Source: Planctomycetota bacterium (GTDB lineage: Bacteria; Planctomycetota; UBA1135). From it: 64,000 nucleotides of DNA. The stretch lies in assembly GCA_024275135.1 (NCBI GenBank), contig JAJRZS010000022.1, positions 12,516 through 76,515 of the forward strand, in the 5' to 3' direction. This document shows positions 1 through 64,000 of this stretch, one piece after another. The position numbers and the translations under genes were made by a program. The notes under the pieces are model-generated. The model worked only from the letters and a program-made list of their open reading frames with translations, searched no databases and had not been told where the DNA came from. Position 1 is the first letter of the stretch. Each line of letters opens with the position of its first letter.

Positions 1-106
1 TCCAGCCATAATTGTGATAGACCCAGCGCACGCCCAGCCAGCCGGCAAGGAATAGTAGGAGGAGGACGGAGCTGCAACCAATGGCGACATTTTTGCCAGC
101 GGACAT
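1..106 (-). CDS. partial CDS: N-terminal 35 codons of a membrane-anchored or secreted protein, continues beyond window start
   Basis: Minus-strand ATG at 104-106 opens MSAGKNVAIGCSSVLLLLFLAGWLGVRWVYHNYGW with no stop before position 1. Read by hand; too short for the ORF track. Confidence 0.3.
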   Translation of the reverse strand, partial: MSAGKNVAIGCSSVLLLLFLAGWLGVRWVYHNYGW

Positions 107-180
107 GGACAAATCATAGCTGCGCTGCCCCGTGGGCGGCGATTTGCTCTTGTTTCTGAAGGCCCTTGGGCGCATAGTAG

Positions 181-2629
<2,449 letters not shown>

Positions 2630-2633
<4 letters not shown>

Positions 2634-3103
2634 CCGGCCAAAACTTCAGGGCGCTGATCGCAGGTTTGATACCACACAGCGGTGGCAAAAGCCAAGACTT
2701 CCACCGAACCAATATTGGAATTATTGCCGTTGGAGATGGTGCTGGTTTCAAAACGCAGATTCAAAATCAAATCCGCGTCCGCGCAGCTTTCCTTGAGTCG
2801 TAGCAAGGCCTCGCGACGGGCGCGATCGAGCAAACTAGAATAAGAGTGGATTTCTCCACCAAATAACTTTTTTAAACTAGCGGCAAACCGTTTGAAGTAG
2901 TCGACAGAGATCACCACCGAGCCTAGGGCCAATTCTGCATGCACAATTGTCTTGTCCGCAGGAAACATGCCGAAGGTCACCACCGGCTGAGTGGCAAAGC
3001 CAAGCTCCCGCCGCCGAATGCGCCGATAGTGCAATCGTTCCAGGAGGCTGCCGACGGACAAACCGAGGAATAGAAAGGCGAGGACGAAGTAAAGTTGAAT
3101 CAC
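2630..3103 (-). CDS. membrane-anchored YbjQ/UPF0145-family protein
   Basis: The GTG at 3101-3103 overlaps the TGA of the upstream ybjQ-like gene (GTGA coupling). A TM segment (IQLYFVLAFLFLGLSVGSLL) is followed by a YbjQ-like core (GGEIHSYSSLLDRARREALLRLKESCADADLILNLRFETS). The track ORF extends to 3148. Confidence 0.65.
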
Positions 3104-3432
3104 AGGCTTGGGCGGGTGGCTTCGACACGTACCGCGGTGCCGTAGCAAAGAATCTCGGCAGCTCCAGCAGCGACTGAAGAAGTGGAAAAGCGCAGATTGA
3201 CCACGGCGTTGGCGCCAAGTTCTTCGGCTTGCTCGACCATGCGCTGCAAAGCCTCGTCTCGAGATTCTTGCAACAACTCAGTGTAGCCCTTGAGCTCACC
3301 GCCAACCAAGTTTTTGAGCCCGGCCATGAGGTCGCGGCCGATATTTTTGGCGCGGATGGTGCTTCCTTGCACCAAGCCATAGTGATCGACGATGGTTTGG
3401 CCAGGGATGGTTTCGGTATTGGTGAGAATCAT
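3100..3432 (-). CDS. ybjQ: YbjQ/UPF0145-family protein (soluble)
   Basis: MILTNTETIPG...GGELKGYTELLQESRDEALQRMVEQAEELGANAVVNLRFSTS matches the YbjQ family pattern over its full length. Start placed at the internal ATG (MILT); the track ORF runs to 3462. Confidence 0.85.
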   Translation of the reverse strand: MILTNTETIPGQTIVDHYGLVQGSTIRAKNIGRDLMAGLKNLVGGELKGYTELLQESRDEALQRMVEQAEELGANAVVNLRFSTSSVAAGAAEILCYGTAVRVEATRPSL

Positions 3433-3543
3433 TGAAGAATGCGGGGCAGGGGGGGAAGGCACGGGGGCAGCTTATCAGCTGAGGCATCCTTTTCGTAGGC
3501 GTAGAGGGAGGCAGTGACCCCGACTTGTTCCTAAAATAGGGGC

Positions 3544-3966
3544 ATGGCTGTGAGCATGGAGGTGGTTTACCAGGGAGAGCTTCGCTGTAGGGCGACGCAT
3601 GGCCCTAGCTGTGTGGAGTTGATTACCGATGCTCCTGTGGACAACCATGGCCAAGGAGCCTCCTTTTCTCCCACCGACCTCGTCGCCACCGCCTTGGGCG
3701 CTTGTATCTTGACCATTCTCGGCATCGTTGCCGAACGTCGCGGCTTGGCTTTGGCAGGAACTCGGGTGCGGGTAGAAAAACATATGGTGGCGGATCCCGT
3801 GCGTCGGATTGGTCGCTTGCCGGTGGTCATCGATATGGCTTGCGTGGTCAGCGACGAAGATAAAAAAGTATTCGAGCGCGCGGCGGCCACTTGTCCGGTC
3901 CATCAAAGTTTGCATCCAGAGATCGAAAAACCAATCCTGTTCCATTGGCAGGAGACAACGGCATGA
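3544..3966 (+). CDS. OsmC/Ohr-family protein
   Basis: 140 aa with the OsmC-like pattern (SPTDLVATALGACILT ... ATCPVHQSL). Confidence 0.85.
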   Translation: MAVSMEVVYQGELRCRATHGPSCVELITDAPVDNHGQGASFSPTDLVATALGACILTILGIVAERRGLALAGTRVRVEKHMVADPVRRIGRLPVVIDMACVVSDEDKKVFERAAATCPVHQSLHPEIEKPILFHWQETTA

Positions 3967-4946
3967 CCACCATTCTCAGTGGAATCCAGCCCAGCGGCCT
4001 CTTGCATTTGGGCAATTACTTTGGAGCCATTCGCCAGCATATTGCATTGCAAGAAGAGGCGGGGGAGCATTTCTATTTCATTGCGGATTACCACGCGCTG
4101 ACGACCCAGCGCAACCCTCAGCTTATGCGCGAGTTGGTATGGGAAACCGCAGTTACCTACTTGGCTTGTGGATTGGATCCAGCAAAGGCTGTTTTATTTC
4201 GACAAAGCGATGTGCCGGAGGTGACGGAAATCGCTTGGCTATTGGCCACGGTTACTGGCATGGGGCTATTGGAGCGCGCCCATTCCTACAAGGATAAGTT
4301 GGCCAATCAGATTAAGCCTAGTGTCGGCCTATTCACCTATCCGGTGTTGATGGCTGCAGATATTTTGGCTTATGATTCCACTTTGGTGCCGGTGGGCAAG
4401 GATCAGGTACAGCATGTGGAAATGACCCAGGATATGGCCGGCTACTTCAACGGTGCCTATGGCGATGTGTTTCAACGCCCCGAAATGCGCCTAGAAGAAA
4501 CGGAAAATATGCAAAAAGTACCTGGCTTGGATGGGCAGAAAATGTCCAAGAGCTACGGTAACGATATTTGGATTTTTGAAGAGGGCAAAAAGCTTAAGAA
4601 ATTATGTGGTCGTATTGTTACCGACTCTCGACCACCCGAAGAACCCAAGGACCCGGAGGGGATTTTCCTGTTCGATTTGCTGGCCTTATTCCTTGAGCCC
4701 ATGGAACTGGAACAATGGAAAGAGAAAGTCCGCCAAGGTGGTGAAGGGGCTCCTGGCTATGGGCATTTGAAGATGCGCTTGAAAGACGCCATGGAAAACT
4801 ATTTTGCTCCGGCAAGGGCGCGGCGGGCGGAATATCTGACGCATCCAGAAAAGGTAGAGGAAGTGTTGCAAGCGGGCGCAAAAAAAGCCCGGCAACGTGC
4901 GCAACAGGTACGTGACCGGGCTTTACGGGCTTGTGGCTTGCGCTAA
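3963..4946 (+). CDS. trpS: tryptophan--tRNA ligase
   Basis: Class I synthetase motifs: HIGH-type SGLLHLGNY near the N-terminus and KMSKS (GQKMSKSYGN). The ATG overlaps the osmC-like stop (ATGA). The track ORF starts at 3891. Confidence 0.95.
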   Translation: MTTILSGIQPSGLLHLGNYFGAIRQHIALQEEAGEHFYFIADYHALTTQRNPQLMRELVWETAVTYLACGLDPAKAVLFRQSDVPEVTEIAWLLATVTGMGLLERAHSYKDKLANQIKPSVGLFTYPVLMAADILAYDSTLVPVGKDQVQHVEMTQDMAGYFNGAYGDVFQRPEMRLEETENMQKVPGLDGQKMSKSYGNDIWIFEEGKKLKKLCGRIVTDSRPPEEPKDPEGIFLFDLLALFLEPMELEQWKEKVRQGGEGAPGYGHLKMRLKDAMENYFAPARARRAEYLTHPEKVEEVLQAGAKKARQRAQQVRDRALRACGLR

Positions 4947-4951
4947 GCCTT

Positions 4952-6052
4952 CTAATCAACGGGAGCAGCGTTTGGCAACCATTCGGCGATAAAGAGATTG
5001 GTATCGCCGTGTTTGGCGTTGGCGCGATTGCTCGCGAAAATCAACTGTCGGCCATCGGCAGAGAACATCGGGAAGCCATCGAAACTTGGGCAAAAGGTGA
5101 TGCGCTCGTTGTTTTGCCCCTGGTCGTCGATGAGGAATAAATCGAAATCGCGCCCAGTGGTCGAGGCTTGATTGCTGGCGTAGATAATGTGCTTATTGTC
5201 TGGGTGCCAATACGGCCCAAAGTTGGCGGCACCGTTGTCGGTAATTTGGCGTTTGTTGCCTCCATCAATGTCCATAATCCAAAGCTGCAGCGCCATCGGC
5301 TCAATAGAGTCTTCCTCGAGCAGCTGTTGATAACGCGCAATCTCCTCGGCAGTTTCTGGATAGTAAGAACGGTAAACCAGGCGCTTGGAATCGGGGGAGA
5401 AGAAGGGGCCGCCATCGTAGCCAAGGCGATCGGTGAGTTGGGTGAGGCCACTGCCATCGATGTTCATAATGTAGATGTCCAAATCGCCATTTCGGCGAGA
5501 GGTGAACACAATCTTTTTGCCATCCGGACTGACAACGGCTTCCGCATCGTATCCAGGATGGGGTACAAGCGGAGTGAGTTCCCAAGTGTCGAGGTTGCGG
5601 ATAAACAAATCATACTGTGGGTAAATTTTCCACACATAACCTTTGGAGTAATCCGCAGGTGGCAGGCAATCATCGGCGGCAAGATGCGTGCTCGCAAATA
5701 AAATGGCGTGATCCCCTGGCATGTAGAAACTGCAGGTGGTGCGGCCAGTGCCGGTACTAATCAAACGCCGCGCACCGGAGAGCAAATCCAGCTCAAAAAT
5801 CTGATCGCATTTGCGCCCACCGAAGGTGGCTTGGTAGGTGATATGGCGTCCAGCGTTGCTGAAGTACCCCTCGGCATTTTCTCCGGCCGTGGTCAGGCGC
5901 CGAATCGCGCCGAAATGCACTTCTCCTTCGTAGCGCAAATCCTCCTGCGCGGGCAGCGCCGCCTCTTGTTTGGCAGGCAGATGTTGCACTTCCTCGGCTT
6001 GGGCAGCATGAGGATGCTGAGATAGGAAAGACAGCGCGAGGAAGAGAATCAT
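4952..6052 (-). CDS. TolB-like periplasmic beta-propeller protein (PD40 repeats)
   Basis: Signal peptide [19 protein letters not shown], then repeated PD40-type units ([33 protein letters not shown]; [10 protein letters not shown]; [14 protein letters not shown]). The start overlaps the yidD stop (ATGA). Confidence 0.8.
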
Positions 6053-6279
6053 GATTTGGTTTTGGGTGGAGGAACAGGATCGAAGCCCCCACTGCAGAGT
6101 GGTTGGCAACGGAGAATCCGCCAGATTGTAAGTGCGAGCCCACGGATACTGCCATGAGTTTCTACCGCTTCTAGGGCATATTCCGAACAGCTTGGATGAA
6201 AGCGGCATTTATTCGCGCCCAGCACAGGGCTTAGCAGCAATCGGTACAGGCGGATGCAGACGAGGATGAGCCAGCGCAT
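6049..6279 (-). CDS. yidD: membrane protein insertion efficiency factor YidD
   Basis: 76 aa with [33 protein letters not shown], the YidD signature. Confidence 0.9.
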
Positions 6280-6283
6280 GGAA

Positions 6284-6703
6284 TTAGGTGGTGGAGTCTT
6301 CGGCCCAACGTCCGCTCAATTTTTGCAACAATCGCTTCAATTCGGCGCGCACCTCTGGAGTGCGATAATTTTGGTTTTTTGCCACCGGAATCAAAATAAA
6401 GTCAAAGTGAGGTAATCGACTCCGCTGGAGACGGAAGGCCTCCACCAGCACCCGGCGCACCCGATTGCGGGCGACCGCCGAGGAGTTGAATTTGCGCCCG
6501 ACAGAGAGTCCCATGCGTGGGGATAGGGGGTTCAACCCAGGCGCCGCAATGACTAGAATGAGGCGTCCTCGGGCACGCTTGCCTTCGGCGTAGACGCGCG
6601 CGTAATCGCGCTTTCTTCGCAGTCGGCAATCTCGGGGCAGTCGCAGCCGCCTAGCTGCCGTTTGACCGCCGCTCACCGCGCTCGAAGAGGTCTCCTCCTT
6701 CAT
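6284..6703 (-). CDS. rnpA: ribonuclease P protein component
   Basis: Basic 139-aa protein ([20 protein letters not shown]...[24 protein letters not shown]) placed immediately upstream of yidD, as in the conserved rnpA-yidD arrangement. Confidence 0.85.
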
Positions 6704-7199
6704 GAATCCTCCTCACCATACTTCGGACCATGCCGCACTGGAATCCCCTTTGCGCCATTCTGGAGAAAGGGTGGATTTCCTAAGCCCAGCAGCTCCTGTC
6801 GCGCAGGCCGCGGAATGGCTGGTGCAAGCCTGGCTGGCAGCGCCCAAAGTGCGTTTGGTGTTGGTTGACGAAGCGCGCCAATCTGCATTTTTGGACGCAT
6901 TGCGAGCCCGCGTCTGTAAGCTGGAGCCCCTGTCAGAGTGCTCTTCCGACGATTTGGCGGATGCCATTTTGCAGGTGGTGGATACGGGAGCCTGTCTCAT
7001 CGCAGGCGGCCATGGCAAACAACCCGCTTTGGCTACCAACCTCCGCGTCCATCCCACTTTGCTTCGGCTCGTCGGTCAGCCACTTCCCTTGCTGATGGTG
7101 GGGACGATGGAAGAAAATGCTGCCGAGCTCCCGCCTCTGCGCCCATTCTTTCGCAGTTTCCCGCCCTCCTCCCCATCCCAGAACACACCACACCCATGA
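6702..7199 (+). CDS. hypothetical 165-aa protein; weak resemblance to the middle of an aldehyde dehydrogenase
   Basis: The ORF ends in an ATGA overlap with the lat start. Segments RLVLVDEARQSAFLDALRARVCKL and CLIAGGHGKQ...VHPTLL resemble ALDH blocks. No catalytic Cys or Glu blocks are present. Confidence 0.35.
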   Translation: MNPPHHTSDHAALESPLRHSGERVDFLSPAAPVAQAAEWLVQAWLAAPKVRLVLVDEARQSAFLDALRARVCKLEPLSECSSDDLADAILQVVDTGACLIAGGHGKQPALATNLRVHPTLLRLVGQPLPLLMVGTMEENAAELPPLRPFFRSFPPSSPSQNTPHP

Positions 7200-8530
7200 C
7201 TAGCAGTACCGCAACCCACGTCGAGCCCCAAGAGGTTCATTCTCTTCTCAGTCGCTGGATTTTGGCCGATGGCTATCCGCTGGTGTTGGATTTCGAAAAA
7301 TCCAAGGGGGCCGAACTCTACGACTCTCGCAGCGGCCGCACTTTTGTGGATTTCTTTGGTTGCTTTGGCTCCACTCCGATTGGCTGGAACCATCCGGCGT
7401 TGATGGATCCAAGTTGGTTGCAGAGTTTGAATTACGTGGTGGCCAACCGCCCGGCCAATTCAGATTTGTATACCGTGGAAATGGCTGAGTTCGTGGCTCG
7501 CATGGGGGAAGTTGCTGCTCCCGAAGGCTATCAACATATGTTCTTTATTGACGGTGGTGCCCTGGCTGTGGAGAACGCCTTAAAGGTCGCCTTCGACTGG
7601 AAGGTGCGTCGCAATCGCGCCAAGGGGGTGGACGCTGATGTTGGCAGCAAGATCTTGCATTTTGAAAAAGCCTTCCACGGCCGCTCTGGCTACACGCTTT
7701 CCCTCACCAATACCTTGCCCGATAAAATCGATTACTTCCCCAAATTTGAGGATTGGCCGCGGGTCTTTGCCCCAGCTGTCAAGTTCCCTCTAGAAGGGGA
7801 CGCTTTACGCGAGCATATTGCCGCTGAGGAGGCTTGTTTTGAAGCCATCGACGCCGCCTTCGCCAAATTTGGTGATGATATTGCGGCCATTTTGATTGAA
7901 ACCATGCAATGTGAAGGTGGCGACCGTCACTTCCGTGCGGAATTTTTGCAGGGGCTGCAAGCGCGTTGCGAAAAGTATGATTGTTTGTTCATCTGCGATG
8001 AGGTGCAAACGGGGTATTTTGGCAGCGGCAAACCCTGGGCATTCCAGCATTACGGTATTCAGCCGGACATCTTCTGCTTTGGTAAGAAAGCTCAGCAGTG
8101 TGGCATCATGGCGGGGCCAAAGATTGATTTGGTTCCCGACAATTGCTTTGAAAAATCCAGTCGAATCAATTCCACCTGGGGTGGCAACTTGGTCGACATG
8201 GTGCGCGCCACCAAAGTGTTGGAAGTCATTCGCGACGAAAACCTTTGCGAAAATGCAGCCAAGCAGGGTGCTTACTGGTTGGAGAACATGCGCAAAATGG
8301 CCACCTCCTTCGACATGGTGGAAAATGTGCGCGGCTTAGGCTTGTTGATGGCCTTCAGCATGCCTGATGGCGCCACCCGCGATAAAGTCTTAAGCAAGAT
8401 GTTTGATAACGGCCTGCTTGGTTTGGGCAGTGGCGATCGCACCATCCGTTTCCGTCCGCACCTGGCGATTACGACGGAAGATGTCGACCGCGTACTTGAG
8501 CTTACTGAACAATCCTTGCAGGCATTGTAA
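7196..8530 (+). CDS. lat: L-lysine 6-transaminase (class III aminotransferase)
   Basis: Blocks FFIDGGALAVENALKVAFDWK, AFHGRSGYTLSLTNT, CEGGDRHFR, CDEVQTG, FGKKAQQCGIMAG and SRINSTWGGNLVDMVRA match lysine epsilon-aminotransferase. Start taken at MTSSTAT (ATG 7196); the track ORF begins at 6938. Confidence 0.9.
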   Translation: MTSSTATHVEPQEVHSLLSRWILADGYPLVLDFEKSKGAELYDSRSGRTFVDFFGCFGSTPIGWNHPALMDPSWLQSLNYVVANRPANSDLYTVEMAEFVARMGEVAAPEGYQHMFFIDGGALAVENALKVAFDWKVRRNRAKGVDADVGSKILHFEKAFHGRSGYTLSLTNTLPDKIDYFPKFEDWPRVFAPAVKFPLEGDALREHIAAEEACFEAIDAAFAKFGDDIAAILIETMQCEGGDRHFRAEFLQGLQARCEKYDCLFICDEVQTGYFGSGKPWAFQHYGIQPDIFCFGKKAQQCGIMAGPKIDLVPDNCFEKSSRINSTWGGNLVDMVRATKVLEVIRDENLCENAAKQGAYWLENMRKMATSFDMVENVRGLGLLMAFSMPDGATRDKVLSKMFDNGLLGLGSGDRTIRFRPHLAITTEDVDRVLELTEQSLQAL

Positions 8531-11500
8531 GCGACAACGCCTCCAGTCCGCCGGCTGCGGTGGGCTGGAGGTCTTTCCAGCTTGCCAGCATGGCTGCAGG
8601 CCCATGGGTTTCCAGCTCCGTGCGTAGAGTTTTGCCAGCAGTTTGCACTTCTGCGCAGTCGCTATAACTCATCGCTTTGTCGAGGCGACTTAGGATCTCG
8701 GCCTTTTCCTTTGGCTTTTCCGCATCTTTTGCTGCCCGCGCAAAATACTGCCAGGCTTTGAGTGCATTGCGGTAAAGTGAGGTGCGCTCGAGTTTGCGCT
8801 GGCGGGAGGCCGCCAAGTCCGCCAAGCCAGTACCAGGAAATTCATCCATGGCTCGCAGCAATAAGGCATGTGCAAAAAGAGGTCGCCCCTCCGCCTCGGC
8901 CTTTTCCGCCATTAGCGGAAGTTGAGAGCCAATCCCTTCGATAAGGTCGCGTAGGGAGCGTGCATCCAACACACGTTGATCAAAATCGGCATCAAGTTTG
9001 GCGAGGGGGCCCAGCGTTTCCAAGGCTTTGCGTAAATTGCCCTTCTCATATTCTTCCAAGGCTAGTTCGTAGGCCGGGCCTAGGCGGGCAAGTTCATCGA
9101 GGTGGCGCTTCTCAATCAAGGCCTCAATCGACAAATCCAGCGGAGTGATTTCGGGTTCGAGTGGATCCCAACCGACATCCATGCGTAGGTTGGGATCGCC
9201 TTCCCAAAAAACAGTGCCATCGACGTCGACCAAAAGAATACGCGGAATCTCCCAGCCCCCTTTGCCGACGTTGTAGGCCGGGTAGATTAAGAATCTCTCG
9301 TCATACAGAACATGCACCCGCTCCATGGGGTGCTTGGCCAACCATTCCCGCACTTCCACCACGCTATGAGAGTTGGTGACAATGGCTACCACCTCTAGTT
9401 TGTAGTCTCGCCATTTTTGTACCAACCAATCGTAGTATTCGGAAGTGGGGATGAGGTCGTCTTGATGGGGGGTCCAAAAGGCAAGGACCAAGGGGTGGCC
9501 ATAACTAGCATCCAGGGTGATGCCGCTTCCTTGTAGCCATTGCCCATGCATGGTGCTGAAATCAGGTGGCCTCACGCCCTGGAAAACTCCGGGAGTGCGC
9601 GTGGACGGATCTTCCAGGCGCTTTTTCAATCCCAATTCGCGTTCAATGCGGGCAGCTGGATCATGCGGGTCGCGTTCCAAAATGCGGATATTGCGATAGC
9701 TGCCATCGCCAGTGCCCGTGATTAACCCAAAGCCGCCGCGCACGCTATCGCGTGGCATTTCGATACTGCGTAAATAAAGACCATCAAAATAAATATCGAC
9801 TACCGCATTAGGGCCGGTTTGTGTGACCACATCGATTCGCAGCTTATGCCAACCCGGAGTGATGGAGACTTGTTGGTGATCGCGGGTGAGCCAGTTGCCG
9901 CCGGATTTGGTAGCGACGTCGAGGGCTCCTTTGGGGTACAAACCAACGGCATGGGTGTTGCGACCGTCTTTGCGCCCAAAACAAAGCCCCATGAAACTCG
10001 GTTCTTTGCCAAAACGAAATTCGGTTTCGATGGAATAGTCGGCATCAAAGGCGACGTCGGCGGCTAACTCTTGGGTTTGAAAGGATCCTGGTGGAGTTTT
10101 GATTTCTGGATCATTGACTACAAAGACATCGATTAATTTGCCATAGGCGTGGTAATACTTGTTGGGTTGCCAGCCATCTAGGGTGAGTTCGTTGTAGGCA
10201 ATCTTCCATCGCGCCAAGCTGATGCCGCTTTCCTTGGCCACCTCTGTATAGAAAGCGAGGGCTTCGGGTAGGGACCAACTTGCCGACATGCGGCGGGCAA
10301 TTTCCATGGCCATCCGTGGCATGCCTCGGCTGCGGTAGGACCTTGCCAGCTGCAAACCATCTTTACCCAAGCGTTCTTTCAGCCGCTTATGCCTTTGAAA
10401 CAAGGGGTCCAGTTCTTGCATTAAGGTGCGCGCCTGGGCGTAGCGAGGGTCCTCTGCCATGCCGCGCAACTCCAATTCTGCAGCAAAGGAGCGATACATG
10501 GAGCTGGCGCGGTCGTTGGCACCAAGTTCTTCCAACACTTTTGCCAGTTCCCACTGGATTTCCGGGTTGTCTGGCGCGTACAAAATGGCCTCTTCGAGTA
10601 ACTGCAGGGCAAGTTCACTGTCGCCCCGACTGAGAGCCAAATCGGAGTAATGCAGAAGGTCGTCTTCTGGGTCGCCTTTGCCAATTTGACGGTCACGCAA
10701 TTCCAACAACCACTCCTTCCAAATTCCTGTTAGCTCATCCACGCTATGGGCTGGGGCTTTTTCACCAGCCAGCACCATTTCCTCGAAGTGCTCCACGCGT
10801 TTGCTCAGCGGCACACTGGCAGCGCCGGAAAGATAGTATTCATGGAGCGGTTTACGCAGGACGGGGATGCCAGTGTCCGGGTCGCGATAGTTGTAGAGGA
10901 AGTAAACCACACCCCAGGTGGGTGCATACCAAGGCGGACCCCATGCATATTGATTCTCAATCAGAATACGCAAACTTGGAGCACGCTCGGGAGTGCCCCA
11001 TTCGCCGGAGGCATCGCGCACCCCGTCTTCATAATCGCTCATCCAGCCGGCCTCGAGTCGGGGCGCGAGCGCAAACAATCGACCATTGTTCACCCGATTC
11101 CAGCGTACCGTGCCATTGGACAAAATCGTGGTGCCTTCAAAAAAGGATGCATAGGCTTCGTTCAGCCAACCTGGTACACCTCCTTTGCCGGTAAGAGAAA
11201 CAAACTGGTGGGCGGCTTCGTGAAACAAAGTGCTGTACATTTCGCGAATGCCATCCGTACCCTCGGTACCACCGATATAGGTTTCCACCGCATTGCCGGT
11301 AAAATGCCCGGCCGACCATTCCACTGGCGGGCCTTGGCCCAAGCTGAGGTACTCATCTCGGTTTTTGAAAACATGGACATCGATTTTGGGTACCGCCCCG
11401 CCATCTTCTTTGTAATGGAAAAATTTGCGGTAAGCCTGGTTCATTTGATCCATGGCGATGCCGGCAGTTTGCAGAACCAGGTAGCCAGCATTGGTGCGGA

Positions 11501-12158
11501 TTCGGTAGTAGTCGGTTTCTTTGCGCCAGGCTTTTTTCCAATCCGTGTGTTTGGCATCTTCCGCCGCAATCCATTCTGCGTCCACACCAGCCGTAGGGTC
11601 GGTACCGGCGAACAAATCTTCCGTGGCAACGTCGGCTCCGCCTTCCCGTTGAATTTCCTTCCTTAAACTGCGCGCCTCCTGATTGTGGGGATCAATATGT
11701 AAAACCTCATCGAGCAAGGCCAAGGCGGAGTGAAAGCGCCCCTTTTTGACATGCTCTTTTTCCAGCTTGAGCAATTCGCGGATATAGGAATCGGTGAGCT
11801 TGCGAAATGTTTTTGATTCGGTGTCAACTGCGGCTAATTCGGCTTCAACTTCCTTGATTATTTTGCGCTTGACTTGGGGTTTTTCCGCCGCGCGCACCAC
11901 CTCCAGCCAAGAATGCAAAGCATAAGCGGCTGTGTCCTTGTCGCCGGCCATGGCGCAAACTTGAGCCCACAGCCGCAATGCCCCCAAATGTTGATCGTCG
12001 CGCTCGAGTGCACGTTCGATTTCTTTGCGCGCATCGGCAACCTTGCCCGCTTCAAGCAGTCGGTTGGCAGCGGCTAGTTGCTTCTCGAGGAAAGGGTTTT
12101 CTCCGCCTCCTGGGCCGGCATTGAGGAGGAGGCAGAGAAGGAGGAGAAGCAGACGCAT
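8502..12158 (-). CDS. secreted 1218-aa multidomain protein: TPR / DUF1570-like HExxH domain / TPR / DUF1080-like beta-sandwich / thioredoxin-like fold without CxxC / TPR-like tail
   Basis: Signal peptide MRLLLLLLCLLLNAG. HEAAHQ is encoded at 11205-11222. A DUF1080-like segment (GWHKLRIDVV...FGLITGTGDGSYRNIRI) falls at about 9681-10196. A redoxin-like segment (LVLAFWTPHQDDLIPT) falls at about 9189-9581. Confidence 0.8.
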   Translation of the reverse strand: MRLLLLLLCLLLNAGPGGGENPFLEKQLAAANRLLEAGKVADARKEIERALERDDQHLGALRLWAQVCAMAGDKDTAAYALHSWLEVVRAAEKPQVKRKIIKEVEAELAAVDTESKTFRKLTDSYIRELLKLEKEHVKKGRFHSALALLDEVLHIDPHNQEARSLRKEIQREGGADVATEDLFAGTDPTAGVDAEWIAAEDAKHTDWKKAWRKETDYYRIRTNAGYLVLQTAGIAMDQMNQAYRKFFHYKEDGGAVPKIDVHVFKNRDEYLSLGQGPPVEWSAGHFTGNAVETYIGGTEGTDGIREMYSTLFHEAAHQFVSLTGKGGVPGWLNEAYASFFEGTTILSNGTVRWNRVNNGRLFALAPRLEAGWMSDYEDGVRDASGEWGTPERAPSLRILIENQYAWGPPWYAPTWGVVYFLYNYRDPDTGIPVLRKPLHEYYLSGAASVPLSKRVEHFEEMVLAGEKAPAHSVDELTGIWKEWLLELRDRQIGKGDPEDDLLHYSDLALSRGDSELALQLLEEAILYAPDNPEIQWELAKVLEELGANDRASSMYRSFAAELELRGMAEDPRYAQARTLMQELDPLFQRHKRLKERLGKDGLQLARSYRSRGMPRMAMEIARRMSASWSLPEALAFYTEVAKESGISLARWKIAYNELTLDGWQPNKYYHAYGKLIDVFVVNDPEIKTPPGSFQTQELAADVAFDADYSIETEFRFGKEPSFMGLCFGRKDGRNTHAVGLYPKGALDVATKSGGNWLTRDHQQVSITPGWHKLRIDVVTQTGPNAVVDIYFDGLYLRSIEMPRDSVRGGFGLITGTGDGSYRNIRILERDPHDPAARIERELGLKKRLEDPSTRTPGVFQGVRPPDFSTMHGQWLQGSGITLDASYGHPLVLAFWTPHQDDLIPTSEYYDWLVQKWRDYKLEVVAIVTNSHSVVEVREWLAKHPMERVHVLYDERFLIYPAYNVGKGGWEIPRILLVDVDGTVFWEGDPNLRMDVGWDPLEPEITPLDLSIEALIEKRHLDELARLGPAYELALEEYEKGNLRKALETLGPLAKLDADFDQRVLDARSLRDLIEGIGSQLPLMAEKAEAEGRPLFAHALLLRAMDEFPGTGLADLAASRQRKLERTSLYRNALKAWQYFARAAKDAEKPKEKAEILSRLDKAMSYSDCAEVQTAGKTLRTELETHGPAAMLASWKDLQPTAAGGLEALSLTMPARIVQ

Positions 12159-12161
12159 GGT

Positions 12162-13208
12162 TTAGACGTTGTGAGGGTGGTCTGGGGCGAGGTTGCGGCG
12201 TCGGAGTTGTCCGCAGGCGGCGTCGGAGGCGCCACCCAGGCTCCTCCTCAAGGTAACCGATAGTCCACCGCTGCGAAGGCGTTTCGCAAACTCTTCTTGC
12301 ACCATTGGAGCCGGGCAGGCGTAGGGCAGCTCGGGAACAGCATTGAAGGGGATGAGATTGACGTGACAACGTCTTTGGTACAACACCGATGCCAAAGCCT
12401 GCGCATGTTCGGGACCATCGTTGACTCCTGCCAACAGCACATATTCCACCGTGTATTCCCGTCCATTCGCCTCGAACAAAGCTTCCGCTTCATCCAAGGT
12501 TTCCACCAAGCTGCGATGCTTAACCCCAGGGATGAGTTGATGACGCAATTCATCGTCAGCCGCATGCACAGAAATTGCCAAATGAATGGGGCGTCCCCAG
12601 GCGCCAATCGCAGGTATCGCACCCTTGGGACCGACCGTACTCAAGGTGATGCGACGTGCCGAAATGCCAAATCCCTCAGCATCCAGCAAAACATCCAAGG
12701 CACCAAGCACTGCAGGCAGATTGAATCCAGCTTCGCCCATGCCCATCACAACCACGCGTTGGAAAGCACCTTGGCTACGCTGTAGCCACAAGGCTTGCTC
12801 AAGGATTTCACCCTGACTGAGATTGCGCGCCAAGCCCTCCATGCCACTGGCGCAAAAACGACAACGCACCGGACAACCAACTTGCGTGCTCAGGCAAATG
12901 GTGCGTCCATCGGTTCCTGGCATGCCGACCGCCTCGACGGTGGCGCCATCCGCCAAGGCCAACAAAACTTTGCAGGCACCGTCGGCCGCCTCGGATTGGT
13001 GGACCAATCGGGTTTGCTGTAAGGGGGCTTTGATTTCCAATTGCTGGCGCAAACTGGCTGGCAAATCGGTCATTTCCTGCCAGCTTTTGGCGCCCTTTTG
13101 AAACACCCAGCGGGCGGCGTTACGCCCTTGAAAGGAGGGAAAACCGAGTGTTTCAAACCACTGCGGCCACTGTGCCGGATGCAGATCGAATAGATGGGGC
13201 GAGGTCAT
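12162..13208 (-). CDS. rlmN: 23S rRNA (adenine2503-C2)-methyltransferase, radical SAM
   Basis: CPVRCRFCASG radical-SAM cluster motif, C-terminal ACGQL, and overall RlmN layout. Confidence 0.92.
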   Translation of the reverse strand: MTSPHLFDLHPAQWPQWFETLGFPSFQGRNAARWVFQKGAKSWQEMTDLPASLRQQLEIKAPLQQTRLVHQSEAADGACKVLLALADGATVEAVGMPGTDGRTICLSTQVGCPVRCRFCASGMEGLARNLSQGEILEQALWLQRSQGAFQRVVVMGMGEAGFNLPAVLGALDVLLDAEGFGISARRITLSTVGPKGAIPAIGAWGRPIHLAISVHAADDELRHQLIPGVKHRSLVETLDEAEALFEANGREYTVEYVLLAGVNDGPEHAQALASVLYQRRCHVNLIPFNAVPELPYACPAPMVQEEFAKRLRSGGLSVTLRRSLGGASDAACGQLRRRNLAPDHPHNV

Positions 13209-14134
13209 GCCAAATTTTCAACTTCGCGATAAATCTCTTGGGCCCATTGCAGGGCGGTGGCCTCATCAGGTGGATTGCATCCTCCCACACCTTGGTGGCC
13301 GCCGCCGCCATATTTCTTCATTTGATTTCCTAAGTGAAACTCGCTTTTGGGGCGATTCCATGGATTGGAGGCCACCGTGATATGCACACCGGCACGGGTG
13401 GGCAGCAAGGTGACGGCGTAATGGATTTCCGGGTTTAGATAAAAGGGCGCAAAGCGCTCTCGGCGAATTTTACGGGAGCGCAAATCCGCCAGCAGTGCAT
13501 AGGGGGAGCGCATTTGGACATTGGCGCTGAAGTTTTCCAAAGCATTGTCGCGGTTGCGGCAAGAGCGCTGGTAGCAGCGGTCGATGCTGGGGTCGTTGGC
13601 AACTTGCAAAAGAGGGCGCTTGCGCATGAAGCCCACCACTTTGTCGTGAAAGCTATGATCGGGGGCGCAAGTCAAAGCACGGCTAACGCGAATAGCAGGT
13701 TCGGTGCCAAACAAGGCTTGGTCGGCAGAACCGTATTTGGCCGCATCGATGATGTTGGACCACTTGCTGAGTTCGGCAAAATGGGGCAGTGGCTGATAGC
13801 CCCAACGCGCGACCGTATGTTGCAGGATGATGGGCGGGCAGCTGGGTGCGGTGGGATCAAAGCAGCGTTGGTCGTCGGGGGTGAAGAGGCTGGCGTCTTC
13901 TTCCGTGAGGAAGGTGGTGGGATGGTGATCAAACCAATAACGAGCGCGGCGGTGAAAGTGGAAATCAACCACGGCGAAGTTTTGGCCGACAGCGAATTCT
14001 TCCCAATTCAGGGTGCGGTCAAAATTAACCCCAGCCCAACGCACGCTTTGCTCGCGTCCGGTTTGTTCTAAGGCATCGGCCAAAATGGCCGCAGAAGCCA
14101 TGCCGTCAAAATCGCGGTGGTAGTAGATGCGCAT
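13205..14134 (-). CDS. DHH/DHHA1-family phosphoesterase
   Basis: MRIYYHRDFDGMASAAIL (motif I), WFDHHPT (DHH motif) and C-terminal GGGGHQGVGG (DHHA1 GGGH). Start chosen at ATG 14134, 2 nt after the upstream gene stop. The track ORF runs to 14437. Confidence 0.7.
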   Translation of the reverse strand: MRIYYHRDFDGMASAAILADALEQTGREQSVRWAGVNFDRTLNWEEFAVGQNFAVVDFHFHRRARYWFDHHPTTFLTEEDASLFTPDDQRCFDPTAPSCPPIILQHTVARWGYQPLPHFAELSKWSNIIDAAKYGSADQALFGTEPAIRVSRALTCAPDHSFHDKVVGFMRKRPLLQVANDPSIDRCYQRSCRNRDNALENFSANVQMRSPYALLADLRSRKIRRERFAPFYLNPEIHYAVTLLPTRAGVHITVASNPWNRPKSEFHLGNQMKKYGGGGHQGVGGCNPPDEATALQWAQEIYREVENLA

Positions 14135-14136
14135 GG

Positions 14137-15870
14137 CTAAGAAGTTTCTTCGGGTAGTTGGCGTCCGTAGAGATGATGACGAAGAAAAAAATCCCAATTG
14201 AAGTCGGGCTGTAAGCGTCGCAAATCTCGTTCCAAATCCTGACAACTCCACCAACCGGGTTGAGCGAGAAGTTGACGCAGCCACTGGTCGAAGGCCTCGC
14301 GTCCACAATGTTGTTCGATGGCCTGCCAAACCAGTGGGCCAAAAGTCAATAAACGCTTGGGCCCGTAGAGATCGCCAATTTCCAGTAAGGACAAAGGTTG
14401 TGGCAAAGGACCTGCTTGCGCTTCCCGCTGCTGCCAAGATGTAAAAAGAGCTTCGGCATCCTCAGGGTGCTGGCTTTGTTGCAGGAGCCGCCAACAGGCA
14501 TATTCGGCTAAGGATGCGTCAAGAAACAGGAAAGCCGAGCCGTCGCCATGACGTAGGGTGCCAAAGCGCTGTTGGCATAGCAAGCGGGCCAGGGCTACTC
14601 GCCGTGGCAGACCATCGAAAGTGGCATCGACGGGTTGCCGGAACCAATCCCGTTGTTCATCAAGCAGAATGAGATTGGGGAAAACGCGATCCCCGATGTA
14701 GGGGTACGAGGCCATGGTCCATTCCGTGGCTCCAGGCAACCAAGCATCCAGTACTTTGCGAAGGCGCACCAACTCCTGCATGGCGTCTTCTTCTAGGGAT
14801 GCTTTGCTGTCCAAGCGCAAGTACCAATTGCGGCCCAGACTTTGTCGAAGTTCGAAATCGCCGACAATGAAAAAAGGCCAGCTGCGTCCAGCAGGCATGG
14901 CGGTGAATAGACTGCGACTGGCTTGTTTTTTTTTGTCGAACTTTTTTTCCTGGAGTGGGGTGGCTAGGACATCCAAATTGGCAGCATGAAGGATCTCCAA
15001 ATCCCAAGCCGGAGGTTGCCACAACTGTTGGCGGAAGTGGGGAGCAGGAAGGGCCAGCCACAAAGGATCAAGGGCGCAGAAAGAAGCACCACCAATGCGC
15101 GAAATACCAAAGGGTGCGCCAAAATCAGCTTCTTCATGCAGTGGAATTCGGTAGGAAATTTGTTTGTTGTTCAGCTTCTGTGTGGGCGGGTCCAATTGGG
15201 CACCCTGAGGAAGCTGCCACTGGAAGTCGAAAGTGGGCGCCTCGGGGCTGGCCTCCCAGCCCAGCTGCACCACAAAAAAAGCATCTTCCGTCCAATTGGG
15301 AATTTCGATTCGAATATGGAATATCCCCGGGAACACTTGATGCAAACCTTGGGTTCCCATGCCGCGATAAATATCGAATTCTGGTGGCGGCGCCGGTATC
15401 CAAGCTTCTGGTACGGCAAAGGAATCCAGCAGCGCCCGCATGGTATCTGCCTCCGAACGCGGGCCTTCCCAAACCAAAACCACCATTGAATCACCTTGAA
15501 TCGCCAGGCGTTGGATAACTTGCATGGCTGTTTGTTCGCGTTGATAGCGGATTTCCCAACCGGCGGCAGGAAGGCCGTCGATAGCTCCTTTCCAAGCCTC
15601 GATTTGGTGGGGGATACCACGCAACATGGGCTCCCAGGAGCGGCGCCGGATGTCGGCGGCCACGGCCTCTGGTTGTGCACCCAAGGCTCCGAGTAAGTAA
15701 TGACTAATGCGGACACTGGCCTGTCCATCCTCACGGGTGGAAATCCAAGCTTCTGCAGCTTCGGCTGAGGATTGGAAAGCAGGATAGCCCGCAGGCAATT
15801 CGAGCTGAAAGGGCAAAGAGGACGCCTGCTGCGCCACCACCAAGAGGAGGGTGGAAAGAATTCCAAACAT
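14137..15870 (-). CDS. hypothetical secreted protein (577 aa)
   Basis: Long ORF with signal peptide MFGILSTLLLVVAQQASS. It sits 8 nt downstream of clpX and 2 nt upstream of the DHH gene. No catalytic motif recognised. Confidence 0.6.
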   Translation of the reverse strand: MFGILSTLLLVVAQQASSLPFQLELPAGYPAFQSSAEAAEAWISTREDGQASVRISHYLLGALGAQPEAVAADIRRRSWEPMLRGIPHQIEAWKGAIDGLPAAGWEIRYQREQTAMQVIQRLAIQGDSMVVLVWEGPRSEADTMRALLDSFAVPEAWIPAPPPEFDIYRGMGTQGLHQVFPGIFHIRIEIPNWTEDAFFVVQLGWEASPEAPTFDFQWQLPQGAQLDPPTQKLNNKQISYRIPLHEEADFGAPFGISRIGGASFCALDPLWLALPAPHFRQQLWQPPAWDLEILHAANLDVLATPLQEKKFDKKKQASRSLFTAMPAGRSWPFFIVGDFELRQSLGRNWYLRLDSKASLEEDAMQELVRLRKVLDAWLPGATEWTMASYPYIGDRVFPNLILLDEQRDWFRQPVDATFDGLPRRVALARLLCQQRFGTLRHGDGSAFLFLDASLAEYACWRLLQQSQHPEDAEALFTSWQQREAQAGPLPQPLSLLEIGDLYGPKRLLTFGPLVWQAIEQHCGREAFDQWLRQLLAQPGWWSCQDLERDLRRLQPDFNWDFFLRHHLYGRQLPEETS

Positions 15871-15878
15871 GCCGCAGT

Positions 15879-17204
15879 TTAGGCGGTTTCGCGGCGTGGG
15901 TTTTCTTCGCCGCCTTCCAGCAAGACGTTGGCGTTGCCCTGGCGAATCATTTCCCCCGTGATGACAAAGCGCCGCCCAGGGCTGCCGTATTCGGGGAGCT
16001 GGAACATCAAATCATGCAACACTCCTTCGAGGATAGAGCGCAAGGCTCGCACCCCGGTTTCGCGGTCGAAAGCTTTCTGTGCAATTTCCCGCAACGCTTC
16101 GTCGGTGAAACTCAGTTCATGCTCTTCCATGGCGAAGTAGGCTTGAAACTGACGGACCAAAGCATTTTTCGGTTCGGTGAGGATATGCACCAAATCATCG
16201 ACGCTCAAACCATGCAAATGCACATGGACCGGCAGGCGACCGACGAACTCTGGAATCAGGCCAAAATCCACCAAATCTTTGGTGTCGAGCATGGGCACCA
16301 AACGGTCGCGGTCGGTGAGATCTTGCTGGGGGCCATCTTCCTCTGAGTTGTGAAAACCAATGGAACCTTCGCCAACGCGGCGGCCAATGATTTCTTCAAT
16401 CCCAGAGAAGGTGCCGCCGCAGATGAACAAAATGCCGGTGGTGTCCATCTGGATGCAGGATTGCTCGGGATGCTTGCGCCCGCCTTGGGGTGGCACATTC
16501 GCAATGGAGCCTTCGAGGATTTTTAGCAAGGATTGCTGCACCCCTTCCCCGCTGACATCACGGGTGATGCTGACGTTTTGCGTGGTGCGCGCAATCTTGT
16601 CGATTTCATCGATGTAAATGATGCCGCGTTGGGCTCGCTGCAAATCGAAATCGCAGCTTTGCAACAGCTTCAGCAAAATATTTTCCACATCCTCGCCAAC
16701 ATAGCCGGCTTCGGTGAGGGTGGTGGCATCGGCGATGGCAAAAGGCACGTTGAGAATGCGGGCCAAAGTGCGGGCCAACAAAGTTTTGCCAGAGCCAGTA
16801 GGGCCGATCAGCAACACATTGGATTTTTCCAATTCGACATCGGCCCAAGCTGGGGGCGGGCCACCTTCCTTTTTGGCTAGGTGGTGGGCTTCAAGGCGTT
16901 TGTAGTGATTGTGGACAGCCACGGCCAGCACGCGCTTGGCACTTTCCTGGCTGTATACATATTCATCCAACTTGGCGACAATCTCGCGGGGCGTGAGGAA
17001 GCCCAGGCTGGCGTCGTCAGTGGAGGGTTCCACGACTTGCTGCAGACGCCGATCCTCCTCATGCAAGATGGAATTGCAAATCTCGACACATTCGTTGCAA
17101 ATATAGATGCCGGGAGGCCCGGCAATCAAAGATTCCACCTGAGCACGCACTTTTTCACAAAAAGTGCAACGCTCTACGTCGCTACGGTCTTGGCCCCTTG
17201 CCAT
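15879..17204 (-). CDS. clpX: ATP-dependent Clp protease ATP-binding subunit ClpX
   Basis: N-terminal zinc finger (CTFCEK...[10 protein letters not shown]), Walker A GPTGSGKT, Walker [10 protein letters not shown]. Confidence 0.95.
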
Positions 17205-17244
17205 GTCTATAGTCTACACGATGACAAGGGGCTGGAAGGGCTTT

Positions 17245-17859
17245 CTAATGCCCAGCGCCGATGATTTGGTCGACGAGACCGAAATCCACACTCTCTTCCG
17301 CCGACAAGAAATTGTCGCGGTCGGTCGCTTTTTCTACCTGCTTGATGGTTTTGTGGCTGTGGTGGGCCAAAATGCCGTTCAAACGCTTCTTTAGGTTTAG
17401 AATTTCGGCGACTTGAATCTCCATGTCGCTGGCCGTGCCTTGGGTGCCGCCCCAGGGTTGGTGAATCATGACCCGCGAGTTGGGGAGGATAAACCGCTTT
17501 TTCGGTGCGCCCCCGGCCAACAAGACCGCGCCCATCGAGGCGCATTGGCCAATGCAGTAAGTGGCGACATCGCAGTCGATGTACTGCATGGTGTCGTAAA
17601 TGGCTAGGCCTGCGGTGACCGAACCACCCGGAGAGTTGATGTACATTTGGATGTCTTGATTCTTGTTTTGCTTAAATAAGAACAAGAGCTGGGCCACGAC
17701 CACGTTGGCCACCATGTCGTCGATGCCGGTGCCGAGGAAGACAATGCGATCCTCAAGCAGGCGGGAATAGAGGTCGTAGGTGCGTTCTCCTCGCCCCGTC
17801 TTTTCGATGACATAGGGAATGGAGAAGCCTTGGCTGGGCGTATGCTTGGGCGCGGTCAT
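17245..17859 (-). CDS. clpP: ATP-dependent Clp protease proteolytic subunit
   Basis: ERIVFLG-type N-terminus, active-site block [19 protein letters not shown]. Confidence 0.95.
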
Positions 17860-17874
17860 GAGTTGAAAGTAGCG

Positions 17875-19209
17875 TTAAGAATCGAGTGGGGCAACCGTCT
17901 TCTGCAAACGATGCTTGGCGACGACGTCGACCAGGTGGGCACGAACCTTGGATTCCAAAATCTCGCCTCTTAGGTTATCGACCAGATTTTGTTCTTTGTA
18001 AAAGGTTTTCACCATTTTGACGTCCATGCCCTGCTGGGCGGCGATGGTGCGGTAGGCCATATCCAAATCTTTGGAGGTTACCCGGACTTTTTCGGTTTGG
18101 CCGACCTTGCGTAAGACAAACCAATGCTTGAGCCGTTTTTCCGCATCTTCGAGCATCTGCTCTTGATGTTTGGCGGCTTCCTCCTCCGCCTGCTCTTCGC
18201 TGGCGCCGTTTTGCATCATGCGCTCTTTATTGGACTTGGCGGTGGCCGCTGCCTCCTCTTCCACCATGCGCTGGGGCAAGGTGAAGGGATGAATCCGGCA
18301 AATCTCTTGCAAGATTTCATGGGCTTGACGCTCGCGCTCCCGTTGCCCATTATCAAGGGCGATGCGCGTTTTCAGCCGCTCCTTCAACTCCTCGGCCGAA
18401 TCCAAGCTTAAATCTTCGGCGAGTTCCTCTTCGCTGGCATGGCGCGGCTTGACCACTTGTTGCACAGAAATCCGCGCAATCCCAGTTTTGCCAATCCAAT
18501 TTTCTTTGGAGAAGCCTTCCCTGAATTCCACCTGCAGCTCGAATTGGTCTCCAGCTTTGCAGCCTTTCAAGGCTTCATCGTAGGCCTCGGCGTCGGCGCC
18601 ATAAAGCGGGGAGCCCAAGCCAAACTTCAACCCCTTGGCTTCGGGGCCGGTTTCTCCATCAAGCTCATATACCAAATCGATTTCGGCGAGGTGATCCTCG
18701 TCGACGACCCCATCTTCGACTGCATCGAAACGGGTGTGGTTGGCCGCCAAGCCTTGTAGGGCCTCTTCCAACTGCTCGTCGGTGGCCTCGGTGCTTTCTT
18801 CAGCCACATCAATTTCATCCCAGTCCGGCAGAGTGACCTGTGGCAGAGTTTCGACTTCGAACTCGTATTGCAATTCTTGGCCGTCTTCCACTGGGTATTG
18901 ATCGGCATCGAACTCCAACATGCGCAAGACTTCGTTGCGCAGGCCAACCACGCCCAGGGCATCGGCCGACGTATGTTCGAACAAATGCTCGCGCGCATGC
19001 TCTTGAATGCCGTCGCCCAGCAACTGGCGCAGTACCGAGGCCGGGGCATGACCCGGGCGAAAGCCAGGGATTTTCATGCCGCGGGAGGCGGCTTTGTAGG
19101 CGTGGTCGAATTCCTGGCTGACCCGAGCAGCGGGTACGGTGACAGAAATGCGGTAATGGCAGGGACCGAGTTCGGATTTCTCGGCTTCAATGGGGAGGGT
19201 CTTGGGCAC
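17875..19209 (-). CDS. tig: trigger factor
   Basis: 444 aa with the FRPGHAP ribosome-binding signature (GFRPGHAPASVL) and the conserved tig-clpP-clpX order. GTG start. Confidence 0.9.
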   Translation of the reverse strand: MPKTLPIEAEKSELGPCHYRISVTVPAARVSQEFDHAYKAASRGMKIPGFRPGHAPASVLRQLLGDGIQEHAREHLFEHTSADALGVVGLRNEVLRMLEFDADQYPVEDGQELQYEFEVETLPQVTLPDWDEIDVAEESTEATDEQLEEALQGLAANHTRFDAVEDGVVDEDHLAEIDLVYELDGETGPEAKGLKFGLGSPLYGADAEAYDEALKGCKAGDQFELQVEFREGFSKENWIGKTGIARISVQQVVKPRHASEEELAEDLSLDSAEELKERLKTRIALDNGQRERERQAHEILQEICRIHPFTLPQRMVEEEAAATAKSNKERMMQNGASEEQAEEEAAKHQEQMLEDAEKRLKHWFVLRKVGQTEKVRVTSKDLDMAYRTIAAQQGMDVKMVKTFYKEQNLVDNLRGEILESKVRAHLVDVVAKHRLQKTVAPLDS

Positions 19210-19261
19210 GATGACTTAGGAGCGGTGCGCTCTCGGACCCGACATTCTCCCGTCGCCGGAC

Positions 19262-20536
19262 TCAATCGGCAACCGGGAACAAGCGGTTGAAGGGCGCCTT
19301 TTTCAAGTAGGGCTGAAACTCGGGCAAATCTCGGTATTTGGCCAGGACATCAGGACGCAGGCGTGCGGCCAATAGCCATTGCCCCGCTTCCTTGGAGTGT
19401 TTGGCGCCTGCAGCCGCGCGCGCAGCATAGAAATAATCCATCGATTCGACCCGTTTGATTACCGGCGTACCCTCCAAGGATTCCAGGGTTTTGCGGTAGT
19501 TGCGATAGGCGGAGCCAAATTCGCCCACATCGACCTGGAGCTTGGCCAAGGCGAATTGGGCGCGCCAGTCGTCAGGGTTGCGTTTGGCTTCGGCTTCGGG
19601 CCTGGCGAGCAGATAGTTCTTGCCGGCCTTTTCTCCCAGGCGGTGCAAAGACCAGGCAATGTTCAAGCTCAACGGGCTGCGCGGCAACTCCTTGAGTGCG
19701 CGCGTGAGTTGGCGTAGGCCGAGGCGCCAGCGATAGGTGGCGGCCCCAACTTCATACGCAGTGAGCGCCTCCTGACGCGCTTCGCTAGAAAGCCCAAGTT
19801 TGTTGCGGTCGAGGATGCGGTCAAGGAGGAAGTTTTCGGCATCGGCTTGGGGGTGGGTGCTGAGATAGACAACCAAACCGCTCAGGAACTCGGGATCGCT
19901 TTGTTCATAGGCGGTTGCGGGGAGCTGAAAGTTGGGAGGAAGATCGCGTTCAGAGAGTGCATCCAGGGTGGCGCCAAAAACTCCAAGGTCGAGTCGCTCG
20001 AAACGGATATAGGGCAGAAGTTCTAAAGTGGCAGCTGGGGGCACCGCCAACAGTAAAGATTCAAGTGCCGTTTGGCCTAGGGCTGAGGGTAGTTGGGATA
20101 AATAAGTTTTGGCCTGCGACCAGGAGCGGGGGCCGCCGTGGGCAATGGCCATGCGGAGCGCTGGTAACTGCTGCAAGTTTGGCAACTGGGGGACTTGCGC
20201 CAACAATTGGGCTGCCCCCGTCGGATTTAAGCTGGATTCCAGGAGTTGCAATAAACTGGGAATCGGCGAAGGCTCACTTGGCTTGGAGAGGGCGTCCGCC
20301 AGCGCGGCCAACACCGGTTGCTGAATCTCGGGTGCGTAATCCAACAAGGGAGCCAAAGTACCCCGACTCGGTTGGGCAAGATAGGCGGGCCCAAGTTCAG
20401 CCCAGGCGCGTTGGGCTGCTTGACGGCGCTGGGCGGTGCGCTGATCCAGCGCCAATTTCAGCATTTCAAAACCGGAATCGGCCTGTTGCAGAAGGGGTGC
20501 GGCCGAGGGCAGCAGTAGGATGGCCAGAGCAAGCAT
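19262..20536 (-). CDS. hypothetical secreted protein with TPR-like C-terminal helices
   Basis: 424-aa ORF, signal-like N-terminus MLALAILLLPSAAP, helical repeat-like C-terminal third. No known motif recognised. Confidence 0.55.
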   Translation of the reverse strand: MLALAILLLPSAAPLLQQADSGFEMLKLALDQRTAQRRQAAQRAWAELGPAYLAQPSRGTLAPLLDYAPEIQQPVLAALADALSKPSEPSPIPSLLQLLESSLNPTGAAQLLAQVPQLPNLQQLPALRMAIAHGGPRSWSQAKTYLSQLPSALGQTALESLLLAVPPAATLELLPYIRFERLDLGVFGATLDALSERDLPPNFQLPATAYEQSDPEFLSGLVVYLSTHPQADAENFLLDRILDRNKLGLSSEARQEALTAYEVGAATYRWRLGLRQLTRALKELPRSPLSLNIAWSLHRLGEKAGKNYLLARPEAEAKRNPDDWRAQFALAKLQVDVGEFGSAYRNYRKTLESLEGTPVIKRVESMDYFYAARAAAGAKHSKEAGQWLLAARLRPDVLAKYRDLPEFQPYLKKAPFNRLFPVAD

Positions 20537-20586
20537 GTTTGCCTTAGAATACCGGGCTCGCCACTTGGCGTCTTGTTTTTGGGAAG

Positions 20587-22422
20587 ATGAAGCGCAGTTT
20601 CGACGTCTTAGTCATTGGCGGCGGCCATGCCGGAGTGGAGGCCGCCGGGGTGGTGGCTCGTATGGGCTTGCATTGTGGGCTTGTCACCCTTGAGGCTCAA
20701 GCCATTGGGCGCATGTCTTGCAATCCAGCCATCGGCGGGATTGGCAAAGGTCAGTTGGCCCGTGAAATTGATGCCTTAGGGGGATGGATGGGGAGGATTA
20801 CCGACCAAGCCGGCATTCAATTTCGCCTTTTGAACACATCCAAAGGGCGGGCGGTGCAATCGCCGCGGGCCCAATGCGATCGCCAACTTTATGAGCAAGC
20901 GGCGCAACAGTTTGTGCACAGCCAAGACGGCTTGGAGGTTATCGAAGGCGAGGCGGTCGACCTGCAATGGCAGAATCGCAGGATTTGCGGGGTGCAATTG
21001 GCCGATGGTCGGCACCTGGCCACGCAAGCCGTCATTTTGACTACGGGTACCTTCTTGGAAGGGCTTTTGCACACCGGCTTGGAGCAAACTGCGGGTGGTC
21101 GCTTTGGAGAAGCTGGGGCAGCATCTTTGGGGCAAGCCTTGCGCCGTCTTCAACTTCCCTTGGCGCGCTTAAAAACCGGAACCCCTCCACGCCTGGCTGC
21201 AGATTCTGTGAACTATGCGGTGATGAAAGAGCAAGCTGGGGATGAACATCCTGTGGCTTTCAGTTTTCTCACCAGGTCTTTGCCGCAACCCCAGATTTCT
21301 TGTTGGCAAACTTCCACCACCGCCGAAACTCAAGCCATTGTTCGCGATAATTTGCATTTGGCGCCGATGTATGCCGGGCGTATTGAGGGCAAAGGTCCAC
21401 GCTATTGCCCATCCTTGGAGGACAAGGTGGTGCGCTTTGCCGACCGCGATGCGCATACCATTTTCCTTGAACCCGAAGGCGTGGATTCGCCCTTGCTCTA
21501 TGCCAATGGCATTTCCACCTCTCTTCCGCTAGAGATTCAGCAACAATTTGTGCGCACTTGTGTGGGCATGGAGCAAGCGCGTATTGTGCAGCCAGGCTAT
21601 GCGGTGGAATATACCCATGTGGCCCCGCGGGCACTCCACCGCAGTTTGGAGTTGCGGGAATGGCAGGGTTTGTATTTGGCCGGACAGATTTGCGGCACCT
21701 CTGGTTATGAAGAAGCGGCCGCACAAGGTTTGATGGCTGGTTGGAATGCTGCATTGAAGATCCTTGGCCGCGATCCTTTTATATTGGGCCGCCACCAGGC
21801 GTATATTGGCGTTTTGATTGATGATTTGGTGGTTAGCGATCCGAGCGAACCCTACCGCATGTTTACTTCGCGCGCGGAACATCGCTTGTTGTTGCGCCAC
21901 GATAACGCCGACTTTCGTCTCACTCCCTTGGCCAAAGAACATGGGGTCGATGAGGTCTCGCGCCAAAACCAATTTGCCCAACGACAAACACGTCTGCGAA
22001 GGGCTCGGCAGGCTTTAGCCGCAAGCAATGTCGGCTCTCCAGCTCTGTTGGATTTGTTGCGGCAGCCAAAACTTGGCGGTTGGAAAAAGGTGTTGGCCTT
22101 GGCGCCGCAGCTGCAAGAGCTTCAGCTCAGCCGTCATGACTGGGAAACCTTGGAAGCGGATGTGCAGTACGAAGGCTATACCAAACGCCAAGCGGCGTGG
22201 ATTGCGCGCGGTGCCGAGCGCGAGCAAACCGCCATTCCTGGTGATTTTTCCTTCGCCGAAGTGTCCGGGCTAAGAACGGAAGCACGCCAAAGCTTGGAAG
22301 AAAAACGCCCGGCGACTTTGGGCAGTGCCGGGCGTTTGGCCGGGGTAACTCCCGCCGATGTGGCTTTGTTGGAAATTGCCTTGGTGCGCCATCAGCGCGG
22401 TGGCCTAGAGGGAGCGCGCTAG
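20587..22422 (+). CDS. mnmG: tRNA uridine 5-carboxymethylaminomethyl modification enzyme MnmG (GidA)
   Basis: FAD motif DVLVIGGGHAGVEAA, NPAIGGIGKGQLAREIDALGG, GPRYCPSLEDK, and full-length GidA layout. Confidence 0.95.
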   Translation: MKRSFDVLVIGGGHAGVEAAGVVARMGLHCGLVTLEAQAIGRMSCNPAIGGIGKGQLAREIDALGGWMGRITDQAGIQFRLLNTSKGRAVQSPRAQCDRQLYEQAAQQFVHSQDGLEVIEGEAVDLQWQNRRICGVQLADGRHLATQAVILTTGTFLEGLLHTGLEQTAGGRFGEAGAASLGQALRRLQLPLARLKTGTPPRLAADSVNYAVMKEQAGDEHPVAFSFLTRSLPQPQISCWQTSTTAETQAIVRDNLHLAPMYAGRIEGKGPRYCPSLEDKVVRFADRDAHTIFLEPEGVDSPLLYANGISTSLPLEIQQQFVRTCVGMEQARIVQPGYAVEYTHVAPRALHRSLELREWQGLYLAGQICGTSGYEEAAAQGLMAGWNAALKILGRDPFILGRHQAYIGVLIDDLVVSDPSEPYRMFTSRAEHRLLLRHDNADFRLTPLAKEHGVDEVSRQNQFAQRQTRLRRARQALAASNVGSPALLDLLRQPKLGGWKKVLALAPQLQELQLSRHDWETLEADVQYEGYTKRQAAWIARGAEREQTAIPGDFSFAEVSGLRTEARQSLEEKRPATLGSAGRLAGVTPADVALLEIALVRHQRGGLEGAR

Positions 22423-24158
22423 GGCAAGATGGCGATGCTGGCCTGAACGCTGGAGCGAATGGGCAAAGAGCCGATGGGGTCTAAGACCACGGCGGCAACT
22501 TCGATTTGCTTGCCGACACCGAGGCGGAGCTCATTGGCGGCAAAGCTTACAACCGCTGTTGCGTCGCCTGCAGCATTGAGCACCTGGACCGCATTGGGCC
22601 AGGGTTGGGAATAGGAACGGTTGAACAAATGGCTTGCGCCCAGCGGAATGGAAATCCCATTGACCATGGAATAGCCAGGGCTGGCAATGGAGGCCAAAAG
22701 GATGACTTTGTGCTGAGCGTCTTGAAGCGGGAAATCCAAGTCGAAGGAGAGGGTGCCGCCAGTGGTGGCCGAAATCGAGTGCTGGTGAGGATAGAGATAG
22801 GGGAAAATGGTAACTTGATAAACCTGTCCACCGAAGGGTTGGTTTAGTGTGGACACGTCGGGCGCTCCAATCCATAGGGTTGGGGTGGTTGGTGATGTTT
22901 GCCTATCCGCAAGGAGGGCAAAGCCAAAGGCTCCCAAATCTTCGCTGCCGACAATCTTTTGCAGTAGGTTGCCGTCGGCACCAGAATAAATCGACACGCT
23001 ACCCGCAGCTTGAATGCCAAAAAGATCTTCCGTCCAGTTGCTAATGGCATGCTCGGCAAAGCCGTCTTGGTTGATGTCGCCTAGGGTGGCAACGGTGGCC
23101 CCAAATATCCCGGCTGCGGCGGGTTGGTATTGGCGCAATTCTTGCCCAGTGGAACCTGAAAAGACGTGGGCGAGGCCAGAATGAAGGCCAAACTGGGTGG
23201 CACCGATGAGCAAATCATCGAAACCATCTTGGTTCACATCGCCAGCGGAAGAAACTGCCGAGCCGAAGGCTTCCAAACCGAGGTTGCTTTCCAGCTGCAA
23301 CAACAAGTTGCCGGTGGCACCAGAATATAAGAAGGCAGCACCAGCATTGCTGAGCCCCTGAAAGTCAGCCAAGGGGGCGCCGACCAGCAAATCTTGGACG
23401 CCATCGCCGTCGGTGTCGCCAACACTGGCTATGGCCCTGGCAAAACCAATGTAGGAAGTGGTGCCTTCGATGCGGCGCAACAAGTTGCCAGTGGCTGTGG
23501 AGATGAGTTGCACCGAGCCTAAGTTCAGCTGGCTGGAACCATCAAAACCGCTTTGACTAACCCAGCAATCGCGGATGCCGTCGCCGTCAAAATCTTCGCT
23601 CAGGGCGAGGTTTTCACCAAGAAAATCCCATGCACCGACTCCATGCAAGGTGTACAGCACAGTGCCTGTGGCCGCGGAAATGGCATAGACCGAGCCGGCG
23701 TAGGCGATGCCGTTGGGGCTGTTTTCCGGCGCGCTAATCAAAAGATCGGCCACCCCGTCTTGGTCCAAATCATCCACGCTCAAGATGGCGCGGCCAAAGC
23801 GGCTTTGCGCTTGCAGGCCAGGGATTTGCAGAAGGATTTGGCCATTGGCGCTACTGTAAATCCGAACCAAACCGGATTCTGCGCCATTCGGGGAGGCATT
23901 GGGTGAGCCACAAGCGATATCTTTGAGGCCATCACCATCGAAATCATCGACCATGGCCAAGGCCTGACCAAGACCTTCATAAGGAGAGGACGGCAAAAAG
24001 TTTTGGCCGAATTGGTGGCTGCCGCCGGTGGCTTCCTGCGCGAAAAGGCTGGCGGAAAGCAACAAGAGCAGTAGGGAAGCACAGAAAGCAGCCGTCCGGA
24101 AGGAAGTTCTAGGTATGGATTTCATCTTGAACGATGCAGTGGTGGGGTACGAGTTCAA
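22419..24158 (-). CDS. secreted FG-GAP repeat (integrin-alpha-like beta-propeller) protein
   Basis: Signal peptide, then about 7 repeats of FG...DxDGDGxxDLLxGAP (for example FGRAILSVDDLDQDGVADLLISAP). An alternative start is at 24125 (MKSIPRT). Confidence 0.8.
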   Translation of the reverse strand: MNSYPTTASFKMKSIPRTSFRTAAFCASLLLLLLSASLFAQEATGGSHQFGQNFLPSSPYEGLGQALAMVDDFDGDGLKDIACGSPNASPNGAESGLVRIYSSANGQILLQIPGLQAQSRFGRAILSVDDLDQDGVADLLISAPENSPNGIAYAGSVYAISAATGTVLYTLHGVGAWDFLGENLALSEDFDGDGIRDCWVSQSGFDGSSQLNLGSVQLISTATGNLLRRIEGTTSYIGFARAIASVGDTDGDGVQDLLVGAPLADFQGLSNAGAAFLYSGATGNLLLQLESNLGLEAFGSAVSSAGDVNQDGFDDLLIGATQFGLHSGLAHVFSGSTGQELRQYQPAAAGIFGATVATLGDINQDGFAEHAISNWTEDLFGIQAAGSVSIYSGADGNLLQKIVGSEDLGAFGFALLADRQTSPTTPTLWIGAPDVSTLNQPFGGQVYQVTIFPYLYPHQHSISATTGGTLSFDLDFPLQDAQHKVILLASIASPGYSMVNGISIPLGASHLFNRSYSQPWPNAVQVLNAAGDATAVVSFAANELRLGVGKQIEVAAVVLDPIGSLPIRSSVQASIAILP

Positions 24159-24220
24159 GGATAGGGAGTGCTTGGATTAGAGCACCCCCTGCATGCTGTA
24201 ACAAGAAAACTTGCCGAAAC

Positions 24221-25165
24221 CTAGGATTCGTCGCGGGGTACGGGGGTGCTACCGGTGAGAATTTCGCAAATATCCAGGTATTGCGCGCGGGTTTTGGAGA
24301 TTACCTCCGCAGGGATGGCGGGCGGCGGAGGCTGGCGATTCCAATCTTCGCAGGAGCGGAGGTAACTACGCACAATCTCCTTGTCGAAGCTGGGAGGCTC
24401 TTGACCAGGAACGATTTGGTCGGCGGGCCAATAACGGGAACTGTCGGGAGTCATGACTTCATCGATGAGCACCAACTCACCATCCACCCGTCCAAATTCG
24501 AACTTGGTGTCGGCCAGGATGACTCCCTTGGCCTCGGCTTTGGCTTGCGCTTCTTCAAAAATGCGCAAAGCCAGGGCGTGGATTTTTTTGGCCTCTTCTT
24601 CGTTTCCAATCAACTCAACGGCCTCGGCCCAAGAAATAGGCTCGTCTTTCTCTGCTTTGGTGGTTGGGGTATGCAAAACGGCGGGTAGCTTTGAAGAATT
24701 TTGCAAGCCTGCGGGTAACTCATGTTCCCATAACCGACCGGTTGCCTGGTATTCACGAAAACCAGAGCCAGCGAGGTAGGCGCGCAAGACCACTTCGACA
24801 TTGACGCGGTCCGCAACCCGAGTCCAGGTGCAGCGACCACGAAAAACCTGGTAAAAATCGGTTGGTAGGTTGGGGATTTCTTCGGGCTCGCAAGTGACCC
24901 TTGCCGCAGGCATCCAGCTGGAAAACTCTTGCAGCCAATATTCGGTGATGTGGGTGAGGACGCGGCCACGATCGGGCACGGTTTCGTTCATCACCACATC
25001 GAAGGCGCTGAGGCGATCGGTGGCGACCATGAGCATGTGGTCGGGGTATGCGGGGTGGCGATACAAATCGCGCACTTTGCCCTGGTAAAAGAATTCCCAA
25101 CCGGGGATTTCGAGGCCGCCAGGATATCCCTGGCAGGTGGTTTGCGAGGTGGGGCTACTGGCCAT
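24221..25165 (-). CDS. purC: phosphoribosylaminoimidazole-succinocarboxamide synthase
   Basis: YQGKVRDLY motif, LMVATDRLSAFD, LADTKFEFG. Start placed at ATG 25165 (MASSPT) because the longer ORF (25204) would overlap the aroA start. Confidence 0.9.
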   Translation of the reverse strand: MASSPTSQTTCQGYPGGLEIPGWEFFYQGKVRDLYRHPAYPDHMLMVATDRLSAFDVVMNETVPDRGRVLTHITEYWLQEFSSWMPAARVTCEPEEIPNLPTDFYQVFRGRCTWTRVADRVNVEVVLRAYLAGSGFREYQATGRLWEHELPAGLQNSSKLPAVLHTPTTKAEKDEPISWAEAVELIGNEEEAKKIHALALRIFEEAQAKAEAKGVILADTKFEFGRVDGELVLIDEVMTPDSSRYWPADQIVPGQEPPSFDKEIVRSYLRSCEDWNRQPPPPAIPAEVISKTRAQYLDICEILTGSTPVPRDES

Positions 25166-25202
25166 ACCAGATTTTAGCCGCGCGCTGCGTAGAATCCGCA
25201 CC

Positions 25203-26435
25203 ATGAATGCCCGGACTCTTCACCTCCCCGGCTGCAAATCCGCTTCGCAGCGGGCCTTGGTGTTGGCAGCCTTGGCCAAGGGGAGGAGTCGGTTGCGTGG
25301 CTTGAATGCGGGGCGCGACAGTCAGGATTTGTGTGGTGCCCTTCAACACCTGGGCTGGCAGGTTTCCTTGGTGGAGGAGGCGGACCAGCTTGTTTGCCAA
25401 GTGGTGGGGAGTGACGGGCCACGCCAGGTGGAGGCGGAGGCAGTGGAGGTCGGGGAAGGCGGCTCGACGCTGCGGTTTCTGCTCCCGCTGTTGGCCGCCG
25501 CAAGCAATCGCATAGAGTTGCGCTGCGCGCCCGGCTTGCGTCGTCGTCCTCAGCAAACATTGGTAGAGGTTTTGCGCGGTTGGGGAGTTCCGCTGGAGCT
25601 TCGGCAGCAGGGGTTTTATTTGCAAAGCCCAGCGCCGCAACCGCATCCACCCACCTTGGTTTCTTGTCAACAAAGCAGCCAGTTCTGGAGTGGATTGCTG
25701 ATGGCGAGTGGTCGTTTCGAGCAAGATTGGCTGGAAGATCCCAAGGGCATTTCCTGTGGCTATTGGAGGATGACCATGGAATGGATGCGGCGCTTTCGAG
25801 GGGCCGATGTCTTGAGTAGGGAGGGTGGGGTATGGCATCAGCAAGCCGGATTTGGCCATGGGCAGGAGGTGCAAATCCCGTCGGACCCCTCGGCCGCGGT
25901 TTTTTTGGCCGTCGCCGCTTTTTTGTTGCAGACTCCTTTCCGCCTGCAAGCGCCTTGGTCGGAGTCGCATCCCGACGCACAGCTCTTGCGACATTTGGCA
26001 GAGCTTGGGGTTTTACAGTTAAAACCGGGCTGGTTGCATCCGACTCCATGCACACCGGCATCTTCTTTGTCCTTCGACTTGGGTGTTTATCCAGATAGTG
26101 GGCCGGCTTTGGCGGTGTTGGCCGCGCATTTGCCGCATGGTGCATCCTTTAGTCGCTGGCAGACTTTGCGTGGTAAAGAATCCAACCGCGTGGAGGGCAT
26201 GCAGCGCTTAGCCGAGCTTTGTGGGGCCCGTTGCTGGATAGAGCAAGGCCAGTTGTGGGTGCACAGAAGCACCTCAGCAGCACGGGAGCAAAGTTTCGAC
26301 CCTAAGGGGGATCATCGTTTGGCCATGGCCGCCGGCGTGGCCTCCTTGCTGTGCCCTAAGATAGAAGTCCTCCAGCCAGAATGCGTGGCCAAATCCTGGC
26401 CCAACTTTTGGCAGCAATTCGCTGCTTTACCATGA
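25203..26435 (+). CDS. aroA: 3-phosphoshikimate 1-carboxyvinyltransferase (EPSP synthase)
   Basis: LPGCKSASQRALVLAALAKG, GEGGSTLRFLLPLLAA, LRGKESNRVEGM and DHRLAMA blocks. The track ORF starts at 25137. Confidence 0.85.
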   Translation: MNARTLHLPGCKSASQRALVLAALAKGRSRLRGLNAGRDSQDLCGALQHLGWQVSLVEEADQLVCQVVGSDGPRQVEAEAVEVGEGGSTLRFLLPLLAAASNRIELRCAPGLRRRPQQTLVEVLRGWGVPLELRQQGFYLQSPAPQPHPPTLVSCQQSSQFWSGLLMASGRFEQDWLEDPKGISCGYWRMTMEWMRRFRGADVLSREGGVWHQQAGFGHGQEVQIPSDPSAAVFLAVAAFLLQTPFRLQAPWSESHPDAQLLRHLAELGVLQLKPGWLHPTPCTPASSLSFDLGVYPDSGPALAVLAAHLPHGASFSRWQTLRGKESNRVEGMQRLAELCGARCWIEQGQLWVHRSTSAAREQSFDPKGDHRLAMAAGVASLLCPKIEVLQPECVAKSWPNFWQQFAALP

Positions 26436-27610
26436 ATACATTTTGCCTAACTCGGTGTTGCCTTTTGCTCGGCTGCGCGCTCTTCAGTGGCTGCGCGACG
26501 GCGCCAGCGGAACCTGGTTCTGGGTCGGTGGAAAGCTGGTCGTGGCAAGTACCTTCGAGTTCGTGGCTCGATTTAGCCAAACAGGCCGAGGCGCGATTGC
26601 AATGGCAAGAAGCGGGGATTTGGCTGGATCGGTATGCCCGCCTACCGGAAGCCCAATTGGATGAAGAGTTTTGGTTTCATCGGGCCGCGGTAGCGGAACA
26701 AGCGGGCGATCTTTATCGTTCTGCCGAGGTGCGCGAACAGTTGTTGGCGAAGCATCCAGAAGATGTGTGGTTGCGTATTGATTTGGCCGATGATTACCAG
26801 CAATTGGGGCGTGGTGGCGAAGCGGTGCAACTGCTGCAAGTGGCTGTTGCCTACGATGACGATCGCCAGCACTTGGGTTTGGCCTTGGTGACTTTGTTGG
26901 AACAACAAGAACGTTGGTACGATGCGGCGGAACAGGCGGAGCGACTGGCTATGGAGAGTCGGGAGTCGGTGGCGCGACAATGGTGGGAGCGAGCGTCCGC
27001 TTTCTACGAAAAGGGAGGAGATTTAACCCGTGCCACCATTTGCATGGAACGCGCTTTGAAGGGTTGGGATTTGGGCGCGGAAGAAAAGCGGGTCTTGGAA
27101 CGCTTGCGGGCTTTTGAACTGGGTGAGCCGGAAAACGTGGCGGATGCATTACTTCTGTTGAGAAACCACCCTGATCCGGAAATGCGGCTGAAAGGTATTC
27201 GTTATTTAGCCCGAGATCGATTTCCCAACGATGTGGGGGTTATGGAGTTTGCCTTGCGTGACCAAGATCCACGCATTCTGGTGATTGCCTTGGAACAGAT
27301 TGCCCAACGGAGTGAGCGCGGACGTCAAGCCGCCGTTTTGCCTTTGCTGCAGCACGACGATGAACGCGTGGTGTTACGTGCTTTGCGTGCCTTGCGCCAG
27401 GTGGGGACCGAAACCGCTTTGGGAGCCGTCATCACTGCCATGGATCCCGACAACCGGGCACAATTCCGTGCAGCGCGAGATGCTGCCGAGGCCATCTCTG
27501 GGCATGCGATTGGCTTAGGCTTAGACCCTAGCTTGGAGGAGCGGCGGCAGATAAAGAAAGCTTGGGTGGACTGGTTCGCCGTGCAGGGAGAAGACAAACT
27601 AGGGGGATGA
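26432..27610 (+). CDS. TPR/HEAT-repeat lipoprotein
   Basis: Lipoprotein-type signal MNTFCLTRCCLLLGCALFSGC, TPR-like helices, then HEAT-like units (HPDPEMRLKGIRYLA, DQDPRILVIALEQI, DDERVVLRALRALRQVG). ATGA overlap with the aroA stop. Confidence 0.65.
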   Translation: MNTFCLTRCCLLLGCALFSGCATAPAEPGSGSVESWSWQVPSSSWLDLAKQAEARLQWQEAGIWLDRYARLPEAQLDEEFWFHRAAVAEQAGDLYRSAEVREQLLAKHPEDVWLRIDLADDYQQLGRGGEAVQLLQVAVAYDDDRQHLGLALVTLLEQQERWYDAAEQAERLAMESRESVARQWWERASAFYEKGGDLTRATICMERALKGWDLGAEEKRVLERLRAFELGEPENVADALLLLRNHPDPEMRLKGIRYLARDRFPNDVGVMEFALRDQDPRILVIALEQIAQRSERGRQAAVLPLLQHDDERVVLRALRALRQVGTETALGAVITAMDPDNRAQFRAARDAAEAISGHAIGLGLDPSLEERRQIKKAWVDWFAVQGEDKLGG

Positions 27611-28581
27611 AGATACTGGTTACAGGCGGTTGCGGCTACATCGGCTCAACGACGGCGCGGCTTCTGCAGCGGGCCGGTTATGAGGTTTGGGTTGCGGATG
27701 ATTTGTCCGAAGGGCATGCAGCGGCCTGGGATGGGCCCATGCTCCAAGTTCAGTTGCGCGAGGAAGGGCAAGTAGCCGCAATGGCCGCGCAGCATCGTTT
27801 TGATGGCATCGTTCATTTTGCTGCCCGTGCTTATATTGGCGAGAGCATGCAGCAGCCGTTGCGTTATTGGCGCTGCAACTTGCTGCCCTTGCTTCATTTG
27901 TGTGCTTGCTTCCGCGGAGTGCCTATCGTCTTTAGCTCTACCTGCGCTGTTTATGGAGAGCCGGAGGTGGAGCGCTTGGAAGAACACTTGCCCTTGCAGC
28001 CGGTGAATCCTTATGGTGCTTCGAAAATGGCGGCAGAACGCGTGTTAAGTGATCGCGCTCTTGCTGGCGCAGGCTCTTATGTGGCTTTGCGCTATTTCAA
28101 CGCCGCAGGTGCCGAGGACGATGGGCTGCATGGAGAAGACCATCGACCCGAGCCGCATATCCTTCCGCGCGCCATTCAAAACGCGCTTGGACAATTGGAG
28201 GAGCCTTTGCAGATTTATGGCACGGATTGGCCCACGGCTGACGGCACTTGCGTACGCGATTTTATTCACATCGAAGACCTGGCAGCAGCCCATCTGATGG
28301 CCTTGCAATACCTGTTGGAGCAAGGAGAGTCGGTGGCGCTGAACCTAGGAACTGGCCAGGGCCATTCTGTAATGGAGGTCATCCAAGCCGTCACCCGCTT
28401 GGTGGCCAAGGTGGAGTGGCAAGAAACAGCGCGTCGCCCGGGCGATCCAGCGCGTTTGGTTGCAGGCGTTGAAAAAGCGCGGCAGCTGCTGGGATGGACG
28501 GCGCAGCATTCCCAGCTGGAAAACATCATCACCACCGCTGCGCGCTGGCATCAACAATTTCCCGGAGGCTACCCAACATGA
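27607..28581 (+). CDS. galE: UDP-glucose 4-epimerase
   Basis: MKILVTGGCGYIGS Rossmann motif, YGASK catalytic YxxxK, RYFNAAGA, DGTCVRDFIHIEDLA. ATGA overlap with the upstream stop. Confidence 0.9.
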   Translation: MKILVTGGCGYIGSTTARLLQRAGYEVWVADDLSEGHAAAWDGPMLQVQLREEGQVAAMAAQHRFDGIVHFAARAYIGESMQQPLRYWRCNLLPLLHLCACFRGVPIVFSSTCAVYGEPEVERLEEHLPLQPVNPYGASKMAAERVLSDRALAGAGSYVALRYFNAAGAEDDGLHGEDHRPEPHILPRAIQNALGQLEEPLQIYGTDWPTADGTCVRDFIHIEDLAAAHLMALQYLLEQGESVALNLGTGQGHSVMEVIQAVTRLVAKVEWQETARRPGDPARLVAGVEKARQLLGWTAQHSQLENIITTAARWHQQFPGGYPT

Positions 28582-30122
28582 AATTTTCACTCCTCTTTGG
28601 TTTATGCTGCAGTACCACTTTGGCCTGGGCGCAGCAACCGGAGCTGGCCGATGTTTTGGATACCATCACTGCCGAAGATTGCATGGCCAACGTCGAGGTC
28701 CTGGCTTCCCCTTCCATGACTGGGCGAGCCACCTTGAGCTCAGGCTTTTTGCAGGCGGCAGAAATGGTGGAATCCCAACTCAAGGCTTTGGGTTATGAAC
28801 CGGCAAATGGGGATAGTTACCGCATTTCTTTTAGCTTGAACTGTGTTGTGGCAGGTGAGGAGACGCATTTTGTTACTGCTGGGATTGAACAGGCAAAGCC
28901 CTGGCAATTGGAAAAGGATTTCGTGCCAGTGATTGGCAGTCGGGAACGGGACGCTCGCGGTGAGGCCGTGTTTGTGGGGTATGCCATCGATGCGAAGAAG
29001 GAACATTGGGTAGATTTGAAAAAGAAAGATGTGCGTGGAAAGATTGTCTTTGCCTTTACTCGAGAACCACGAGCCGACGACATAAAGGCACGCGCCTTCG
29101 ATGGGGCCAAGGCGACTCGCTATTCGGAGGTGAAGATGAAAGCTGATGCTGTGTTCGCGGCCGGAGGCTTGGCTTTGGTTTTGGTGCCTGATCCAGGTCT
29201 GGTCGCGAGCGAGGAGCAGCCACTTCCGAGCATGGTTCCCTTTGTCGATGCGCGCGGTGCTGGGGCGGTGGGTTTGCAACGGCAGATGAATTTTCCGGAC
29301 ATGCCCATCCTGAGTGTATCGCGCGCGGTGGCGGGAACGATTTTTGATACTGATTTGCGTGCTTACCACAAAACCATCGATAAGAAGAAAAAGCCCAAGT
29401 TATTGCGCACACCGAAGGGAATGGAAATCCAATTGGGGGTGGAATGGGCGTCGGCCGACCGTGAGGCTTTCAACCTTGGTGCCTTGTTGAAGGGCAGTGA
29501 GGAGAATGGGGAGTATCTTGTGCTGGGAGCTCATTTGGATCATGTTGGATTTGATGTGTTCCGCGATCAAATGCGCTTAACGGTGCGGCCTGGTGCCGAC
29601 GACAATGCCAGCGGCAGCGGAGCCTTGTTGGAAGTTGCGCAGGCTTTAGCTGGCACCCAACCGCAAACCAATATCTTGTTTCTTTGGTTTGCTGGAGAAG
29701 AGCTTGGTTTGTTGGGGTCGGCCGCTTATTGCCGAGACCCCTTGTTTCCGCATGAAAAAACCATTGCCATGTTGAATATGGATATGGTTGGTCGAGGCGA
29801 TAAACGCAAGGCGAATGTGGGGGGGATGTGGAGTCGTCCCAACTGGGAAAAGTTTTTGAAAGAACAACACAAGCGTATCAAAAGCCCATTGCGCATGGAT
29901 TACAAGCAGGGACGCGATCTGTATGCACGTAGTGACCAATATAGTTTTCATCAAAAAGGGGTGGTTGGCCTGTTCTTTTTTGAAGCCGACCTCAACTCCA
30001 ATAAGGTCTATCACCAACCTGGAGATGTAGCCGACACCATGAACGGAGAAAAAATGGCGTTGATTGCGCGCTTGTTCACAGCTTGTGCCTGGGCGCTTGC
30101 TTACGAGGGGGTACGTCCTTGA
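28578..30122 (+). CDS. secreted M28-family aminopeptidase with PA domain
   Basis: Signal peptide MKFSLLFGLCCSTTLAWA, then LVLGAHLDHVG, GADDNASGSGALLE, FLWFAGEELGLLGS and MLNMDMVGRG, the M28 metal-ligand blocks. ATGA overlap with the galE stop. Confidence 0.8.
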   Translation: MKFSLLFGLCCSTTLAWAQQPELADVLDTITAEDCMANVEVLASPSMTGRATLSSGFLQAAEMVESQLKALGYEPANGDSYRISFSLNCVVAGEETHFVTAGIEQAKPWQLEKDFVPVIGSRERDARGEAVFVGYAIDAKKEHWVDLKKKDVRGKIVFAFTREPRADDIKARAFDGAKATRYSEVKMKADAVFAAGGLALVLVPDPGLVASEEQPLPSMVPFVDARGAGAVGLQRQMNFPDMPILSVSRAVAGTIFDTDLRAYHKTIDKKKKPKLLRTPKGMEIQLGVEWASADREAFNLGALLKGSEENGEYLVLGAHLDHVGFDVFRDQMRLTVRPGADDNASGSGALLEVAQALAGTQPQTNILFLWFAGEELGLLGSAAYCRDPLFPHEKTIAMLNMDMVGRGDKRKANVGGMWSRPNWEKFLKEQHKRIKSPLRMDYKQGRDLYARSDQYSFHQKGVVGLFFFEADLNSNKVYHQPGDVADTMNGEKMALIARLFTACAWALAYEGVRP

Positions 30123-31516
30123 TGCTAGGGGTTTGCGCGGCTTTTCTGTGTTTGACTTGGCAAGCTACCGCGCCGACGGCCTCGTCACCCTTGGACGCTA
30201 TCCTGCAACCAGTGGATGCGGAAGCCAATTTGGAGATTAGCGTGCATGTGGAGCTACTGGATGGCACCGTGCTCTATGATTTTCAGGGGCAAGATAAAAA
30301 ACGATTGGCCTCCAACAATAAGTTGTTTACCACGGCGGCCGCCTTGCTGGCACTAGGCCCCGAATACCACTGGCATACCCAGGTTTTTCTGGACGAGGAT
30401 GTGTTGCAGATTGTGGGGGGTGGAGATCCTTCTTTGCGTCGCTTAGGAGAACGCGATGCTGGTGCCGAATTTCTGGATGCTTTGGTTCAGCGTTTGCGTG
30501 CGCGAGGTGTGACGGAGTTGTCTCGCCTAGAGGTGGATTTTCACTATTTCTCTCCTCCGAGCCGTCATCCGCAGTGGCCACAAGACCAGTTACAACAAGT
30601 CTATTGCGCTCCGTTGAGCGCATTTTCGGTGGCTGGTGGGTGTGTCGAAGTCGTCCGCGAGAGCGGCAAGGTTTTTTTGCAACCGCTGGTTGGCGCTGGC
30701 ATGCGTTGGCATTTCTCAAAATCCAAGGGCAAACAGTTTTCTGCCTGGTGGGGTAGCCAAAGCCAACAATTGGTGGTGGCTGCCGGCCAGGATTCTCGCG
30801 ACCAAAAGCTGCGACTCGCGGTTCAGGATCCCTACCTTTTTTCCATGGCTTGGCTGCAAACGGGGCTTCAGCAGCGAGGGATTTCTGTTCAAAATGTAGA
30901 CTCCAGCCAACTCCATGAGCAAGTGGGACCGTTGTTGCTGAACTGGGAGTCGGTGTGGTCTTTGGCCGAGGTTTTGGTGGTGACGAACAAAAAGAGCGAT
31001 AATTTTTTGGCCGAAACTTTATTCCTTACTTTAGGTCAAGAACAGTTTGGGCAAGGAGATTTTGCCCATGGCGCCCAGGCTGTGAAACAAGTGCTGACGG
31101 AACAGTTTGCGCATACTTGGTCTTTTTCCCAAGCCGATGGCTCTGGCTTAGCCCGCTCCTCCCACACCGACTTGAACACGGCCACCGCACAAGAGCTTTG
31201 CTTGTTGTTGCGTGAAATGGCGGAGCGGCCCCAGGGTGCTTTGTTTTTCGATACCCTGCCCGTGGCTGGGGTGGAAGGACGCTTGGCTCAGCGTTTTACC
31301 GAGCCCATTTTTCAACCTCAGCGCGTGCATGCAAAAACCGGGTTCATTCGCGGCGCCAGTTCTCTGAGCGGCTATTTGCTGCTGCCGGATGGGCAAGTGG
31401 CCGTTTTTTCCTTTTTGGTGAACTTCGATCCAGCTAAAAACAAAAACACCAACAATCGACGTTTCAAGCGTTTGCAGGAAGACTTCTTGGCTGCACTTCT
31501 TCGCCTTTCTTCATGA
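30122..31516 (+). CDS. dacB: D-alanyl-D-alanine carboxypeptidase/endopeptidase (PBP4, peptidase S13)
   Basis: SxxK in ASNNKLFTTAAAL, GGGDPSL, DGSGLARS, HAKTGFIRGASSLSGY (KTG). TGATG overlap with the upstream stop. Confidence 0.8.
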   Translation: MLGVCAAFLCLTWQATAPTASSPLDAILQPVDAEANLEISVHVELLDGTVLYDFQGQDKKRLASNNKLFTTAAALLALGPEYHWHTQVFLDEDVLQIVGGGDPSLRRLGERDAGAEFLDALVQRLRARGVTELSRLEVDFHYFSPPSRHPQWPQDQLQQVYCAPLSAFSVAGGCVEVVRESGKVFLQPLVGAGMRWHFSKSKGKQFSAWWGSQSQQLVVAAGQDSRDQKLRLAVQDPYLFSMAWLQTGLQQRGISVQNVDSSQLHEQVGPLLLNWESVWSLAEVLVVTNKKSDNFLAETLFLTLGQEQFGQGDFAHGAQAVKQVLTEQFAHTWSFSQADGSGLARSSHTDLNTATAQELCLLLREMAERPQGALFFDTLPVAGVEGRLAQRFTEPIFQPQRVHAKTGFIRGASSLSGYLLLPDGQVAVFSFLVNFDPAKNKNTNNRRFKRLQEDFLAALLRLSS

Positions 31517-32367
31517 ATACCAATCCCCAACCCTGCCCCGAACTTGCTGTTGTCGAAACCATTGCCAAGGAAGCAGGCGAGATTTTGTTGCAGTGGAGTG
31601 GCAAACTTGCCGCGGAGCAAATTCAATCGAAAAGTGCGCAGCGAGATTTAGTGACCGCAGCAGATTTAGCAAGCGAAGCTTTTTTGGGCAAAGCCTTAGA
31701 AAAACATTTTCCGGGACAAGCTTTGTTGGCGGAGGAGGGCGTTGTGGATGGCAATCTGGATTTGCATGCCGAGACTTTGTGGTGCGTGGATCCACTAGAC
31801 GGCACGGTGAATTTCGTGCATCAATTGCCAATGTTTGCGGTTTCCATTGCGCGCTTGCGGCATGGTGAGCCCGAACTTGCGGTGGTCCATTTACCGCGAC
31901 TCGGGGAAACCTTTTCTGCCCGGCGCCAGGGCGGGGCCTATCTGAATGGGCAGGCGCTTCAGGTGTCGGCGGCAAAATCCACAGAAGATGCTTTGTTAGC
32001 CACAGGCTTTCCATACCGACGCCATTTATTGGCCGACAACAATCTCGAGAATTTTTGTCGTTTGTTTTTGCACCAACGGGGTATTCGACGTATGGGGTCG
32101 GCGGCTATTGATTTGGCCTATGTTGCCGCCGGGCGATTGGATGGTTTTTGGGAATTGCATTTGTCGCCCTGGGATGTCGCCGCTGGAGGCTTACTAGTGC
32201 AGGAAGCTGGAGGCGTGGTCGACACCATGCGATCGGGTGGAGATTGGTTGTTTGGGCGCAACTTGTTGGCGGGCTCTACCGCCCTGGTCGCTGATTTGCG
32301 CAGCCGTTTGCTGGCAGGACAGGGAGAGGATTTCCCCAATCTTGGTGATCGTTTGCAGTCGTCATGA
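31513..32367 (+). CDS. suhB: inositol monophosphatase family protein
   Basis: LAEEG, WCVDPLDGTVNFVH, and WDVAAGGLLVQEAGG motifs. ATGA overlap with the dacB stop. Confidence 0.85.
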   Translation: MNTNPQPCPELAVVETIAKEAGEILLQWSGKLAAEQIQSKSAQRDLVTAADLASEAFLGKALEKHFPGQALLAEEGVVDGNLDLHAETLWCVDPLDGTVNFVHQLPMFAVSIARLRHGEPELAVVHLPRLGETFSARRQGGAYLNGQALQVSAAKSTEDALLATGFPYRRHLLADNNLENFCRLFLHQRGIRRMGSAAIDLAYVAAGRLDGFWELHLSPWDVAAGGLLVQEAGGVVDTMRSGGDWLFGRNLLAGSTALVADLRSRLLAGQGEDFPNLGDRLQSS

Positions 32368-35300
32368 GCGCCAATTCGATTCGTTTGCGCGGCTTACGTG
32401 CTGGCAACTTGAAAAATTGGAATTGCGAGCTTGCACGAGGTGCGTGGACGGCAATTTATGGTGCCAGTGGGGCTGGCAAAAGTGCTTTGCTGTTTGGCAT
32501 CCTGGAGCCGACTTCGCGCCGCCGCTTCCAAATTTTACAAGACCCGCAATCGCTGCCTGGAAAAGAGGAAGATTGGCTGCAACCCCTGGCTGATGCGGTG
32601 GAGGGCTTGGATCCAGTCATTGCTTCTGCCGGAGAAATACCACGCCGGCGAAAAAAGCAAACCTTGGCTACTGTTCTCGATTTGTTGCCCTGGTTGGAGG
32701 CTGCGTGGAAACTTGGTGGACAATATCGTTGCCTGGGCTGTCAGCATGTTTGGCGCCCGTTGCAGGTGGAAGACCTTTTGCAGCAAAGCCAAGCTTGGCT
32801 GCGCCGGGAAGTGGTGTTGGTGCTGGGTGCTGTTGAGGGAGAAACTCAAGCCATGGTGGAGGCGGGGTGGACTCGCTATTTGGTGGACGGACAGCTGTTG
32901 CGCTTGGAGGAGGCTCCAGCGCGATTTCCAGAAAACAGTTGGCTGTTACTCGATCGGTTTCGTTGGCAACCGGAGCAAGAATCTAGGCTTGCGGATGCCC
33001 TTGCCCTCGCTTTGGGGCGGGAGCAAAGTTTGCGCCTCATGGTGGGCCAACGCGATCAGGAATTTTCTGCAGCAGGTTGTTGTCCTCAATGTGGGCAGTT
33101 GCACCAAAGTCATTGGCAGCAGGATTGGCATCGACAATTGGATTGGCAGGACCGGGTGCTGGCTGGAAAAAGTTGGCGTACTTGGTTGCATTCTCCATTG
33201 GAAACTTGGCTACAACTGGACGCTGGCGGGCGACATCCGCGAGCGCGCAAGCGTTTGCAGTTGTTGCAGGAAACTGGGCTTGGCCATTTGGCGGCGGCGC
33301 GCTCCCTTGGCACCTTATCTTTGGGTGAGGCGCGTCGCTTGGAATTGGTTTCCTGGATGGCGCAGGTGCGGCGGGGGCAAACAGTGATCCTCGATGAGCC
33401 GGGCATGGGCTTGCACGGGAAGGAACGCAGCCACATCGCCGAGTTGTTGCACCAATTGGTCGACCAAGGAAATACCGTGTTGACGGCGGACCCGGCGCGC
33501 GAGTTTCTAGAGTCGGCTCACCATTGGTTGAAGTTGGGGCCAGGTGGAGGAGCTGAGGGTGGACGGCTGGTAGGGCAAGGCACCCGCGCTGATTTGGAGG
33601 AGGAATCTTGGCAAGCGGATGCGGTGTCCGCCCATGGAGAAACGCCAACTTTGGAATTTCAGAACTTGCGAGAGCGGTTTTTGGACATTTCCCACTGCAC
33701 GGTACCCTTGCAGCAAGTCGTTGTTTTTTGTGGGGTTTCTGGAAGTGGCAAAACCACCTTACTTGAGCAGGAATTGCTGCCAAGGTTACGCCGCGAGGAA
33801 GGTGTTCAAGGTCCCATTCCTTCTGGCGGAGTGCATTCTTTGTTGCAGCGTTCCCTGCGCTGGTCTGCGATGAGTACGGTGGCAACTTTAGCCGGCGTTT
33901 GGCAAGAAATTCGGGCTGCCTTTGCTGCAAGCGAAGAGGCAAGGATGCGTGGCTTGGGAGCTGGCGACTTGGTTGCGCAAAAGGGACGTGGTGCTTGCCT
34001 TCCTTGTGGTGGCCGTGGGCAGGATGAGCATCATCTTCCCTGTGCAGAATGCTCTGGTCTTGGGCTGCGACCAGACTTGTTGGATTTGCGGTTGCGCAGT
34101 CGATCTTTGGCTTCTTGGTTGAGCACTCCGCTGAAGCAATTGGAAAAACGTCTACCCGCGCGCGGACGCCTTGCCAAAACTGTGAAGCACTTAATCGCCT
34201 TGGGCTTGGGCAATCGCTGCTTGGGGGAACGTGGACGCATTTTGTCTTTGGGTGAGCGCGGACGCATCGCCTTGGCGCGGGTGCTGTCGATGGCCAACCC
34301 CGCTTCTCCGAAGTTGTTTTTGCTTGACGAGCCATGTTTGGGGTTGCCGGTGCAAGAAGCGCGAAAGGTGATGCAGTTGCTGCGTAACCTTTGCGCCGAG
34401 GGGCATAGCTTTTGGGTAGTGGAACACCACGAATATTTTTTGCGTTCAGCAGATTGGATGTTGGAGTTAGGTCCTGGCGCCGGCCGGCTTGGTGGCCAAT
34501 TGGTGTTTGCTGGCACACCCCATGCGGTCGAGGAGGGCTCTACAGCAACCGGCATTTGGTTACGACAAAGGCGGCAAAAAACCAAGTTGCCCCCGCCGCC
34601 ACCGAAGCCCGCAGTCGCTTCCAGTCGCTGTGTGGATGCGGACAACCCTGGCCGTGGTCGCGCCTTGCTTCAGGCAGCTTTAGGGCGGGAGTTGGCCATG
34701 CGCAGCCCCTTGCTGAATGATCTTCTGGGAGCTGAAGAAGACATCGAGAGCAAAGAGGAGGAAGCTTGGATGCCATCGGCATGGCCGACTTTGCCCAAGC
34801 GGGGCGTGAGCTTGAGCCAAGTTTTGGGCTTGGAGCCCATTTTTCGCAACTATTGGCAAAGGTATGGCAAGCAAGTGTGCCCGTCCTGCGGAGGCGAAGG
34901 CCCTTGGTCGAGTTTTGAACAAGCAGCGGCGGCTTGTGGCGGGGAAGAAGTGGTCTTGACCACCCCACTGGCGGCGCAAATCTTGCAGAAAACGGAACAT
35001 CCGGCCTGGTTGTTGGCTGCTGGTTTTCGCCGCTTTGTGCGTGCAGGCCAATTGATTCGCTGGGGTGCCGAAGGTCCTACTCGATTGAGGGAGGGGGATT
35101 TGGTGTGGTTAGATCGTTGGAGTCCGGAAGACCCGGTTGGAGTGGGGGCTTGGCGCGACGTCGCCCATCATGCGCAGTTGTTGGGCCAAGGCGTGGTTCA
35201 AGCTTGGGATGTTTCTTTGCAAAACTTGTTATGGCAGTACCAACCGGATACTTGTCGTCAATGTGGCAAAAAAAGTTTGGGCTACGAACAGAGGTTGGGC

Positions 35301-36338
35301 CCCATGTCGACCATTATGCGCGAGCAAGCTAGCTTGGAAGAGGTTTGCCAGCTTTGCCTGCAACATCAACCGCAAAAGCAACTGCAGAATGCTTGCGCCT
35401 TGCTTGCTGGGAGTGGTTTGTTAGCCAAACCGACGGGCCATCGTTTTGCCGCCCTAACCGAATTGGAGCAGCGCTACGCACGCTGGGTGGGCTGGGTATT
35501 GCATCCCCTTCCCGAGGTGGTTTTGCTGGCGGATCAACCCCTGGCGGGTTTGCCCCAGGCCTTGGCCCTACGCTTGGGGAAGGCCATGTTGGATGGGCCT
35601 GGGGTGTTCCATTTCACCGATGCAGAAGCTTGGCTGGAGGAAAAACCCAATGCCATCGAATCGTTCCCGGTTCAACCAAAGGAGGCGAGCTTGGCTTTGG
35701 CTTTGGATTCCTGGTGCGTGCCCCAACGAGCGGCCATGGAGGCCAATTTGCGTGAAGCCTTGGGCTTAAAAGAGGGTTTGGCCTCCTACTACCAGCGCAG
35801 CGAACAAGCCAGGCTCCGCGGCTGGAAGATAGAAGAATTCTTCCCAGAAAAATCGAGCTTTGCCTGCCCTCATTGTCGTGGCAGAGGACGTCATTGGCCC
35901 CATCCAGAGCTAGCTTTGGACTGCCAATTCTGTCATGGCTCTGGCTGGACTGGCGCCTTAAGTCTTTTGGAGGAAGAGGGGTTACGGTGGATGGATTTGG
36001 GCCAGCAACGGCTTGGCCAGCTGCGTCAAGCCTTTGCCGAATACCCGCCTTTGGGAACGGTCTTTGCCTGGGCGGAAAAGCTGGGCTTGGGTGAATTCCT
36101 GCTTGACGCACCTTTGACTCAATTGCCCTTTGGAGTGCGAATGTTGGCACCCCTTGCTCAGGAGCTGGCCCTACACGAACGCGGAGAAGGGCGTCGTGTG
36201 GAGTTTCGGCTGGCTTTTGCCCTTGCTGGCTGGAATCGCTTGGAGGCTGCGCCTATTTCGTCTAGAATTGCAGGCTTCCCCTCTGCCCATTTGGGCCTTG
36301 AATGGAGGGAACATCATCCCCTGTTTGCTTCTCGGTGA
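32364..36338 (+). CDS. UvrA-like tandem ABC ATPase, 1324 aa, with a degenerate C-terminal UvrA-like extension
   Basis: N-terminus IRLRGLRAGNLKNWNCELARGAWTAIYGASGAGKSALLF parallels the UvrA start. Walker A at aa 33-40 and 457-464, signatures LSLGEARRL and LSLGERGRI, Walker B VILDEP and LFLLDEP. CxxC pairs at 123/126, 240/243, 545/548 and 560/563, with more in the tail. ATGA overlap with the suhB stop. Confidence 0.8.
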   Translation: MSANSIRLRGLRAGNLKNWNCELARGAWTAIYGASGAGKSALLFGILEPTSRRRFQILQDPQSLPGKEEDWLQPLADAVEGLDPVIASAGEIPRRRKKQTLATVLDLLPWLEAAWKLGGQYRCLGCQHVWRPLQVEDLLQQSQAWLRREVVLVLGAVEGETQAMVEAGWTRYLVDGQLLRLEEAPARFPENSWLLLDRFRWQPEQESRLADALALALGREQSLRLMVGQRDQEFSAAGCCPQCGQLHQSHWQQDWHRQLDWQDRVLAGKSWRTWLHSPLETWLQLDAGGRHPRARKRLQLLQETGLGHLAAARSLGTLSLGEARRLELVSWMAQVRRGQTVILDEPGMGLHGKERSHIAELLHQLVDQGNTVLTADPAREFLESAHHWLKLGPGGGAEGGRLVGQGTRADLEEESWQADAVSAHGETPTLEFQNLRERFLDISHCTVPLQQVVVFCGVSGSGKTTLLEQELLPRLRREEGVQGPIPSGGVHSLLQRSLRWSAMSTVATLAGVWQEIRAAFAASEEARMRGLGAGDLVAQKGRGACLPCGGRGQDEHHLPCAECSGLGLRPDLLDLRLRSRSLASWLSTPLKQLEKRLPARGRLAKTVKHLIALGLGNRCLGERGRILSLGERGRIALARVLSMANPASPKLFLLDEPCLGLPVQEARKVMQLLRNLCAEGHSFWVVEHHEYFLRSADWMLELGPGAGRLGGQLVFAGTPHAVEEGSTATGIWLRQRRQKTKLPPPPPKPAVASSRCVDADNPGRGRALLQAALGRELAMRSPLLNDLLGAEEDIESKEEEAWMPSAWPTLPKRGVSLSQVLGLEPIFRNYWQRYGKQVCPSCGGEGPWSSFEQAAAACGGEEVVLTTPLAAQILQKTEHPAWLLAAGFRRFVRAGQLIRWGAEGPTRLREGDLVWLDRWSPEDPVGVGAWRDVAHHAQLLGQGVVQAWDVSLQNLLWQYQPDTCRQCGKKSLGYEQRLGPMSTIMREQASLEEVCQLCLQHQPQKQLQNACALLAGSGLLAKPTGHRFAALTELEQRYARWVGWVLHPLPEVVLLADQPLAGLPQALALRLGKAMLDGPGVFHFTDAEAWLEEKPNAIESFPVQPKEASLALALDSWCVPQRAAMEANLREALGLKEGLASYYQRSEQARLRGWKIEEFFPEKSSFACPHCRGRGRHWPHPELALDCQFCHGSGWTGALSLLEEEGLRWMDLGQQRLGQLRQAFAEYPPLGTVFAWAEKLGLGEFLLDAPLTQLPFGVRMLAPLAQELALHERGEGRRVEFRLAFALAGWNRLEAAPISSRIAGFPSAHLGLEWREHHPLFASR

Positions 36339-38026
36339 CCATCGGCAACCAACCCTTAATCCTCCAAAGCGATATGACCATCGTGGTGGAGACGGCGCAT
36401 CCTGATTTCGTGGCCATGCGCAATGGCTTGTTGCCGTTCGCCGAATTGGTGAAATCCCCGGAATATTTGCATACCTACCGCATCACTCCGGTGTCGGTGT
36501 GGAACGCTGCTGCGATTGGCCTGGATGCCGAACAGGTGCTCAGCTTTTTGGCCGCCAATGCGCGCTATGGCGTGCCGAAGAATTTTGAGAGTGAAGTACG
36601 CACCTGGTTTCAGCGCTCAGAGGTTTTCCAGTTGCATGCGGAGGATGGAGACACGCTGCGCTTGGAAGCCAAGGAGCCGCAGGTTTTGCGAGATCTCTAC
36701 CATGATCCCGATTTGGCAAGTCTGTTATTTCAAATCGAAGAACAACAAGGCCGGGCTTGGTTGCGCAAAGCAAAGCGAGGCTTGGTTAAAGAGCGCTTGA
36801 TGAAGCTGGGGTATCCAGTTCAGGATTTGGCAGGCTATGTGGAAGGCTCAGCTTTAGCCATCCAATTGCGTTCGCAATTAGAAAGCGGACAAAGTTTCGG
36901 TTTACGGCCTTACCAGGAAGAAGCGGTGGAAAGTTTTCACCATCAGGGGCGTGCCGATGGTGGCAGTGGGGTTGTGGTGTTGCCTTGCGGTGCAGGCAAA
37001 ACCGTTGTCGGTTTGGCGGCCATGGCTGCGGTGGGGGCACACACCTTGATTCTCACCCCCAACACGGTGGCTTTAAGACAATGGCGTCGAGAGTTGTTGG
37101 AAAAAACCCATCTGCAACCGGAACAAATTGGCGAATACTCTGGGGAAGTCAAAGAGATACGGCCAGTTACGCTGACCACCTATCAAATCCTCACCTATCG
37201 TAAGGAAAAGGGCGGAGACTTCCTGCACTTTGATCTTTTCTCCAAGGGCGATTGGGGTCTTATCATCTATGACGAGGTGCATTTGTTGCCAGCACCGGTA
37301 TTTCGTGCTACCGCAGAGATTCAAGCGCGTCGCCGTCTTGGCCTGACCGCCACCTTGGTGCGGGAGGACGGCAAAGAAGACGAAGTCTTTTGCATGATTG
37401 GCCCCAAACGCTACGACGCACCGTGGAAAGATTTGGAGCGACGAGGGTTTATCGCCGCTGTTTCTTGCCTGGAAGTTCGTGTGCCAATGGAAGAAGATTT
37501 GCGATTGCAGTATTTGGCCGCGAAAAAACGGACTCAGTTCAGGCTGGCCAGTGAAAATCCCTCCAAAACTGATGCCTTGTTGGCCTTGTTGCAAAAGCAT
37601 GAAGGCGAGCGGATTTTAATCATTGGGCAATACCTGGACCAACTGCGTGCTTTGCAAACCGAACTCCAGGTGCCGTTAATCACCGGGCGCATGCCCAATC
37701 CGGATCGCGACCGCCTATACCAAGCCTTTCGCGATGGGGAAGAAACCGTCTTACTTGTCTCCAAAGTAGGCAACTTTGCCATCGATTTGCCGGACGCCAA
37801 CGTCGCCATCCAGATTTCTGGCACTTATGGCTCCCGCCAAGAAGAGGCACAAAGATTGGGGCGCATTCTGCGGCCAAAGTCGGATGGACGGGGCGCCACT
37901 TTTTACACCCTGGTCAGCGAAGGAACTGTCGACCAAGACTTCGCCGAGAAGAGGCAGCGTTTCTTGGCCGAACAGGGATATGCTTATCAGATTGTACCCG
38001 CCCATCAATTGATGCCTTCCAACTAA
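36335..38026 (+). CDS. xpb: XPB/Rad25 (ERCC3)-type SF2 DNA helicase
   Basis: XPB N-terminal domain (PLILQSDMTIVVE...HTYRITPVSVWNAAAIGLDAEQV). Motif I LPCGAGKT (36983-37003), motif II DEVH (37271-37282), XPB-specific RED motif in TLVREDGKEDE (37361-37369), and motif VI QEEAQRLGRILR. A GTG at 36335 overlaps the upstream TGA (GTGA). The track ATG is at 36302. An ATG at 36374 would truncate the conserved N-terminus. Confidence 0.85.
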   Translation: MTIGNQPLILQSDMTIVVETAHPDFVAMRNGLLPFAELVKSPEYLHTYRITPVSVWNAAAIGLDAEQVLSFLAANARYGVPKNFESEVRTWFQRSEVFQLHAEDGDTLRLEAKEPQVLRDLYHDPDLASLLFQIEEQQGRAWLRKAKRGLVKERLMKLGYPVQDLAGYVEGSALAIQLRSQLESGQSFGLRPYQEEAVESFHHQGRADGGSGVVVLPCGAGKTVVGLAAMAAVGAHTLILTPNTVALRQWRRELLEKTHLQPEQIGEYSGEVKEIRPVTLTTYQILTYRKEKGGDFLHFDLFSKGDWGLIIYDEVHLLPAPVFRATAEIQARRRLGLTATLVREDGKEDEVFCMIGPKRYDAPWKDLERRGFIAAVSCLEVRVPMEEDLRLQYLAAKKRTQFRLASENPSKTDALLALLQKHEGERILIIGQYLDQLRALQTELQVPLITGRMPNPDRDRLYQAFRDGEETVLLVSKVGNFAIDLPDANVAIQISGTYGSRQEEAQRLGRILRPKSDGRGATFYTLVSEGTVDQDFAEKRQRFLAEQGYAYQIVPAHQLMPSN

Positions 38027-38030
38027 AACG

Positions 38031-40025
38031 ATGACATCCATCAACCTTGCCCGCACTTTGGCGAAGCGTTCAGAAAGCGAACTTATCGATCTGCACGACC
38101 GCTGGGTCGGCGGCAATCCACCGGCGCGTCGGGCCGAATTGGTGCAAGCCCTGAAGGAGCGCATGACCGACCCCGTTGCTGTCGGCAATCTTTGTTTTGG
38201 CTTGTATGGCGCTTTGGCTCCGGTTTTCCGTATTTTGAGTCAGCAAACCGGGGTTGGCATGGGGCTCGAAGACTTGCGTCAGGCGGCCAGGAAAGAGGGG
38301 GTTGCACGCCGCAGTGTGCGTCCTGCCCTGGTGGAACTGGTGAGTACGGGCTTGGTGGCCCAAGTCACCCCACGACAGCCTCACCAAGAAGGTGTAGTTT
38401 GGGGCATTCCCAAAGAAATGGGAGATGTCTTGCCAACGGCAGGTGCACCCGAGTTGGTGCGCAGTAGCCCCTTATCTTTGCGCGGCTGGCTTACCAAGTA
38501 TTACCAACGCAAAATGCCGGCGGCCATGGGCGGCGAGGCAGTGCGGAAGATGTACAACCTGCTTGCTGGCGAACAAGCCATTTTGTCGCGTGTTGCCAGC
38601 TTGGAAGAAGACTTTTTGCAGTTAGTGGAAAGCTTGGCCATGCGCTGGGGAGGAATTTTGCCAGTTGGCGATTTCGACAAACTTGGAAGCCCCTTCAAGC
38701 TGGAAGAGGTCGTGGCCCTATTGGAGAAAAATTCCCTCGGCAGCATGTTGGAGCTGAATCTGGAGCATGCTGGTATCCGGCAAAACGGTCGGGTGCTATG
38801 CCTGTTTCAAGAAGTGGTCGTGGCCATCTTGAAAAATGGTTCTTTGCATGGCGATCCAGATGCCGAATCCATTGCTTCTATTGGCGTGGATTTCGTGTCC
38901 AACTTTTCGCGTTTTGCTTCTTTCGTCGAAGGGGATACTGTGCGCTTTACGGTGCGCGGAACCATTTATAAAAGCACTGGCAAGCGGATTGCCGAACAAT
39001 TATTGCCGAACCCTGGTCGAGAGTTTCGTCGTTTTGAAATTCTAGAACTGGAATACCGATTTTCTTTGGCTTGCGGCTTTATTGATCGTACCGGAGAACG
39101 CAGTTTTCGTCTCACCCCGGCGGGCCAGAAGTTTTTGGGCATGACCTTGTTGGAAAAGCAACGTCTGATGTTGGATTGGTTCGTCGAAGATCGAGAGCTG
39201 CCGGGTGATTTGCGACATCAATTGCGGTTGCGGCGCACCACCTTGCGCTACATCAAGCGTTTGCAGCCCGAAGTTTGGTACGACGCGATGTTCTTGCCTT
39301 TCGTTGCCCGCAATCACCACCTTGCCGATCTCACTTCTTCGGAGATTGCGCAAGAGCGCGCATCGTCTTTTCCTGTTCGCTCTTCTGCCGATTTGCAGAG
39401 CTTGGCTTGGAATCTATTTATCTGGGTACGCAAGTATTTGTACCTGCTCGGCATTATTGATATGGCCTATGACTCCGCTGGGCGCGCAGTGGCCATTCGC
39501 TTAACGCGGATGGGGGCGGAATTGCTGGACATGATTCCGGGTCGCGAAATTGAAGGCAGTGGTCACTTGGTGGTGAACCCGGATTTTGAAGTGGTTTTAT
39601 TCCCCGATCGTCGGTCCCATGATTTGGTGTATCGTTTGGACCGATTCTGCGACCGAGAATTTACCGACTCTCTCTACCATTACCGCATCACCCCATCTAG
39701 TTTGCATCGCGCCTTGGCCGAAGGCATGAGGTTGGATCAAATCTTCCAACTATTGCAAGACCGCAGCCGTACTCCGTTGCCCCAAAACGTGATGTATTCC
39801 TTGGAATCTTGGGCGCGCAAAGGTGGACTCATTACTTTCAGTGAAGATGGACGGTTGATATGCGAGCAAAAAGAAGTGTTGGATCGCATCACCCTGCACC
39901 CTGAATTGCGTCAAGTTGGGTTTGAACGGGTAGACGATGAAACGGTACAACTTCACGGACGCGTCAGTTCTCAAGATCTTGCCGGTTGGGTGCGCGATTA
40001 CGGCGCGAGTTTGCGCTCCGCCTAA
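38031..40025 (+). CDS. XPB-associated partner protein: winged-helix-like repeats plus a C-terminal XPB-NTD-like (Helicase_C_3-type) domain
   Basis: Starts 4 nt after the XPB stop. C-terminal aa 511-625 (HLVVNPDFEVVLFPD...LYHYRITPSSLHRALAEGMRLDQIFQLL...PLPQNVMYSLESW) parallels the XPB N-terminus. No nuclease or ATPase motif seen. Confidence 0.7.
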   Translation: MTSINLARTLAKRSESELIDLHDRWVGGNPPARRAELVQALKERMTDPVAVGNLCFGLYGALAPVFRILSQQTGVGMGLEDLRQAARKEGVARRSVRPALVELVSTGLVAQVTPRQPHQEGVVWGIPKEMGDVLPTAGAPELVRSSPLSLRGWLTKYYQRKMPAAMGGEAVRKMYNLLAGEQAILSRVASLEEDFLQLVESLAMRWGGILPVGDFDKLGSPFKLEEVVALLEKNSLGSMLELNLEHAGIRQNGRVLCLFQEVVVAILKNGSLHGDPDAESIASIGVDFVSNFSRFASFVEGDTVRFTVRGTIYKSTGKRIAEQLLPNPGREFRRFEILELEYRFSLACGFIDRTGERSFRLTPAGQKFLGMTLLEKQRLMLDWFVEDRELPGDLRHQLRLRRTTLRYIKRLQPEVWYDAMFLPFVARNHHLADLTSSEIAQERASSFPVRSSADLQSLAWNLFIWVRKYLYLLGIIDMAYDSAGRAVAIRLTRMGAELLDMIPGREIEGSGHLVVNPDFEVVLFPDRRSHDLVYRLDRFCDREFTDSLYHYRITPSSLHRALAEGMRLDQIFQLLQDRSRTPLPQNVMYSLESWARKGGLITFSEDGRLICEQKEVLDRITLHPELRQVGFERVDDETVQLHGRVSSQDLAGWVRDYGASLRSA

Positions 40026-40654
40026 TGAAAACCAAACTCCCACCCCGTGGCGTATGGGCTATTGGCTCGGATTTGGCAGGGGTGGCCGGGATGAAGTGGT
40101 GGGCGGAAACGGCCTCTCCCGCCCAAGCCATGAGTTTGCGTCGCCCCTGTGGCTCCATTCGTCGATGGATGCAGGGTTGTGAGCAGGTGCGCAAACAAAC
40201 ACCCTTTTTGGCGCTTCATGGGTATGCAGATTTTGCGCTTGCGGTAGGGGCAGACGCCATCATTGCTGGTGTGCGTACTTTGCCCTTGCCGATTTACCGC
40301 CGGGCCTTTCCCCAACTCATGCTGGGGGCCTCCACCCATAGCAGCGAAGAGTTGCAGCGAGCGAAGGCGGAGGGCGCCGACTTTGCTTTTTTTGGACCGG
40401 TTTGGAATACGCCAGAAAAGGAGGGGGTATTGACACCGCGCGGCTTGGACCAGCTTGCAGCTGCCTGTCGCCTGGGCCTTCCCATTTATGCATTGGGAGG
40501 AATCCAAACTGTGGAGCAAGCCCTCGCCTGCATCAAGGCTGGAGCTCATGGTGTGGCGGTCTTAAGGCTTGCGCAGCAGGCCAAGGCTTTGCAAGAGATG
40601 GTGTTGGCGCTCAGTGAGGTGGCCAATGCACCCGATGCGCCAGAGGGGTGTTGA
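40025..40654 (+). CDS. thiE: thiamine-phosphate synthase family protein (ThiE-like)
   Basis: C-terminal two thirds fit ThiE (GASTHSSEELQRAKAEGADFAFFGPVWNTPEK...LPIYALGGIQ...AGAHGVAVL). The N-terminal third is divergent. TAATG overlap with the upstream stop. Confidence 0.7.
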   Translation: MKTKLPPRGVWAIGSDLAGVAGMKWWAETASPAQAMSLRRPCGSIRRWMQGCEQVRKQTPFLALHGYADFALAVGADAIIAGVRTLPLPIYRRAFPQLMLGASTHSSEELQRAKAEGADFAFFGPVWNTPEKEGVLTPRGLDQLAAACRLGLPIYALGGIQTVEQALACIKAGAHGVAVLRLAQQAKALQEMVLALSEVANAPDAPEGC

Positions 40655-41096
40655 GGTGAAGCTCTTGCGGGAGCTTCCCGTCTTCCCCAGCACTGAGCAA
40701 AAAAGGAGTCTGCTGGCCATTGGCGGTGCCCAACAGCAAGACATAAGCATGGCCCCAAGGGTCGGTCGGCAGGTAGGTTTTGTCTGGGAGCAAGTTTTGC
40801 AACTCTGCTTGAGGCTTTGCCAATTTTAAGCCCTCAGGCAACTTTCCGGGGCCGACCCAGGGATAGCCTAAATCCTCAGGATTTGCCCAATTCCCTTGTT
40901 CCAAGCTCCAGTAAACCTGGCTGGCCAAGTAGGCGAGGGTATCGGCAGCCATGCGCATTTTGCCACGCTCCACTTCGGCATGCAGGGTGCCTACAATCGT
41001 GGCTACGATGACGCTCAACAACAGCAAAGTCCACAGCCATTCGCCACGGGTGAGCCCGTGTTGGTGGGAAGGTGAGGAGGCAGGAAGGAGGCGCAT
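40611..41096 (-). CDS. type II secretion/type IV pilin-like pseudopilin (GspG-like)
   Basis: Prepilin-like leader ...HGLTRGEW with Glu at +5 after Gly, a hydrophobic helix (LWTLLLLSVIVATIVG), and C-terminal DPWGHAY and SAGEDG as in GspG. The track ORF extends to 41129. The 3' end overlaps thiE by 44 nt (convergent). Confidence 0.6.
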   Translation of the reverse strand: MRLLPASSPSHQHGLTRGEWLWTLLLLSVIVATIVGTLHAEVERGKMRMAADTLAYLASQVYWSLEQGNWANPEDLGYPWVGPGKLPEGLKLAKPQAELQNLLPDKTYLPTDPWGHAYVLLLGTANGQQTPFLLSAGEDGKLPQELHLNTPLAHRVHWPPH

Positions 41097-41099
41097 GCG

Positions 41100-42023
41100 A
41101 TGAGTGGCTGGGGCGAAGAAAAGCTGCATGCCATTTTCCGTTCTTCCTTTGTCAGAAGGAAGGGGATTCTTGGCCCAGGTGAAGATTGTGCAGCCCTTGA
41201 GCCACCGCCAGGAGCGACCTTACTACAAACTGTGGATCAGGTTATCGGAGGGGTTCACCTGGAGGAGGATGCTCCTGCTGAGGTCTTTGCGCAAAAGTTG
41301 CTGCTGCGTAGCTTGAGCGATTTGGCAGCGGCTGGGGCCATTCCATGGTGTGTATCTTGGACCCTAGCAATCCCAGCCAATTGGGAGGCCAAGAAGGTGC
41401 AAGCCTTGGCCCATGCATTTTTGGCTACAGCCAGAGCATTCGATTTGCCGGTGGTCGGCGGAGATTGCAGCCAAGCACCGGTGGTGGTCCTCACCTGCAC
41501 AGCACTGGGTTTGGCTTCAGGGCCGGTTCCTGGTCGCGGAGGGGCGCAGCCTGGGGATGTGATTTGCGTGAGCGGAAGATTAGGGCATGCTGTGCGCAGT
41601 GGTGCCCACCGCTGCCCGCAACCACGCCTGCGCGAGGGGCAGCATCTGGTTCAACATTATCACCCGCATGCGATGATGGATTTGTCAGACGGGTTAATGC
41701 AAGATTTGCCGCGAATTTTACGTGCAAGCGGTGTGGGCGCTTGCGTGGAGCTTACGGACTTGCCCTTGCGCGATGGCTGCCCGGCCAATGAGGACAGTTG
41801 GCAATCGGCGGTGGCGGAGGGTGAGGATTATGAATTGCTGGCGGTTCTTGCTGCCGAGGAAGCAGAAAAAGCCGAGGACGATCCGATGTTGTCGGTGGTG
41901 GGGTTCACTGCGATTGGCAAGATCCAACGGCAGGCTGGGCTTGTTTGGTTGCAACGGGGAGAGGCCCGCACGCTAAAGGGTAAAGGATGGGAAGTGGAAT
42001 GGAGTTCGAGGTCTTGCCGTTAA
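41100..42023 (+). CDS. thiL: thiamine-monophosphate kinase
   Basis: GPGEDCAAL, DQVIGGVHL, GGDCSQAP, DLSDGLMQDL, EGEDYELL motifs. An AGGAGG Shine-Dalgarno lies 8-9 nt upstream. Confidence 0.85.
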   Translation: MSGWGEEKLHAIFRSSFVRRKGILGPGEDCAALEPPPGATLLQTVDQVIGGVHLEEDAPAEVFAQKLLLRSLSDLAAAGAIPWCVSWTLAIPANWEAKKVQALAHAFLATARAFDLPVVGGDCSQAPVVVLTCTALGLASGPVPGRGGAQPGDVICVSGRLGHAVRSGAHRCPQPRLREGQHLVQHYHPHAMMDLSDGLMQDLPRILRASGVGACVELTDLPLRDGCPANEDSWQSAVAEGEDYELLAVLAAEEAEKAEDDPMLSVVGFTAIGKIQRQAGLVWLQRGEARTLKGKGWEVEWSSRSCR

Positions 42024-42487
42024 CCATTCCCTCAGCCGAGCAAGCCGAGGCCTTCGGGCAACAGCTGGGGAAGCTGCTGCAGGGGGGAGATTGCATTGCC
42101 CTCATCGGGCCCTTGGGCAGTGGAAAAACCACCCTTTGCCGTGGCCTTGGGCGTGGTCTGGAAACCCAACAACCTCTGCGTTCCCCGTCTTATTTGCTTT
42201 GCCATGAGGTGGAGGGCAGGCATCCTGTGCTGCATTTGGACGCCTACTTTGCTGCGCGCATGGAGTCTTTGTTGATGGAGGGCTTGGCGCAACGATTCGA
42301 CTCCAAACATGTGTTGTTGGTGGAGTGGGCGGACCAACTGGTGGATTGGTGGCCGACAGACCGCCTGGAAATCCGCATCCAGGTTTTGCCCGCCGGGCGC
42401 CGCTTTTTGCTGCAGGCTTTGGGCCCGGTGGCGCAACAACGCCTCTTGCAGTTGAAAAATTGCGGGAATTTGGAGGTTTTCTCTTGA
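41987..42487 (+). CDS. tsaE: tRNA threonylcarbamoyladenosine biosynthesis protein TsaE
   Basis: P-loop LIGPLGSGKTTLCRGL, then SPSYLL and HLDAY as in TsaE/YjeE. An alternative start is ATG 41999 (MEFEV). Confidence 0.85.
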   Translation: MGSGMEFEVLPLTIPSAEQAEAFGQQLGKLLQGGDCIALIGPLGSGKTTLCRGLGRGLETQQPLRSPSYLLCHEVEGRHPVLHLDAYFAARMESLLMEGLAQRFDSKHVLLVEWADQLVDWWPTDRLEIRIQVLPAGRRFLLQALGPVAQQRLLQLKNCGNLEVFS

Positions 42488-42527
42488 ACCTAGCACCGTT
42501 GGGGCCGTTTTCCTGGAGACGCAACCC

Positions 42528-43076
42528 ATGAGTTCGGGGCCTGAGGATCATCTCACTCGATTTGCTGCGGGTGATCCTGCCGCTTTTGAGACTTTGGTCG
42601 CAGAAATGGGGCCTCGACTCAAGGGATTCTTCTTGCGCCAGGGTGCGAATTTGCATCTGGCAGAAGATTTGGTTCAAAATGTTTTCATGCGCATCCTTCG
42701 CCACACCCCCCGCTACCAAGCTAGTGGAAGGCTGGATGCTTTTTGCCTGCGGGTTGCGCGTAATTTATGGATTGACAATCGGCGGAAAGCGGGCCGTGTG
42801 TTTCCATCCGAAGATGCTGCGGAACGCGCCGATCCAAGTCCTGGCCCAGATTTTTACGCAGGCCAATCGGATCGTGCAGAAAAACTGCGCCAGGCCTTGG
42901 CTGAGCTCGATTCGGGTACCCGAGAGCTTTTGGAATTGGCTGTGCTCCAACAACTTCCTTACAAGGAGGTGGCGATGATGTTGGAAATTCCGGTGGGTAC
43001 GGTGAAATCTAGAGTGTATTACTGTTTGCGCAAATTGCGTGTGCGCCTGGAAGCTTTACAGGAGGATTTTTCGTGA
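42528..43076 (+). CDS. ECF-type RNA polymerase sigma factor
   Basis: Region 2 (AEDLVQNVFMRILRH...FCLRVARNLWIDNRRK) and region 4 (ELLELAVLQQLPYKEVAMMLEIPVGTVKSRVYYCLRKLR). Confidence 0.85.
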   Translation: MSSGPEDHLTRFAAGDPAAFETLVAEMGPRLKGFFLRQGANLHLAEDLVQNVFMRILRHTPRYQASGRLDAFCLRVARNLWIDNRRKAGRVFPSEDAAERADPSPGPDFYAGQSDRAEKLRQALAELDSGTRELLELAVLQQLPYKEVAMMLEIPVGTVKSRVYYCLRKLRVRLEALQEDFS

Positions 43077-43783
43077 GCCAACCCATGGATTCCGAAGAAC
43101 GTTTGGCGTTGGAGCAGTTGGCCCAAGAACTGCGTGAGGCTCATCCCCATCCAGCGTTGTCTACGGGCTTTCTCGAGGAGCTTTCTCTGCGTGTGCAAAG
43201 CAAATGGTCGTTCCGCTCTGCCATGAAGCGCAACCCGGTTATCCGGGTTGCTGCTGGCTTGTTGATGATTTCTTTGGTTGCCGCTCCAGTTTCGGCATTC
43301 GTGATTTTGTTGCATAAGCCAAAATCCGCTCCACAACCCCTAGGGTTTGCCCCGGTTGAGGAGTTGCCCCAAGAAATGCTGTCGACATCGGCTCAGCCCT
43401 CGGCACCAACCCAGGTCATCGGCCCCGAAGACGAGTTCGATTTGCCAGGGAGTTGGAGCCAGGCACGCCTCAACGCCTTGGAGCGCGCGAATCGTTTGGC
43501 CCAGGCAGGAGCTTCTTGGCGGCAGCAACCATCGGGAGTCGCAACCCACATCGAGGACGGTCTATGGAAGCGATTTTTAGAGGCTTGTGCGCAGGGCGAC
43601 AATCAGGTGGATGTTGCTTGGCTGGAATCCACGCTGAACGAACTTCGGGCCTTGGCACAACCAAGTCCGGCGCAACAGACGGCCTTGGTTGCCTGGAACT
43701 GGGTTGCGAGTGGACAACAGGGGACCGCTGCCCTGGCCCCTTTGGCTTGGGATGGTGCTCCTTTTGTTGTGGAAAGCCGCTAA
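43073..43783 (+). CDS. putative anti-sigma factor (single-pass membrane protein)
   Basis: The GTG start overlaps the sigma stop (GTGA). One TM helix (VIRVAAGLLMISLVAAPVSAFVILL). The call is positional and topological only. Confidence 0.5.
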   Translation: MSQPMDSEERLALEQLAQELREAHPHPALSTGFLEELSLRVQSKWSFRSAMKRNPVIRVAAGLLMISLVAAPVSAFVILLHKPKSAPQPLGFAPVEELPQEMLSTSAQPSAPTQVIGPEDEFDLPGSWSQARLNALERANRLAQAGASWRQQPSGVATHIEDGLWKRFLEACAQGDNQVDVAWLESTLNELRALAQPSPAQQTALVAWNWVASGQQGTAALAPLAWDGAPFVVESR

Positions 43784-43820
43784 GAAGGAGGCCAACTTCT
43801 CTATCCTCAGCGCGTAGGAT

Positions 43821-45395
43821 ATGCGTGCGGCTTTTGTGGGTCGCCGTTTCGTCATGATGGTCCCCCTAGGCTTCCTCTTCTTCCTCCTTCCCCTTGGTTG
43901 GCAAAATCCGGCTGCGAATTCCGTAGTGGCGGAGGATGCGGCCGGTCAAGATTCTTCAACCCTTCAGCTGAGCCTAGAGGAAGTGGTGTTTTTAGCTTCG
44001 CAACAAGCACCGGCCCTGGCCCAGGCACGGATTCGCGGATTGGCTGCAGAGGGCGGGGTGATGGAAGCCGGAGGCGTTTTCGATCCGGTTTTGTTCGCTG
44101 ATATTACCTACAATTTTTCCGAGCAACCAGCAGGCGGGTTCTTCAGCGCTTTTGGCAACACCAAGGTTAAACGCTACGACGCTAATCAGGGAATTCGCAA
44201 AGCTTTGACCACCGGCGGAACCGTTAGCCTGCAATTCACAGAAAGCTACGACGATTCCAATTTTTTGGCCGACACCCAAGCCGATGCAGCGGTCACTCTA
44301 AGTTTTACCCAGCCATTGTTGCGTGGGGGTTGGCAGTTAACGGGGACCCAAGCCCTACGACAGGCTGAATTCGCTCGCGATCGCGATTTAGCAGCAATTC
44401 GCCAGGCTGGGGTCGATGTGGTGCAAGCTGCGGTCGATGCTTATTGGAATCTAGCCTTTGCCTATGCTGATATGGATGTCAAAGAGCGTTCGCTGCAATT
44501 GGCAGAAGAGTTAAAGGCTCTTACCGAAGCGAAGTATCGAGTGGGTGCGGTTGCGGAAGTGGAAGTGGTGCAAACGGATGCCGACATCGCCTCGCGCCGG
44601 GATGCCTTGTTGACAGCACGCAATAGCGTGGAGCAAGCTGCGGATGCTTTGCGTATTTTGCTCTTTGGTCTGCAAGATTCCGAAGAGTGGGATTTCACCT
44701 TGGTGCCGTCCAGTCCACCGCCTGCGGCGGAAACCAAAGAACTTGATTGGCGCGAGGCTTTTATGCAGGCGCGGGAATACCGTGCAGATTTGCGCCAACT
44801 GCGGATTGATGTCGAACAAACCGACCTAGATTGGAAAGTGGCGCGTCATGCGACTTTGCCAAAGTTGGATTTCACCGGTAGTGGCAGTTACTTTTCTCAG
44901 GATACTCAGGTTGGTCTTGCTTTTGACACCTTGAAAAATCGAGATTTTCCAGGCTACACCTTGGGCTTGGTTTTTGAACTTCCGCTCGGCAATGCACAGT
45001 TTCGTGGAGCCGAAAACCGGACCCGGCAACTCCATCAGTTGGCCATTCGCACTCTGCGTGATCGCGAAAATGAAATTGCCAAAGAAGTGCGCGATGCAGT
45101 GCGCAATTACAATTTCAATGCGGAGCGAGTGGCGGTCACGGCGCGGGCAAGTGCTGTTGCGCGGCGCCAACTCGAAGCCGAACAGCGCCGTTTGCAAGAG
45201 GGCGCTTCCACCAACTTTCAGGTGCTGCAATTTCAAACCGATCTAGAAGTAGCGGAAAGCCAAGAGATTCAAGCCCGCATGGAATTTGCGAAGGCCTCCA
45301 CCCGCTTGTTTACAGTGCAGGGGTTGAATTGGGATGGCACGCGTCCCGATCTTGCCGACTTGGATCGATATTTGCCAAAGTCGTCAACCGAGTAG
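43821..45395 (+). CDS. TolC-family outer membrane efflux protein
   Basis: Signal-like N-terminus and two repeats of the OEP pattern (LSLEEVVFLASQQAP...; coiled helices with AEAKYRVGAVAEVEVVQTDAD and QEGASTNFQVLQFQTDL). The start may be the internal MMVPLGF. Confidence 0.8.
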   Translation: MRAAFVGRRFVMMVPLGFLFFLLPLGWQNPAANSVVAEDAAGQDSSTLQLSLEEVVFLASQQAPALAQARIRGLAAEGGVMEAGGVFDPVLFADITYNFSEQPAGGFFSAFGNTKVKRYDANQGIRKALTTGGTVSLQFTESYDDSNFLADTQADAAVTLSFTQPLLRGGWQLTGTQALRQAEFARDRDLAAIRQAGVDVVQAAVDAYWNLAFAYADMDVKERSLQLAEELKALTEAKYRVGAVAEVEVVQTDADIASRRDALLTARNSVEQAADALRILLFGLQDSEEWDFTLVPSSPPPAAETKELDWREAFMQAREYRADLRQLRIDVEQTDLDWKVARHATLPKLDFTGSGSYFSQDTQVGLAFDTLKNRDFPGYTLGLVFELPLGNAQFRGAENRTRQLHQLAIRTLRDRENEIAKEVRDAVRNYNFNAERVAVTARASAVARRQLEAEQRRLQEGASTNFQVLQFQTDLEVAESQEIQARMEFAKASTRLFTVQGLNWDGTRPDLADLDRYLPKSSTE

Positions 45396-46365
45396 CCAAG
45401 GCCTCTAGGTCGGCGAGTGTTTCCAAAGCGTGGCTATCGCGGCGCATTTGTGGTGCTCCGGGTAGGCCGCGGAAAAAATCGGTGGCAAGTCGGCGCATGA
45501 TGCGCATGCCACGGTGTTCGCCGTAGATGGCACAAACACCTTGGCCAAGCTCCAACAAAAGTTGGGCACGGTCTTTTTCACTGGGATCGGGGGGGACGGG
45601 ATCGTTTGCGAACAAAGCATGCAGCTGGCGGAAAAACCAAGGTCGGCCTAAGGCTCCTCGGCCGACGGCAATGCCGGCAACCCCGGTTGCGGCCATCGCG
45701 CGCGCTGACTCCAAATCGACCACATCACCGTTACCAATCACCGGAATCGAGAGGGCCTCGACAATGGCGCGAATGATGTGGAGGTTGGCATGGCCACTGT
45801 ATTTTTGCTCGCGGGTGCGGCCATGGACGGTAATGGCTTGAGCACCGGCTTCTTCCATGGCTTGGGCAAATTGAAGTACAGAATCATCCTGCTGATCCCA
45901 ACCTGCGCGCATTTTTACCGTGACCGGGATTGTGGTAGCCGCACACATTGCAGCAACACAAGCAGCTGCGCGCTCAGGCTCGCGAAGTAAGGCACTGCCG
46001 CCGCCGCCACCGGTAATTTTGGGGACAGGACAGCCAATATTGAGATCCACCATATGGAAGCCCCGCTGCTCTACTTTTTTTGCCGCCTCAGCCAGAATCT
46101 CGGGTTCGGCACCGAATAATTGCGCGGCAACCGGGGTTTCGTCGTCGCCCTTGGCGAGATAATGGAGAGTTTTCTCGTCATTATGCTGTAAAGCCATGGA
46201 GCTCACCATTTCCGTAGTGGTGAGTTCCGCACCAAATTTCCGGCATAAGCGACGGTATGCTAGATTTGTGTTACCGGCCATAGGGGCCAGCGATAACCCA
46301 TGCTCGAAGCAATGCACTCCGACGCTGTAGCCTAAACAGTTTTGGCTTGCCTTTGGGGCCCTCAT
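45310..46365 (-). CDS. dus: tRNA-dihydrouridine synthase
   Basis: LAPMAGNTNLAYRRLCRKFG, VDLNIGCPVPK, VTVKMRAGW, ITVHGRTREQ, IPVIGNGD. Start uncertain: ATG 46365, or GTG 46317. The track ORF extends to 46446. Confidence 0.85.
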   Translation of the reverse strand: MRAPKASQNCLGYSVGVHCFEHGLSLAPMAGNTNLAYRRLCRKFGAELTTTEMVSSMALQHNDEKTLHYLAKGDDETPVAAQLFGAEPEILAEAAKKVEQRGFHMVDLNIGCPVPKITGGGGGSALLREPERAAACVAAMCAATTIPVTVKMRAGWDQQDDSVLQFAQAMEEAGAQAITVHGRTREQKYSGHANLHIIRAIVEALSIPVIGNGDVVDLESARAMAATGVAGIAVGRGALGRPWFFRQLHALFANDPVPPDPSEKDRAQLLLELGQGVCAIYGEHRGMRIMRRLATDFFRGLPGAPQMRRDSHALETLADLEALATRLTTLANIDPSRQDRDACHPNSTPAL

Positions 46366-48001
46366 GAAGCACCGATTGTACCCGATTTCCCTGCTGGCTC
46401 TGGCTTGCGGCTTGCTTTGCTGTTCTCCGCAAGCAGTGCCGTCCAATACCGAGGCATCCTCCCCGCAGAATCAGGTTTTTTCTTCTAAGAAACCTCGTCA
46501 ACCCTACCAAGCCCCAGCTGCCGGCTGCTGGCCCCAGCGTTATCTGCAACATTTGCTCGTGGGCAGCAAAAAATCCCACCACTTCGCTATGGAGCGCTTG
46601 CTTGATTTGGGAGCAAGTGCGGCTGCGCCCATTGCCGAGGAAATTCGAGTCAACAAAAGTAACCCGGCTGCTTTAGGCTATTTGGTCAATCTATGCTCTG
46701 CTTTGGCGGGGAGTCATGTTTCTGCGGAAGGAGAGGTTTTGTTTGAGCTCCTCGGGCAGAAGCAACCTCCTGTGGTACGTAGTGCGGCTTATGAGGCCTT
46801 GGCCGAATTGTTGCCACCTGACCCCAATCAACGGACTTTGGAATTGGTGCGGTTGGAGCAAGAATCCGCGCCCCGGATTGCCGGTTTTCGGGCGCTAGCC
46901 AAGTATGGCAATCACGATGGAATGCAGTTTCTTTTCCAGTTGGTCAAGGGCTGGTTGGAATCCGCGGATGCCTCTCTTGCCAATCAGGTGCCGGGGCAGG
47001 ATGCCTGGAACGCCTTGCTGTTGGTGGAAAACCCAGAAGTGGCGTTTTTTCTTCAACGATTGGAGTCCTTGTTGCCACCTTATTTATCCTTAGAAGCCTA
47101 TGGGGTGCGTATTGATTTAGGAGAGACGGATTTAGCAGAAGCCATCCGTCCTTTTATGAACGCGGAACAATATCCTTCGCCGGGCACGCGCTCTCTCGCC
47201 CTGGAGCTTCTTGCCGAGCTCGGGGATTGGGATTCGGTGCTTGCTGCCAGATTGGATGGTGCCAATAAGGTGCAAATGACTTTGGTTGGCGTGTTGCGTC
47301 GGCCGGATGCGGTGGAAGCGAAAATTGGCCAAGACCTGCTGGAAGAATGGGCAACCAATGCCCCCGATCCCGAGCTGAAGTATCAGGCTTTACGGGGATT
47401 ATTGGAACGCGGCTATTCCAATCGCTTGGATCCCTATTTACGGCTTGCGCGGGAGTTCCCGCTTGCTAAGGGGTCGATGGAAGCGCTTCAGGTCTTGGGA
47501 AAAGAAGGGATTGCCGATGCCCGCACGGCTTCGATATTGATTCCACGTTGGCCTTATTGTGAGGGGAATCAGCGCATTGATTTGCTGCGCGCCCTCACCC
47601 GTACCGGTTCCATGGAGGCGGCCAACTTTCTTTTGACCCTGGCTTTGGATCAAGAAAAGGATCCCGAGATTGGGCATTTGGCGGCCACCATCTTGGCCAA
47701 CTTTGGGGAGCAAGTGGTGCCCTTGTTTGTTCGTTTATGGCGAGAACGGCCCACTTTAAATACGGCATTGTCCGTGGTGCCGGGGTTGGGACGGTATCCA
47801 CAAGTGCCTGCGGCCAGAGATTTGTTGCGAGAACTAGCTGCTTCCTCCGTAGTCGACGACAGAATCCGGCGCGCAACTTTGGAAAAGTTTCCCCTTATCT
47901 TTAAACAGCAAGGGTTCGATTTGTTGATGGATCTGCTCCAGCACGAAGAGCGGGCCGAAATCAAAGTCTTTATCGAGTCTATTTTGAACGAATACTACTA
48001 A
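46364..48001 (+). CDS. HEAT/ARM-like repeat protein with signal or lipoprotein leader
   Basis: MKHRLYPISLLALACGLLCCS leader and an all-helical repeat sequence (VVRSAAYEALAELL, PEIGHLAATILANFG). No catalytic motif. Confidence 0.6.
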   Translation: MKHRLYPISLLALACGLLCCSPQAVPSNTEASSPQNQVFSSKKPRQPYQAPAAGCWPQRYLQHLLVGSKKSHHFAMERLLDLGASAAAPIAEEIRVNKSNPAALGYLVNLCSALAGSHVSAEGEVLFELLGQKQPPVVRSAAYEALAELLPPDPNQRTLELVRLEQESAPRIAGFRALAKYGNHDGMQFLFQLVKGWLESADASLANQVPGQDAWNALLLVENPEVAFFLQRLESLLPPYLSLEAYGVRIDLGETDLAEAIRPFMNAEQYPSPGTRSLALELLAELGDWDSVLAARLDGANKVQMTLVGVLRRPDAVEAKIGQDLLEEWATNAPDPELKYQALRGLLERGYSNRLDPYLRLAREFPLAKGSMEALQVLGKEGIADARTASILIPRWPYCEGNQRIDLLRALTRTGSMEAANFLLTLALDQEKDPEIGHLAATILANFGEQVVPLFVRLWRERPTLNTALSVVPGLGRYPQVPAARDLLRELAASSVVDDRIRRATLEKFPLIFKQQGFDLLMDLLQHEERAEIKVFIESILNEYY

Positions 48002-48871
48002 CTATTCAGGGGCCCAGGTTGTGGCAAGAAAACCCACGAGGAAACTCACGCCCAGGCTTAAAAAGCCAAGGCAGGCTTGAGGAAAGGGAAGTTGGGTGAG
48101 GAGAGCCAGGCCAACCACCATAGGGCCTGCGCCGAGGCTCCGCCGAACGAACAACTGCACCTGCTCCGGTTGCCAAAAGAGGTGGCGGTGTTTCCATGCT
48201 GGTTGCAATAAATAGGTGGCAAAGAGCAAGAGGACGGGAAGGAAGGAAAGGGTGATGGGGGATGTGTATAGCAATAAAAAAGGGCTTACAGCGGCCATCA
48301 GTAACATGCTCAGGCCACGCATGCCGGGAATCCCTTGCTCTTCGGTTTGCGCAAGGCGGGACAGGAATAAGAAGTAAAGAGCATAGCTAAGGAGCGGGAG
48401 GTAGCCCATGGCTAGAATGGCTCGGTCGCCATGAACGACAAAGGCGGCAAAGCAAAAGCTAAAGGCCCGCGCGGCAGCCAACAAAGCCGGACCGGCAAAA
48501 GCCCGCAAATTCGGTCCGCTTAAATCATAGGCAAGAATGATGGCAAACAGCCAAAGCGTCGGCTGTGCCAGATTTGGGCTGCTTAGGTGAGCAAAGCAGA
48601 AGGCACCGGTAAAAAGAAACAGGGAAAAAAGAAATGCGGGCAAAGGCGCAATTTTGCCCATGACAAGTGGACGATGACGTTGATGCTGTCGATCGAAAGG
48701 AAGGTCACGCACATCATTAAGAACCATGCCTCCGTGGTAGAGACAAAGTAGTGAGAGTAGGCCGTAACCAAGGGATGTGATCCAAGGGGTTTGCAAGAGG
48801 ATAAAACCGGCGACAAAATCCCAGACAATGGTCGGCAAAAGCGCTAGGCGAATGAGTTGGAGCCAGGCCAT
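48002..48871 (-). CDS. UbiA-family prenyltransferase-like integral membrane protein
   Basis: About 8 predicted TM helices and an NDxxD motif (VLNDVRDLPFD) after helix 2. Confidence 0.65.
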   Translation of the reverse strand: MAWLQLIRLALLPTIVWDFVAGFILLQTPWITSLGYGLLSLLCLYHGGMVLNDVRDLPFDRQHQRHRPLVMGKIAPLPAFLFSLFLFTGAFCFAHLSSPNLAQPTLWLFAIILAYDLSGPNLRAFAGPALLAAARAFSFCFAAFVVHGDRAILAMGYLPLLSYALYFLFLSRLAQTEEQGIPGMRGLSMLLMAAVSPFLLLYTSPITLSFLPVLLLFATYLLQPAWKHRHLFWQPEQVQLFVRRSLGAGPMVVGLALLTQLPFPQACLGFLSLGVSFLVGFLATTWAPE

Positions 48872-50643
48872 TATTGAAACAATCTTTGGATATCCATGGT
48901 TGTGACAAAAATTAGGAAAAACAGGACGATAAACACTCCTACCACTTGGAATGCATTCTGCACCGCCATGTTGATGGGGCGGCGAACCAAAATTTCGAAC
49001 AGAGCAAACAAGATATGCCCACCGTCAAGAGCTGGAATCGGTAGTAGGTTGAGAACTCCGAGGTTGACCGAAATCATGCAGAGAAAGAAAAGCAAGGGAA
49101 TGAATCCCTGGCTAGCAAAACTATGCGTCGCCGTGCCAATGGTGATGATGCCTCCCAAATTTTTACTGGCAATGGCTCCGGAACTCATTCTCTTTACAGT
49201 GGTGAGGACTTCACTCACCATGTTGGAAGCTTCTTGGAAGCCGAGGCGAACGGCACGAATGGGGCTTGCCACCACCACTTCTTCCTGGACGACTTGCATG
49301 GTAAGTTCATAACTATGCCTTGGAATCGGGGCCAGTTGGAAATCACAACTTTGGATCTCCGAGCTATTGGCAGCCACCCAGTTGAGATGAACCTTTGGCG
49401 CCGAGTTGGCGTTGGCAGAAAGGTCTAAAATAAACCCGCGCAATTCTTCAAAACTTCGCACGGGTTGTTGATTGACGCGTAGGATGCGGCATCCATCTTT
49501 AAGCCCAGCTTTATCCGCGGCACTTCCGGGGTAAATCGTATATTGAACCTCATCGCTGGGTTTGAGAGCAAGGCTTGCCGTCACTTCTTCGGCGCTGAGC
49601 AACAAATTCGGCTCGACAAATTTGTCTTCCTTTTCGGCGTGCAGTTGGATGTTTTTCAATCCGCCCTGCTCATGTACGGCCAAAAGGATGTCTTGCAGAT
49701 TGCGGATGGATTGGTGGTTAACTTCAAGAATGATGTCTCCGGGATGCAGCCAGTTGGCAAGGCCTCCTCGCACTTGGTCGACTTTGTTCGTCATAGGGCT
49801 TATGCCCAACTGTGGCGGCGCATCCGCTAAATCAATTGGCTGAGCCTGGAGTTGGGTTTTGTGAATTTCTCCCCCCTCATCGGCAAACTCAATGGTTAAG
49901 GTGTCTCCGGCGGTTTGTGCTCTCTCTAATACCGCGGCTAAGAGGGAAGTTTGCTCCACAGGAATTCCCTGTATGCGAAGGATATTACTATGGGGAAATT
50001 GCTTGTGGAGGGAGTTCGCAAAAGTGAGCTCCATGAGAGGGCCGATGCCAATTCCTTGGAAGCCTTTTTCTTGGTCGTAGTTGGGGGTTAGCGAAACGTT
50101 TCTCGGCTCTTCTCCCGGTGCTTGCACCAGCATGGTTAAAGCCATTTCTTTGGGGGCTAAAGCAATCGCGGAATGAATGTTGCGAAAACCGTAGATGGAA
50201 CGCCCTTGCACTTCGAGTATTCGGTCGCCACGCTGGATGCCTGCTTGCCAAGCCACAGCACCGGGCTGAACCGAGCCGACGACGGGAGCTTCGAATGGAA
50301 CTCCAACCAAAAAAAGAATGGGAATTAGCAGGAAAGCAAACAAGAAATTCATCAAAATCCCGCCCGAATAAAAGAGCAATCGTTTTGGGGCAGATGCGTA
50401 GAACAAATCTCCAGGCTTCGGTTTTTGCTCCGGGTCTTCGCCTGCCACCCGTACATAGCCGCCAAGAGGAATCCAGGCCAAACGAAAGGTGCAAGCTTTG
50501 CCCTGCCAGCGCAGGATTCTGGGGCCAAAGCCGAGGCTGAATTCCAAAACACGTATGCCAACAAAGCGAGCTGCGAAATAGTGTCCCGCTTCATGGATGA
50601 GGAGAAGAAAGCCAATGCCAAAGACGGTGAGGAGTAGAGCCAT
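48871..50643 (-). CDS. rseP: RIP metalloprotease RseP (site-2 protease, M50) with PDZ domains
   Basis: HEAGHYFAARFVG (HExxH), central PDZ-like segments, and C-terminal NLLPIPALDGGHIL. Confidence 0.9.
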   Translation of the reverse strand: MALLLTVFGIGFLLLIHEAGHYFAARFVGIRVLEFSLGFGPRILRWQGKACTFRLAWIPLGGYVRVAGEDPEQKPKPGDLFYASAPKRLLFYSGGILMNFLFAFLLIPILFLVGVPFEAPVVGSVQPGAVAWQAGIQRGDRILEVQGRSIYGFRNIHSAIALAPKEMALTMLVQAPGEEPRNVSLTPNYDQEKGFQGIGIGPLMELTFANSLHKQFPHSNILRIQGIPVEQTSLLAAVLERAQTAGDTLTIEFADEGGEIHKTQLQAQPIDLADAPPQLGISPMTNKVDQVRGGLANWLHPGDIILEVNHQSIRNLQDILLAVHEQGGLKNIQLHAEKEDKFVEPNLLLSAEEVTASLALKPSDEVQYTIYPGSAADKAGLKDGCRILRVNQQPVRSFEELRGFILDLSANANSAPKVHLNWVAANSSEIQSCDFQLAPIPRHSYELTMQVVQEEVVVASPIRAVRLGFQEASNMVSEVLTTVKRMSSGAIASKNLGGIITIGTATHSFASQGFIPLLFFLCMISVNLGVLNLLPIPALDGGHILFALFEILVRRPINMAVQNAFQVVGVFIVLFFLIFVTTMDIQRLFQ

Positions 50644-50646
50644 GAA

Positions 50647-51774
50647 TTAGGAATTGCTCGCTTCTAGGAGCTTGTTGGTGAGGGTGCGGGCGTTGGCATC
50701 GGCTTGATAGACCGCATCCAAATCAGCGATGGGGGAGCCTCCCAGTTGACCTAACACTTCGGCACATAGAGTGCTAATCCTGGGAAAGGGGATGCGGCCT
50801 TCAAGGAAGGCGTCAACCGCAATTTCATCCGCCGCATTCAAAACAGCGCCAGCATCCCCACCCATGGATGCTGCTTGCCAACCTAAGTGGAGGGCAGGGT
50901 AATGGTCGGGGCAAGGCTTTTCAAAGTTCAGTTCCGAGAATAACTCCGGTTGGAATCCTTGCAGTGGAGAGGGTAGGCGTTGCGGATAGTGGATGGCGTC
51001 ATGAATAGGCAGGCTCATGTCGGGAGGTCCCAGTTGCGCCAACATGGACCCATCGTGAAATTCAACCATCGAGTGAACTACGGATTGTCGGTGCAGCAAA
51101 ACTTCGATTTGCTCGGCTTCGACATCGAAAAGGTAATGCGCTTCGATGATTTCGAAAGCCTTGTTCATCATGGTTGCTGAGTCAATGGTGATGCGCGGGC
51201 CCATTTCCCAGTTGGGGTGAGCCAGGGCTTGCTCGGGGGTGACCTCTCCCAATTGGGGCAAAGGCAAATCTCGTAGGGCACCGCCAGAGGCCGTAAGGTA
51301 GAGCTTGCGAATATCTTGATGCTTGGCACCGCGCAGGCATTGGTGAATGGCCGAGTGCTCGGAATCCACGGGGACAATTTCGGCTCCGGTTTTGCGGGCG
51401 AGGGGGCCGAGCAAAGCGCCCGCCATCACCAGGGATTCCTTGTTGGCCAGGGCAAGGGTGCGTCCACTTTGCAAAATCGCCTCGGTGTAAGGCAGACCCG
51501 CTGCGCCGACAATCGCGTGCAGGCAGACCTCATAGTCCCCAGCGCGCAAGAAATCTAAGAGCTGTTGCTGTTGAGCCGGGTCTTGGGTAAGGAAGCGCTG
51601 GGCAGCTACCGGCCCGACCTGGCTGAGCTTATCCGCCTGTTGGTGGCAGGAGAGGGCGACCACTTGGAGAGGTGAGCCTGAATCCCGCAAAATCTGGAGC
51701 GCTTGGAGGCCCACCGTTCCAGTGGCTCCAAGGATGACGAGGCGGCGGGGGGTAGTCATGGTTGCAGGAATCAT
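50647..51774 (-). CDS. dxr: 1-deoxy-D-xylulose 5-phosphate reductoisomerase
   Basis: LVILGATGTVGLQAL, LANKESLV, PVDSEHSAI, LTASGGALR, HPNWEMGPRITIDSATMMNK. Confidence 0.95.
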   Translation of the reverse strand: MIPATMTTPRRLVILGATGTVGLQALQILRDSGSPLQVVALSCHQQADKLSQVGPVAAQRFLTQDPAQQQQLLDFLRAGDYEVCLHAIVGAAGLPYTEAILQSGRTLALANKESLVMAGALLGPLARKTGAEIVPVDSEHSAIHQCLRGAKHQDIRKLYLTASGGALRDLPLPQLGEVTPEQALAHPNWEMGPRITIDSATMMNKAFEIIEAHYLFDVEAEQIEVLLHRQSVVHSMVEFHDGSMLAQLGPPDMSLPIHDAIHYPQRLPSPLQGFQPELFSELNFEKPCPDHYPALHLGWQAASMGGDAGAVLNAADEIAVDAFLEGRIPFPRISTLCAEVLGQLGGSPIADLDAVYQADANARTLTNKLLEASNS

Positions 51775-51801
51775 ACGGGCGACACGGTAGAATCGTCAGG
51801 G

Positions 51802-52848
51802 ATGGGTGAGCCCACCTCCTCCAACTCTCTCAGCTACCGTGACGCTGGCGTCGATATCGCCGCGGCGGAGGCTGCTCTTGACGCCTCCAAACAAGCCATC
51901 CGCCGCAGCCATGGCCCTAGGGTTTTGGCTGATGTTGGCAGTTTTGGGGGCTTGTTTTCCGCCATGGACCTCGGGGAAAAGCCGGTTTTGGTGGCTTCTG
52001 CCGATGGGGTCGGTACCAAAATCCGCATTGCGTCTGCGATCCAACGTTTCGATACCGTAGGCCGGTGCCTGGTGCAACACTGCATCAATGACATCCTGGT
52101 GCAAGGTGCGGAACCCTTGTTCTTCCTCGATTATATTGGGGTTGGGAAATTGGATGCGGCCATGGTTGCAGCGGGCGTAACGGGTGTGGCCAATGCCTGC
52201 GCTGATCACGGAGTTGCCTTGCTGGGTGGCGAAACTGCAGAGATGCCAGGGGTTTATCCACAAGGCGAATTCGACTTGGTTGGCACCATCGTTGGCGTCG
52301 TCGAGCGTGACTATGTAATCGATGGCAGTGCTGTTCGCCCGGGAGACAAACTGCTGGGTTTACCTTCTGTTGGTTTGCATACCAACGGCTATTCCTTGGC
52401 GCGCCGCATTGTCGAAGAACGGATGGGGATTGCCTACACCGATCCATTTCCTGGGGATACGCGTTCGGCGGCTGATGTTTTGCTAGATCCACATTTGTGT
52501 TATTTGGAAACTTTGCGCCCATTTTTGCGGCATCCTGGGCTGCATGCGATGGCTCACATTACCGGTGGAGGAGTGCCTGGCAACTTACCGCGCGTCCTTC
52601 ATGGATATGGTGCAGAAGTTTCCCGTCAATCGGTACCGAAGCAAAATGTGTTTGAGCAACTTTGTGCTGCTGGCGACGTCGACCGCGAGGAAAGCTGGAA
52701 AGCATTCAATATGGGCGTGGGCATGATTTTGGTGGTAACCCCCGATGCCGAACAGGACATACAAAACCGTTTGCGCGACCAAGGCGAGGACGTTTTTGCG
52801 ATGGGCCAAATCTCTGCAGAGGTGGAAGGAGTCGTATGGTTGGATTGA
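51802..52848 (+). CDS. purM: phosphoribosylformylglycinamidine cyclo-ligase
   Basis: SYRDAGVDI, DGVGTKIRIA, NDILVQGAEPLFFLDY, GGETAEMPG, GLHTNGYSLAR. The track ORF starts at 51703. Confidence 0.92.
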   Translation: MGEPTSSNSLSYRDAGVDIAAAEAALDASKQAIRRSHGPRVLADVGSFGGLFSAMDLGEKPVLVASADGVGTKIRIASAIQRFDTVGRCLVQHCINDILVQGAEPLFFLDYIGVGKLDAAMVAAGVTGVANACADHGVALLGGETAEMPGVYPQGEFDLVGTIVGVVERDYVIDGSAVRPGDKLLGLPSVGLHTNGYSLARRIVEERMGIAYTDPFPGDTRSAADVLLDPHLCYLETLRPFLRHPGLHAMAHITGGGVPGNLPRVLHGYGAEVSRQSVPKQNVFEQLCAAGDVDREESWKAFNMGVGMILVVTPDAEQDIQNRLRDQGEDVFAMGQISAEVEGVVWLD

Positions 52849-53360
52849 TTTGTGTGCTTCTGTTGCTAGGTGCTGCGGGTGGGGTCGGCCAAGCTCCCGT
52901 TTCCCAACAGCATGTGGAGCGGGTGCGACAACTTTTGCAAAGCCCTCATCCAGAGGATGTGCGTTGGCTGAAAACCCTTTTTCAATCCCTCACTCGCCTG
53001 GAACATGGTCCCACCGATTTGATGCACGAGGGGTGGGCGTGGATGGCCAAAGATGGCACCGATGCTGCCCAGTCCAATTTCATTCTCTATTGCCGTCGGC
53101 ATCAGTTACCGCTGCCTGCGCCCACGCTAGCAGAAGGGGCCGACTCCACTTTGGAACGCGCTCTTGCTCTTTGGGGAGAGGGGAAGCTGGAAGCCTGTGG
53201 TCAAGCTCTGCAGGCTGGCTATGCTCAATATCCCCAGGATTCTCGCTACCGCAACAACCTGTTGTGGCTTCAAATGGAGCCACCAGCAACTTTGGCTGCC
53301 AATTGCACTCCTGGTGAGATGGCCCAAGCCATTCTCGCCGCCCGTTTCTCGCACACCTAA
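52836..53360 (+). CDS. hypothetical secreted helical protein
   Basis: An internal ATG gives signal peptide MVGLICVLLLLGAAGGVGQA. Overlaps the purM stop by 13 nt. No motif recognised. Confidence 0.45.
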   Translation: MVGLICVLLLLGAAGGVGQAPVSQQHVERVRQLLQSPHPEDVRWLKTLFQSLTRLEHGPTDLMHEGWAWMAKDGTDAAQSNFILYCRRHQLPLPAPTLAEGADSTLERALALWGEGKLEACGQALQAGYAQYPQDSRYRNNLLWLQMEPPATLAANCTPGEMAQAILAARFSHT

Positions 53361-53372
53361 GCTTAGGCTCTC

Positions 53373-54554
53373 ATGAATCGCTTCCTCACCCTTGTTGCCA
53401 TCTTCCTTTTTGCCATGCCGCTCATGGCACAGGATAAGCCCGAGTTGAAATCCTCCGACTTGAAAAAACTCAGCAAACCTTTTGGCGCCTGGGTGAATGC
53501 AAAAATCGAAGGCGATCCGGCAGCAGCCTCGAAAGCGATGATGGATTTGGATTCGGTGCGAGTGAAAGTGGAAAAGAAACTCAAAGGGCGCGCGGTTTTG
53601 TCTTTGGTGCGCGATTGGGAATGGGTGTTTCAAAACGGGCGTAAATTTGAAACTTCGGGTAAGCTAATTAAGAAGGGCAAGGTGCTGGAACGAGATATGG
53701 GGGCTTATGGCAAGTACTATGTTTGGTTGCCCTCCAGCTACAACCCTAACAAGGTCAGCTACCCGACCATTCTGTTACTAGATGCGGATCCTAGCACCAC
53801 TTTGAAAGCTTTGCCCCCGGAAGTGAAAGATACCTTTATTGTGTTGGCTCCGGAGATCAGCAGTCTGGATGCATCCGCATTGCTGGAAGTGGAAGGTCGC
53901 TCCTTAATCGTTGGTCCCATTGGTCAGGGAACGGTAAGTTATCGAGTCGACCGCCGTCATCTCTTTCTATTCGGGAAGGGGGAGATGGGGGTGCAGGCTG
54001 CGGCGACCTATGCTGCAGTTTTGCCCCATTTTTTTACCGGGGTTGCCCTGATTGGTGCAGAAGCCAAGCCTGTTCCAGGTCAGGGGAATTTGAAGCTTAT
54101 GCCCGTGGAGCAGAAGGAATCCCTGGCCGATGCAGCGGTATGGGCCTCGGGTTTAAGTTCGCATACCTTGTATCCAACCTCTTTTGAAGTCGAGTTGGTG
54201 GAGCCCTGGCAGGGGCGCGCTTTTTGGGTACAAGCGCTGAAATTCGACACGGGCGATGCCTTGCCAGAGGGCAAAGCCGCGCGGCTGAAGGTGGCTGTCG
54301 ACCGTGGCACGAATACCATTACCATTGATGGCGAATATGTTTATCAGGTGATGCTGCTGTTGAATGATGCTCTAGTTGATTTGGATAAACCCATCCATGT
54401 GCTGCGCAACGGCCAAACCTATACCTTCCAATCATCTCGTTCTCTGGGCACCTTGCTGGAGAATTATGTGCTGAGTTTGGACGGCTCTGTTTTTCCCGCG
54501 AAGTTGCGAGAGCTCGACTTGCCGATGGAATCTTCCAAGTCGGAAGAAGGCTAG
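53373..54554 (+). CDS. secreted alpha/beta-hydrolase-like protein lacking the nucleophile serine
   Basis: Signal peptide MNRFLTLVAIFLFAMPLMAQ. Esterase-like pattern YYVWLPSSYNPNKVSYPTILLLDAD ... VDRRHLFLFGKGEMGVQAA, where GxSxG would be expected. Confidence 0.55.
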   Translation: MNRFLTLVAIFLFAMPLMAQDKPELKSSDLKKLSKPFGAWVNAKIEGDPAAASKAMMDLDSVRVKVEKKLKGRAVLSLVRDWEWVFQNGRKFETSGKLIKKGKVLERDMGAYGKYYVWLPSSYNPNKVSYPTILLLDADPSTTLKALPPEVKDTFIVLAPEISSLDASALLEVEGRSLIVGPIGQGTVSYRVDRRHLFLFGKGEMGVQAAATYAAVLPHFFTGVALIGAEAKPVPGQGNLKLMPVEQKESLADAAVWASGLSSHTLYPTSFEVELVEPWQGRAFWVQALKFDTGDALPEGKAARLKVAVDRGTNTITIDGEYVYQVMLLLNDALVDLDKPIHVLRNGQTYTFQSSRSLGTLLENYVLSLDGSVFPAKLRELDLPMESSKSEEG

Positions 54555-54563
54555 GTTCCAATC

Positions 54564-56117
54564 ATGGCATTGTTCGTGGCGGCGCTGGCCGGTTTTGCCG
54601 TGCTCGCAGTAGAAATCCTTGGGGTGCATTTGTTAGCCCCCTGGTTTGGCACCTCCGCCTTGGTTTGGAGTCAACAAATCGGGTTGGTGCTGGCAGCGAT
54701 TGCCTGCGGGGGCTGGGCTGGAGGCCGCCTTGCAGCGCGCAGCAATAATCCCTTGGGCGCAGCGGCCTTGGCGTTGTTTCTTGGCGGGTTATGTTTAGCT
54801 GTGGGGATTTTCCTCCTTGCCCCATTTGCCCAGGCTCTGCTTCCTGCTGGTTTAACCCTGGATGAAGCGGCTACGGTGTTTCAGCGTGGATCTTTTTCCG
54901 CAGCCTTGTTGTTTTTTGTACCCCCTGTGTTTTTGCTTTCTTTGCTAAACCCCTTGTTGGTGCAAATCCGCGCTCAAGAACGTGGTGCCGGTCGGGCTGC
55001 TGGCGATATTTCTGCGGCAGGCACTTTGGGGTCTTTGTTGGGGGTGCTTTTTTCCACCTTTCTTGCCATTCCGAGCATCGGTGTTAGGCATACCTTCATT
55101 CTAACCAGTGTGGCTTTGTTGTTTGCTGGTGGCTTGCTATGGCAGCGGCGGGGGCGAAGTGCGCTTGCCCTGTTTCCGCTTTTGCTTTTTTTGCAAAGAG
55201 ATCCTGCTTGGGCAGCCAACCTTCCTGCCGGGGCCACGGTTTTAGCCATGCGGGATAGCTCTTATCAGCATTTACGCGTGGTGGAGTTCGCAGGTGGGGA
55301 GCGATGGTTGCAAATGAATGAAGGCTTGGATTCCTTTCAATCGATTTATCAGCCTAGTCAAAAATGGCCTGGCGGCTATTACGACTTGTTTGCCTTGGCT
55401 CCCTTGTATGTCTCGGCCCCGCCATTTCCTCTTGGCAAATCCCTGCAGGCTTGGGTTTTAGGTTATGGAGCTGGGAGCACGATGGAGCCATTGCGCCACG
55501 GGGCCAAGGGCACGGAATTGCATGTGGTTGGGGTGGAGCTTGATCCCACAGTGGTCGAGCTTGGTCAAGCTTGGATGCCTTTACCCGCGAATACAGCAGA
55601 AATGGTGGATGTCTATGCGGGGGCTGACGCGCGTAGTTTTTTCCGCGCTGCACCCAAGGACTTGGATTTGGTTTTGTTGGACGCCTATACCCGACAGTTC
55701 GAGATTCCTTTGCATCTCGTCACTCAAGAGTTCTTCCATGAGGTGTACCAGCATTTACGTCCGGGAGGAGTTTTTGCGTTGAACCTTGGAACCACAGCAA
55801 GTGTGGACGCTGGCCTTGGCTTTGTCGGCAGTATTCTTCATGGCTTGCAAGAAAGCTTTGGCACCCATGTGCGCATGCACCGAGTGCCGCGCAGCCGCAA
55901 CTGGGTGATATTTGCACGCAAGGATGCTCCATTCCCTGATTTAGAGCAACTTCACGCCTTACTGCCGCCCGGTTTCCCTTTGGCTGTTGGCGCTGCCTGC
56001 CTGCCAGGCCAGTCGCGGGATTTGGGTCCGGAGCATGTGCAAAGCGAAGCCTTTACCGACGACCGCAATCCTCTGCAACTGGAGCAATCTTTGGAGTGGT
56101 GGAGGGAGGCTCCTTGA
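54564..56117 (+). CDS. fused polytopic membrane domain / spermidine synthase-like methyltransferase-fold protein
   Basis: About 7 N-terminal TM helices, then YQHLRVVEF...LQMNEG, VLGYGAGS and DLVLLDAY, typical of the spermidine synthase family. Confidence 0.75.
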   Translation: MALFVAALAGFAVLAVEILGVHLLAPWFGTSALVWSQQIGLVLAAIACGGWAGGRLAARSNNPLGAAALALFLGGLCLAVGIFLLAPFAQALLPAGLTLDEAATVFQRGSFSAALLFFVPPVFLLSLLNPLLVQIRAQERGAGRAAGDISAAGTLGSLLGVLFSTFLAIPSIGVRHTFILTSVALLFAGGLLWQRRGRSALALFPLLLFLQRDPAWAANLPAGATVLAMRDSSYQHLRVVEFAGGERWLQMNEGLDSFQSIYQPSQKWPGGYYDLFALAPLYVSAPPFPLGKSLQAWVLGYGAGSTMEPLRHGAKGTELHVVGVELDPTVVELGQAWMPLPANTAEMVDVYAGADARSFFRAAPKDLDLVLLDAYTRQFEIPLHLVTQEFFHEVYQHLRPGGVFALNLGTTASVDAGLGFVGSILHGLQESFGTHVRMHRVPRSRNWVIFARKDAPFPDLEQLHALLPPGFPLAVGAACLPGQSRDLGPEHVQSEAFTDDRNPLQLEQSLEWWREAP

Positions 56118-56626
56118 TGATTTTGTTACCTTTTGCTTTTCTGTTTTCCTCGGCAATGCCGGTGCAATCCCAGCAGATCTCGCAGGTGCAGGAAGATGCC
56201 AGGGCTTTGGTTGGTTTTTATTTGCAACAACAAGCTTTGGCTATGCCTGAGCGTGCCCAGGAATCTCGTATCTTGCAACGTGCCGAAGTTTATCGCTGGG
56301 CCGGGGCGGAAGGAGAGTTGCGGGAGGAAATCCAAAACCTCACCGAAGACCACCCCATGGGACTATTGCATGCCATGGTTGCCGATTGCTGGAATCCCGC
56401 GCATTATGAAGTCGGTTTGCAGCGGGCGAAAACCTGGCTGGTGAAGTATCTGCAAGTAGGGGGGAGCAATCACGAGTTGGCCCAACAGGTCCAAGACTTT
56501 TTACAGGAAGCCGATGCACACCGTAAAACAATTGCGGAGTTACGTCGTTCCAGCCAGTGGATTCCTGTTCTGTCTGTCCTCATGATAGGTTTCTTCCTTA
56601 CTCGTGTATTTCGTTGGATGCCATGA
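56117..56626 (+). CDS. hypothetical protein with signal peptide and C-terminal TM anchor
   Basis: TGATG overlap with the upstream stop. MILLPFAFLFSSAMPVQS leader and C-terminal WIPVLSVLMIGFFLTRVF. Confidence 0.5.
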   Translation: MILLPFAFLFSSAMPVQSQQISQVQEDARALVGFYLQQQALAMPERAQESRILQRAEVYRWAGAEGELREEIQNLTEDHPMGLLHAMVADCWNPAHYEVGLQRAKTWLVKYLQVGGSNHELAQQVQDFLQEADAHRKTIAELRRSSQWIPVLSVLMIGFFLTRVFRWMP

Positions 56627-57450
56627 TGTCTTGGTTTGCTCGCAAAAAAAGCACCGATAAGATTCTGCTGTTTGCGCCAGATGGACGCGAGTGGGAGCGC
56701 TGTTTTCCTGCCGGTTATTGGCAGGGGCTGTTGGCACAATTACTGAAGAGTGGAGGCGACGCTGCCCAGCTGCAATGGGAGCATGCTCATCAGTTGGGTC
56801 TTAGCTTTTTGCGCAAACATTGGCCTGAGGAGTTGGATTTGCCTTGTGGGGCCTATTTGCGCCTGCAGGAGGGCCGAAATCCCGTTTGTGTTTTGCAGGT
56901 GGAGTTGGCGGATGGGGTTTCTCTTCGGGAATATGGTGAAGATTTGCTGCGTGGGTTTTCAGGGAAACCTTCCTTGCGGGAAATTGAACTTGAAGCGGTG
57001 CCTGTAGAACCAGACCCGGAACCAGACCCGGAACCAGACCCGGAACCAGACCCGGAACCAGACCCGGAACCAGACCCGGAACCAGACCCGGAACCAGACC
57101 CGGAACCAGACCCGGAACCAGATTTGCCAAAGGTGGAAGTGGTATCCCCAGGTTCCAGAATGCAAGAGCCTGGCGGGCGCCGGTGGCAGCAACAGCCTGA
57201 GGATCTTTTCGGGTTAGCTGGCGAAGTGCATCCCGCCGACTTACTGGATCATGGCCTTGAGATTCGTAAAGAAGATTTACCCTGGCTCAACCCTGGCGAC
57301 TCCATCATTTCTCCCCGGCGAGGACCCTGTCGAATTAAACGGGTGGAGGATGATGCCATGCAGGTGGTGGCCAAAGATGAAAATGGCCAACTCCTTGTTT
57401 TGAGCTACCAAGAGTTGTTGGCAGAGTTCAGTTTCGACGACGGCAATTAG
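56623..57450 (+). CDS. hypothetical protein with a central (EPDP)n acidic proline-rich repeat
   Basis: ATGA overlap with the upstream stop. A 128-aa N-terminal domain, (EPDP)9-EPDL, then a roughly 105-aa C-terminal domain. Followed by a clear terminator hairpin. Confidence 0.6.
   Translation: MMSWFARKKSTDKILLFAPDGREWERCFPAGYWQGLLAQLLKSGGDAAQLQWEHAHQLGLSFLRKHWPEELDLPCGAYLRLQEGRNPVCVLQVELADGVSLREYGEDLLRGFSGKPSLREIELEAVPVEPDPEPDPEPDPEPDPEPDPEPDPEPDPEPDPEPDPEPDLPKVEVVSPGSRMQEPGGRRWQQQPEDLFGLAGEVHPADLLDHGLEIRKEDLPWLNPGDSIISPRRGPCRIKRVEDDAMQVVAKDENGQLLVLSYQELLAEFSFDDGN
57007..57126 (+). repeat. in-frame tandem repeat: 9 perfect copies of GAACCAGACCCG plus a diverged 10th copy
   Basis: Counted directly. 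Perfect 12-mers span 57007-57114. The 10th copy is GAACCAGATTTG (57115-57126). Confidence 0.95.
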
Positions 57451-57452
57451 AA

Positions 57453-57488
57453 AAAACCAGGAAACTGCTAGTGCAGCCTCCTGGTTTT
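57453..57488. terminator. bidirectional rho-independent terminator between convergent genes
   Basis: A 10-bp perfect stem, AAAACCAGGA (57453-57462) with TCCTGGTTTT (57479-57488), and a 16-nt loop. An A-run lies on one side and a T-run on the other. Confidence 0.7.
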
Positions 57489-57504
57489 GTGGAGGAGGAA
57501 CAAA

Positions 57505-59517
57505 TTACAGGATGTCGAGGATTCCGGTTCCCGTTTGCTGGTCGATGAGAGTGGCCACGCCAGCGCGGTAGTTTAGGTCTTCCCCAAACACGGAGTTCCA
57601 GGGCATGTTGTCTTTGTCAGCCACCATGCCGAGAGAAACGGCGGCAAAGGCACGCCCCAGGGCAGTGAGGCGATCGTTAGACATGGTGTCGACCAAAGGC
57701 TGTACAGAACTCTTATCGCCGATAAAGCCAAGGGCCGTCGCCACTGCCGAAAGCACGGCCAGGCGCGGCCGCTTGCCGTCTTCAGGGGTTAGGTAGCTAA
57801 GCAATTTGCCTACGGCATTGCGGTCCTTCATCAAGCCCAAACCAATGCTGGCTTGCTTGAGCAGATCTGGATCACGCTTGGCCTCATCCACGACTTCTCC
57901 GATGTAGCCAATGTATTCACGGGCGTTAAGCAAACCCAAAGCGATGGAAGCGTAGCCACGGAACTGGGACTCACGATACTCTTCAAGAGCCACGCGCAAA
58001 TCCGTCTTTGCGGCTTCATTCTTCATCAATCCCAAGGCAATGGCGTAGGCACCTTTGGGTTCCGGAGACTTGGTTTTCTTGAATTTTTCAAGGGTGGCAT
58101 CCATGACCACGGGGCTAATGGCCTCCCCGTTTTCATTCAGCATGAAGGCCATGACACCCAAGGCCAAACCGCACCACGGCTCGTAGGGGGTGCTGGATTT
58201 TTTCATGTTGTCGACCAAGTATTCGGTGACATCATCGCGCACGGCGCTATCGGCAACACCGAGGTAGGCCATGGAAATGGCGGTGTAATGCTTGATTTGC
58301 TGATCTTTGCCCTTCTTCGCCATGAACTCCAAGATGCTGAAGATGTCTTTGTTGCGAGAGTCGCCGGCAACGGCGAGCATACCCACAGCTTGAACGGCCG
58401 ACTGGCGGACGAAGGTTTTGCGCTTAGGCTTGTTCTTCAAAATCTTGATGAGTTGATCAATGACGGCGTCTCGGGTTGCATCGCCCGCAGGAAGATTGCG
58501 CAGCAACTTCGCCATGGCGTTGGGGATATGAGCCAAAATCAGCTGATCCATTTCCCGCTCATCCAAGATTTTGCTGAGTTTCTGCACCATATCGGTGGGC
58601 TCGGAGAGATTGAGTACACCAATACCGATGATGCAGGCCACCCGAATATCCTTGATGGAGGAGGTGTCGGTGGTGAGGACCTCAAACAGGGTGTCGGCAA
58701 TCTTTTGCTTGACATCGTCATTGGTGGATTCGCGACCAATTAGAGCCAAGCCATAGGCAGCGAAGGTGCGGGTGCGGAGATTGACTTCCGAGCCGCCAAT
58801 AAGATGCTGGCCTTCCTTGGAATCGCGCAGCAAGGCTTCCAGGGTGGGAATGGAACCTTCGTCCTTCAAAATGCCAAAAGACAAAGCAGCGGTTTCCGAA
58901 ACCTCTTGTACCGGGGTGTCCAGGTGTTTTTCAAACAAGGCCCGGCTGTCTTCGGCACGGTAGCCAATCTTGGCCAGAGAAATCATCGTCGCCGTTGCAA
59001 TGTCGCGATCTTCTTCCTTTTCAATCAAATCAAACAAAGCGGGCACAATGATGTTTTGAATTTGCGGCGTGGTAGGGGCCAAAGTGTTGGCAACTTGCGC
59101 CCCGGCACCAAGGCCAGCCAAAGGTCCTGCACCATCGGTGACGGTGGCGGCGCCATGGACACGGGCCTTAAGGTTGAGGAAGCGATCCTTGTTGAATTCC
59201 CACCAGAAGACCCAAATACTCAAATCGGGCGGGGCGGCCCCGCCGCCGCCGGTACTGGGGCCAGCACCCGGGGAAGATGGGCTGCCTGGAGTGGCCGGGG
59301 TGGCCGGGGTGGCCGGAGTGGCTGGAGTGGAGGGCGTAGATGGGGTGGAGGGCGTAGATGGGGTACTCGGCGTACTGGGAGCTGCAGGGGAGGCCCCGCC
59401 GCCGCCTGGAGGCACGGTATCGCCCGGGCCCTTGTAGGTGCCGCCATGGGCGAAAAGATCAGCAGAACTGAAAAAGAATCCAGCTGCGAGAGCGAAAATG
59501 AGGGTCCAGCGTTTCAT
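57505..59517 (-). CDS. secreted HEAT-repeat protein with N-terminal Pro/Thr/Ser-rich linker
   Basis: Signal peptide MKRWTLIFALAAGFFFSSADLFA, HGGTYKGPGDTVPPGGGG, a PST/PAT run, then about 550 aa of HEAT-like helical repeats. The track ORF extends to 59625. Confidence 0.75.
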   Translation of the reverse strand: MKRWTLIFALAAGFFFSSADLFAHGGTYKGPGDTVPPGGGGASPAAPSTPSTPSTPSTPSTPSTPATPATPATPATPGSPSSPGAGPSTGGGGAAPPDLSIWVFWWEFNKDRFLNLKARVHGAATVTDGAGPLAGLGAGAQVANTLAPTTPQIQNIIVPALFDLIEKEEDRDIATATMISLAKIGYRAEDSRALFEKHLDTPVQEVSETAALSFGILKDEGSIPTLEALLRDSKEGQHLIGGSEVNLRTRTFAAYGLALIGRESTNDDVKQKIADTLFEVLTTDTSSIKDIRVACIIGIGVLNLSEPTDMVQKLSKILDEREMDQLILAHIPNAMAKLLRNLPAGDATRDAVIDQLIKILKNKPKRKTFVRQSAVQAVGMLAVAGDSRNKDIFSILEFMAKKGKDQQIKHYTAISMAYLGVADSAVRDDVTEYLVDNMKKSSTPYEPWCGLALGVMAFMLNENGEAISPVVMDATLEKFKKTKSPEPKGAYAIALGLMKNEAAKTDLRVALEEYRESQFRGYASIALGLLNAREYIGYIGEVVDEAKRDPDLLKQASIGLGLMKDRNAVGKLLSYLTPEDGKRPRLAVLSAVATALGFIGDKSSVQPLVDTMSNDRLTALGRAFAAVSLGMVADKDNMPWNSVFGEDLNYRAGVATLIDQQTGTGILDIL
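59278..59382 (-). repeat. imperfect 9-nt coding repeats encoding (PST)5(PAT)4-PGSPSSPG
   Basis: Protein aa 46-80 of the HEAT protein. The DNA shows GGNGTNGNN-type imperfect periodicity. Confidence 0.7.
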
Positions 59518-59654
59518 GTTTGATTTCCTCGAGGAAGAGAGGCCTTGCTTCTCTGCAAGGATTGTACCAACCCAAACTGGGGAGAATAACGCGAGAAAGT
59601 TCCAATTCGGGAACGTTGCTTGCAATTGGAGCGAGAAAAGCCTATTTCAGAGTG

Positions 59655-60296
59655 ATGCATCTGGTTCTAGTACGCCATGGTGAGGTGGATTCTTCCTATT
59701 CCGGAGTTTTTTACGGTGGAGCGGAAGTGCCGTTGAGTCCCCAGGGCAAGCGCGAAGCTCAAGCTGCTGGACGGTTTTTCCAGGCGCAAACACCTTTGGC
59801 CATTTTTTCCAGCCCGTTATCTAGAGCTCGCTATGGCGCCGCATGCGTGCTAGGAAGTTGCAAAATGGAGGGGGCGGTGCGGCTGGAGGATGGACTCCGC
59901 GAAATCGACCGTGGACGCTGGGCCGGCCTTAGTCCGGAAAGTCTTTTGGCCCAATATCCGGATGATTTGGCGTCCCACCAGGCTGACCCCTGGCATTGGC
60001 GCGAACATGGCGGTGAATCCTTGCTGGATTTGAAGCTTCGGGTACTCCAGGTGCGCGATGGAATCCTGCAAGAATTTGGGCATGCATCTGGGTTGGTGGT
60101 GTTGGTGGCGCATATGTTTCCCTTGCGAGCCATCTGCGCCGAGGTGCTTGGTATGGATGTGGATCAATGGAATCAGCTGGTGATTCCAACGGGGAGCTTG
60201 TGCTGGATTGATTACGCCAAGCCAAAACCGGACTTGGTGTTTTGGGGTAAGCGGCCTGCAGAGTTGGCCAAGTTCCGTTTTCCCCAATTTTCCTAA
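59655..60296 (+). CDS. histidine phosphatase family protein (phosphoglycerate mutase-like)
   Basis: MHLVLVRHGE catalytic RHG motif at the N-terminus, and LVAH (His) in VVLVAHMFPLR. The track ORF starts at 59520. Confidence 0.8.
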   Translation: MHLVLVRHGEVDSSYSGVFYGGAEVPLSPQGKREAQAAGRFFQAQTPLAIFSSPLSRARYGAACVLGSCKMEGAVRLEDGLREIDRGRWAGLSPESLLAQYPDDLASHQADPWHWREHGGESLLDLKLRVLQVRDGILQEFGHASGLVVLVAHMFPLRAICAEVLGMDVDQWNQLVIPTGSLCWIDYAKPKPDLVFWGKRPAELAKFRFPQFS

Positions 60297-60471
60297 GGTT
60301 ATCCACAGGCTTTTCCACAATTGGGGGTGTTCGGGCCTCGGCATCCCAGGGCCTAGCCAGAATTGACGGCATAGTTCGGCTTTTATCCTTCCATGAAAGC
60401 AACATAATATATATTATCGGACGTTTCGGAGGCGCGCAAACGACCCCCTTCTGCGGTGGTTTGCTCGGGGT

Positions 60472-62013
60472 TTAGGCCCGATTTTCCGTTTGCGGCAACA
60501 AGGCCTGGGGATACCAGGCGGTGATATGGAATTTTCCACCGTGCCAATGGCCGCGTAGCGCATCTCCAACCCTGGGTGTGAAACCCAGGTCTGTTGGCCA
60601 ACCGACAACGGCAATGGGCTCGCCCTGTTCGCTTTGCACTTGGACCGGGTTTTCCGCCGTGACGGTGGTTGTGGCCGAAGCCTGGGTTTTGTCAGCAGCC
60701 AGTCTTTGGTTGGTATGCACCACCTTTTCGACCCAATTTTTGGATTCTTGATTCCAGTCCAAAGCTGCGGCTTGTTCCTCTTGCAGCCAAAGGATGAAAG
60801 GTTCCAATTGGGTCAAACGCTCGGCCAAGCCTTGGCCATTTTCGGCTAGGCATAAATAGGCCAAAATATGGTGCTGTTGAACCAAGGCTGGATGGAAACC
60901 TTTTTCCTGTACAGAATTGAGGAAAGATAAAAGCCCGGTGATTGTTTTGGCGATCTCCTCACTTGGCTTTTTGCCATGAAGTTCCAACTCCCACAGATAG
61001 GTGGCCAAACAAAGAGCCATTTGGTCTTCGTCATGCGGACCGATTTTTTCATCCTCGGTGTCCGCCTTTAGGATATCCACATACGGGTCGCTTGTGCCTT
61101 TTTCCAAACCCAGATTGGATTCAAGGATGGCAAAGCTTTCTTCCAGGGATTTTCCTTCGGCCCGCGCCTGATCGAAATGATGAAGCGCCTGATTGGCATC
61201 CCATTGTTCTTGTTCGGTTTTGCTTTCTGCTTTTTCCGCTGGCGTGGAGGCTTGCCATTTTGAACAAGCCAGGCGCAAAGCGTCTAAATCCACGTTGGTG
61301 TGAAAGGCTAAATGATTGAGAGTTTCGCCCAGCCCAAACTCTTGCACCATTTTTTCAAATCCTTCTAAACTTAAATCTTCGACTCCTTGAGCTAAAATTT
61401 CCTCCACCGTTTGATTGGCGTTTTCTTGGCAAGGACTGGTACGAAAGGGCTGCAGCATCCTTTCGCATTCCCACTGCGAGAGTTTGGCGCGCGGATACTT
61501 GGCCTTTAACTCGGCCAAATCCGAACGGATAGCTTCCGCCAAACCTGGAACCGCCAGAAAGACCGCGCCGGGCAAGGGTAAATGAAACTCCCCCTCGCCA
61601 AGGGCAACCCGGCCAATCAGCAAGGTGCCATCATCCAAGTTGATTTCTTGTCCGCGCAATCGGATTTGCCTGCCGGTCCATAAATCTTCCAAAATACAAA
61701 AACCCTTGGCGTCCTTGCCAAAAGAAAAAAAGATTCCATAGAAGGCGTCGAGCAGATGAAACCAAAGGCTGCCTGGTTCGGGAGCATCCGGCGCCCAAGC
61801 CATTGCGGGTGCGACCCCTAAGCTTGGGGAGGATCGCTCAAGCAGGAACCATTCGCGAAAACGGTGCGCGGCATGGGCATCATGGCCCGCATGCTGCTCG
61901 AACAATTGGCGGGCTTGCTCCCACTCTTTCTGCAGATTGGGGTTGGCCAAGCACTTGGCCTCCAAATCCATCAAGAATTGGAGATAGGATTCAGGGTTCA
62001 GGATGTCAGCCAT
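60472..62013 (-). CDS. hypothetical protein (513 aa)
   Basis: Long uninterrupted ORF with balanced composition. No motif recognised. Confidence 0.6.
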   Translation of the reverse strand: MADILNPESYLQFLMDLEAKCLANPNLQKEWEQARQLFEQHAGHDAHAAHRFREWFLLERSSPSLGVAPAMAWAPDAPEPGSLWFHLLDAFYGIFFSFGKDAKGFCILEDLWTGRQIRLRGQEINLDDGTLLIGRVALGEGEFHLPLPGAVFLAVPGLAEAIRSDLAELKAKYPRAKLSQWECERMLQPFRTSPCQENANQTVEEILAQGVEDLSLEGFEKMVQEFGLGETLNHLAFHTNVDLDALRLACSKWQASTPAEKAESKTEQEQWDANQALHHFDQARAEGKSLEESFAILESNLGLEKGTSDPYVDILKADTEDEKIGPHDEDQMALCLATYLWELELHGKKPSEEIAKTITGLLSFLNSVQEKGFHPALVQQHHILAYLCLAENGQGLAERLTQLEPFILWLQEEQAAALDWNQESKNWVEKVVHTNQRLAADKTQASATTTVTAENPVQVQSEQGEPIAVVGWPTDLGFTPRVGDALRGHWHGGKFHITAWYPQALLPQTENRA

Positions 62014-62057
62014 GGAGTTTGCAACCGGGTATTTTAGCTGACTCTATCGGGAATTGG

Positions 62058-62648
62058 CTAATCTGAAGCCATCATCGCCTTTGGCCAAGGAGCAAAACAC
62101 CGTTGGCGGAATCTCAGGCAATGAGGCTGCTCGGCGACCAAAAAGGAAGCAAATTGGGCCCGCCACAACTTGATTGCGGGCCAATCCTGTTGCACCGCCA
62201 GGCGGACTTCGAGGTGGTTGTCTGGCCAAGAAACCTGGATGGAAGCCGAGTCGTAGGCGGTGGTGGATCCTTGTAGCCAAAGGGCCAAAGCCAGGGCGGC
62301 CTCGGCATCTTTAATTTCGGGAAGTTGCTCCCCGGCTTCTTCTGGGGTGCCCAAGCCGAGGGCGGCAGCCAGAAACACCGTCGGTGCCTCTCCCCCCACG
62401 CACCTCTCGAGCGGCGGGTTGTGGTGCAAAAAGGAGCGCAACCAATCAAGCCGCGCTAAGAGCACCAAATCTTCTTCCATATGCGAGTGCAACTTTGGCT
62501 TTTCGGCCTCAGGGACGCCAATCTCCAGCCAACCATTGATGAGACCGCGGACGCCTCGCAAGCGGTGCAAGCTAATGCTGAAACAGCGATCGACCAAATC
62601 ATGCAGACTTTCCTGCAAGCCAGTTTCAAACCGAGGGGGGTATTCCAC
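62058..62648 (-). CDS. hypothetical protein (196 aa) with an H-box-like segment
   Basis: ORF 44 nt upstream of the 513-aa gene. SISLHRLRGVRGLINGWLEIG loosely resembles a histidine-kinase HisKA H-box. No ATPase motifs. Confidence 0.5.
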   Translation of the reverse strand: MEYPPRFETGLQESLHDLVDRCFSISLHRLRGVRGLINGWLEIGVPEAEKPKLHSHMEEDLVLLARLDWLRSFLHHNPPLERCVGGEAPTVFLAAALGLGTPEEAGEQLPEIKDAEAALALALWLQGSTTAYDSASIQVSWPDNHLEVRLAVQQDWPAIKLWRAQFASFLVAEQPHCLRFRQRCFAPWPKAMMASD

Positions 62649-62692
62649 CCCTAGAAACTAGGAAAACGAAGACTGGAAATCAAGATGAGAGA

Positions 62693-62779
62693 TGGTGCCG
62701 GAGGGGGGACTCGAACCCCCACTCCCTTGCGAGAAATGGATTTTGAATCCATCGCGTCTGCCAATTCCGCCACTCCGGC
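62693..62779 (-). tRNA. tRNA-Leu (anticodon CAA), CCA encoded
   Basis: The reverse complement folds as a cloverleaf. Acceptor GCCGGAG/CTCCGGC, 3-bp D stem, anticodon stem ATGGA/TCCAT with loop TTCAAAA, long variable arm, T arm GGGGG-TTCGAGT-CCCCC, discriminator A plus CCA. Confidence 0.9.
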
Positions 62780-62817
62780 TTTTCTGGCGCGTATGTTCTC
62801 AGGCTCCAGGGCTGGGG

Positions 62818-64000
62818 TCAACCGTTTCTCTGTTCTTTCCGGTCATTTTTCTGGATACCCAAAACGGGCCCGGGGTACCACTGAAGCCGTGGCTTTTGCG
62901 CAGCGAGGTCGGCAGGATGCAAACATAGGCCTGGTTGAAGTTCCATCCTCGGTAGCTTCTGCGTGTCGGTAAAAGGTGGCTCGATTCCGGCTTGTTGCAA
63001 CCACCGCTGGGTGCGCTGAAGCAAAGCTTGGCGCGAGGTGGCAATGGAATCGACTCCGCATCTGTTTTTCACCGGTGCAAATTCATCGTCCCGCCGCGCC
63101 ATCTGCACGATGGTTTGCCCCGCCAAGGGCAGAGCATCGAAGACAAAGGTTTCGAATTTCACCCCCTTTTGCTTACGCAAACAAAAACCGTCGGCGGTGA
63201 GACTTGGAATATCTTTGCGGGCTAAATGCAGAGGAAGATGGGCTTCCGCCATTTCCTCCATGAAGTTGAGCTCAAAGGCATGAATGGCAATGTTGCCAGC
63301 CCGAAACTGCAGGCCCCCATCTTGAGCACGTTGCGCTTGAATCTCGGCGCTCAAATCGGAATATTCCACGCACAGGGTTCGCTCCCCTTCTTGGACTACC
63401 AAGCCCACTTTTTCTTCGGGGTCGGTTTTTTCCACCACCTTGACCGACATGCGCGCTTCCGCCAACAAATGATGACCGAGAAAAATAGGATCTCCGACCA
63501 AAGCCAAAGGGTTGTCGACCTGGCAATAATAGAGGGTGTGAACGCCTTGGCCACGGAGCTTTTGCAGGCAGCCACTTCGTTTCATCGCGCGAAACACGCC
63601 CCCATGGCCATCGGGATTGCGAAATAACTTATCGGGAGCGGCTAACAACAATTGCCCTTTGGGTGACAAAGCCGGCAAGGTGCCTTGGCAAACAAAATGC
63701 ACGGTTGTCGAACCGAGGCCAAAAAAACTGTGGCGTTGAAAAAAATCGACAGTTTGTTGATGGTTCCCTGGTCCCGTTTGAATGACCCAAGGCAAGCCGG
63801 GATGGAAGAGTTGACGCAAACGGCTAATCTGCCCGGCGAGCAATTGAAAGAGACTGCTACCGCTGAGGGGGGCAATGGGAAAGGCTCCTTTAGGCCCAAC
63901 AAAACCCAAACGGGAAGCTTGGCCACCGGCAACGGTGAGGATGGCAACTCCCCCCTCGCGCAGCGCTGCTTCCCCGCACTGCTGGGCATCCTTATGCAGG
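62818..64000 (-). CDS. UDP-sugar pyrophosphorylase (UDPGP family, UTP--hexose-1-phosphate uridylyltransferase-like), 5' end outside window
   Basis: The frame stays open to the window edge. ...AILTVAGGQASRLGFVGPKGAFPI (nucleotide-binding loop), NPDGHGGVFRAM, YYCQVDNPL. The track start at 63909 is only an internal TTG. Confidence 0.8.
   Translation of the reverse strand, partial: LHKDAQQCGEAALREGGVAILTVAGGQASRLGFVGPKGAFPIAPLSGSSLFQLLAGQISRLRQLFHPGLPWVIQTGPGNHQQTVDFFQRHSFFGLGSTTVHFVCQGTLPALSPKGQLLLAAPDKLFRNPDGHGGVFRAMKRSGCLQKLRGQGVHTLYYCQVDNPLALVGDPIFLGHHLLAEARMSVKVVEKTDPEEKVGLVVQEGERTLCVEYSDLSAEIQAQRAQDGGLQFRAGNIAIHAFELNFMEEMAEAHLPLHLARKDIPSLTADGFCLRKQKGVKFETFVFDALPLAGQTIVQMARRDDEFAPVKNRCGVDSIATSRQALLQRTQRWLQQAGIEPPFTDTQKLPRMELQPGLCLHPADLAAQKPRLQWYPGPVLGIQKNDRKEQRNG

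Follow-up and report, generated by a model that had tools for sequence, protein, structure and literature searches.

The window, a stretch of 64,000 nucleotides of planctomycete DNA, carries three consecutive genes that encode a reduced tandem UvrA derivative, a bacterial XPB helicase and a p52/Tfb2-like partner. At a probability of about one half, we read them as a clade-specific operon core, uvrA-xpb-p52-like, that acts in a shared DNA-damage response in a planctomycete lineage including Engelhardtia mirabilis. All features described here lie on the + strand. Gene 1 extends from 32364 to 36338 (1324 aa), gene 2 from 36335 to 38026 (563 aa counted from its GTG; 36302-38026 if the upstream ATG is used) and gene 3 from 38031 to 40025 (664 aa). 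The TGA stop of gene 1 (36336-36338) is overlapped by the GTG at 36335, giving a GTGA junction (36335-36338), and the end of xpb at 38026 is separated from the start of gene 3 at 38031 by a 4-nt gap. Three co-directional genes with this overlap and gap had been proposed in the initial annotation, and both the open reading frames and the junction sequence bear this out. Alternative in-frame starts of xpb are the ATG codons at 36302 and 36374. The GTG start is supported by conservation: four related loci keep the residues PLILQSD, which lie ahead of the first internal ATG, in frame. The uvrA/xpb junction is GTGA or TTGA in loci with the reduced type of gene 1 (L001, L002 and L006, with NTGA) and a 4-nt overlap in L003, L087, L088 and L089.

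The cassette is joined just as closely to its flanks, which the initial annotation had missed. Upstream, the TGA stop of an inositol-monophosphatase gene (31513-32367; Pfam Inositol_P, E 8e-63) overlaps the ATG of gene 1 (ATGA, 32364-32367), an arrangement repeated in L002, L006, L088 and L089. Downstream, a TAATG overlap (40023-40027) connects gene 3 to a thiE-like gene (together 40023-40654; Pfam TMP-TENI). This coupling is as tight as the cassette's own, and thiE follows the partner gene in L001-L006, L087 and L088. The composition of the cassette is the same as that of its flanks.

Gene 1 had been described as a UvrA-like tandem ABC ATPase. Its UvrA identity was confirmed, but the protein is a reduced double UvrA and not a plain UvrA-like ATPase. 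It stays below both curated cut-offs for UvrA, with 289 bits for TIGR00630 (cut-off 730) and 281 bits for the other model (cut-off 1147). Unit 1 (aa 1-745; 32364-34598), delimited by hhalign and phmmer, retains both nucleotide-binding sites, a UvrB-binding-type domain, Zn1 and Zn3. The proximal site has a Walker A motif, GASGAGKS (aa 33-40; 32460-32483), and a Walker B motif, VILDEP (aa 341-346; 33384-33401); the lysine of the N-terminal Walker A is a marker of the UvrA proximal site (PMC6486640). The distal site has GVSGSGKT (aa 457-464; 33732-33755) and FLLDEP (aa 652-657; 34317-34334), the latter followed by an intact H-loop (VVEHHE). All four Walker motifs are conserved in the family, and the signature LSLGE occurs at aa 318 and aa 627. 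The Zn3 module (C545/C548 and C560/C563; 33996-34052) was recognised by its motif and by alignment to UvrA Zn3. The two intact Walker A/B sets and the CxxC modules claimed for the 1324-aa protein were thus located, with CxxC pairs at aa 123/240, 545/560, 839/964 and 1168/1187. The UvrB-binding-type domain (aa ~118-245; 32715-33098) is bordered by the Zn1 cysteines C123/C126 and C240/C243 and aligns with the UvrB-binding regions of double UvrA and Thermotoga maritima UvrA; the Pfam UvrA_inter match in gene 1 is sub-threshold (19.7 bits vs 23.3).

Unit 1 lacks the insertion domain and Zn2, an absence that had gone unnoticed. In hhalign with unit 1 of double UvrA (E 2e-110), about 150 aa are missing after aa 255-289, and in phmmer T. 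maritima UvrA (3pih) covers aa 4-244 and 294-725 of gene 1. The remaining scar (aa 255-289; 33126-33230) faces template-only segments of 74, 56 and 20 aa, the lost part being ~150 aa in UvrA, and contains no cysteines. Also overlooked was the degenerate proximal H-loop, VLTADP (aa 372-377; 33477-33494), which aligns with 'vivvehd' of T. maritima and has its histidine replaced by proline throughout the family. Because of this replacement, the proximal site probably binds ATP and would hydrolyse it poorly; the distal site appears to be a canonical ATP site.

A second, degenerate UvrA unit, likewise absent from the initial annotation, occupies aa ~800-1324. Together with its linker, which includes PPPPP at aa 743-747, it spans aa 746-1324 (34599-36335). 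Unit 2 matches unit 1 in hhalign (Prob 99.7, E 4e-25) and also the units of double UvrA (E 3e-25 and 4e-23). Its AF2 model (pLDDT 92.3, pTM 0.85) was compared with the PDB by Foldseek, and the best 38 matches are all UvrA (9gy7_A, E 6e-19; 3uwx_A, TM 0.70). It retains the UvrA fold, Zn3' and a second UvrB-binding-type domain, enclosed by the Zn1' cysteines. The Zn1' pairs (C839/C842 and C964/C967; 34878-35264) were assigned by family alignment and alignment to unit 1, and Zn3' (C1168/C1171 and C1187/C1190; 35865-35933) by alignment to the Zn3 of unit 1; these eight cysteines are invariant across 44 family members. It has lost the two Walker A motifs, the two H-loops and the insertion domain, and a degenerate, family-conserved Walker B, LLADQP (aa 1054-1059; 35523-35540), aligns with the UvrA DEP. 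Unit 2 is a pseudo-ATPase with a UvrA fold and no P-loops.

The ancestry of gene 1 can be read from its slot. In L003, L004 and L087, the position between the inositol-phosphatase gene and xpb is filled by a double UvrA of 1,929-1,957 aa, and a double-UvrA frame of 1,923-1,983 aa lies directly upstream of xpb in L007, L012, L013, L014, L017 and L068. These proteins match UvrA in two full stretches, score above the equivalog cut-offs, have UvrB-binding domains and contain four complete sets of motifs. The best alignments are colinear, unit 1 of gene 1 with unit 1 of double UvrA and unit 2 with unit 2. We conclude that gene 1 descends from the tandem double UvrA of the clade. Gene 1 is the positional orthologue of the planctomycete ~1,950-aa protein, as in E. 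mirabilis, and shares its two-unit layout, but is ~600 aa shorter. The two insertion domains of double UvrA are missing from it, and it has two P-loops, against four complete ATP-site motif sets in double UvrA. NCBIfam also curates a UvrA model of 1,809 positions, PRK00635. Like class I UvrA of the UvrABC system, gene 1 has an ABC-ABC architecture (in unit 1, where both sets of Walker A/B and signature motifs are present), a UvrB-binding-type domain with Zn1 and a Zn3 module, and both of its units have the UvrA fold. It differs from class I in the missing insertion domain and Zn2, in the proline of the proximal H-loop and in the fused second unit without P-loops. Class II proteins (UvrA2, Ecm16, DrrC) are likewise UvrA paralogues or derivatives that have shed some accessory domains (PMC10192343), but the pattern is the opposite one: in gene 1 the UvrB-binding-type domains and Zn1 remain, and the insertion domain and Zn2 are absent.

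With ATPase motifs and domains lost and a divergence faster than that of its neighbours (45-58% identity, where the neighbours on the same contigs have 52-79%), gene 1 might be taken for a decaying, pseudogene-like relic without function. This seems scarcely credible. Full-length homologues form 71 clusters, all from Planctomycetota and down to 32% identity, and as these keep an intact frame of ~1,320 aa (~4 kb) and conserved motifs, including the invariant cysteines of unit 2, gene 1 is, judged by its sequence, functional. The confidently predicted fold of unit 2 also speaks against decay. The faster evolution could mean relaxation and not a new role.

Gene 2 is a genuine bacterial XPB. Its NF045503 score of 827 bits exceeds the cut-off of 610, and it carries the RED motif at aa 343-345 (37361-37369), in agreement with the initial assignment. 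A Pfam Helicase_C_3 match (E 1.6e-25) marks the XPB N-terminal domain at 36356-36730, and the helicase core (36899-38011; Pfam ResIII, Helicase_C and ERCC3_RAD25_C) contains GAGKT (aa 219), DEVH (aa 313) and QRLGRILR (aa 506). The closest solved structures are eukaryotic XPB/Ssl2 (E 1e-87 to 1e-81). With the TFIIH enzyme, gene 2 shares the N-terminal domain, helicase core and RED motif.

Gene 3, named 'helicase-associated domain-containing protein' by NCBI, had been called p52-like on the basis of one repeated domain, a guess that has since gained backing. Its AF2 model is confident (pLDDT 84.2), and in Foldseek searches of the PDB the best 16 matches are all chains of TFIIH-containing entries (E 1e-8 to 8.5e-5), spanning 357-566 alignment columns; the assignment of these chains to p52/Tfb2 is ours, the output labelling only 2 of the 16 as p52 (6trs, a p52-p8 crystal structure). 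One chain, 7o4i_2, is named TFB2 in the profile-alignment step with human XPB. Weak Pfam Tfb2 matches occur in 11 of 43 members of the gene 3 family. By its predicted structure, gene 3 is homologous to TFIIH p52/Tfb2 over its full length. The repeat of the XPB N-terminal domain at its C-terminus, noticed earlier, was recovered by Pfam as a clutch-type domain (aa 513-634, 39567-39932; Helicase_C_3, E 2e-17) and aligns with the N-terminal domain of XPB in BLASTP (E 3e-10). In a profile alignment with human XPB residues 112-209, the threonine of a YRITP motif in the partner aligns with T119. In TFIIH, the XPB N-terminal domain pairs with the p52 clutch (10.1101/507723). As in TFIIH, the clutch of gene 3 is homologous to the XPB N-terminal domain, the T119-aligned threonine included. 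Gene 3 is the bacterial counterpart of p52/Tfb2. By analogy with TFIIH structures, its clutch most likely pairs with the N-terminal domain of XPB and would tune the XPB translocase. Unlike p52, gene 3 is ~200 aa longer, only 12-15% identical and below the Pfam Tfb2 threshold. Unlike in TFIIH, genes for p8, p34, p44, p62 and XPD were not found near the cassette, and its genes stand in an operon with a UvrA-type gene.

The distribution of these neighbours was surveyed in 80 GTDB XPB loci from many phyla, of which 65 could be assessed and 15 were too truncated to judge. The partner adjoins XPB on the same strand in 46 of the 80 loci and lies nearby in 5 more (51 of 65 assessable); in 14 loci whose flanks are complete it is absent. 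At E<=1e-10, the profile of the partner is matched by about 2,170 representative clusters. XPB and the p52-like protein thus form an autonomous two-gene module in many phyla. A UvrA gene adjoins XPB in only 8 of the 80 loci, all from Planctomycetota, and is in these a complete double UvrA of 1,920-1,985 aa, as in cultured E. mirabilis. No UvrA gene neighbours XPB in the other 72 loci, which belong to other lineages; every other phylum sampled has XPB and the p52-like gene without UvrA. In a neighbour-joining tree of XPB, the 17 sequences linked to UvrA group together to the exclusion of the others, and the 6 of the reduced type fall within this group, which shows that UvrA joined the XPB-p52 module once in this clade, co-transcribed and translationally coupled. 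The adjacency of the trio, first seen in the window, is conserved in related genomes across a deep clade (XPB down to 54% identity, partner down to 28%), also where the upstream flank differs (L087, L013, L017).

The initial annotation had proposed a hybrid surveillance machine. Its protein identities hold; the machine itself is argued from gene order, which housekeeping genes share. The cassette belongs to a longer conserved array in which unrelated housekeeping genes (inositol monophosphatase, thiE, thiL, tsaE) overlap one another; these are linked as tightly and conserved as deeply as the trio, and adjacency or overlap alone is therefore no proof of shared function in this clade. The adjacency of the trio is only suggestive of joint function. 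The genes may be neighbours by descent only, with gene 1 a streamlined excision-repair UvrA that loads UvrB, an independent XPB-p52-like pair and frozen synteny; we regard this as possible, though doubtful. Gene order is conserved across the clade over the whole block from an S13 peptidase gene to a sigma-factor gene, in which genes that are unrelated overlap at their junctions, and elsewhere the XPB-p52-like pair occurs alone. An ABC protein that is the only, canonical UvrA of its genome, with a UvrB-binding domain, had been named as a point against the hybrid machine. Bearing on this, both units of gene 1 retain UvrB-binding-type domains and Zn1, which fits continued work with UvrB, and the ancestral neighbour, still seen in sister lineages, is a double UvrA of canonical score; gene 1 itself is not. 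However, half of the ATP sites are gone, and if the sensor role had stayed the same, the loss of both insertion domains would be hard to explain. In UvrA, these domains provide major contacts with DNA (PMC7835731), and its homologue Ecm16 requires them to bind DNA (PMC10192343). Furthermore, the trio with its 4-nt overlap persists beside an unrelated upstream flank in L087, and it would be an unlikely coincidence that the sole conserved DNA-repair neighbour of an excision-repair-type helicase is the excision-repair sensor.

On our preferred reading, the trio most likely acts in the same DNA-damage response, with a UvrA-type sensor and XPB-p52 as the motor for opening or remodelling DNA. Given its two-unit layout, with the ATP sites in unit 1 and a pseudo-ATPase in unit 2, gene 1 would most simply be a single-chain, asymmetric equivalent of the UvrA dimer that binds distorted duplex DNA via its signature-II/Zn3 elements. 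The sensor might pass DNA straight on to XPB-p52, or UvrB might still be the recipient. A stricter version, the initial proposal taken literally, in which the sensor has switched clients and loads XPB-p52 instead of UvrB in a physical three-part machine, would combine the logic of bacterial excision repair with that of its eukaryotic counterpart. It is consistent with the translationally coupled uvrA/xpb junction conserved across the clade and with the remodelling and faster evolution of gene 1 in a sub-clade in which XPB and partner stay conserved, the adaptor-type domains being among the better-conserved parts of gene 1. We consider it rather unlikely, as Pfam found no module like UvrB domain 2, which binds UvrA, in XPB or the partner, the three-gene cassette has no nuclease gene, and elsewhere the XPB-p52-like pair does without a UvrA neighbour.

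The suggestion of foreign-DNA surveillance could not be upheld. An anti-phage or foreign-DNA defence system of ABC ATPase, helicase and adaptor would be in line with PADLOC matches of gene 1 (mad3, 130 bits) and XPB (PbeA, 86 bits), but these are at superfamily level only, with no match for the partner and no complete system. The cassette sits in a conserved core-genome housekeeping array and does not differ from it in composition, the XPB tree indicates vertical inheritance, a search for relatives on viral contigs found none, and a patchy, island-like distribution was not seen. A defence role is very unlikely.

Among known prokaryotic XPBs, Mycobacterium tuberculosis XPB (Rv0861c) and other characterised bacterial enzymes belong to the same NCBIfam equivalog as gene 2. 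Published work on bacterial XPB concerns the helicase alone and mentions neither the partner nor a UvrA linkage (PMC3353954). In actinobacterial loci of our survey (L059, L060, L065, L081), a p52-like gene also adjoins XPB, but upstream of it. Archaeal XPB likewise has a dedicated partner encoded beside it, Bax1 (PMC7293015). Bax1 is a nuclease, whereas gene 3 has no nuclease domain and resembles p52, and archaeal XPB is a far weaker match to gene 2 than eukaryotic XPB (E 1e-45 vs 1e-87).

The three genes of the cassette are read from the same strand and follow each other closely. Gene 1, which encodes the UvrA-derived protein of 1324 aa, extends from 32364 to 36338 (+), and its TGA stop codon is overlapped by a GTG at 36335 (GTGA). 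Gene 2, encoding XPB, begins at 36302 or 36335 and ends at 38026 (+). A spacing of 4 nt separates it from gene 3 (38031-40025, +), which encodes the p52-like partner of 664 aa. The co-directional arrangement with a GTGA overlap and a 4-nt gap, proposed in the initial annotation, was confirmed by the ORFs and the junction sequence and could be sharpened with regard to the xpb start codon. Four related loci encode PLILQSD 5′ of the first internal ATG of xpb, in the same frame, and have uvrA/xpb junctions that read GTGA or TTGA; in more distant relatives, the overlap is 4 nt. The peptide and the NTGA junctions of the relatives support GTG 36335 as the start of XPB. ATG 36374 was ruled out because the conserved PLILQSD sits 5′ of it, and ATG 36302 is less likely since relatives begin at the NTGA overlap. 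Gene 1 in turn shares an ATGA with the end of the inositol-monophosphatase gene upstream of it, and thiE begins downstream within a TAATG at the gene 3 stop, so that coupling reaches beyond the trio. The cassette is part of an array (25137-43783) of about 15 packed co-directional housekeeping genes, many with stop/start overlaps of 1-4 nt (for example 31513-31516, 32364-32367, 36335-36338 and 40023-40027), whose order is kept across the clade even at merely 30-40% protein identity. The segment is chromosomal, with 53-58% GC and a composition that is unbroken at the cassette. Rfam and tRNA scans showed no RNA feature inside the cassette. A promoter and terminator scan of 24000-43900 gave counts not above those of shuffled sequence and is uninformative for this organism.

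Gene 2 scores 827.4 bits against the equivalog model NF045503 (repair_heli_XPB; cut-off 610) over model positions 1-548. It carries GAGKT, DEVH, RED and QRLGRILR, covering SF2 motifs I, II and VI together with the RED motif, and its Pfam domains are Helicase_C_3 (the N-terminal domain, NTD), ResIII and ERCC3_RAD25_C. The nearest solved structures are those of eukaryotic XPB/Ssl2 (E 1e-87 to 1e-81), with archaeal XPB at E 1e-45. By sequence, gene 2 is a bacterial XPB, a helicase whose role in bacteria has been described as elusive (PMC13024598).

The sequence of gene 3 alone reveals Helicase_C_3 at aa 513-634 and nothing else. This domain aligns with the XPB NTD (E 3e-10), and the clutch profile aligns with human XPB residues 112-209, including the Thr equivalent to T119. 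Conservation of this Thr between XPB and the clutch of p52 is reported by Greber et al. (10.1101/507723). A PDB search with the gene 3 sequence gave no match. With the gene 3 profile, matches were limited to the XPB NTD and to Tfb2 at E 0.12, and structure prediction was needed. The AlphaFold model of gene 3 (pLDDT 84.2) was compared to the PDB with Foldseek. The best 16 matches are chains of TFIIH-containing entries that were assigned to p52/Tfb2, among them the p52-p8 crystal 6trs, all with a probability of 1.0, 357-566 alignment columns and E-values of 1e-8 to 8.5e-5. XPB chains rank after these and are matched via the NTD only. TM-scores versus the p52/Tfb2 chains are low (0.16-0.31) because the domains are flexibly arranged. 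The model is predicted to combine a multi-winged-helix N-terminal region with the clutch domain, as in the p52 fold, followed by a putative short beta-beta-alpha-beta tail (aa 631-663). Pfam Tfb2 (PF03849) does not match gene 3 at E≤1, which leaves it short of the gathering threshold; weak Tfb2 matches occur in 11 of 43 members of the partner family (best E 9.3e-5). From the predicted fold, we conclude that gene 3 encodes a full-length p52/Tfb2-like protein that lies below the Pfam Tfb2 threshold. The initial reading of the second and third proteins, namely an XPB-type helicase with the RED motif and a p52-like protein whose C-terminus repeats the XPB NTD, is supported by these data. No p8, p34 or p62 genes are found near the cassette. 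One homologous protein, P0494 (1,346 aa), has four stretches that match the partner profile, with its clutch region at residues 990-1158; this member of the p52-like family may have arisen by fusion or by internal duplication.

Archaeal XPB is paired with Bax1, and gene 3 could accordingly be compared with this nuclease. Gene 3 differs from Bax1 in that Pfam finds no nuclease family in it, and the 50 Foldseek matches listed contain no chain of Bax1. The sole nuclease-family entry in the partner family is NucS_C, which 2 of the 43 members match without significance (E 0.2 or worse).

To survey the neighbourhood of bacterial XPB, GTDB species genomes were scanned with an XPB alignment, which yielded 80 loci from many phyla with 51-59% identity, and the partner gene was detected in them by an iterated HMM. 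In 46 loci, the p52-like gene directly adjoins xpb in the same orientation; in 5 it lies nearby, in 14 with full 10-kb flanks it is absent, and 15 further loci are too truncated to judge. The partner-less loci (L010, L011, L018, L020, L023, L027, L033, L036, L037, L042, L048, L052, L070 and L075) come from, among others, Leptospira, Hydrogenedentes, Brevibacillus and Nitrospirales. Either the partner, although frequent, is missing from some genomes, or its gene lies at another site there. At E≤1e-10, the partner profile recovers ~2,170 representative clusters, which are likely to include some XPB NTDs. The clutch is homologous to the XPB NTD, with which it would probably pair as in TFIIH; the two genes are neighbours in 51 of the 65 loci that could be assessed. 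The survey had been proposed in order to count both neighbours of XPB. It bears out the partner and not the UvrA-like gene. The latter adjoins XPB in Planctomycetota alone, at 8 of the 80 loci. In 6 of these 8, namely where the contig end does not cut the gene, it is a full-length double UvrA.

A widespread bacterial module of XPB and a p52/Tfb2-like protein is among the best-supported novelties of this work. In the literature searched, in which subscription journals are thinly covered, neither a bacterial p52 homologue nor a uvrA-xpb operon nor PF13625 has been described. The partner beside XPB in most sampled phyla is a concrete handle on bacterial XPB, which has probably been studied so far without its regulatory subunit. 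The XPB-p52 'clutch' of TFIIH could be examined in a simple two-protein bacterial system, and a bacterial p52 counterpart touches on the origin of the TFIIH core.

The product of gene 1 is more unusual than its UvrA-like appearance implies. It scores 288.6 bits versus TIGR00630 (cut-off 729.8) and 280.8 bits versus NF001503 (cut-off 1147), below the UvrA equivalog level in both cases, and the NCBIfam UvrA models cover aa ~1-740 only. Pfam finds only ABC_tran and a sub-threshold UvrA_inter, and an exact look-up of the protein returned no identical record. In an alignment with T. maritima UvrA (3pih), aa 4-244 correspond to residues 2-256 and aa 294-725 to residues 441-903, and the insertion-domain block is absent. 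Profile comparison with a double UvrA shows ~150 aa missing from unit 1 (aa 1-745) after a scar at aa 255-289, in which no cysteines are left for the zinc module Zn2, and 141 aa missing from unit 2 (aa 746-1324) at the insertion-domain position. There is no Pfam match to UvrA_DNA-bind. The UvrB-binding-equivalent region aligns well, and a UvrB-binding domain with Zn1 is predicted in both units at the level of sequence and fold. In unit 1, the Zn3 cysteines are C545/548/560/563; their counterparts in unit 2, C1168/1171/1187/1190, are invariant.

Unit 1 keeps both sets of Walker A, signature and Walker B motifs. The distal site is canonical. The proximal site, which in UvrA is defined by the N-terminal Walker A (PMC6486640), retains Walker A and B and has an H-loop that reads TADPARE family-wide, with His replaced by Pro. 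The C-terminal 580 residues have no Pfam match. By hhalign, unit 2 matches unit 1 (Prob 99.7, E 4e-25) as well as the two units of a double UvrA (E 3e-25 and 4e-23). Its AlphaFold model (pLDDT 92.3, pTM 0.85) finds UvrA structures for all of its best 38 PDB matches, with TM-scores up to 0.70. Profile and predicted fold indicate that these residues are a second UvrA unit. In this unit, neither site retains a Walker A motif or an H-loop, and the insertion domain is gone. The Walker B remnant reads DQP, and the eight Zn1/Zn3 cysteines of the unit are invariant among 44 sequences. The protein is therefore not a tandem of two complete UvrA units, since unit 2 is degenerate. The two Walker A/B sets and the UvrA-like identity assigned in the initial annotation hold, but the protein fails the UvrA cut-offs, and the altered proximal H-loop of unit 1 and the P-loop-less unit 2 go beyond that description.

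In class II UvrAs (UvrA2, Ecm16), the UvrB-binding domain is missing together with Zn1, and the insertion domain is retained (PMC10192343). Gene 1 shows the opposite pattern and does not belong with UvrA2, Ecm16 and DrrC. This single-chain asymmetric architecture, the inverse of class II, appears to be new, has no description in the same incompletely covered literature, and is likewise among the best-supported novelties. It offers a natural experiment on dispensable UvrA parts, with a putatively active unit fused to a P-loop-less one.

Full-length homologues of gene 1 form 71 clusters (32-58% identity, 1,260-1,380 aa), all from Planctomycetota metagenome-assembled genomes. Five loci (L001, L002, L006, L088 and L089) carry gene 1 in the identical slot, in the order S13 peptidase, inositol phosphatase, gene 1, XPB, partner, thiE, small minus-strand ORF, thiL, tsaE and sigma factor. 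In the sister loci L003, L004/L005 and L087, the slot holds a tandem UvrA of 1,929-1,957 aa that has a 4-nt overlap with xpb. These double UvrAs score 2027-2212 bits in two complete stretches, above the UvrA equivalog cut-offs, and in P0079, the one examined in detail, all four sets of ATP-site motifs are complete. Gene 1 is colinear with the double UvrA and positionally orthologous to it; the nearest relative of unit 1 is double-UvrA unit 1 and that of unit 2 is double-UvrA unit 2. Judged from the slot identity and the unit-by-unit match, the 1,324-aa gene 1 is an in-place reduction of the double UvrA. Double UvrAs of ~1,950 aa are common in a large planctomycete group, with at least 120 clusters ≥61% identical to the L003 protein. 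Among the best 120 double-UvrA matches (all ≥61% identity), no contig has a length that coincides with one in the list of reduced-type genes. Further double-UvrA loci are L007, L012-L014, L017 and L068. The locus of Engelhardtia mirabilis (L087, 10001-15790; CP036287.1) comes from a cultured organism with a complete genome, which opens the ancestral operon to experiment. When XPB sequences are placed in an NJ tree (without bootstrapping), the 17 that are linked to UvrA group together to the exclusion of all others, and the six of the reduced type fall within this clade, which argues that linkage and reduction each arose once. Where homologues of gene 1 and of the partner share a contig, identity to the respective window protein is 58, 57, 55, 46 and 45% for gene 1, compared with 79, 77, 72, 55 and 52% for the partner. 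The faster divergence of gene 1 is unusual for UvrA and would fit either relaxation or a changed role.

The adjacency of the trio is suggestive of a joint function. The overlapping uvrA/xpb stop and start is kept over a deep clade, the trio is intact in Engelhardtia mirabilis despite an unrelated upstream flank and a 450-nt gap before uvrA, and all three proteins fall within excision-repair themes. On the other hand, thiE, thiL and tsaE are linked equally, XPB and the p52-like gene occur elsewhere without a UvrA neighbour, the cassette has no nuclease, and gene 1 retains two UvrB-binding-type domains. Neither uvrB nor uvrC was found in the window or the fetched loci (the uvrB motif search covered 89 loci and the window). 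In its strict form, the 'hybrid machine' of the initial annotation is an improbable hypothesis. We give a probability of roughly one in five to a bacterial two-subunit 'mini-TFIIH', composed of XPB and a true p52/Tfb2 homologue, that would be recruited to lesions in one planctomycete clade by the asymmetric single-chain sensor derived from UvrA, in place of UvrB or in addition to it. If so, mini-TFIIH and its sensor would naturally combine the excision-repair designs of bacteria and eukaryotes in one hybrid, and the XPB-p52 partnership would be older than eukaryotes or donated to them. UvrA-type and XPB-type excision repair have been treated as unrelated systems (PMC6222260); a functional UvrA link would connect them. 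This link is testable, because the operon occurs in its ancestral form in an organism that is in culture, Engelhardtia mirabilis.

The role in foreign-DNA surveillance that had also been considered is unlikely. PADLOC returned ABC- and helicase-superfamily matches only, with none for the partner, and an anti-phage defence system was rejected on this ground. The matches do not come from the models of one system, the context is one of conserved housekeeping genes instead of a variable region or island, and no relatives of the partner or unit 2 were found on viral contigs.

Elsewhere in the window, thiC lies at the window start (205-1848), and no TPP riboswitch reaches the Rfam gathering score anywhere in the 64 kb, where tRNA-Leu(caa) (62693-62779) is the sole RNA gene found. 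Two long minus-strand ORFs encode a protein of 1,218 aa with TPR repeats only (8502-12158) and one of 577 aa without a Pfam match (14137-15870). Between thiE and thiL, a 172-aa ORF on the minus strand (40611-41129) shows a weak T2SSG/prepilin-like match (E 6e-4), and counterparts of similar size and position are present in L001, L002, L006 and L088.

Follow-up and report, generated by a model that had tools for sequence, protein, structure and literature searches.

The open reading frame at positions 32364..36338 (+ strand) of the window, a stretch of 64,000 nucleotides from a Planctomycetota genome, encodes a UvrA-like protein of 1324 aa. Its last 569 residues (aa 756-1324; 34629..36338 including the stop codon, + strand) follow a first UvrA unit, which raises the question as to what this tail is and what kind of UvrA the whole chain represents. 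A preliminary description had proposed that the tail is a second UvrA unit that has lost ATP binding, and the motifs on which it relied were all found in place, with residue 756 beginning at the first of the tail's nucleotides.

The tail is the remnant of a second UvrA unit

Comparison of the two halves, a check that the preliminary description had suggested, revealed significant and colinear similarity: BLASTP between N half and tail returned two colinear matches (E 4e-5 and 2e-4), while hhalign of the tail profile against the N-half profile gave a probability of 99.2% and an E of 1e-19 over 524 colinear columns. In an hmmsearch against PDB sequences, UvrA was the only match of the tail profile (E 2.9e-22), and the alignment falls into three colinear blocks: Zn1 and the UvrB-binding domain; signature I and Walker B; and Zn3 together with signature II as far as the H-loop. 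The AF2 model of the tail (pLDDT 89.3, pTM 0.81) was compared with known structures by Foldseek, and all 38 PDB matches at E <= 0.001 are UvrA (best E 2e-18; TMq 0.71 to 3uwx_A). The predicted halves share their two best PDB matches, the UvrA chains 9gy7_A and 3uwx_A, and their secondary-structure elements correspond one to one. The tail is, as had been proposed, a degenerate repeat of the UvrA layout, and residues 756-1324 are what is left of unit 2 of a tandem (double) UvrA. A search for UvrA-like proteins of similar length revealed a conserved family of full-length homologues (1315-1376 aa) in about 39 species-level Planctomycetota genomes.

The tail retains Zn1, a UvrB-binding-domain fold, both signature domains and Zn3, and is devoid of both Walker A cores, of Zn2 and of the insertion domain. 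A poorly conserved inter-unit linker (34569..34652, + strand), which includes a PPPPP stretch (aa 742-746) and is of low pLDDT where the N-half model ends, leads to residual helices (aa 764-788; 34653..34727, + strand) that BLASTP, hhalign and AF2 equate with the helix that comes after Walker A in unit 2, where the P-loop has been deleted. Indeed, the query, 23 database homologues and 30 tails extracted from genomes are all free of G....GK[ST] past residue 464, which extends to the family the lack of a GxxGxGK[ST] already remarked upon in this tail. Zn1' (C839, C842, C964 and C967; 34878..35264, + strand), with CPSCGGEG at 839-846 and CRQCGKK at 964-970, aligns with residues 98-259 of 3pih and surrounds a second UvrB-binding-domain fold, and this region matches the isolated UvrB-binding domain 4dfc_B (Foldseek, TMt 0.61). 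It is followed by the pseudo-signature I' LTELEQRYARWV (1031-1042) and the pseudo-Walker B I' VVLLADQP (1052-1059), together at 35454..35540 (+ strand), which align column by column with LSGGESQRIRLA...YVLDEP of 3pih and with the N half. In this Walker B the Asp is retained and the catalytic Glu is replaced by Gln, D1057 being invariant in the family and Q1058 nearly so.

A short and poorly conserved connector (35619..35747, + strand) replaces ~130 aa of the ATP-binding cores, visible as an hhalign gap at N-half residues ~365-500. It stands for the end of NBD-I' and the Walker A of NBD-II', is mostly coil in the model and is the least conserved part of the tail (36% mean identity). Zn3' (C1168, C1171, C1187 and C1190; 35865..35933, + strand) is built as CxxC-15-CxxC from CPHCRGRGR...CQFCHGSG (1168-1194), with an invariant H1180 in its hairpin. 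The pseudo-signature II' LPFGVRMLAPLAQEL (1254-1268; 36123..36167, + strand) is aligned with LSGGEAQRIKLASEL of 3pih and contains an invariant P1263, while a vestigial H-loop II', EHHP (36309..36320, + strand; H1318 and P1319 invariant), is aligned with VVEHHE of the N half, and the chain ends five residues past it. Across the tail, the signature motifs have changed from LSGGE to LTxLE and LPxGV, and Walker B from DEP to DQP or has been lost. All eight of the zinc cysteines of Zn1' and Zn3' are invariant, so that CPSCGGEG, CRQCGKK and the double finger are borne out among the cysteine motifs of the preliminary description; CQLC (995-998), which it also listed, was rejected as a zinc site because C995 and C998 vary within the family.

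Unit 1 keeps its P-loops

Unit 1 (aa 1-735; 32364..34568, + strand) is a UvrA with two P-loops and a UvrB-binding-like domain. It matches PDB 3pih at E 1.2e-68 and, as an AF2 model (pLDDT 86.9), 9gy7_A at E 1.3e-58 (Foldseek, TMq 0.74). Walker A I (GASGAGKS, aa 33-40; 32460..32483, + strand), which is conserved family-wide, and Walker A II (GVSGSGKT, aa 457-464; 33732..33755, + strand) are accompanied by two DEP motifs, two LSLGE signatures and H-loop II; unit 1 hence possesses the two NBDs (Walker A, Walker B, signature) of a class I UvrA, and unit 2 possesses none. The Zn1 of unit 1 (C123, C126, C240 and C243, all invariant; 32730..33092, + strand) surrounds the UvrB-binding-like domain, where PF17760 (UvrB-binding) gives a weak match at 160-218.

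Other features depart from the canonical form. Residues ~257-440 of 3pih, with the insertion domain and Zn2, are without a counterpart, and no conserved CxxC was found between Zn1 and Zn3 in either unit. In the alignment to 3pih, A375-D376-P377 (33486..33494, + strand) occupies the H-loop position of NBD-I (canonical VEHD), the His being replaced by an invariant Pro377, and the family consensus reads GNTVLTADPAREF as against GNTV.VVEHD in every sister unit. Zn3 (C545, C548, C560 and C563; 33996..34052, + strand) has a short hairpin, CxxC-11-CxxC. Its four cysteines are invariant, as are those of Zn3', and the spacing of 11 in unit 1 and 15 in unit 2 compares with 19 in all 38 of the sister-family units checked. 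The idea of one live and one dead half therefore stands insofar as the ATP sites of the tail are gone and the P-loops of unit 1 are kept, but the live half is itself derived: it is without insertion domain and Zn2, carries Pro377 and LSLGE signatures, and has a short Zn3 hairpin. Features with which canonical UvrA recognises damage are reduced in both units, as the insertion domain is gone and the Zn3 hairpin is shortened.

A UvrB-binding-domain fold within Zn1, as in class I UvrAs, is predicted in both units, and the absence of this domain that is the hallmark of class II is not seen. An HMM of the canonical UvrB-binding domain from the same order scores 25-46 bits in unit 1, 5-30 in unit 2 and 60-148 in the sister units. 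Both domains are divergent, and contact with UvrB is therefore not assured, least so for the tail. The curated models also score low, with 288.6 bits for TIGR00630 (class I equivalog cutoff 729.8), 280.8 for NF001503 (cutoff 1147) and 215.7 for the double UvrA model NF001885 (cutoff 3054), of which only the first half is matched. The chain shares with double UvrAs a head-to-tail pair of UvrA-fold units joined by a short linker, and carries two P-loops only, instead of four.

Locus, origin and sole-UvrA status

By position, this gene corresponds to the double UvrA with four P-loops that sister families carry. M28–S13–IMPase–X–XPB–partner–thiE is the gene order at all loci of the window's own GTDB family (f1) and in sister families, and X in sister families of the same order is a double UvrA bearing four Walker A motifs. 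The succession IMPase–UvrA–XPB–partner holds for all f1 loci and most sister families. In the window, Pfam identifies the XPB/ERCC3-type helicase immediately downstream (36302-38026, + strand) and a 664-aa partner with the same Helicase_C_3 domain (38031-40025, + strand). Three sister families (f6, f9 and f10) have, at the XPB locus, a sole and fully canonical double UvrA with both units at full length (~1000-1250 bits each). In three others (f2, f5 and f8) the copy at this locus is divergent and a canonical UvrA coexists elsewhere; that of f2, a three-P-loop protein of 1581-1634 aa, is the closest intermediate. BLASTP with an 1841-aa double UvrA (P0025) is colinear across the unit junction, where GVSGSGKSTLAMD aligns with ALG---RELAMR, and the nearest proteins outside the family, among 1.84 billion representatives, are mostly tandem UvrAs of 1500-2300 aa. 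Orthology rests on synteny, since a tree left the f1 N half unplaced (stem branch of 1.87 changes per site); in whole-unit scores, the tail profile shows no clear preference for unit 2 over unit 1 of double UvrAs.

The protein is present in 44 of 49 genomes (22 genera) of its GTDB family, and no credible class I UvrA was found in any of the 49, an absence that is statistical rather than absolute because these MAGs are 69-92% complete. UvrB, highly conserved at about 900 bits, occurs in 41 of the 41 genomes sampled from the family, and UvrB, UvrC and Mfd are all encoded in the window's own genome. A half-dead tandem protein is hence the sole credible UvrA homologue that was found in this family. 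The architecture had been described beforehand as unusual, which holds for the half-dead state and for the standing of such a protein as sole UvrA, but not for the tandem arrangement, since sister families of the order have complete double UvrAs at this locus.

A probable single-chain, asymmetric UvrA in nucleotide excision repair

UvrA loads UvrB onto damage via the UvrB-binding domain. In descriptions of the protein it forms a symmetric dimer, whose four ATP sites divide the work in a manner that is still debated: the distal site is linked to damage discrimination and the proximal site to UvrB and DNA handling (PMC7835731). We infer, with a probability of about 0.6, that nucleotide excision repair is still served by the protein described here, as an asymmetric UvrA in a single chain. 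It would remain the clade's damage sensor and UvrB loader, one chain acting as a built-in asymmetric 'heterodimer'. Counting against this are the divergence of both UvrB-binding-like domains and the loss or shortening of damage-recognition features in both units. Unit 1 would bind and hydrolyse ATP, probably for the most part at the distal site, since the H-loop His has given way to Pro in the proximal NBD-I. The second half of a DNA-binding and UvrB/Mfd-docking scaffold would come from the ATP-dead unit 2, as it does from the second protomer in canonical UvrA2. A stricter version of this reading can be put forward only tentatively: UvrABC in this marine Planctomycetota family may be run by a monomeric single-chain UvrA without insertion domains, in which one unit binds ATP, probably only one of the four ancestral sites is fully catalytic, and the ATP-dead unit is an obligatory pseudo-protomer that docks a second UvrB and completes the DNA-binding groove.

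It is possible, though rather unlikely, that the protein forms a homodimer via its intact first units, with the tail as an appended adaptor, for example for docking UvrB, Mfd, or XPB and its partner. Unit 1 alone holds all that a protomer needs for two composite ATP sites and contains the better-preserved UvrB-binding domain, while the tail has a predicted fold that binds both UvrB and Mfd (the 4dfc_B match), and Mfd is encoded. However, the tail exceeds a docking domain, as it retains, in their original order, the two signature domains, Zn3 and strands that are vestiges of Walker B and the H-loop, and a protomer-like scaffold therefore fits better than an adaptor. The genes for XPB and its partner, directly downstream, may be co-transcribed with the UvrA gene, but this adjacency is ancestral in the order and shared with fully canonical double UvrAs, and is therefore no special property of the degenerate form.

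We consider it improbable that the protein is a specialised paralogue outside UvrABC, in the manner of class II UvrAs and perhaps working with XPB, which would leave UvrB and UvrC to act without a classical UvrA. The divergent XPB-locus copies of f2, f5 and f8 beside a canonical UvrA would agree with such a role, as would a long stem branch suggestive of changed constraint, scores far under the curated UvrA cutoffs, the loss of insertion domains and the shortened Zn3 hairpins. UvrB is nevertheless retained universally with no other UvrA available as its loader, both units have UvrB-binding-domain folds, unlike class II UvrAs, and at this same locus f6, f9 and f10 have their sole canonical double UvrA.

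It is very unlikely that the tail is a leftover of the second unit that has no function, is decaying and has yet to be deleted. Its catalytic motifs are all lost and its non-synonymous sites evolve ~1.7-2x faster than those of the N half; however, in about 39 species from 22 genera its frame stays open and does not vary in length, about 40 columns besides the eight zinc-ligand cysteines are invariant, and its fold is predicted confidently. Mean pairwise identity across the family is 47%, and dN is far under dS, with a dN/dS of about 0.05-0.2 that is rough because dS is saturated. The tail is under purifying selection. Finally, an unrelated zinc-finger domain of the DnaJ or anti-TRAP type with UvrA motifs by chance, the outcome that would have spoken against the preliminary description, is refuted by hhalign, the PDB profile search and Foldseek, which give UvrA only and colinearly along the whole tail, whereas single-sequence Pfam/NCBIfam scans gave just weak zinc-ribbon, DnaJ and anti-TRAP matches (E 0.01-0.2).

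The protein can be set beside three known forms. Both units share with class I UvrA (TIGR00630 / NF001503; PDB 2R6F, 3PIH, 3UWX, 9GY7) the fold and the order of elements, namely Zn1 with the UvrB-binding domain, signature I, and Zn3 within signature II; unit 1 adds two P-loops, Walker B motifs and H-loop II, and the UvrABC partners and Mfd are encoded. In contrast to class I, there are two units per chain, the second without ATP sites, and the insertion domain, Zn2, the H-loop I His, the long Zn3 hairpins and the usual signatures are missing, the last being LSLGE. Double UvrA (~1800-2200 aa; NF001885 / PRK00635; the Planctomycetota IMPase–XPB locus) has the same head-to-tail fusion, slot and neighbour order but four Walker A motifs, where here unit 2 is 569 aa without a P-loop. 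Class II UvrAs (D. radiodurans UvrA2, PDB 2VF7; Ecm16, PDB 7SH1; DrrC) are likewise divergent UvrA-family proteins with domain losses; they are, however, single units with both ATP sites and no UvrB-binding domain, whereas here this fold is kept twice and the insertion domain is lost instead.

By analogy, heterodimeric ABC exporters and CFTR have one non-catalytic site, and the eukaryotic MSH2–MSH6 illustrates, relative to the bacterial MutS homodimer, the passage, upon duplication or fusion, from a symmetric two-fold ATPase to an obligate asymmetric assembly with one half as scaffold. None of these is relevantly homologous, and here entire ATP-binding cores are deleted, not merely catalytic residues. 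Protomer fusion may have relaxed symmetry and permitted sub-functionalisation, as in the step from MutS to MSH heterodimers or in degenerate-site ABC exporters.

The family thus offers a natural UvrA variant in which one half would be an ATP-free scaffold and the other is minus a catalytic histidine. Its sister families form a graded series at one locus, from four P-loops through insertion-domain loss and three P-loops to two, and this series is a ready collection of constructs for finding out which sites and modules lesion search, UvrB loading and release depend on. If the monomeric reading is true, nature would have shown that the symmetric UvrA2 machine with its four sites tolerates reduction to an asymmetric form.

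Domain organization of the UvrA-like protein

The 1324-residue UvrA-like protein is encoded by a single long open reading frame at positions 32364..36338 of the forward strand, and its 569-residue tail (aa 756-1324, unit 2) occupies positions 34629-36338 of the same strand as the C-terminal part of that frame. By sequence, residues 1-755 (the N half, or unit 1) are clearly UvrA-like: TIGR00630 matches them with 288.6 bits (E 1e-85), the curated cutoff of 729.8 being well above this score, and the best PDB sequence match is UvrA (3pih, E 1.2e-68). The alignment to 3pih skips from canonical residue 256 to 441, which implies that unit 1 is devoid of the insertion domain and of Zn2, with the Zn1 and UvrB-binding region being kept. 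The H-loop of NBD-I reads ADP as opposed to the canonical VEHD, with Pro377 invariant; both signatures of this unit are LSLGE; and the Zn3 hairpin has the spacing CxxC-11-CxxC versus 19 in sister units, making it eight residues shorter than in any of them. Owing to these changes in H-loop I, the signatures and Zn3, the Walker A II site alone has the full canonical catalytic motif set, and the 'live' unit 1 is itself derived.

A preliminary description had proposed that the tail is a second UvrA unit, dead for ATP binding. Single-sequence scans of the tail against Pfam and NCBIfam returned only weak DnaJ, anti-TRAP and zinc-ribbon matches, and profiles were required. By BLASTP, the N half and the tail share two colinear matches, N-half residues 96-204 on tail 57-167 (E 2e-4) and 511-567 on tail 379-439 (E 4e-5). 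An alignment of 23 homologues (A1) was split into N-half and tail profiles, and hhalign paired tail 24-569 with N-half residues 53-695 over 524 aligned columns (probability 99.2%, E 1e-19), with a single large gap at N-half residues about 365-500. The expected internal similarity is thus significant and colinear by both methods. A second tail profile (A2) was made from 30 sequences taken from genomes. Among PDB sequences it matched UvrA alone (3pih, E 2.9e-22), and the match falls into three blocks in colinear order: canonical 98-259, with Zn1 and the UvrB-binding domain, is covered by tail 61-215; canonical 382-511, from signature domain I to Walker B, by tail 206-322; and canonical 685-865, with Zn3, signature domain II, Walker B and the H-loop, by tail 385-560.

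The N half and the tail were also modelled separately in AlphaFold2. With the tail model (pLDDT 89.3, pTM 0.81), all 38 Foldseek matches at E <= 0.001 were UvrA chains (9gy7_A, E 2e-18; 3uwx_A, TMq 0.71), and the match to 4dfc_B, the isolated UvrB-binding domain of a UvrA–TRCF core complex, had a TMt of 0.61. The N-half model (pLDDT 86.9) has the same top UvrA templates, 9gy7_A (E 1.3e-58) and 3uwx_A (TMq 0.76), so that the two halves agree in structure, and their helices and strands pair one to one in both blocks. Hence, the tail resembles the N half, and its profile and model match UvrA rather than an unrelated domain; the combination of profile, structure and colinearity evidence supports its interpretation as a degenerate UvrA-type unit.

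The motifs previously listed for the tail were all recovered at their residue positions. The P-loop of NBD-I' (primes denote tail counterparts of canonical UvrA elements) is deleted, while the following helix (aa 764-788), aligned with the ...GSGKSTLAMD... of a full double UvrA, remains; as had been claimed, there is no Walker A motif in the tail, G....GK[ST] not occurring after residue 464 in the query, nor in the tails of 23 homologues or of 30 genome loci. Residues 839-967 form Zn1' and the UvrB-binding-domain fold, and the insertion domain and Zn2 are missing. Signature domain I' reads LTELEQRYARWV where canonical UvrA has LSGGExQRIRLA, and Walker B strand I' is LLADQP, with the Asp retained and the catalytic Glu replaced by Gln. 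In place of ~130 residues, expected to hold the remainder of NBD-I' and the part of NBD-II' with Walker A, there is a short, poorly conserved connector (36% mean identity). It is followed by Zn3', with the spacing CxxC-15-CxxC, by signature domain II' (LPFGVRMLAPLA versus the canonical LSGGEAQRIKLA), by a second Walker B strand that has no acidic residues, and by a vestigial H-loop, EHHP, shortly after which the chain stops. Eight zinc ligands (C839, C842, C964, C967, C1168, C1171, C1187 and C1190) do not vary in any family member; CQLC at 995-998, which had been listed with them, is peculiar to the query sequence and not conserved.

Distribution and relationship to tandem UvrAs

The suggested database search for UvrA-like proteins longer than 1200 aa revealed a conserved family of 1315-1376 aa, observed in about 39 species-level Planctomycetota MAGs, in each case as one open frame. 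Database records name its members 'ATP-binding cassette domain-containing protein', 'hypothetical protein' or 'excinuclease ABC subunit A'. A search of 1.84 billion representative proteins gave whole-tail matches for only about 11 clusters, at 350-750 bits; below them, at no more than 182 bits, come mainly tandem UvrAs of 1500-2300 aa, in which two UvrA units lie head-to-tail on one chain, with four P-loops when complete.

The source genome is a 2.6-Mb MAG, 88% complete. In all loci of its GTDB family (f1), the order is M28 peptidase, S13 peptidase, inositol monophosphatase, UvrA, XPB helicase, partner and thiE. The M28–thiE neighbourhood recurs in sister families of the same order, where a double UvrA fills the UvrA slot, and TIGR00630 detects in these families frames of ~1900-2200 aa with two full UvrA units (each ~1000-1250 bits). 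In f6, f9 and f10 the slot holds a fully canonical double UvrA with four Walker A motifs, the sole UvrA of the genome. The slot protein is without the insertion domain in unit 1 in f8, and in both units in f5 (with four Walker A motifs), and a canonical double UvrA is found elsewhere in the genomes of both families. The f2 slot protein (1581-1634 aa) has three Walker A motifs, its unit 2 has neither signature nor Walker B motifs, and canonical single UvrAs occur elsewhere in the genomes; this tandem protein, found at the XPB locus in L058 (G025:C6) and L059 (G034:C5), appears to be an intermediate on the way to the f1 form, which has two Walker A motifs and is the genome's only UvrA.

BLASTP of the query against an 1841-aa double UvrA is colinear, running from unit 1 through the junction to unit 2. 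In a maximum-likelihood tree of UvrA units, the f1 N halves are monophyletic but sit on a very long stem (1.87 changes per site, with a support of 1), and their placement is unsupported, so that the tree is not used as evidence of descent. Whole-unit tail-profile scores against units 1 and 2 of double UvrAs are 30-85 bits throughout, with f1 N halves in the same range; these scores support no recent internal duplication, nor do they prove unit-2 ancestry. The Zn3/signature II block alone is closer to unit 2 in five of the six double UvrAs scored, and in the 41 top tandem matches, counted by hand, the best-matching stretch falls in unit 2 roughly 29 times. Given the unplaced tree position and the non-separating unit scores, it is position, synteny and colinearity that suggest descent of the query from a tandem UvrA of its order, and of its tail from unit 2.

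Partial degeneration among tandem UvrAs is not rare. In a listing of tandem-length UvrA representatives (above 1450 aa; P0036-P0174), four Walker A motifs were counted in 81 proteins, only three (by the strict motif) in 17 of 102, and two in one. The three-motif proteins display at least three loss patterns (second, third or fourth motif), although some may be fragments or have relaxed motifs, and loss of a single ATP site seems recurrent. Several otherwise canonical double UvrAs of f7, f9 and f10 (L063, L064 and L068-L071) are missing the first Zn1 CxxC in unit 2 and keep it in unit 1, which implies that asymmetry between units is older than the f1 degeneration. At L074 (G034:C81:81789-87978), two single UvrA genes adjoin, and the tree groups them with units 1 and 2 of the f5/f8 doubles encoded elsewhere in the genome; the pair is either a double UvrA split in two genes or an unfused precursor state.

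Proposed mode of action and alternatives

The query differs from the class I UvrA equivalog in its sub-cutoff score, missing insertion domain and Zn2, and altered Zn3; from the NF001885-type double UvrA in having two rather than four P-loops (score 216, cutoff 3054); and from class II UvrA in keeping the UvrB-binding fold. It is in its presumed working and descent that it resembles the tandem UvrAs of its order. Our search of the open library found no account of natural tandem, duplicated or half-degenerate UvrAs, nor of UvrA classes beyond II. We propose that the query is a single-chain asymmetric UvrA, in which unit 1 would provide ATP-driven switching and unit 2 would add another DNA-contact surface (signature II/Zn3) and another docking domain, thereby playing the part of the partner protomer in UvrA2.

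A homodimer held together by unit 1, in which the tail serves as an adaptor, is possible but improbable. A role outside nucleotide excision repair, possibly with XPB, appears considerably less likely. The XPB/ERCC3/RAD25-type helicase (574 aa, with an N-terminal Helicase_C_3 domain and ERCC3_RAD25_C) and its 664-aa partner, which has the same Helicase_C_3 domain at its C-terminus, lie directly downstream of the UvrA frame (36302-40025, forward strand), and the UvrA–XPB–partner order is kept throughout the order, genomes with fully canonical double UvrAs at this slot included. In G039 (L063), the IMPase–UvrA part is present without XPB. In the window, UvrA, XPB and the partner belong to a long forward-strand run at 25203-40654, whose ends overlap or nearly abut and whose members are functionally unrelated (HEAT-repeat protein, epimerase, M28 and S13 peptidases, inositol monophosphatase, UvrA, XPB, partner and thiE). 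Because the entire block keeps its synteny in the family, being neighbours argues only weakly, by itself, for a functional link. In the open library, nothing relevant turned up on UvrA and XPB in Planctomycetes.

That the tail is a decaying relic is very improbable. About 40 of its columns are invariant, zinc ligands included, and mean pairwise identity is 47% for the tail and 62% for the N half. In the closest pairs, tail dN is 1.7-2 times N-half dN, yet far below dS; as the dS values are at saturation (at least 1.5, or undefined), the ω values of roughly 0.05-0.2 are used qualitatively. By these sequence comparisons, the tail is maintained. Chance resemblance of the tail to UvrA can be dismissed, since profile and structure searches return UvrA, colinearly.

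UvrA and its repair partners in the family

Across 49 f1 genomes of 22 genera, the query-type protein is present in 44, and canonical-UvrA-like scores occur in just two. One of these (G045:C81) is on a 2.8-kb contig whose GC content of 71% departs from the family's value of about 55%, which makes it a probable binning contaminant; the second (G001:C94) is without a UvrB-binding domain and is class II-like. The latter (L077, G001:C94:610-3042), from the window's own genus, is an 844-aa UvrA without canonical residues 116-262, on a 12-kb contig of family-typical GC.

UvrB was found in all 41 f1 genomes sampled (~900 bits). In the source genome, uvrB and uvrC adjoin (48 nt between them, contig C7:534-4223), with uvrB (C7:534-2471) beginning just 534 nt from a contig end, and Mfd is also present. 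UvrB loading requires UvrA, whose UvrB-binding domain is the docking site of UvrB as well as of Mfd (PMC7835731; PDB 3UWX, 4DFC). The canonical HMM of this domain scores 25-46 bits in unit 1, 5-30 bits in unit 2 and 60-148 bits in sister units, and the UvrB-binding-like domains of both query units are thus recognisable but divergent. Because UvrB needs UvrA for loading, UvrB is kept and no other UvrA in the family is credible, the most economical reading is that the query protein is the UvrA of the f1 clade.
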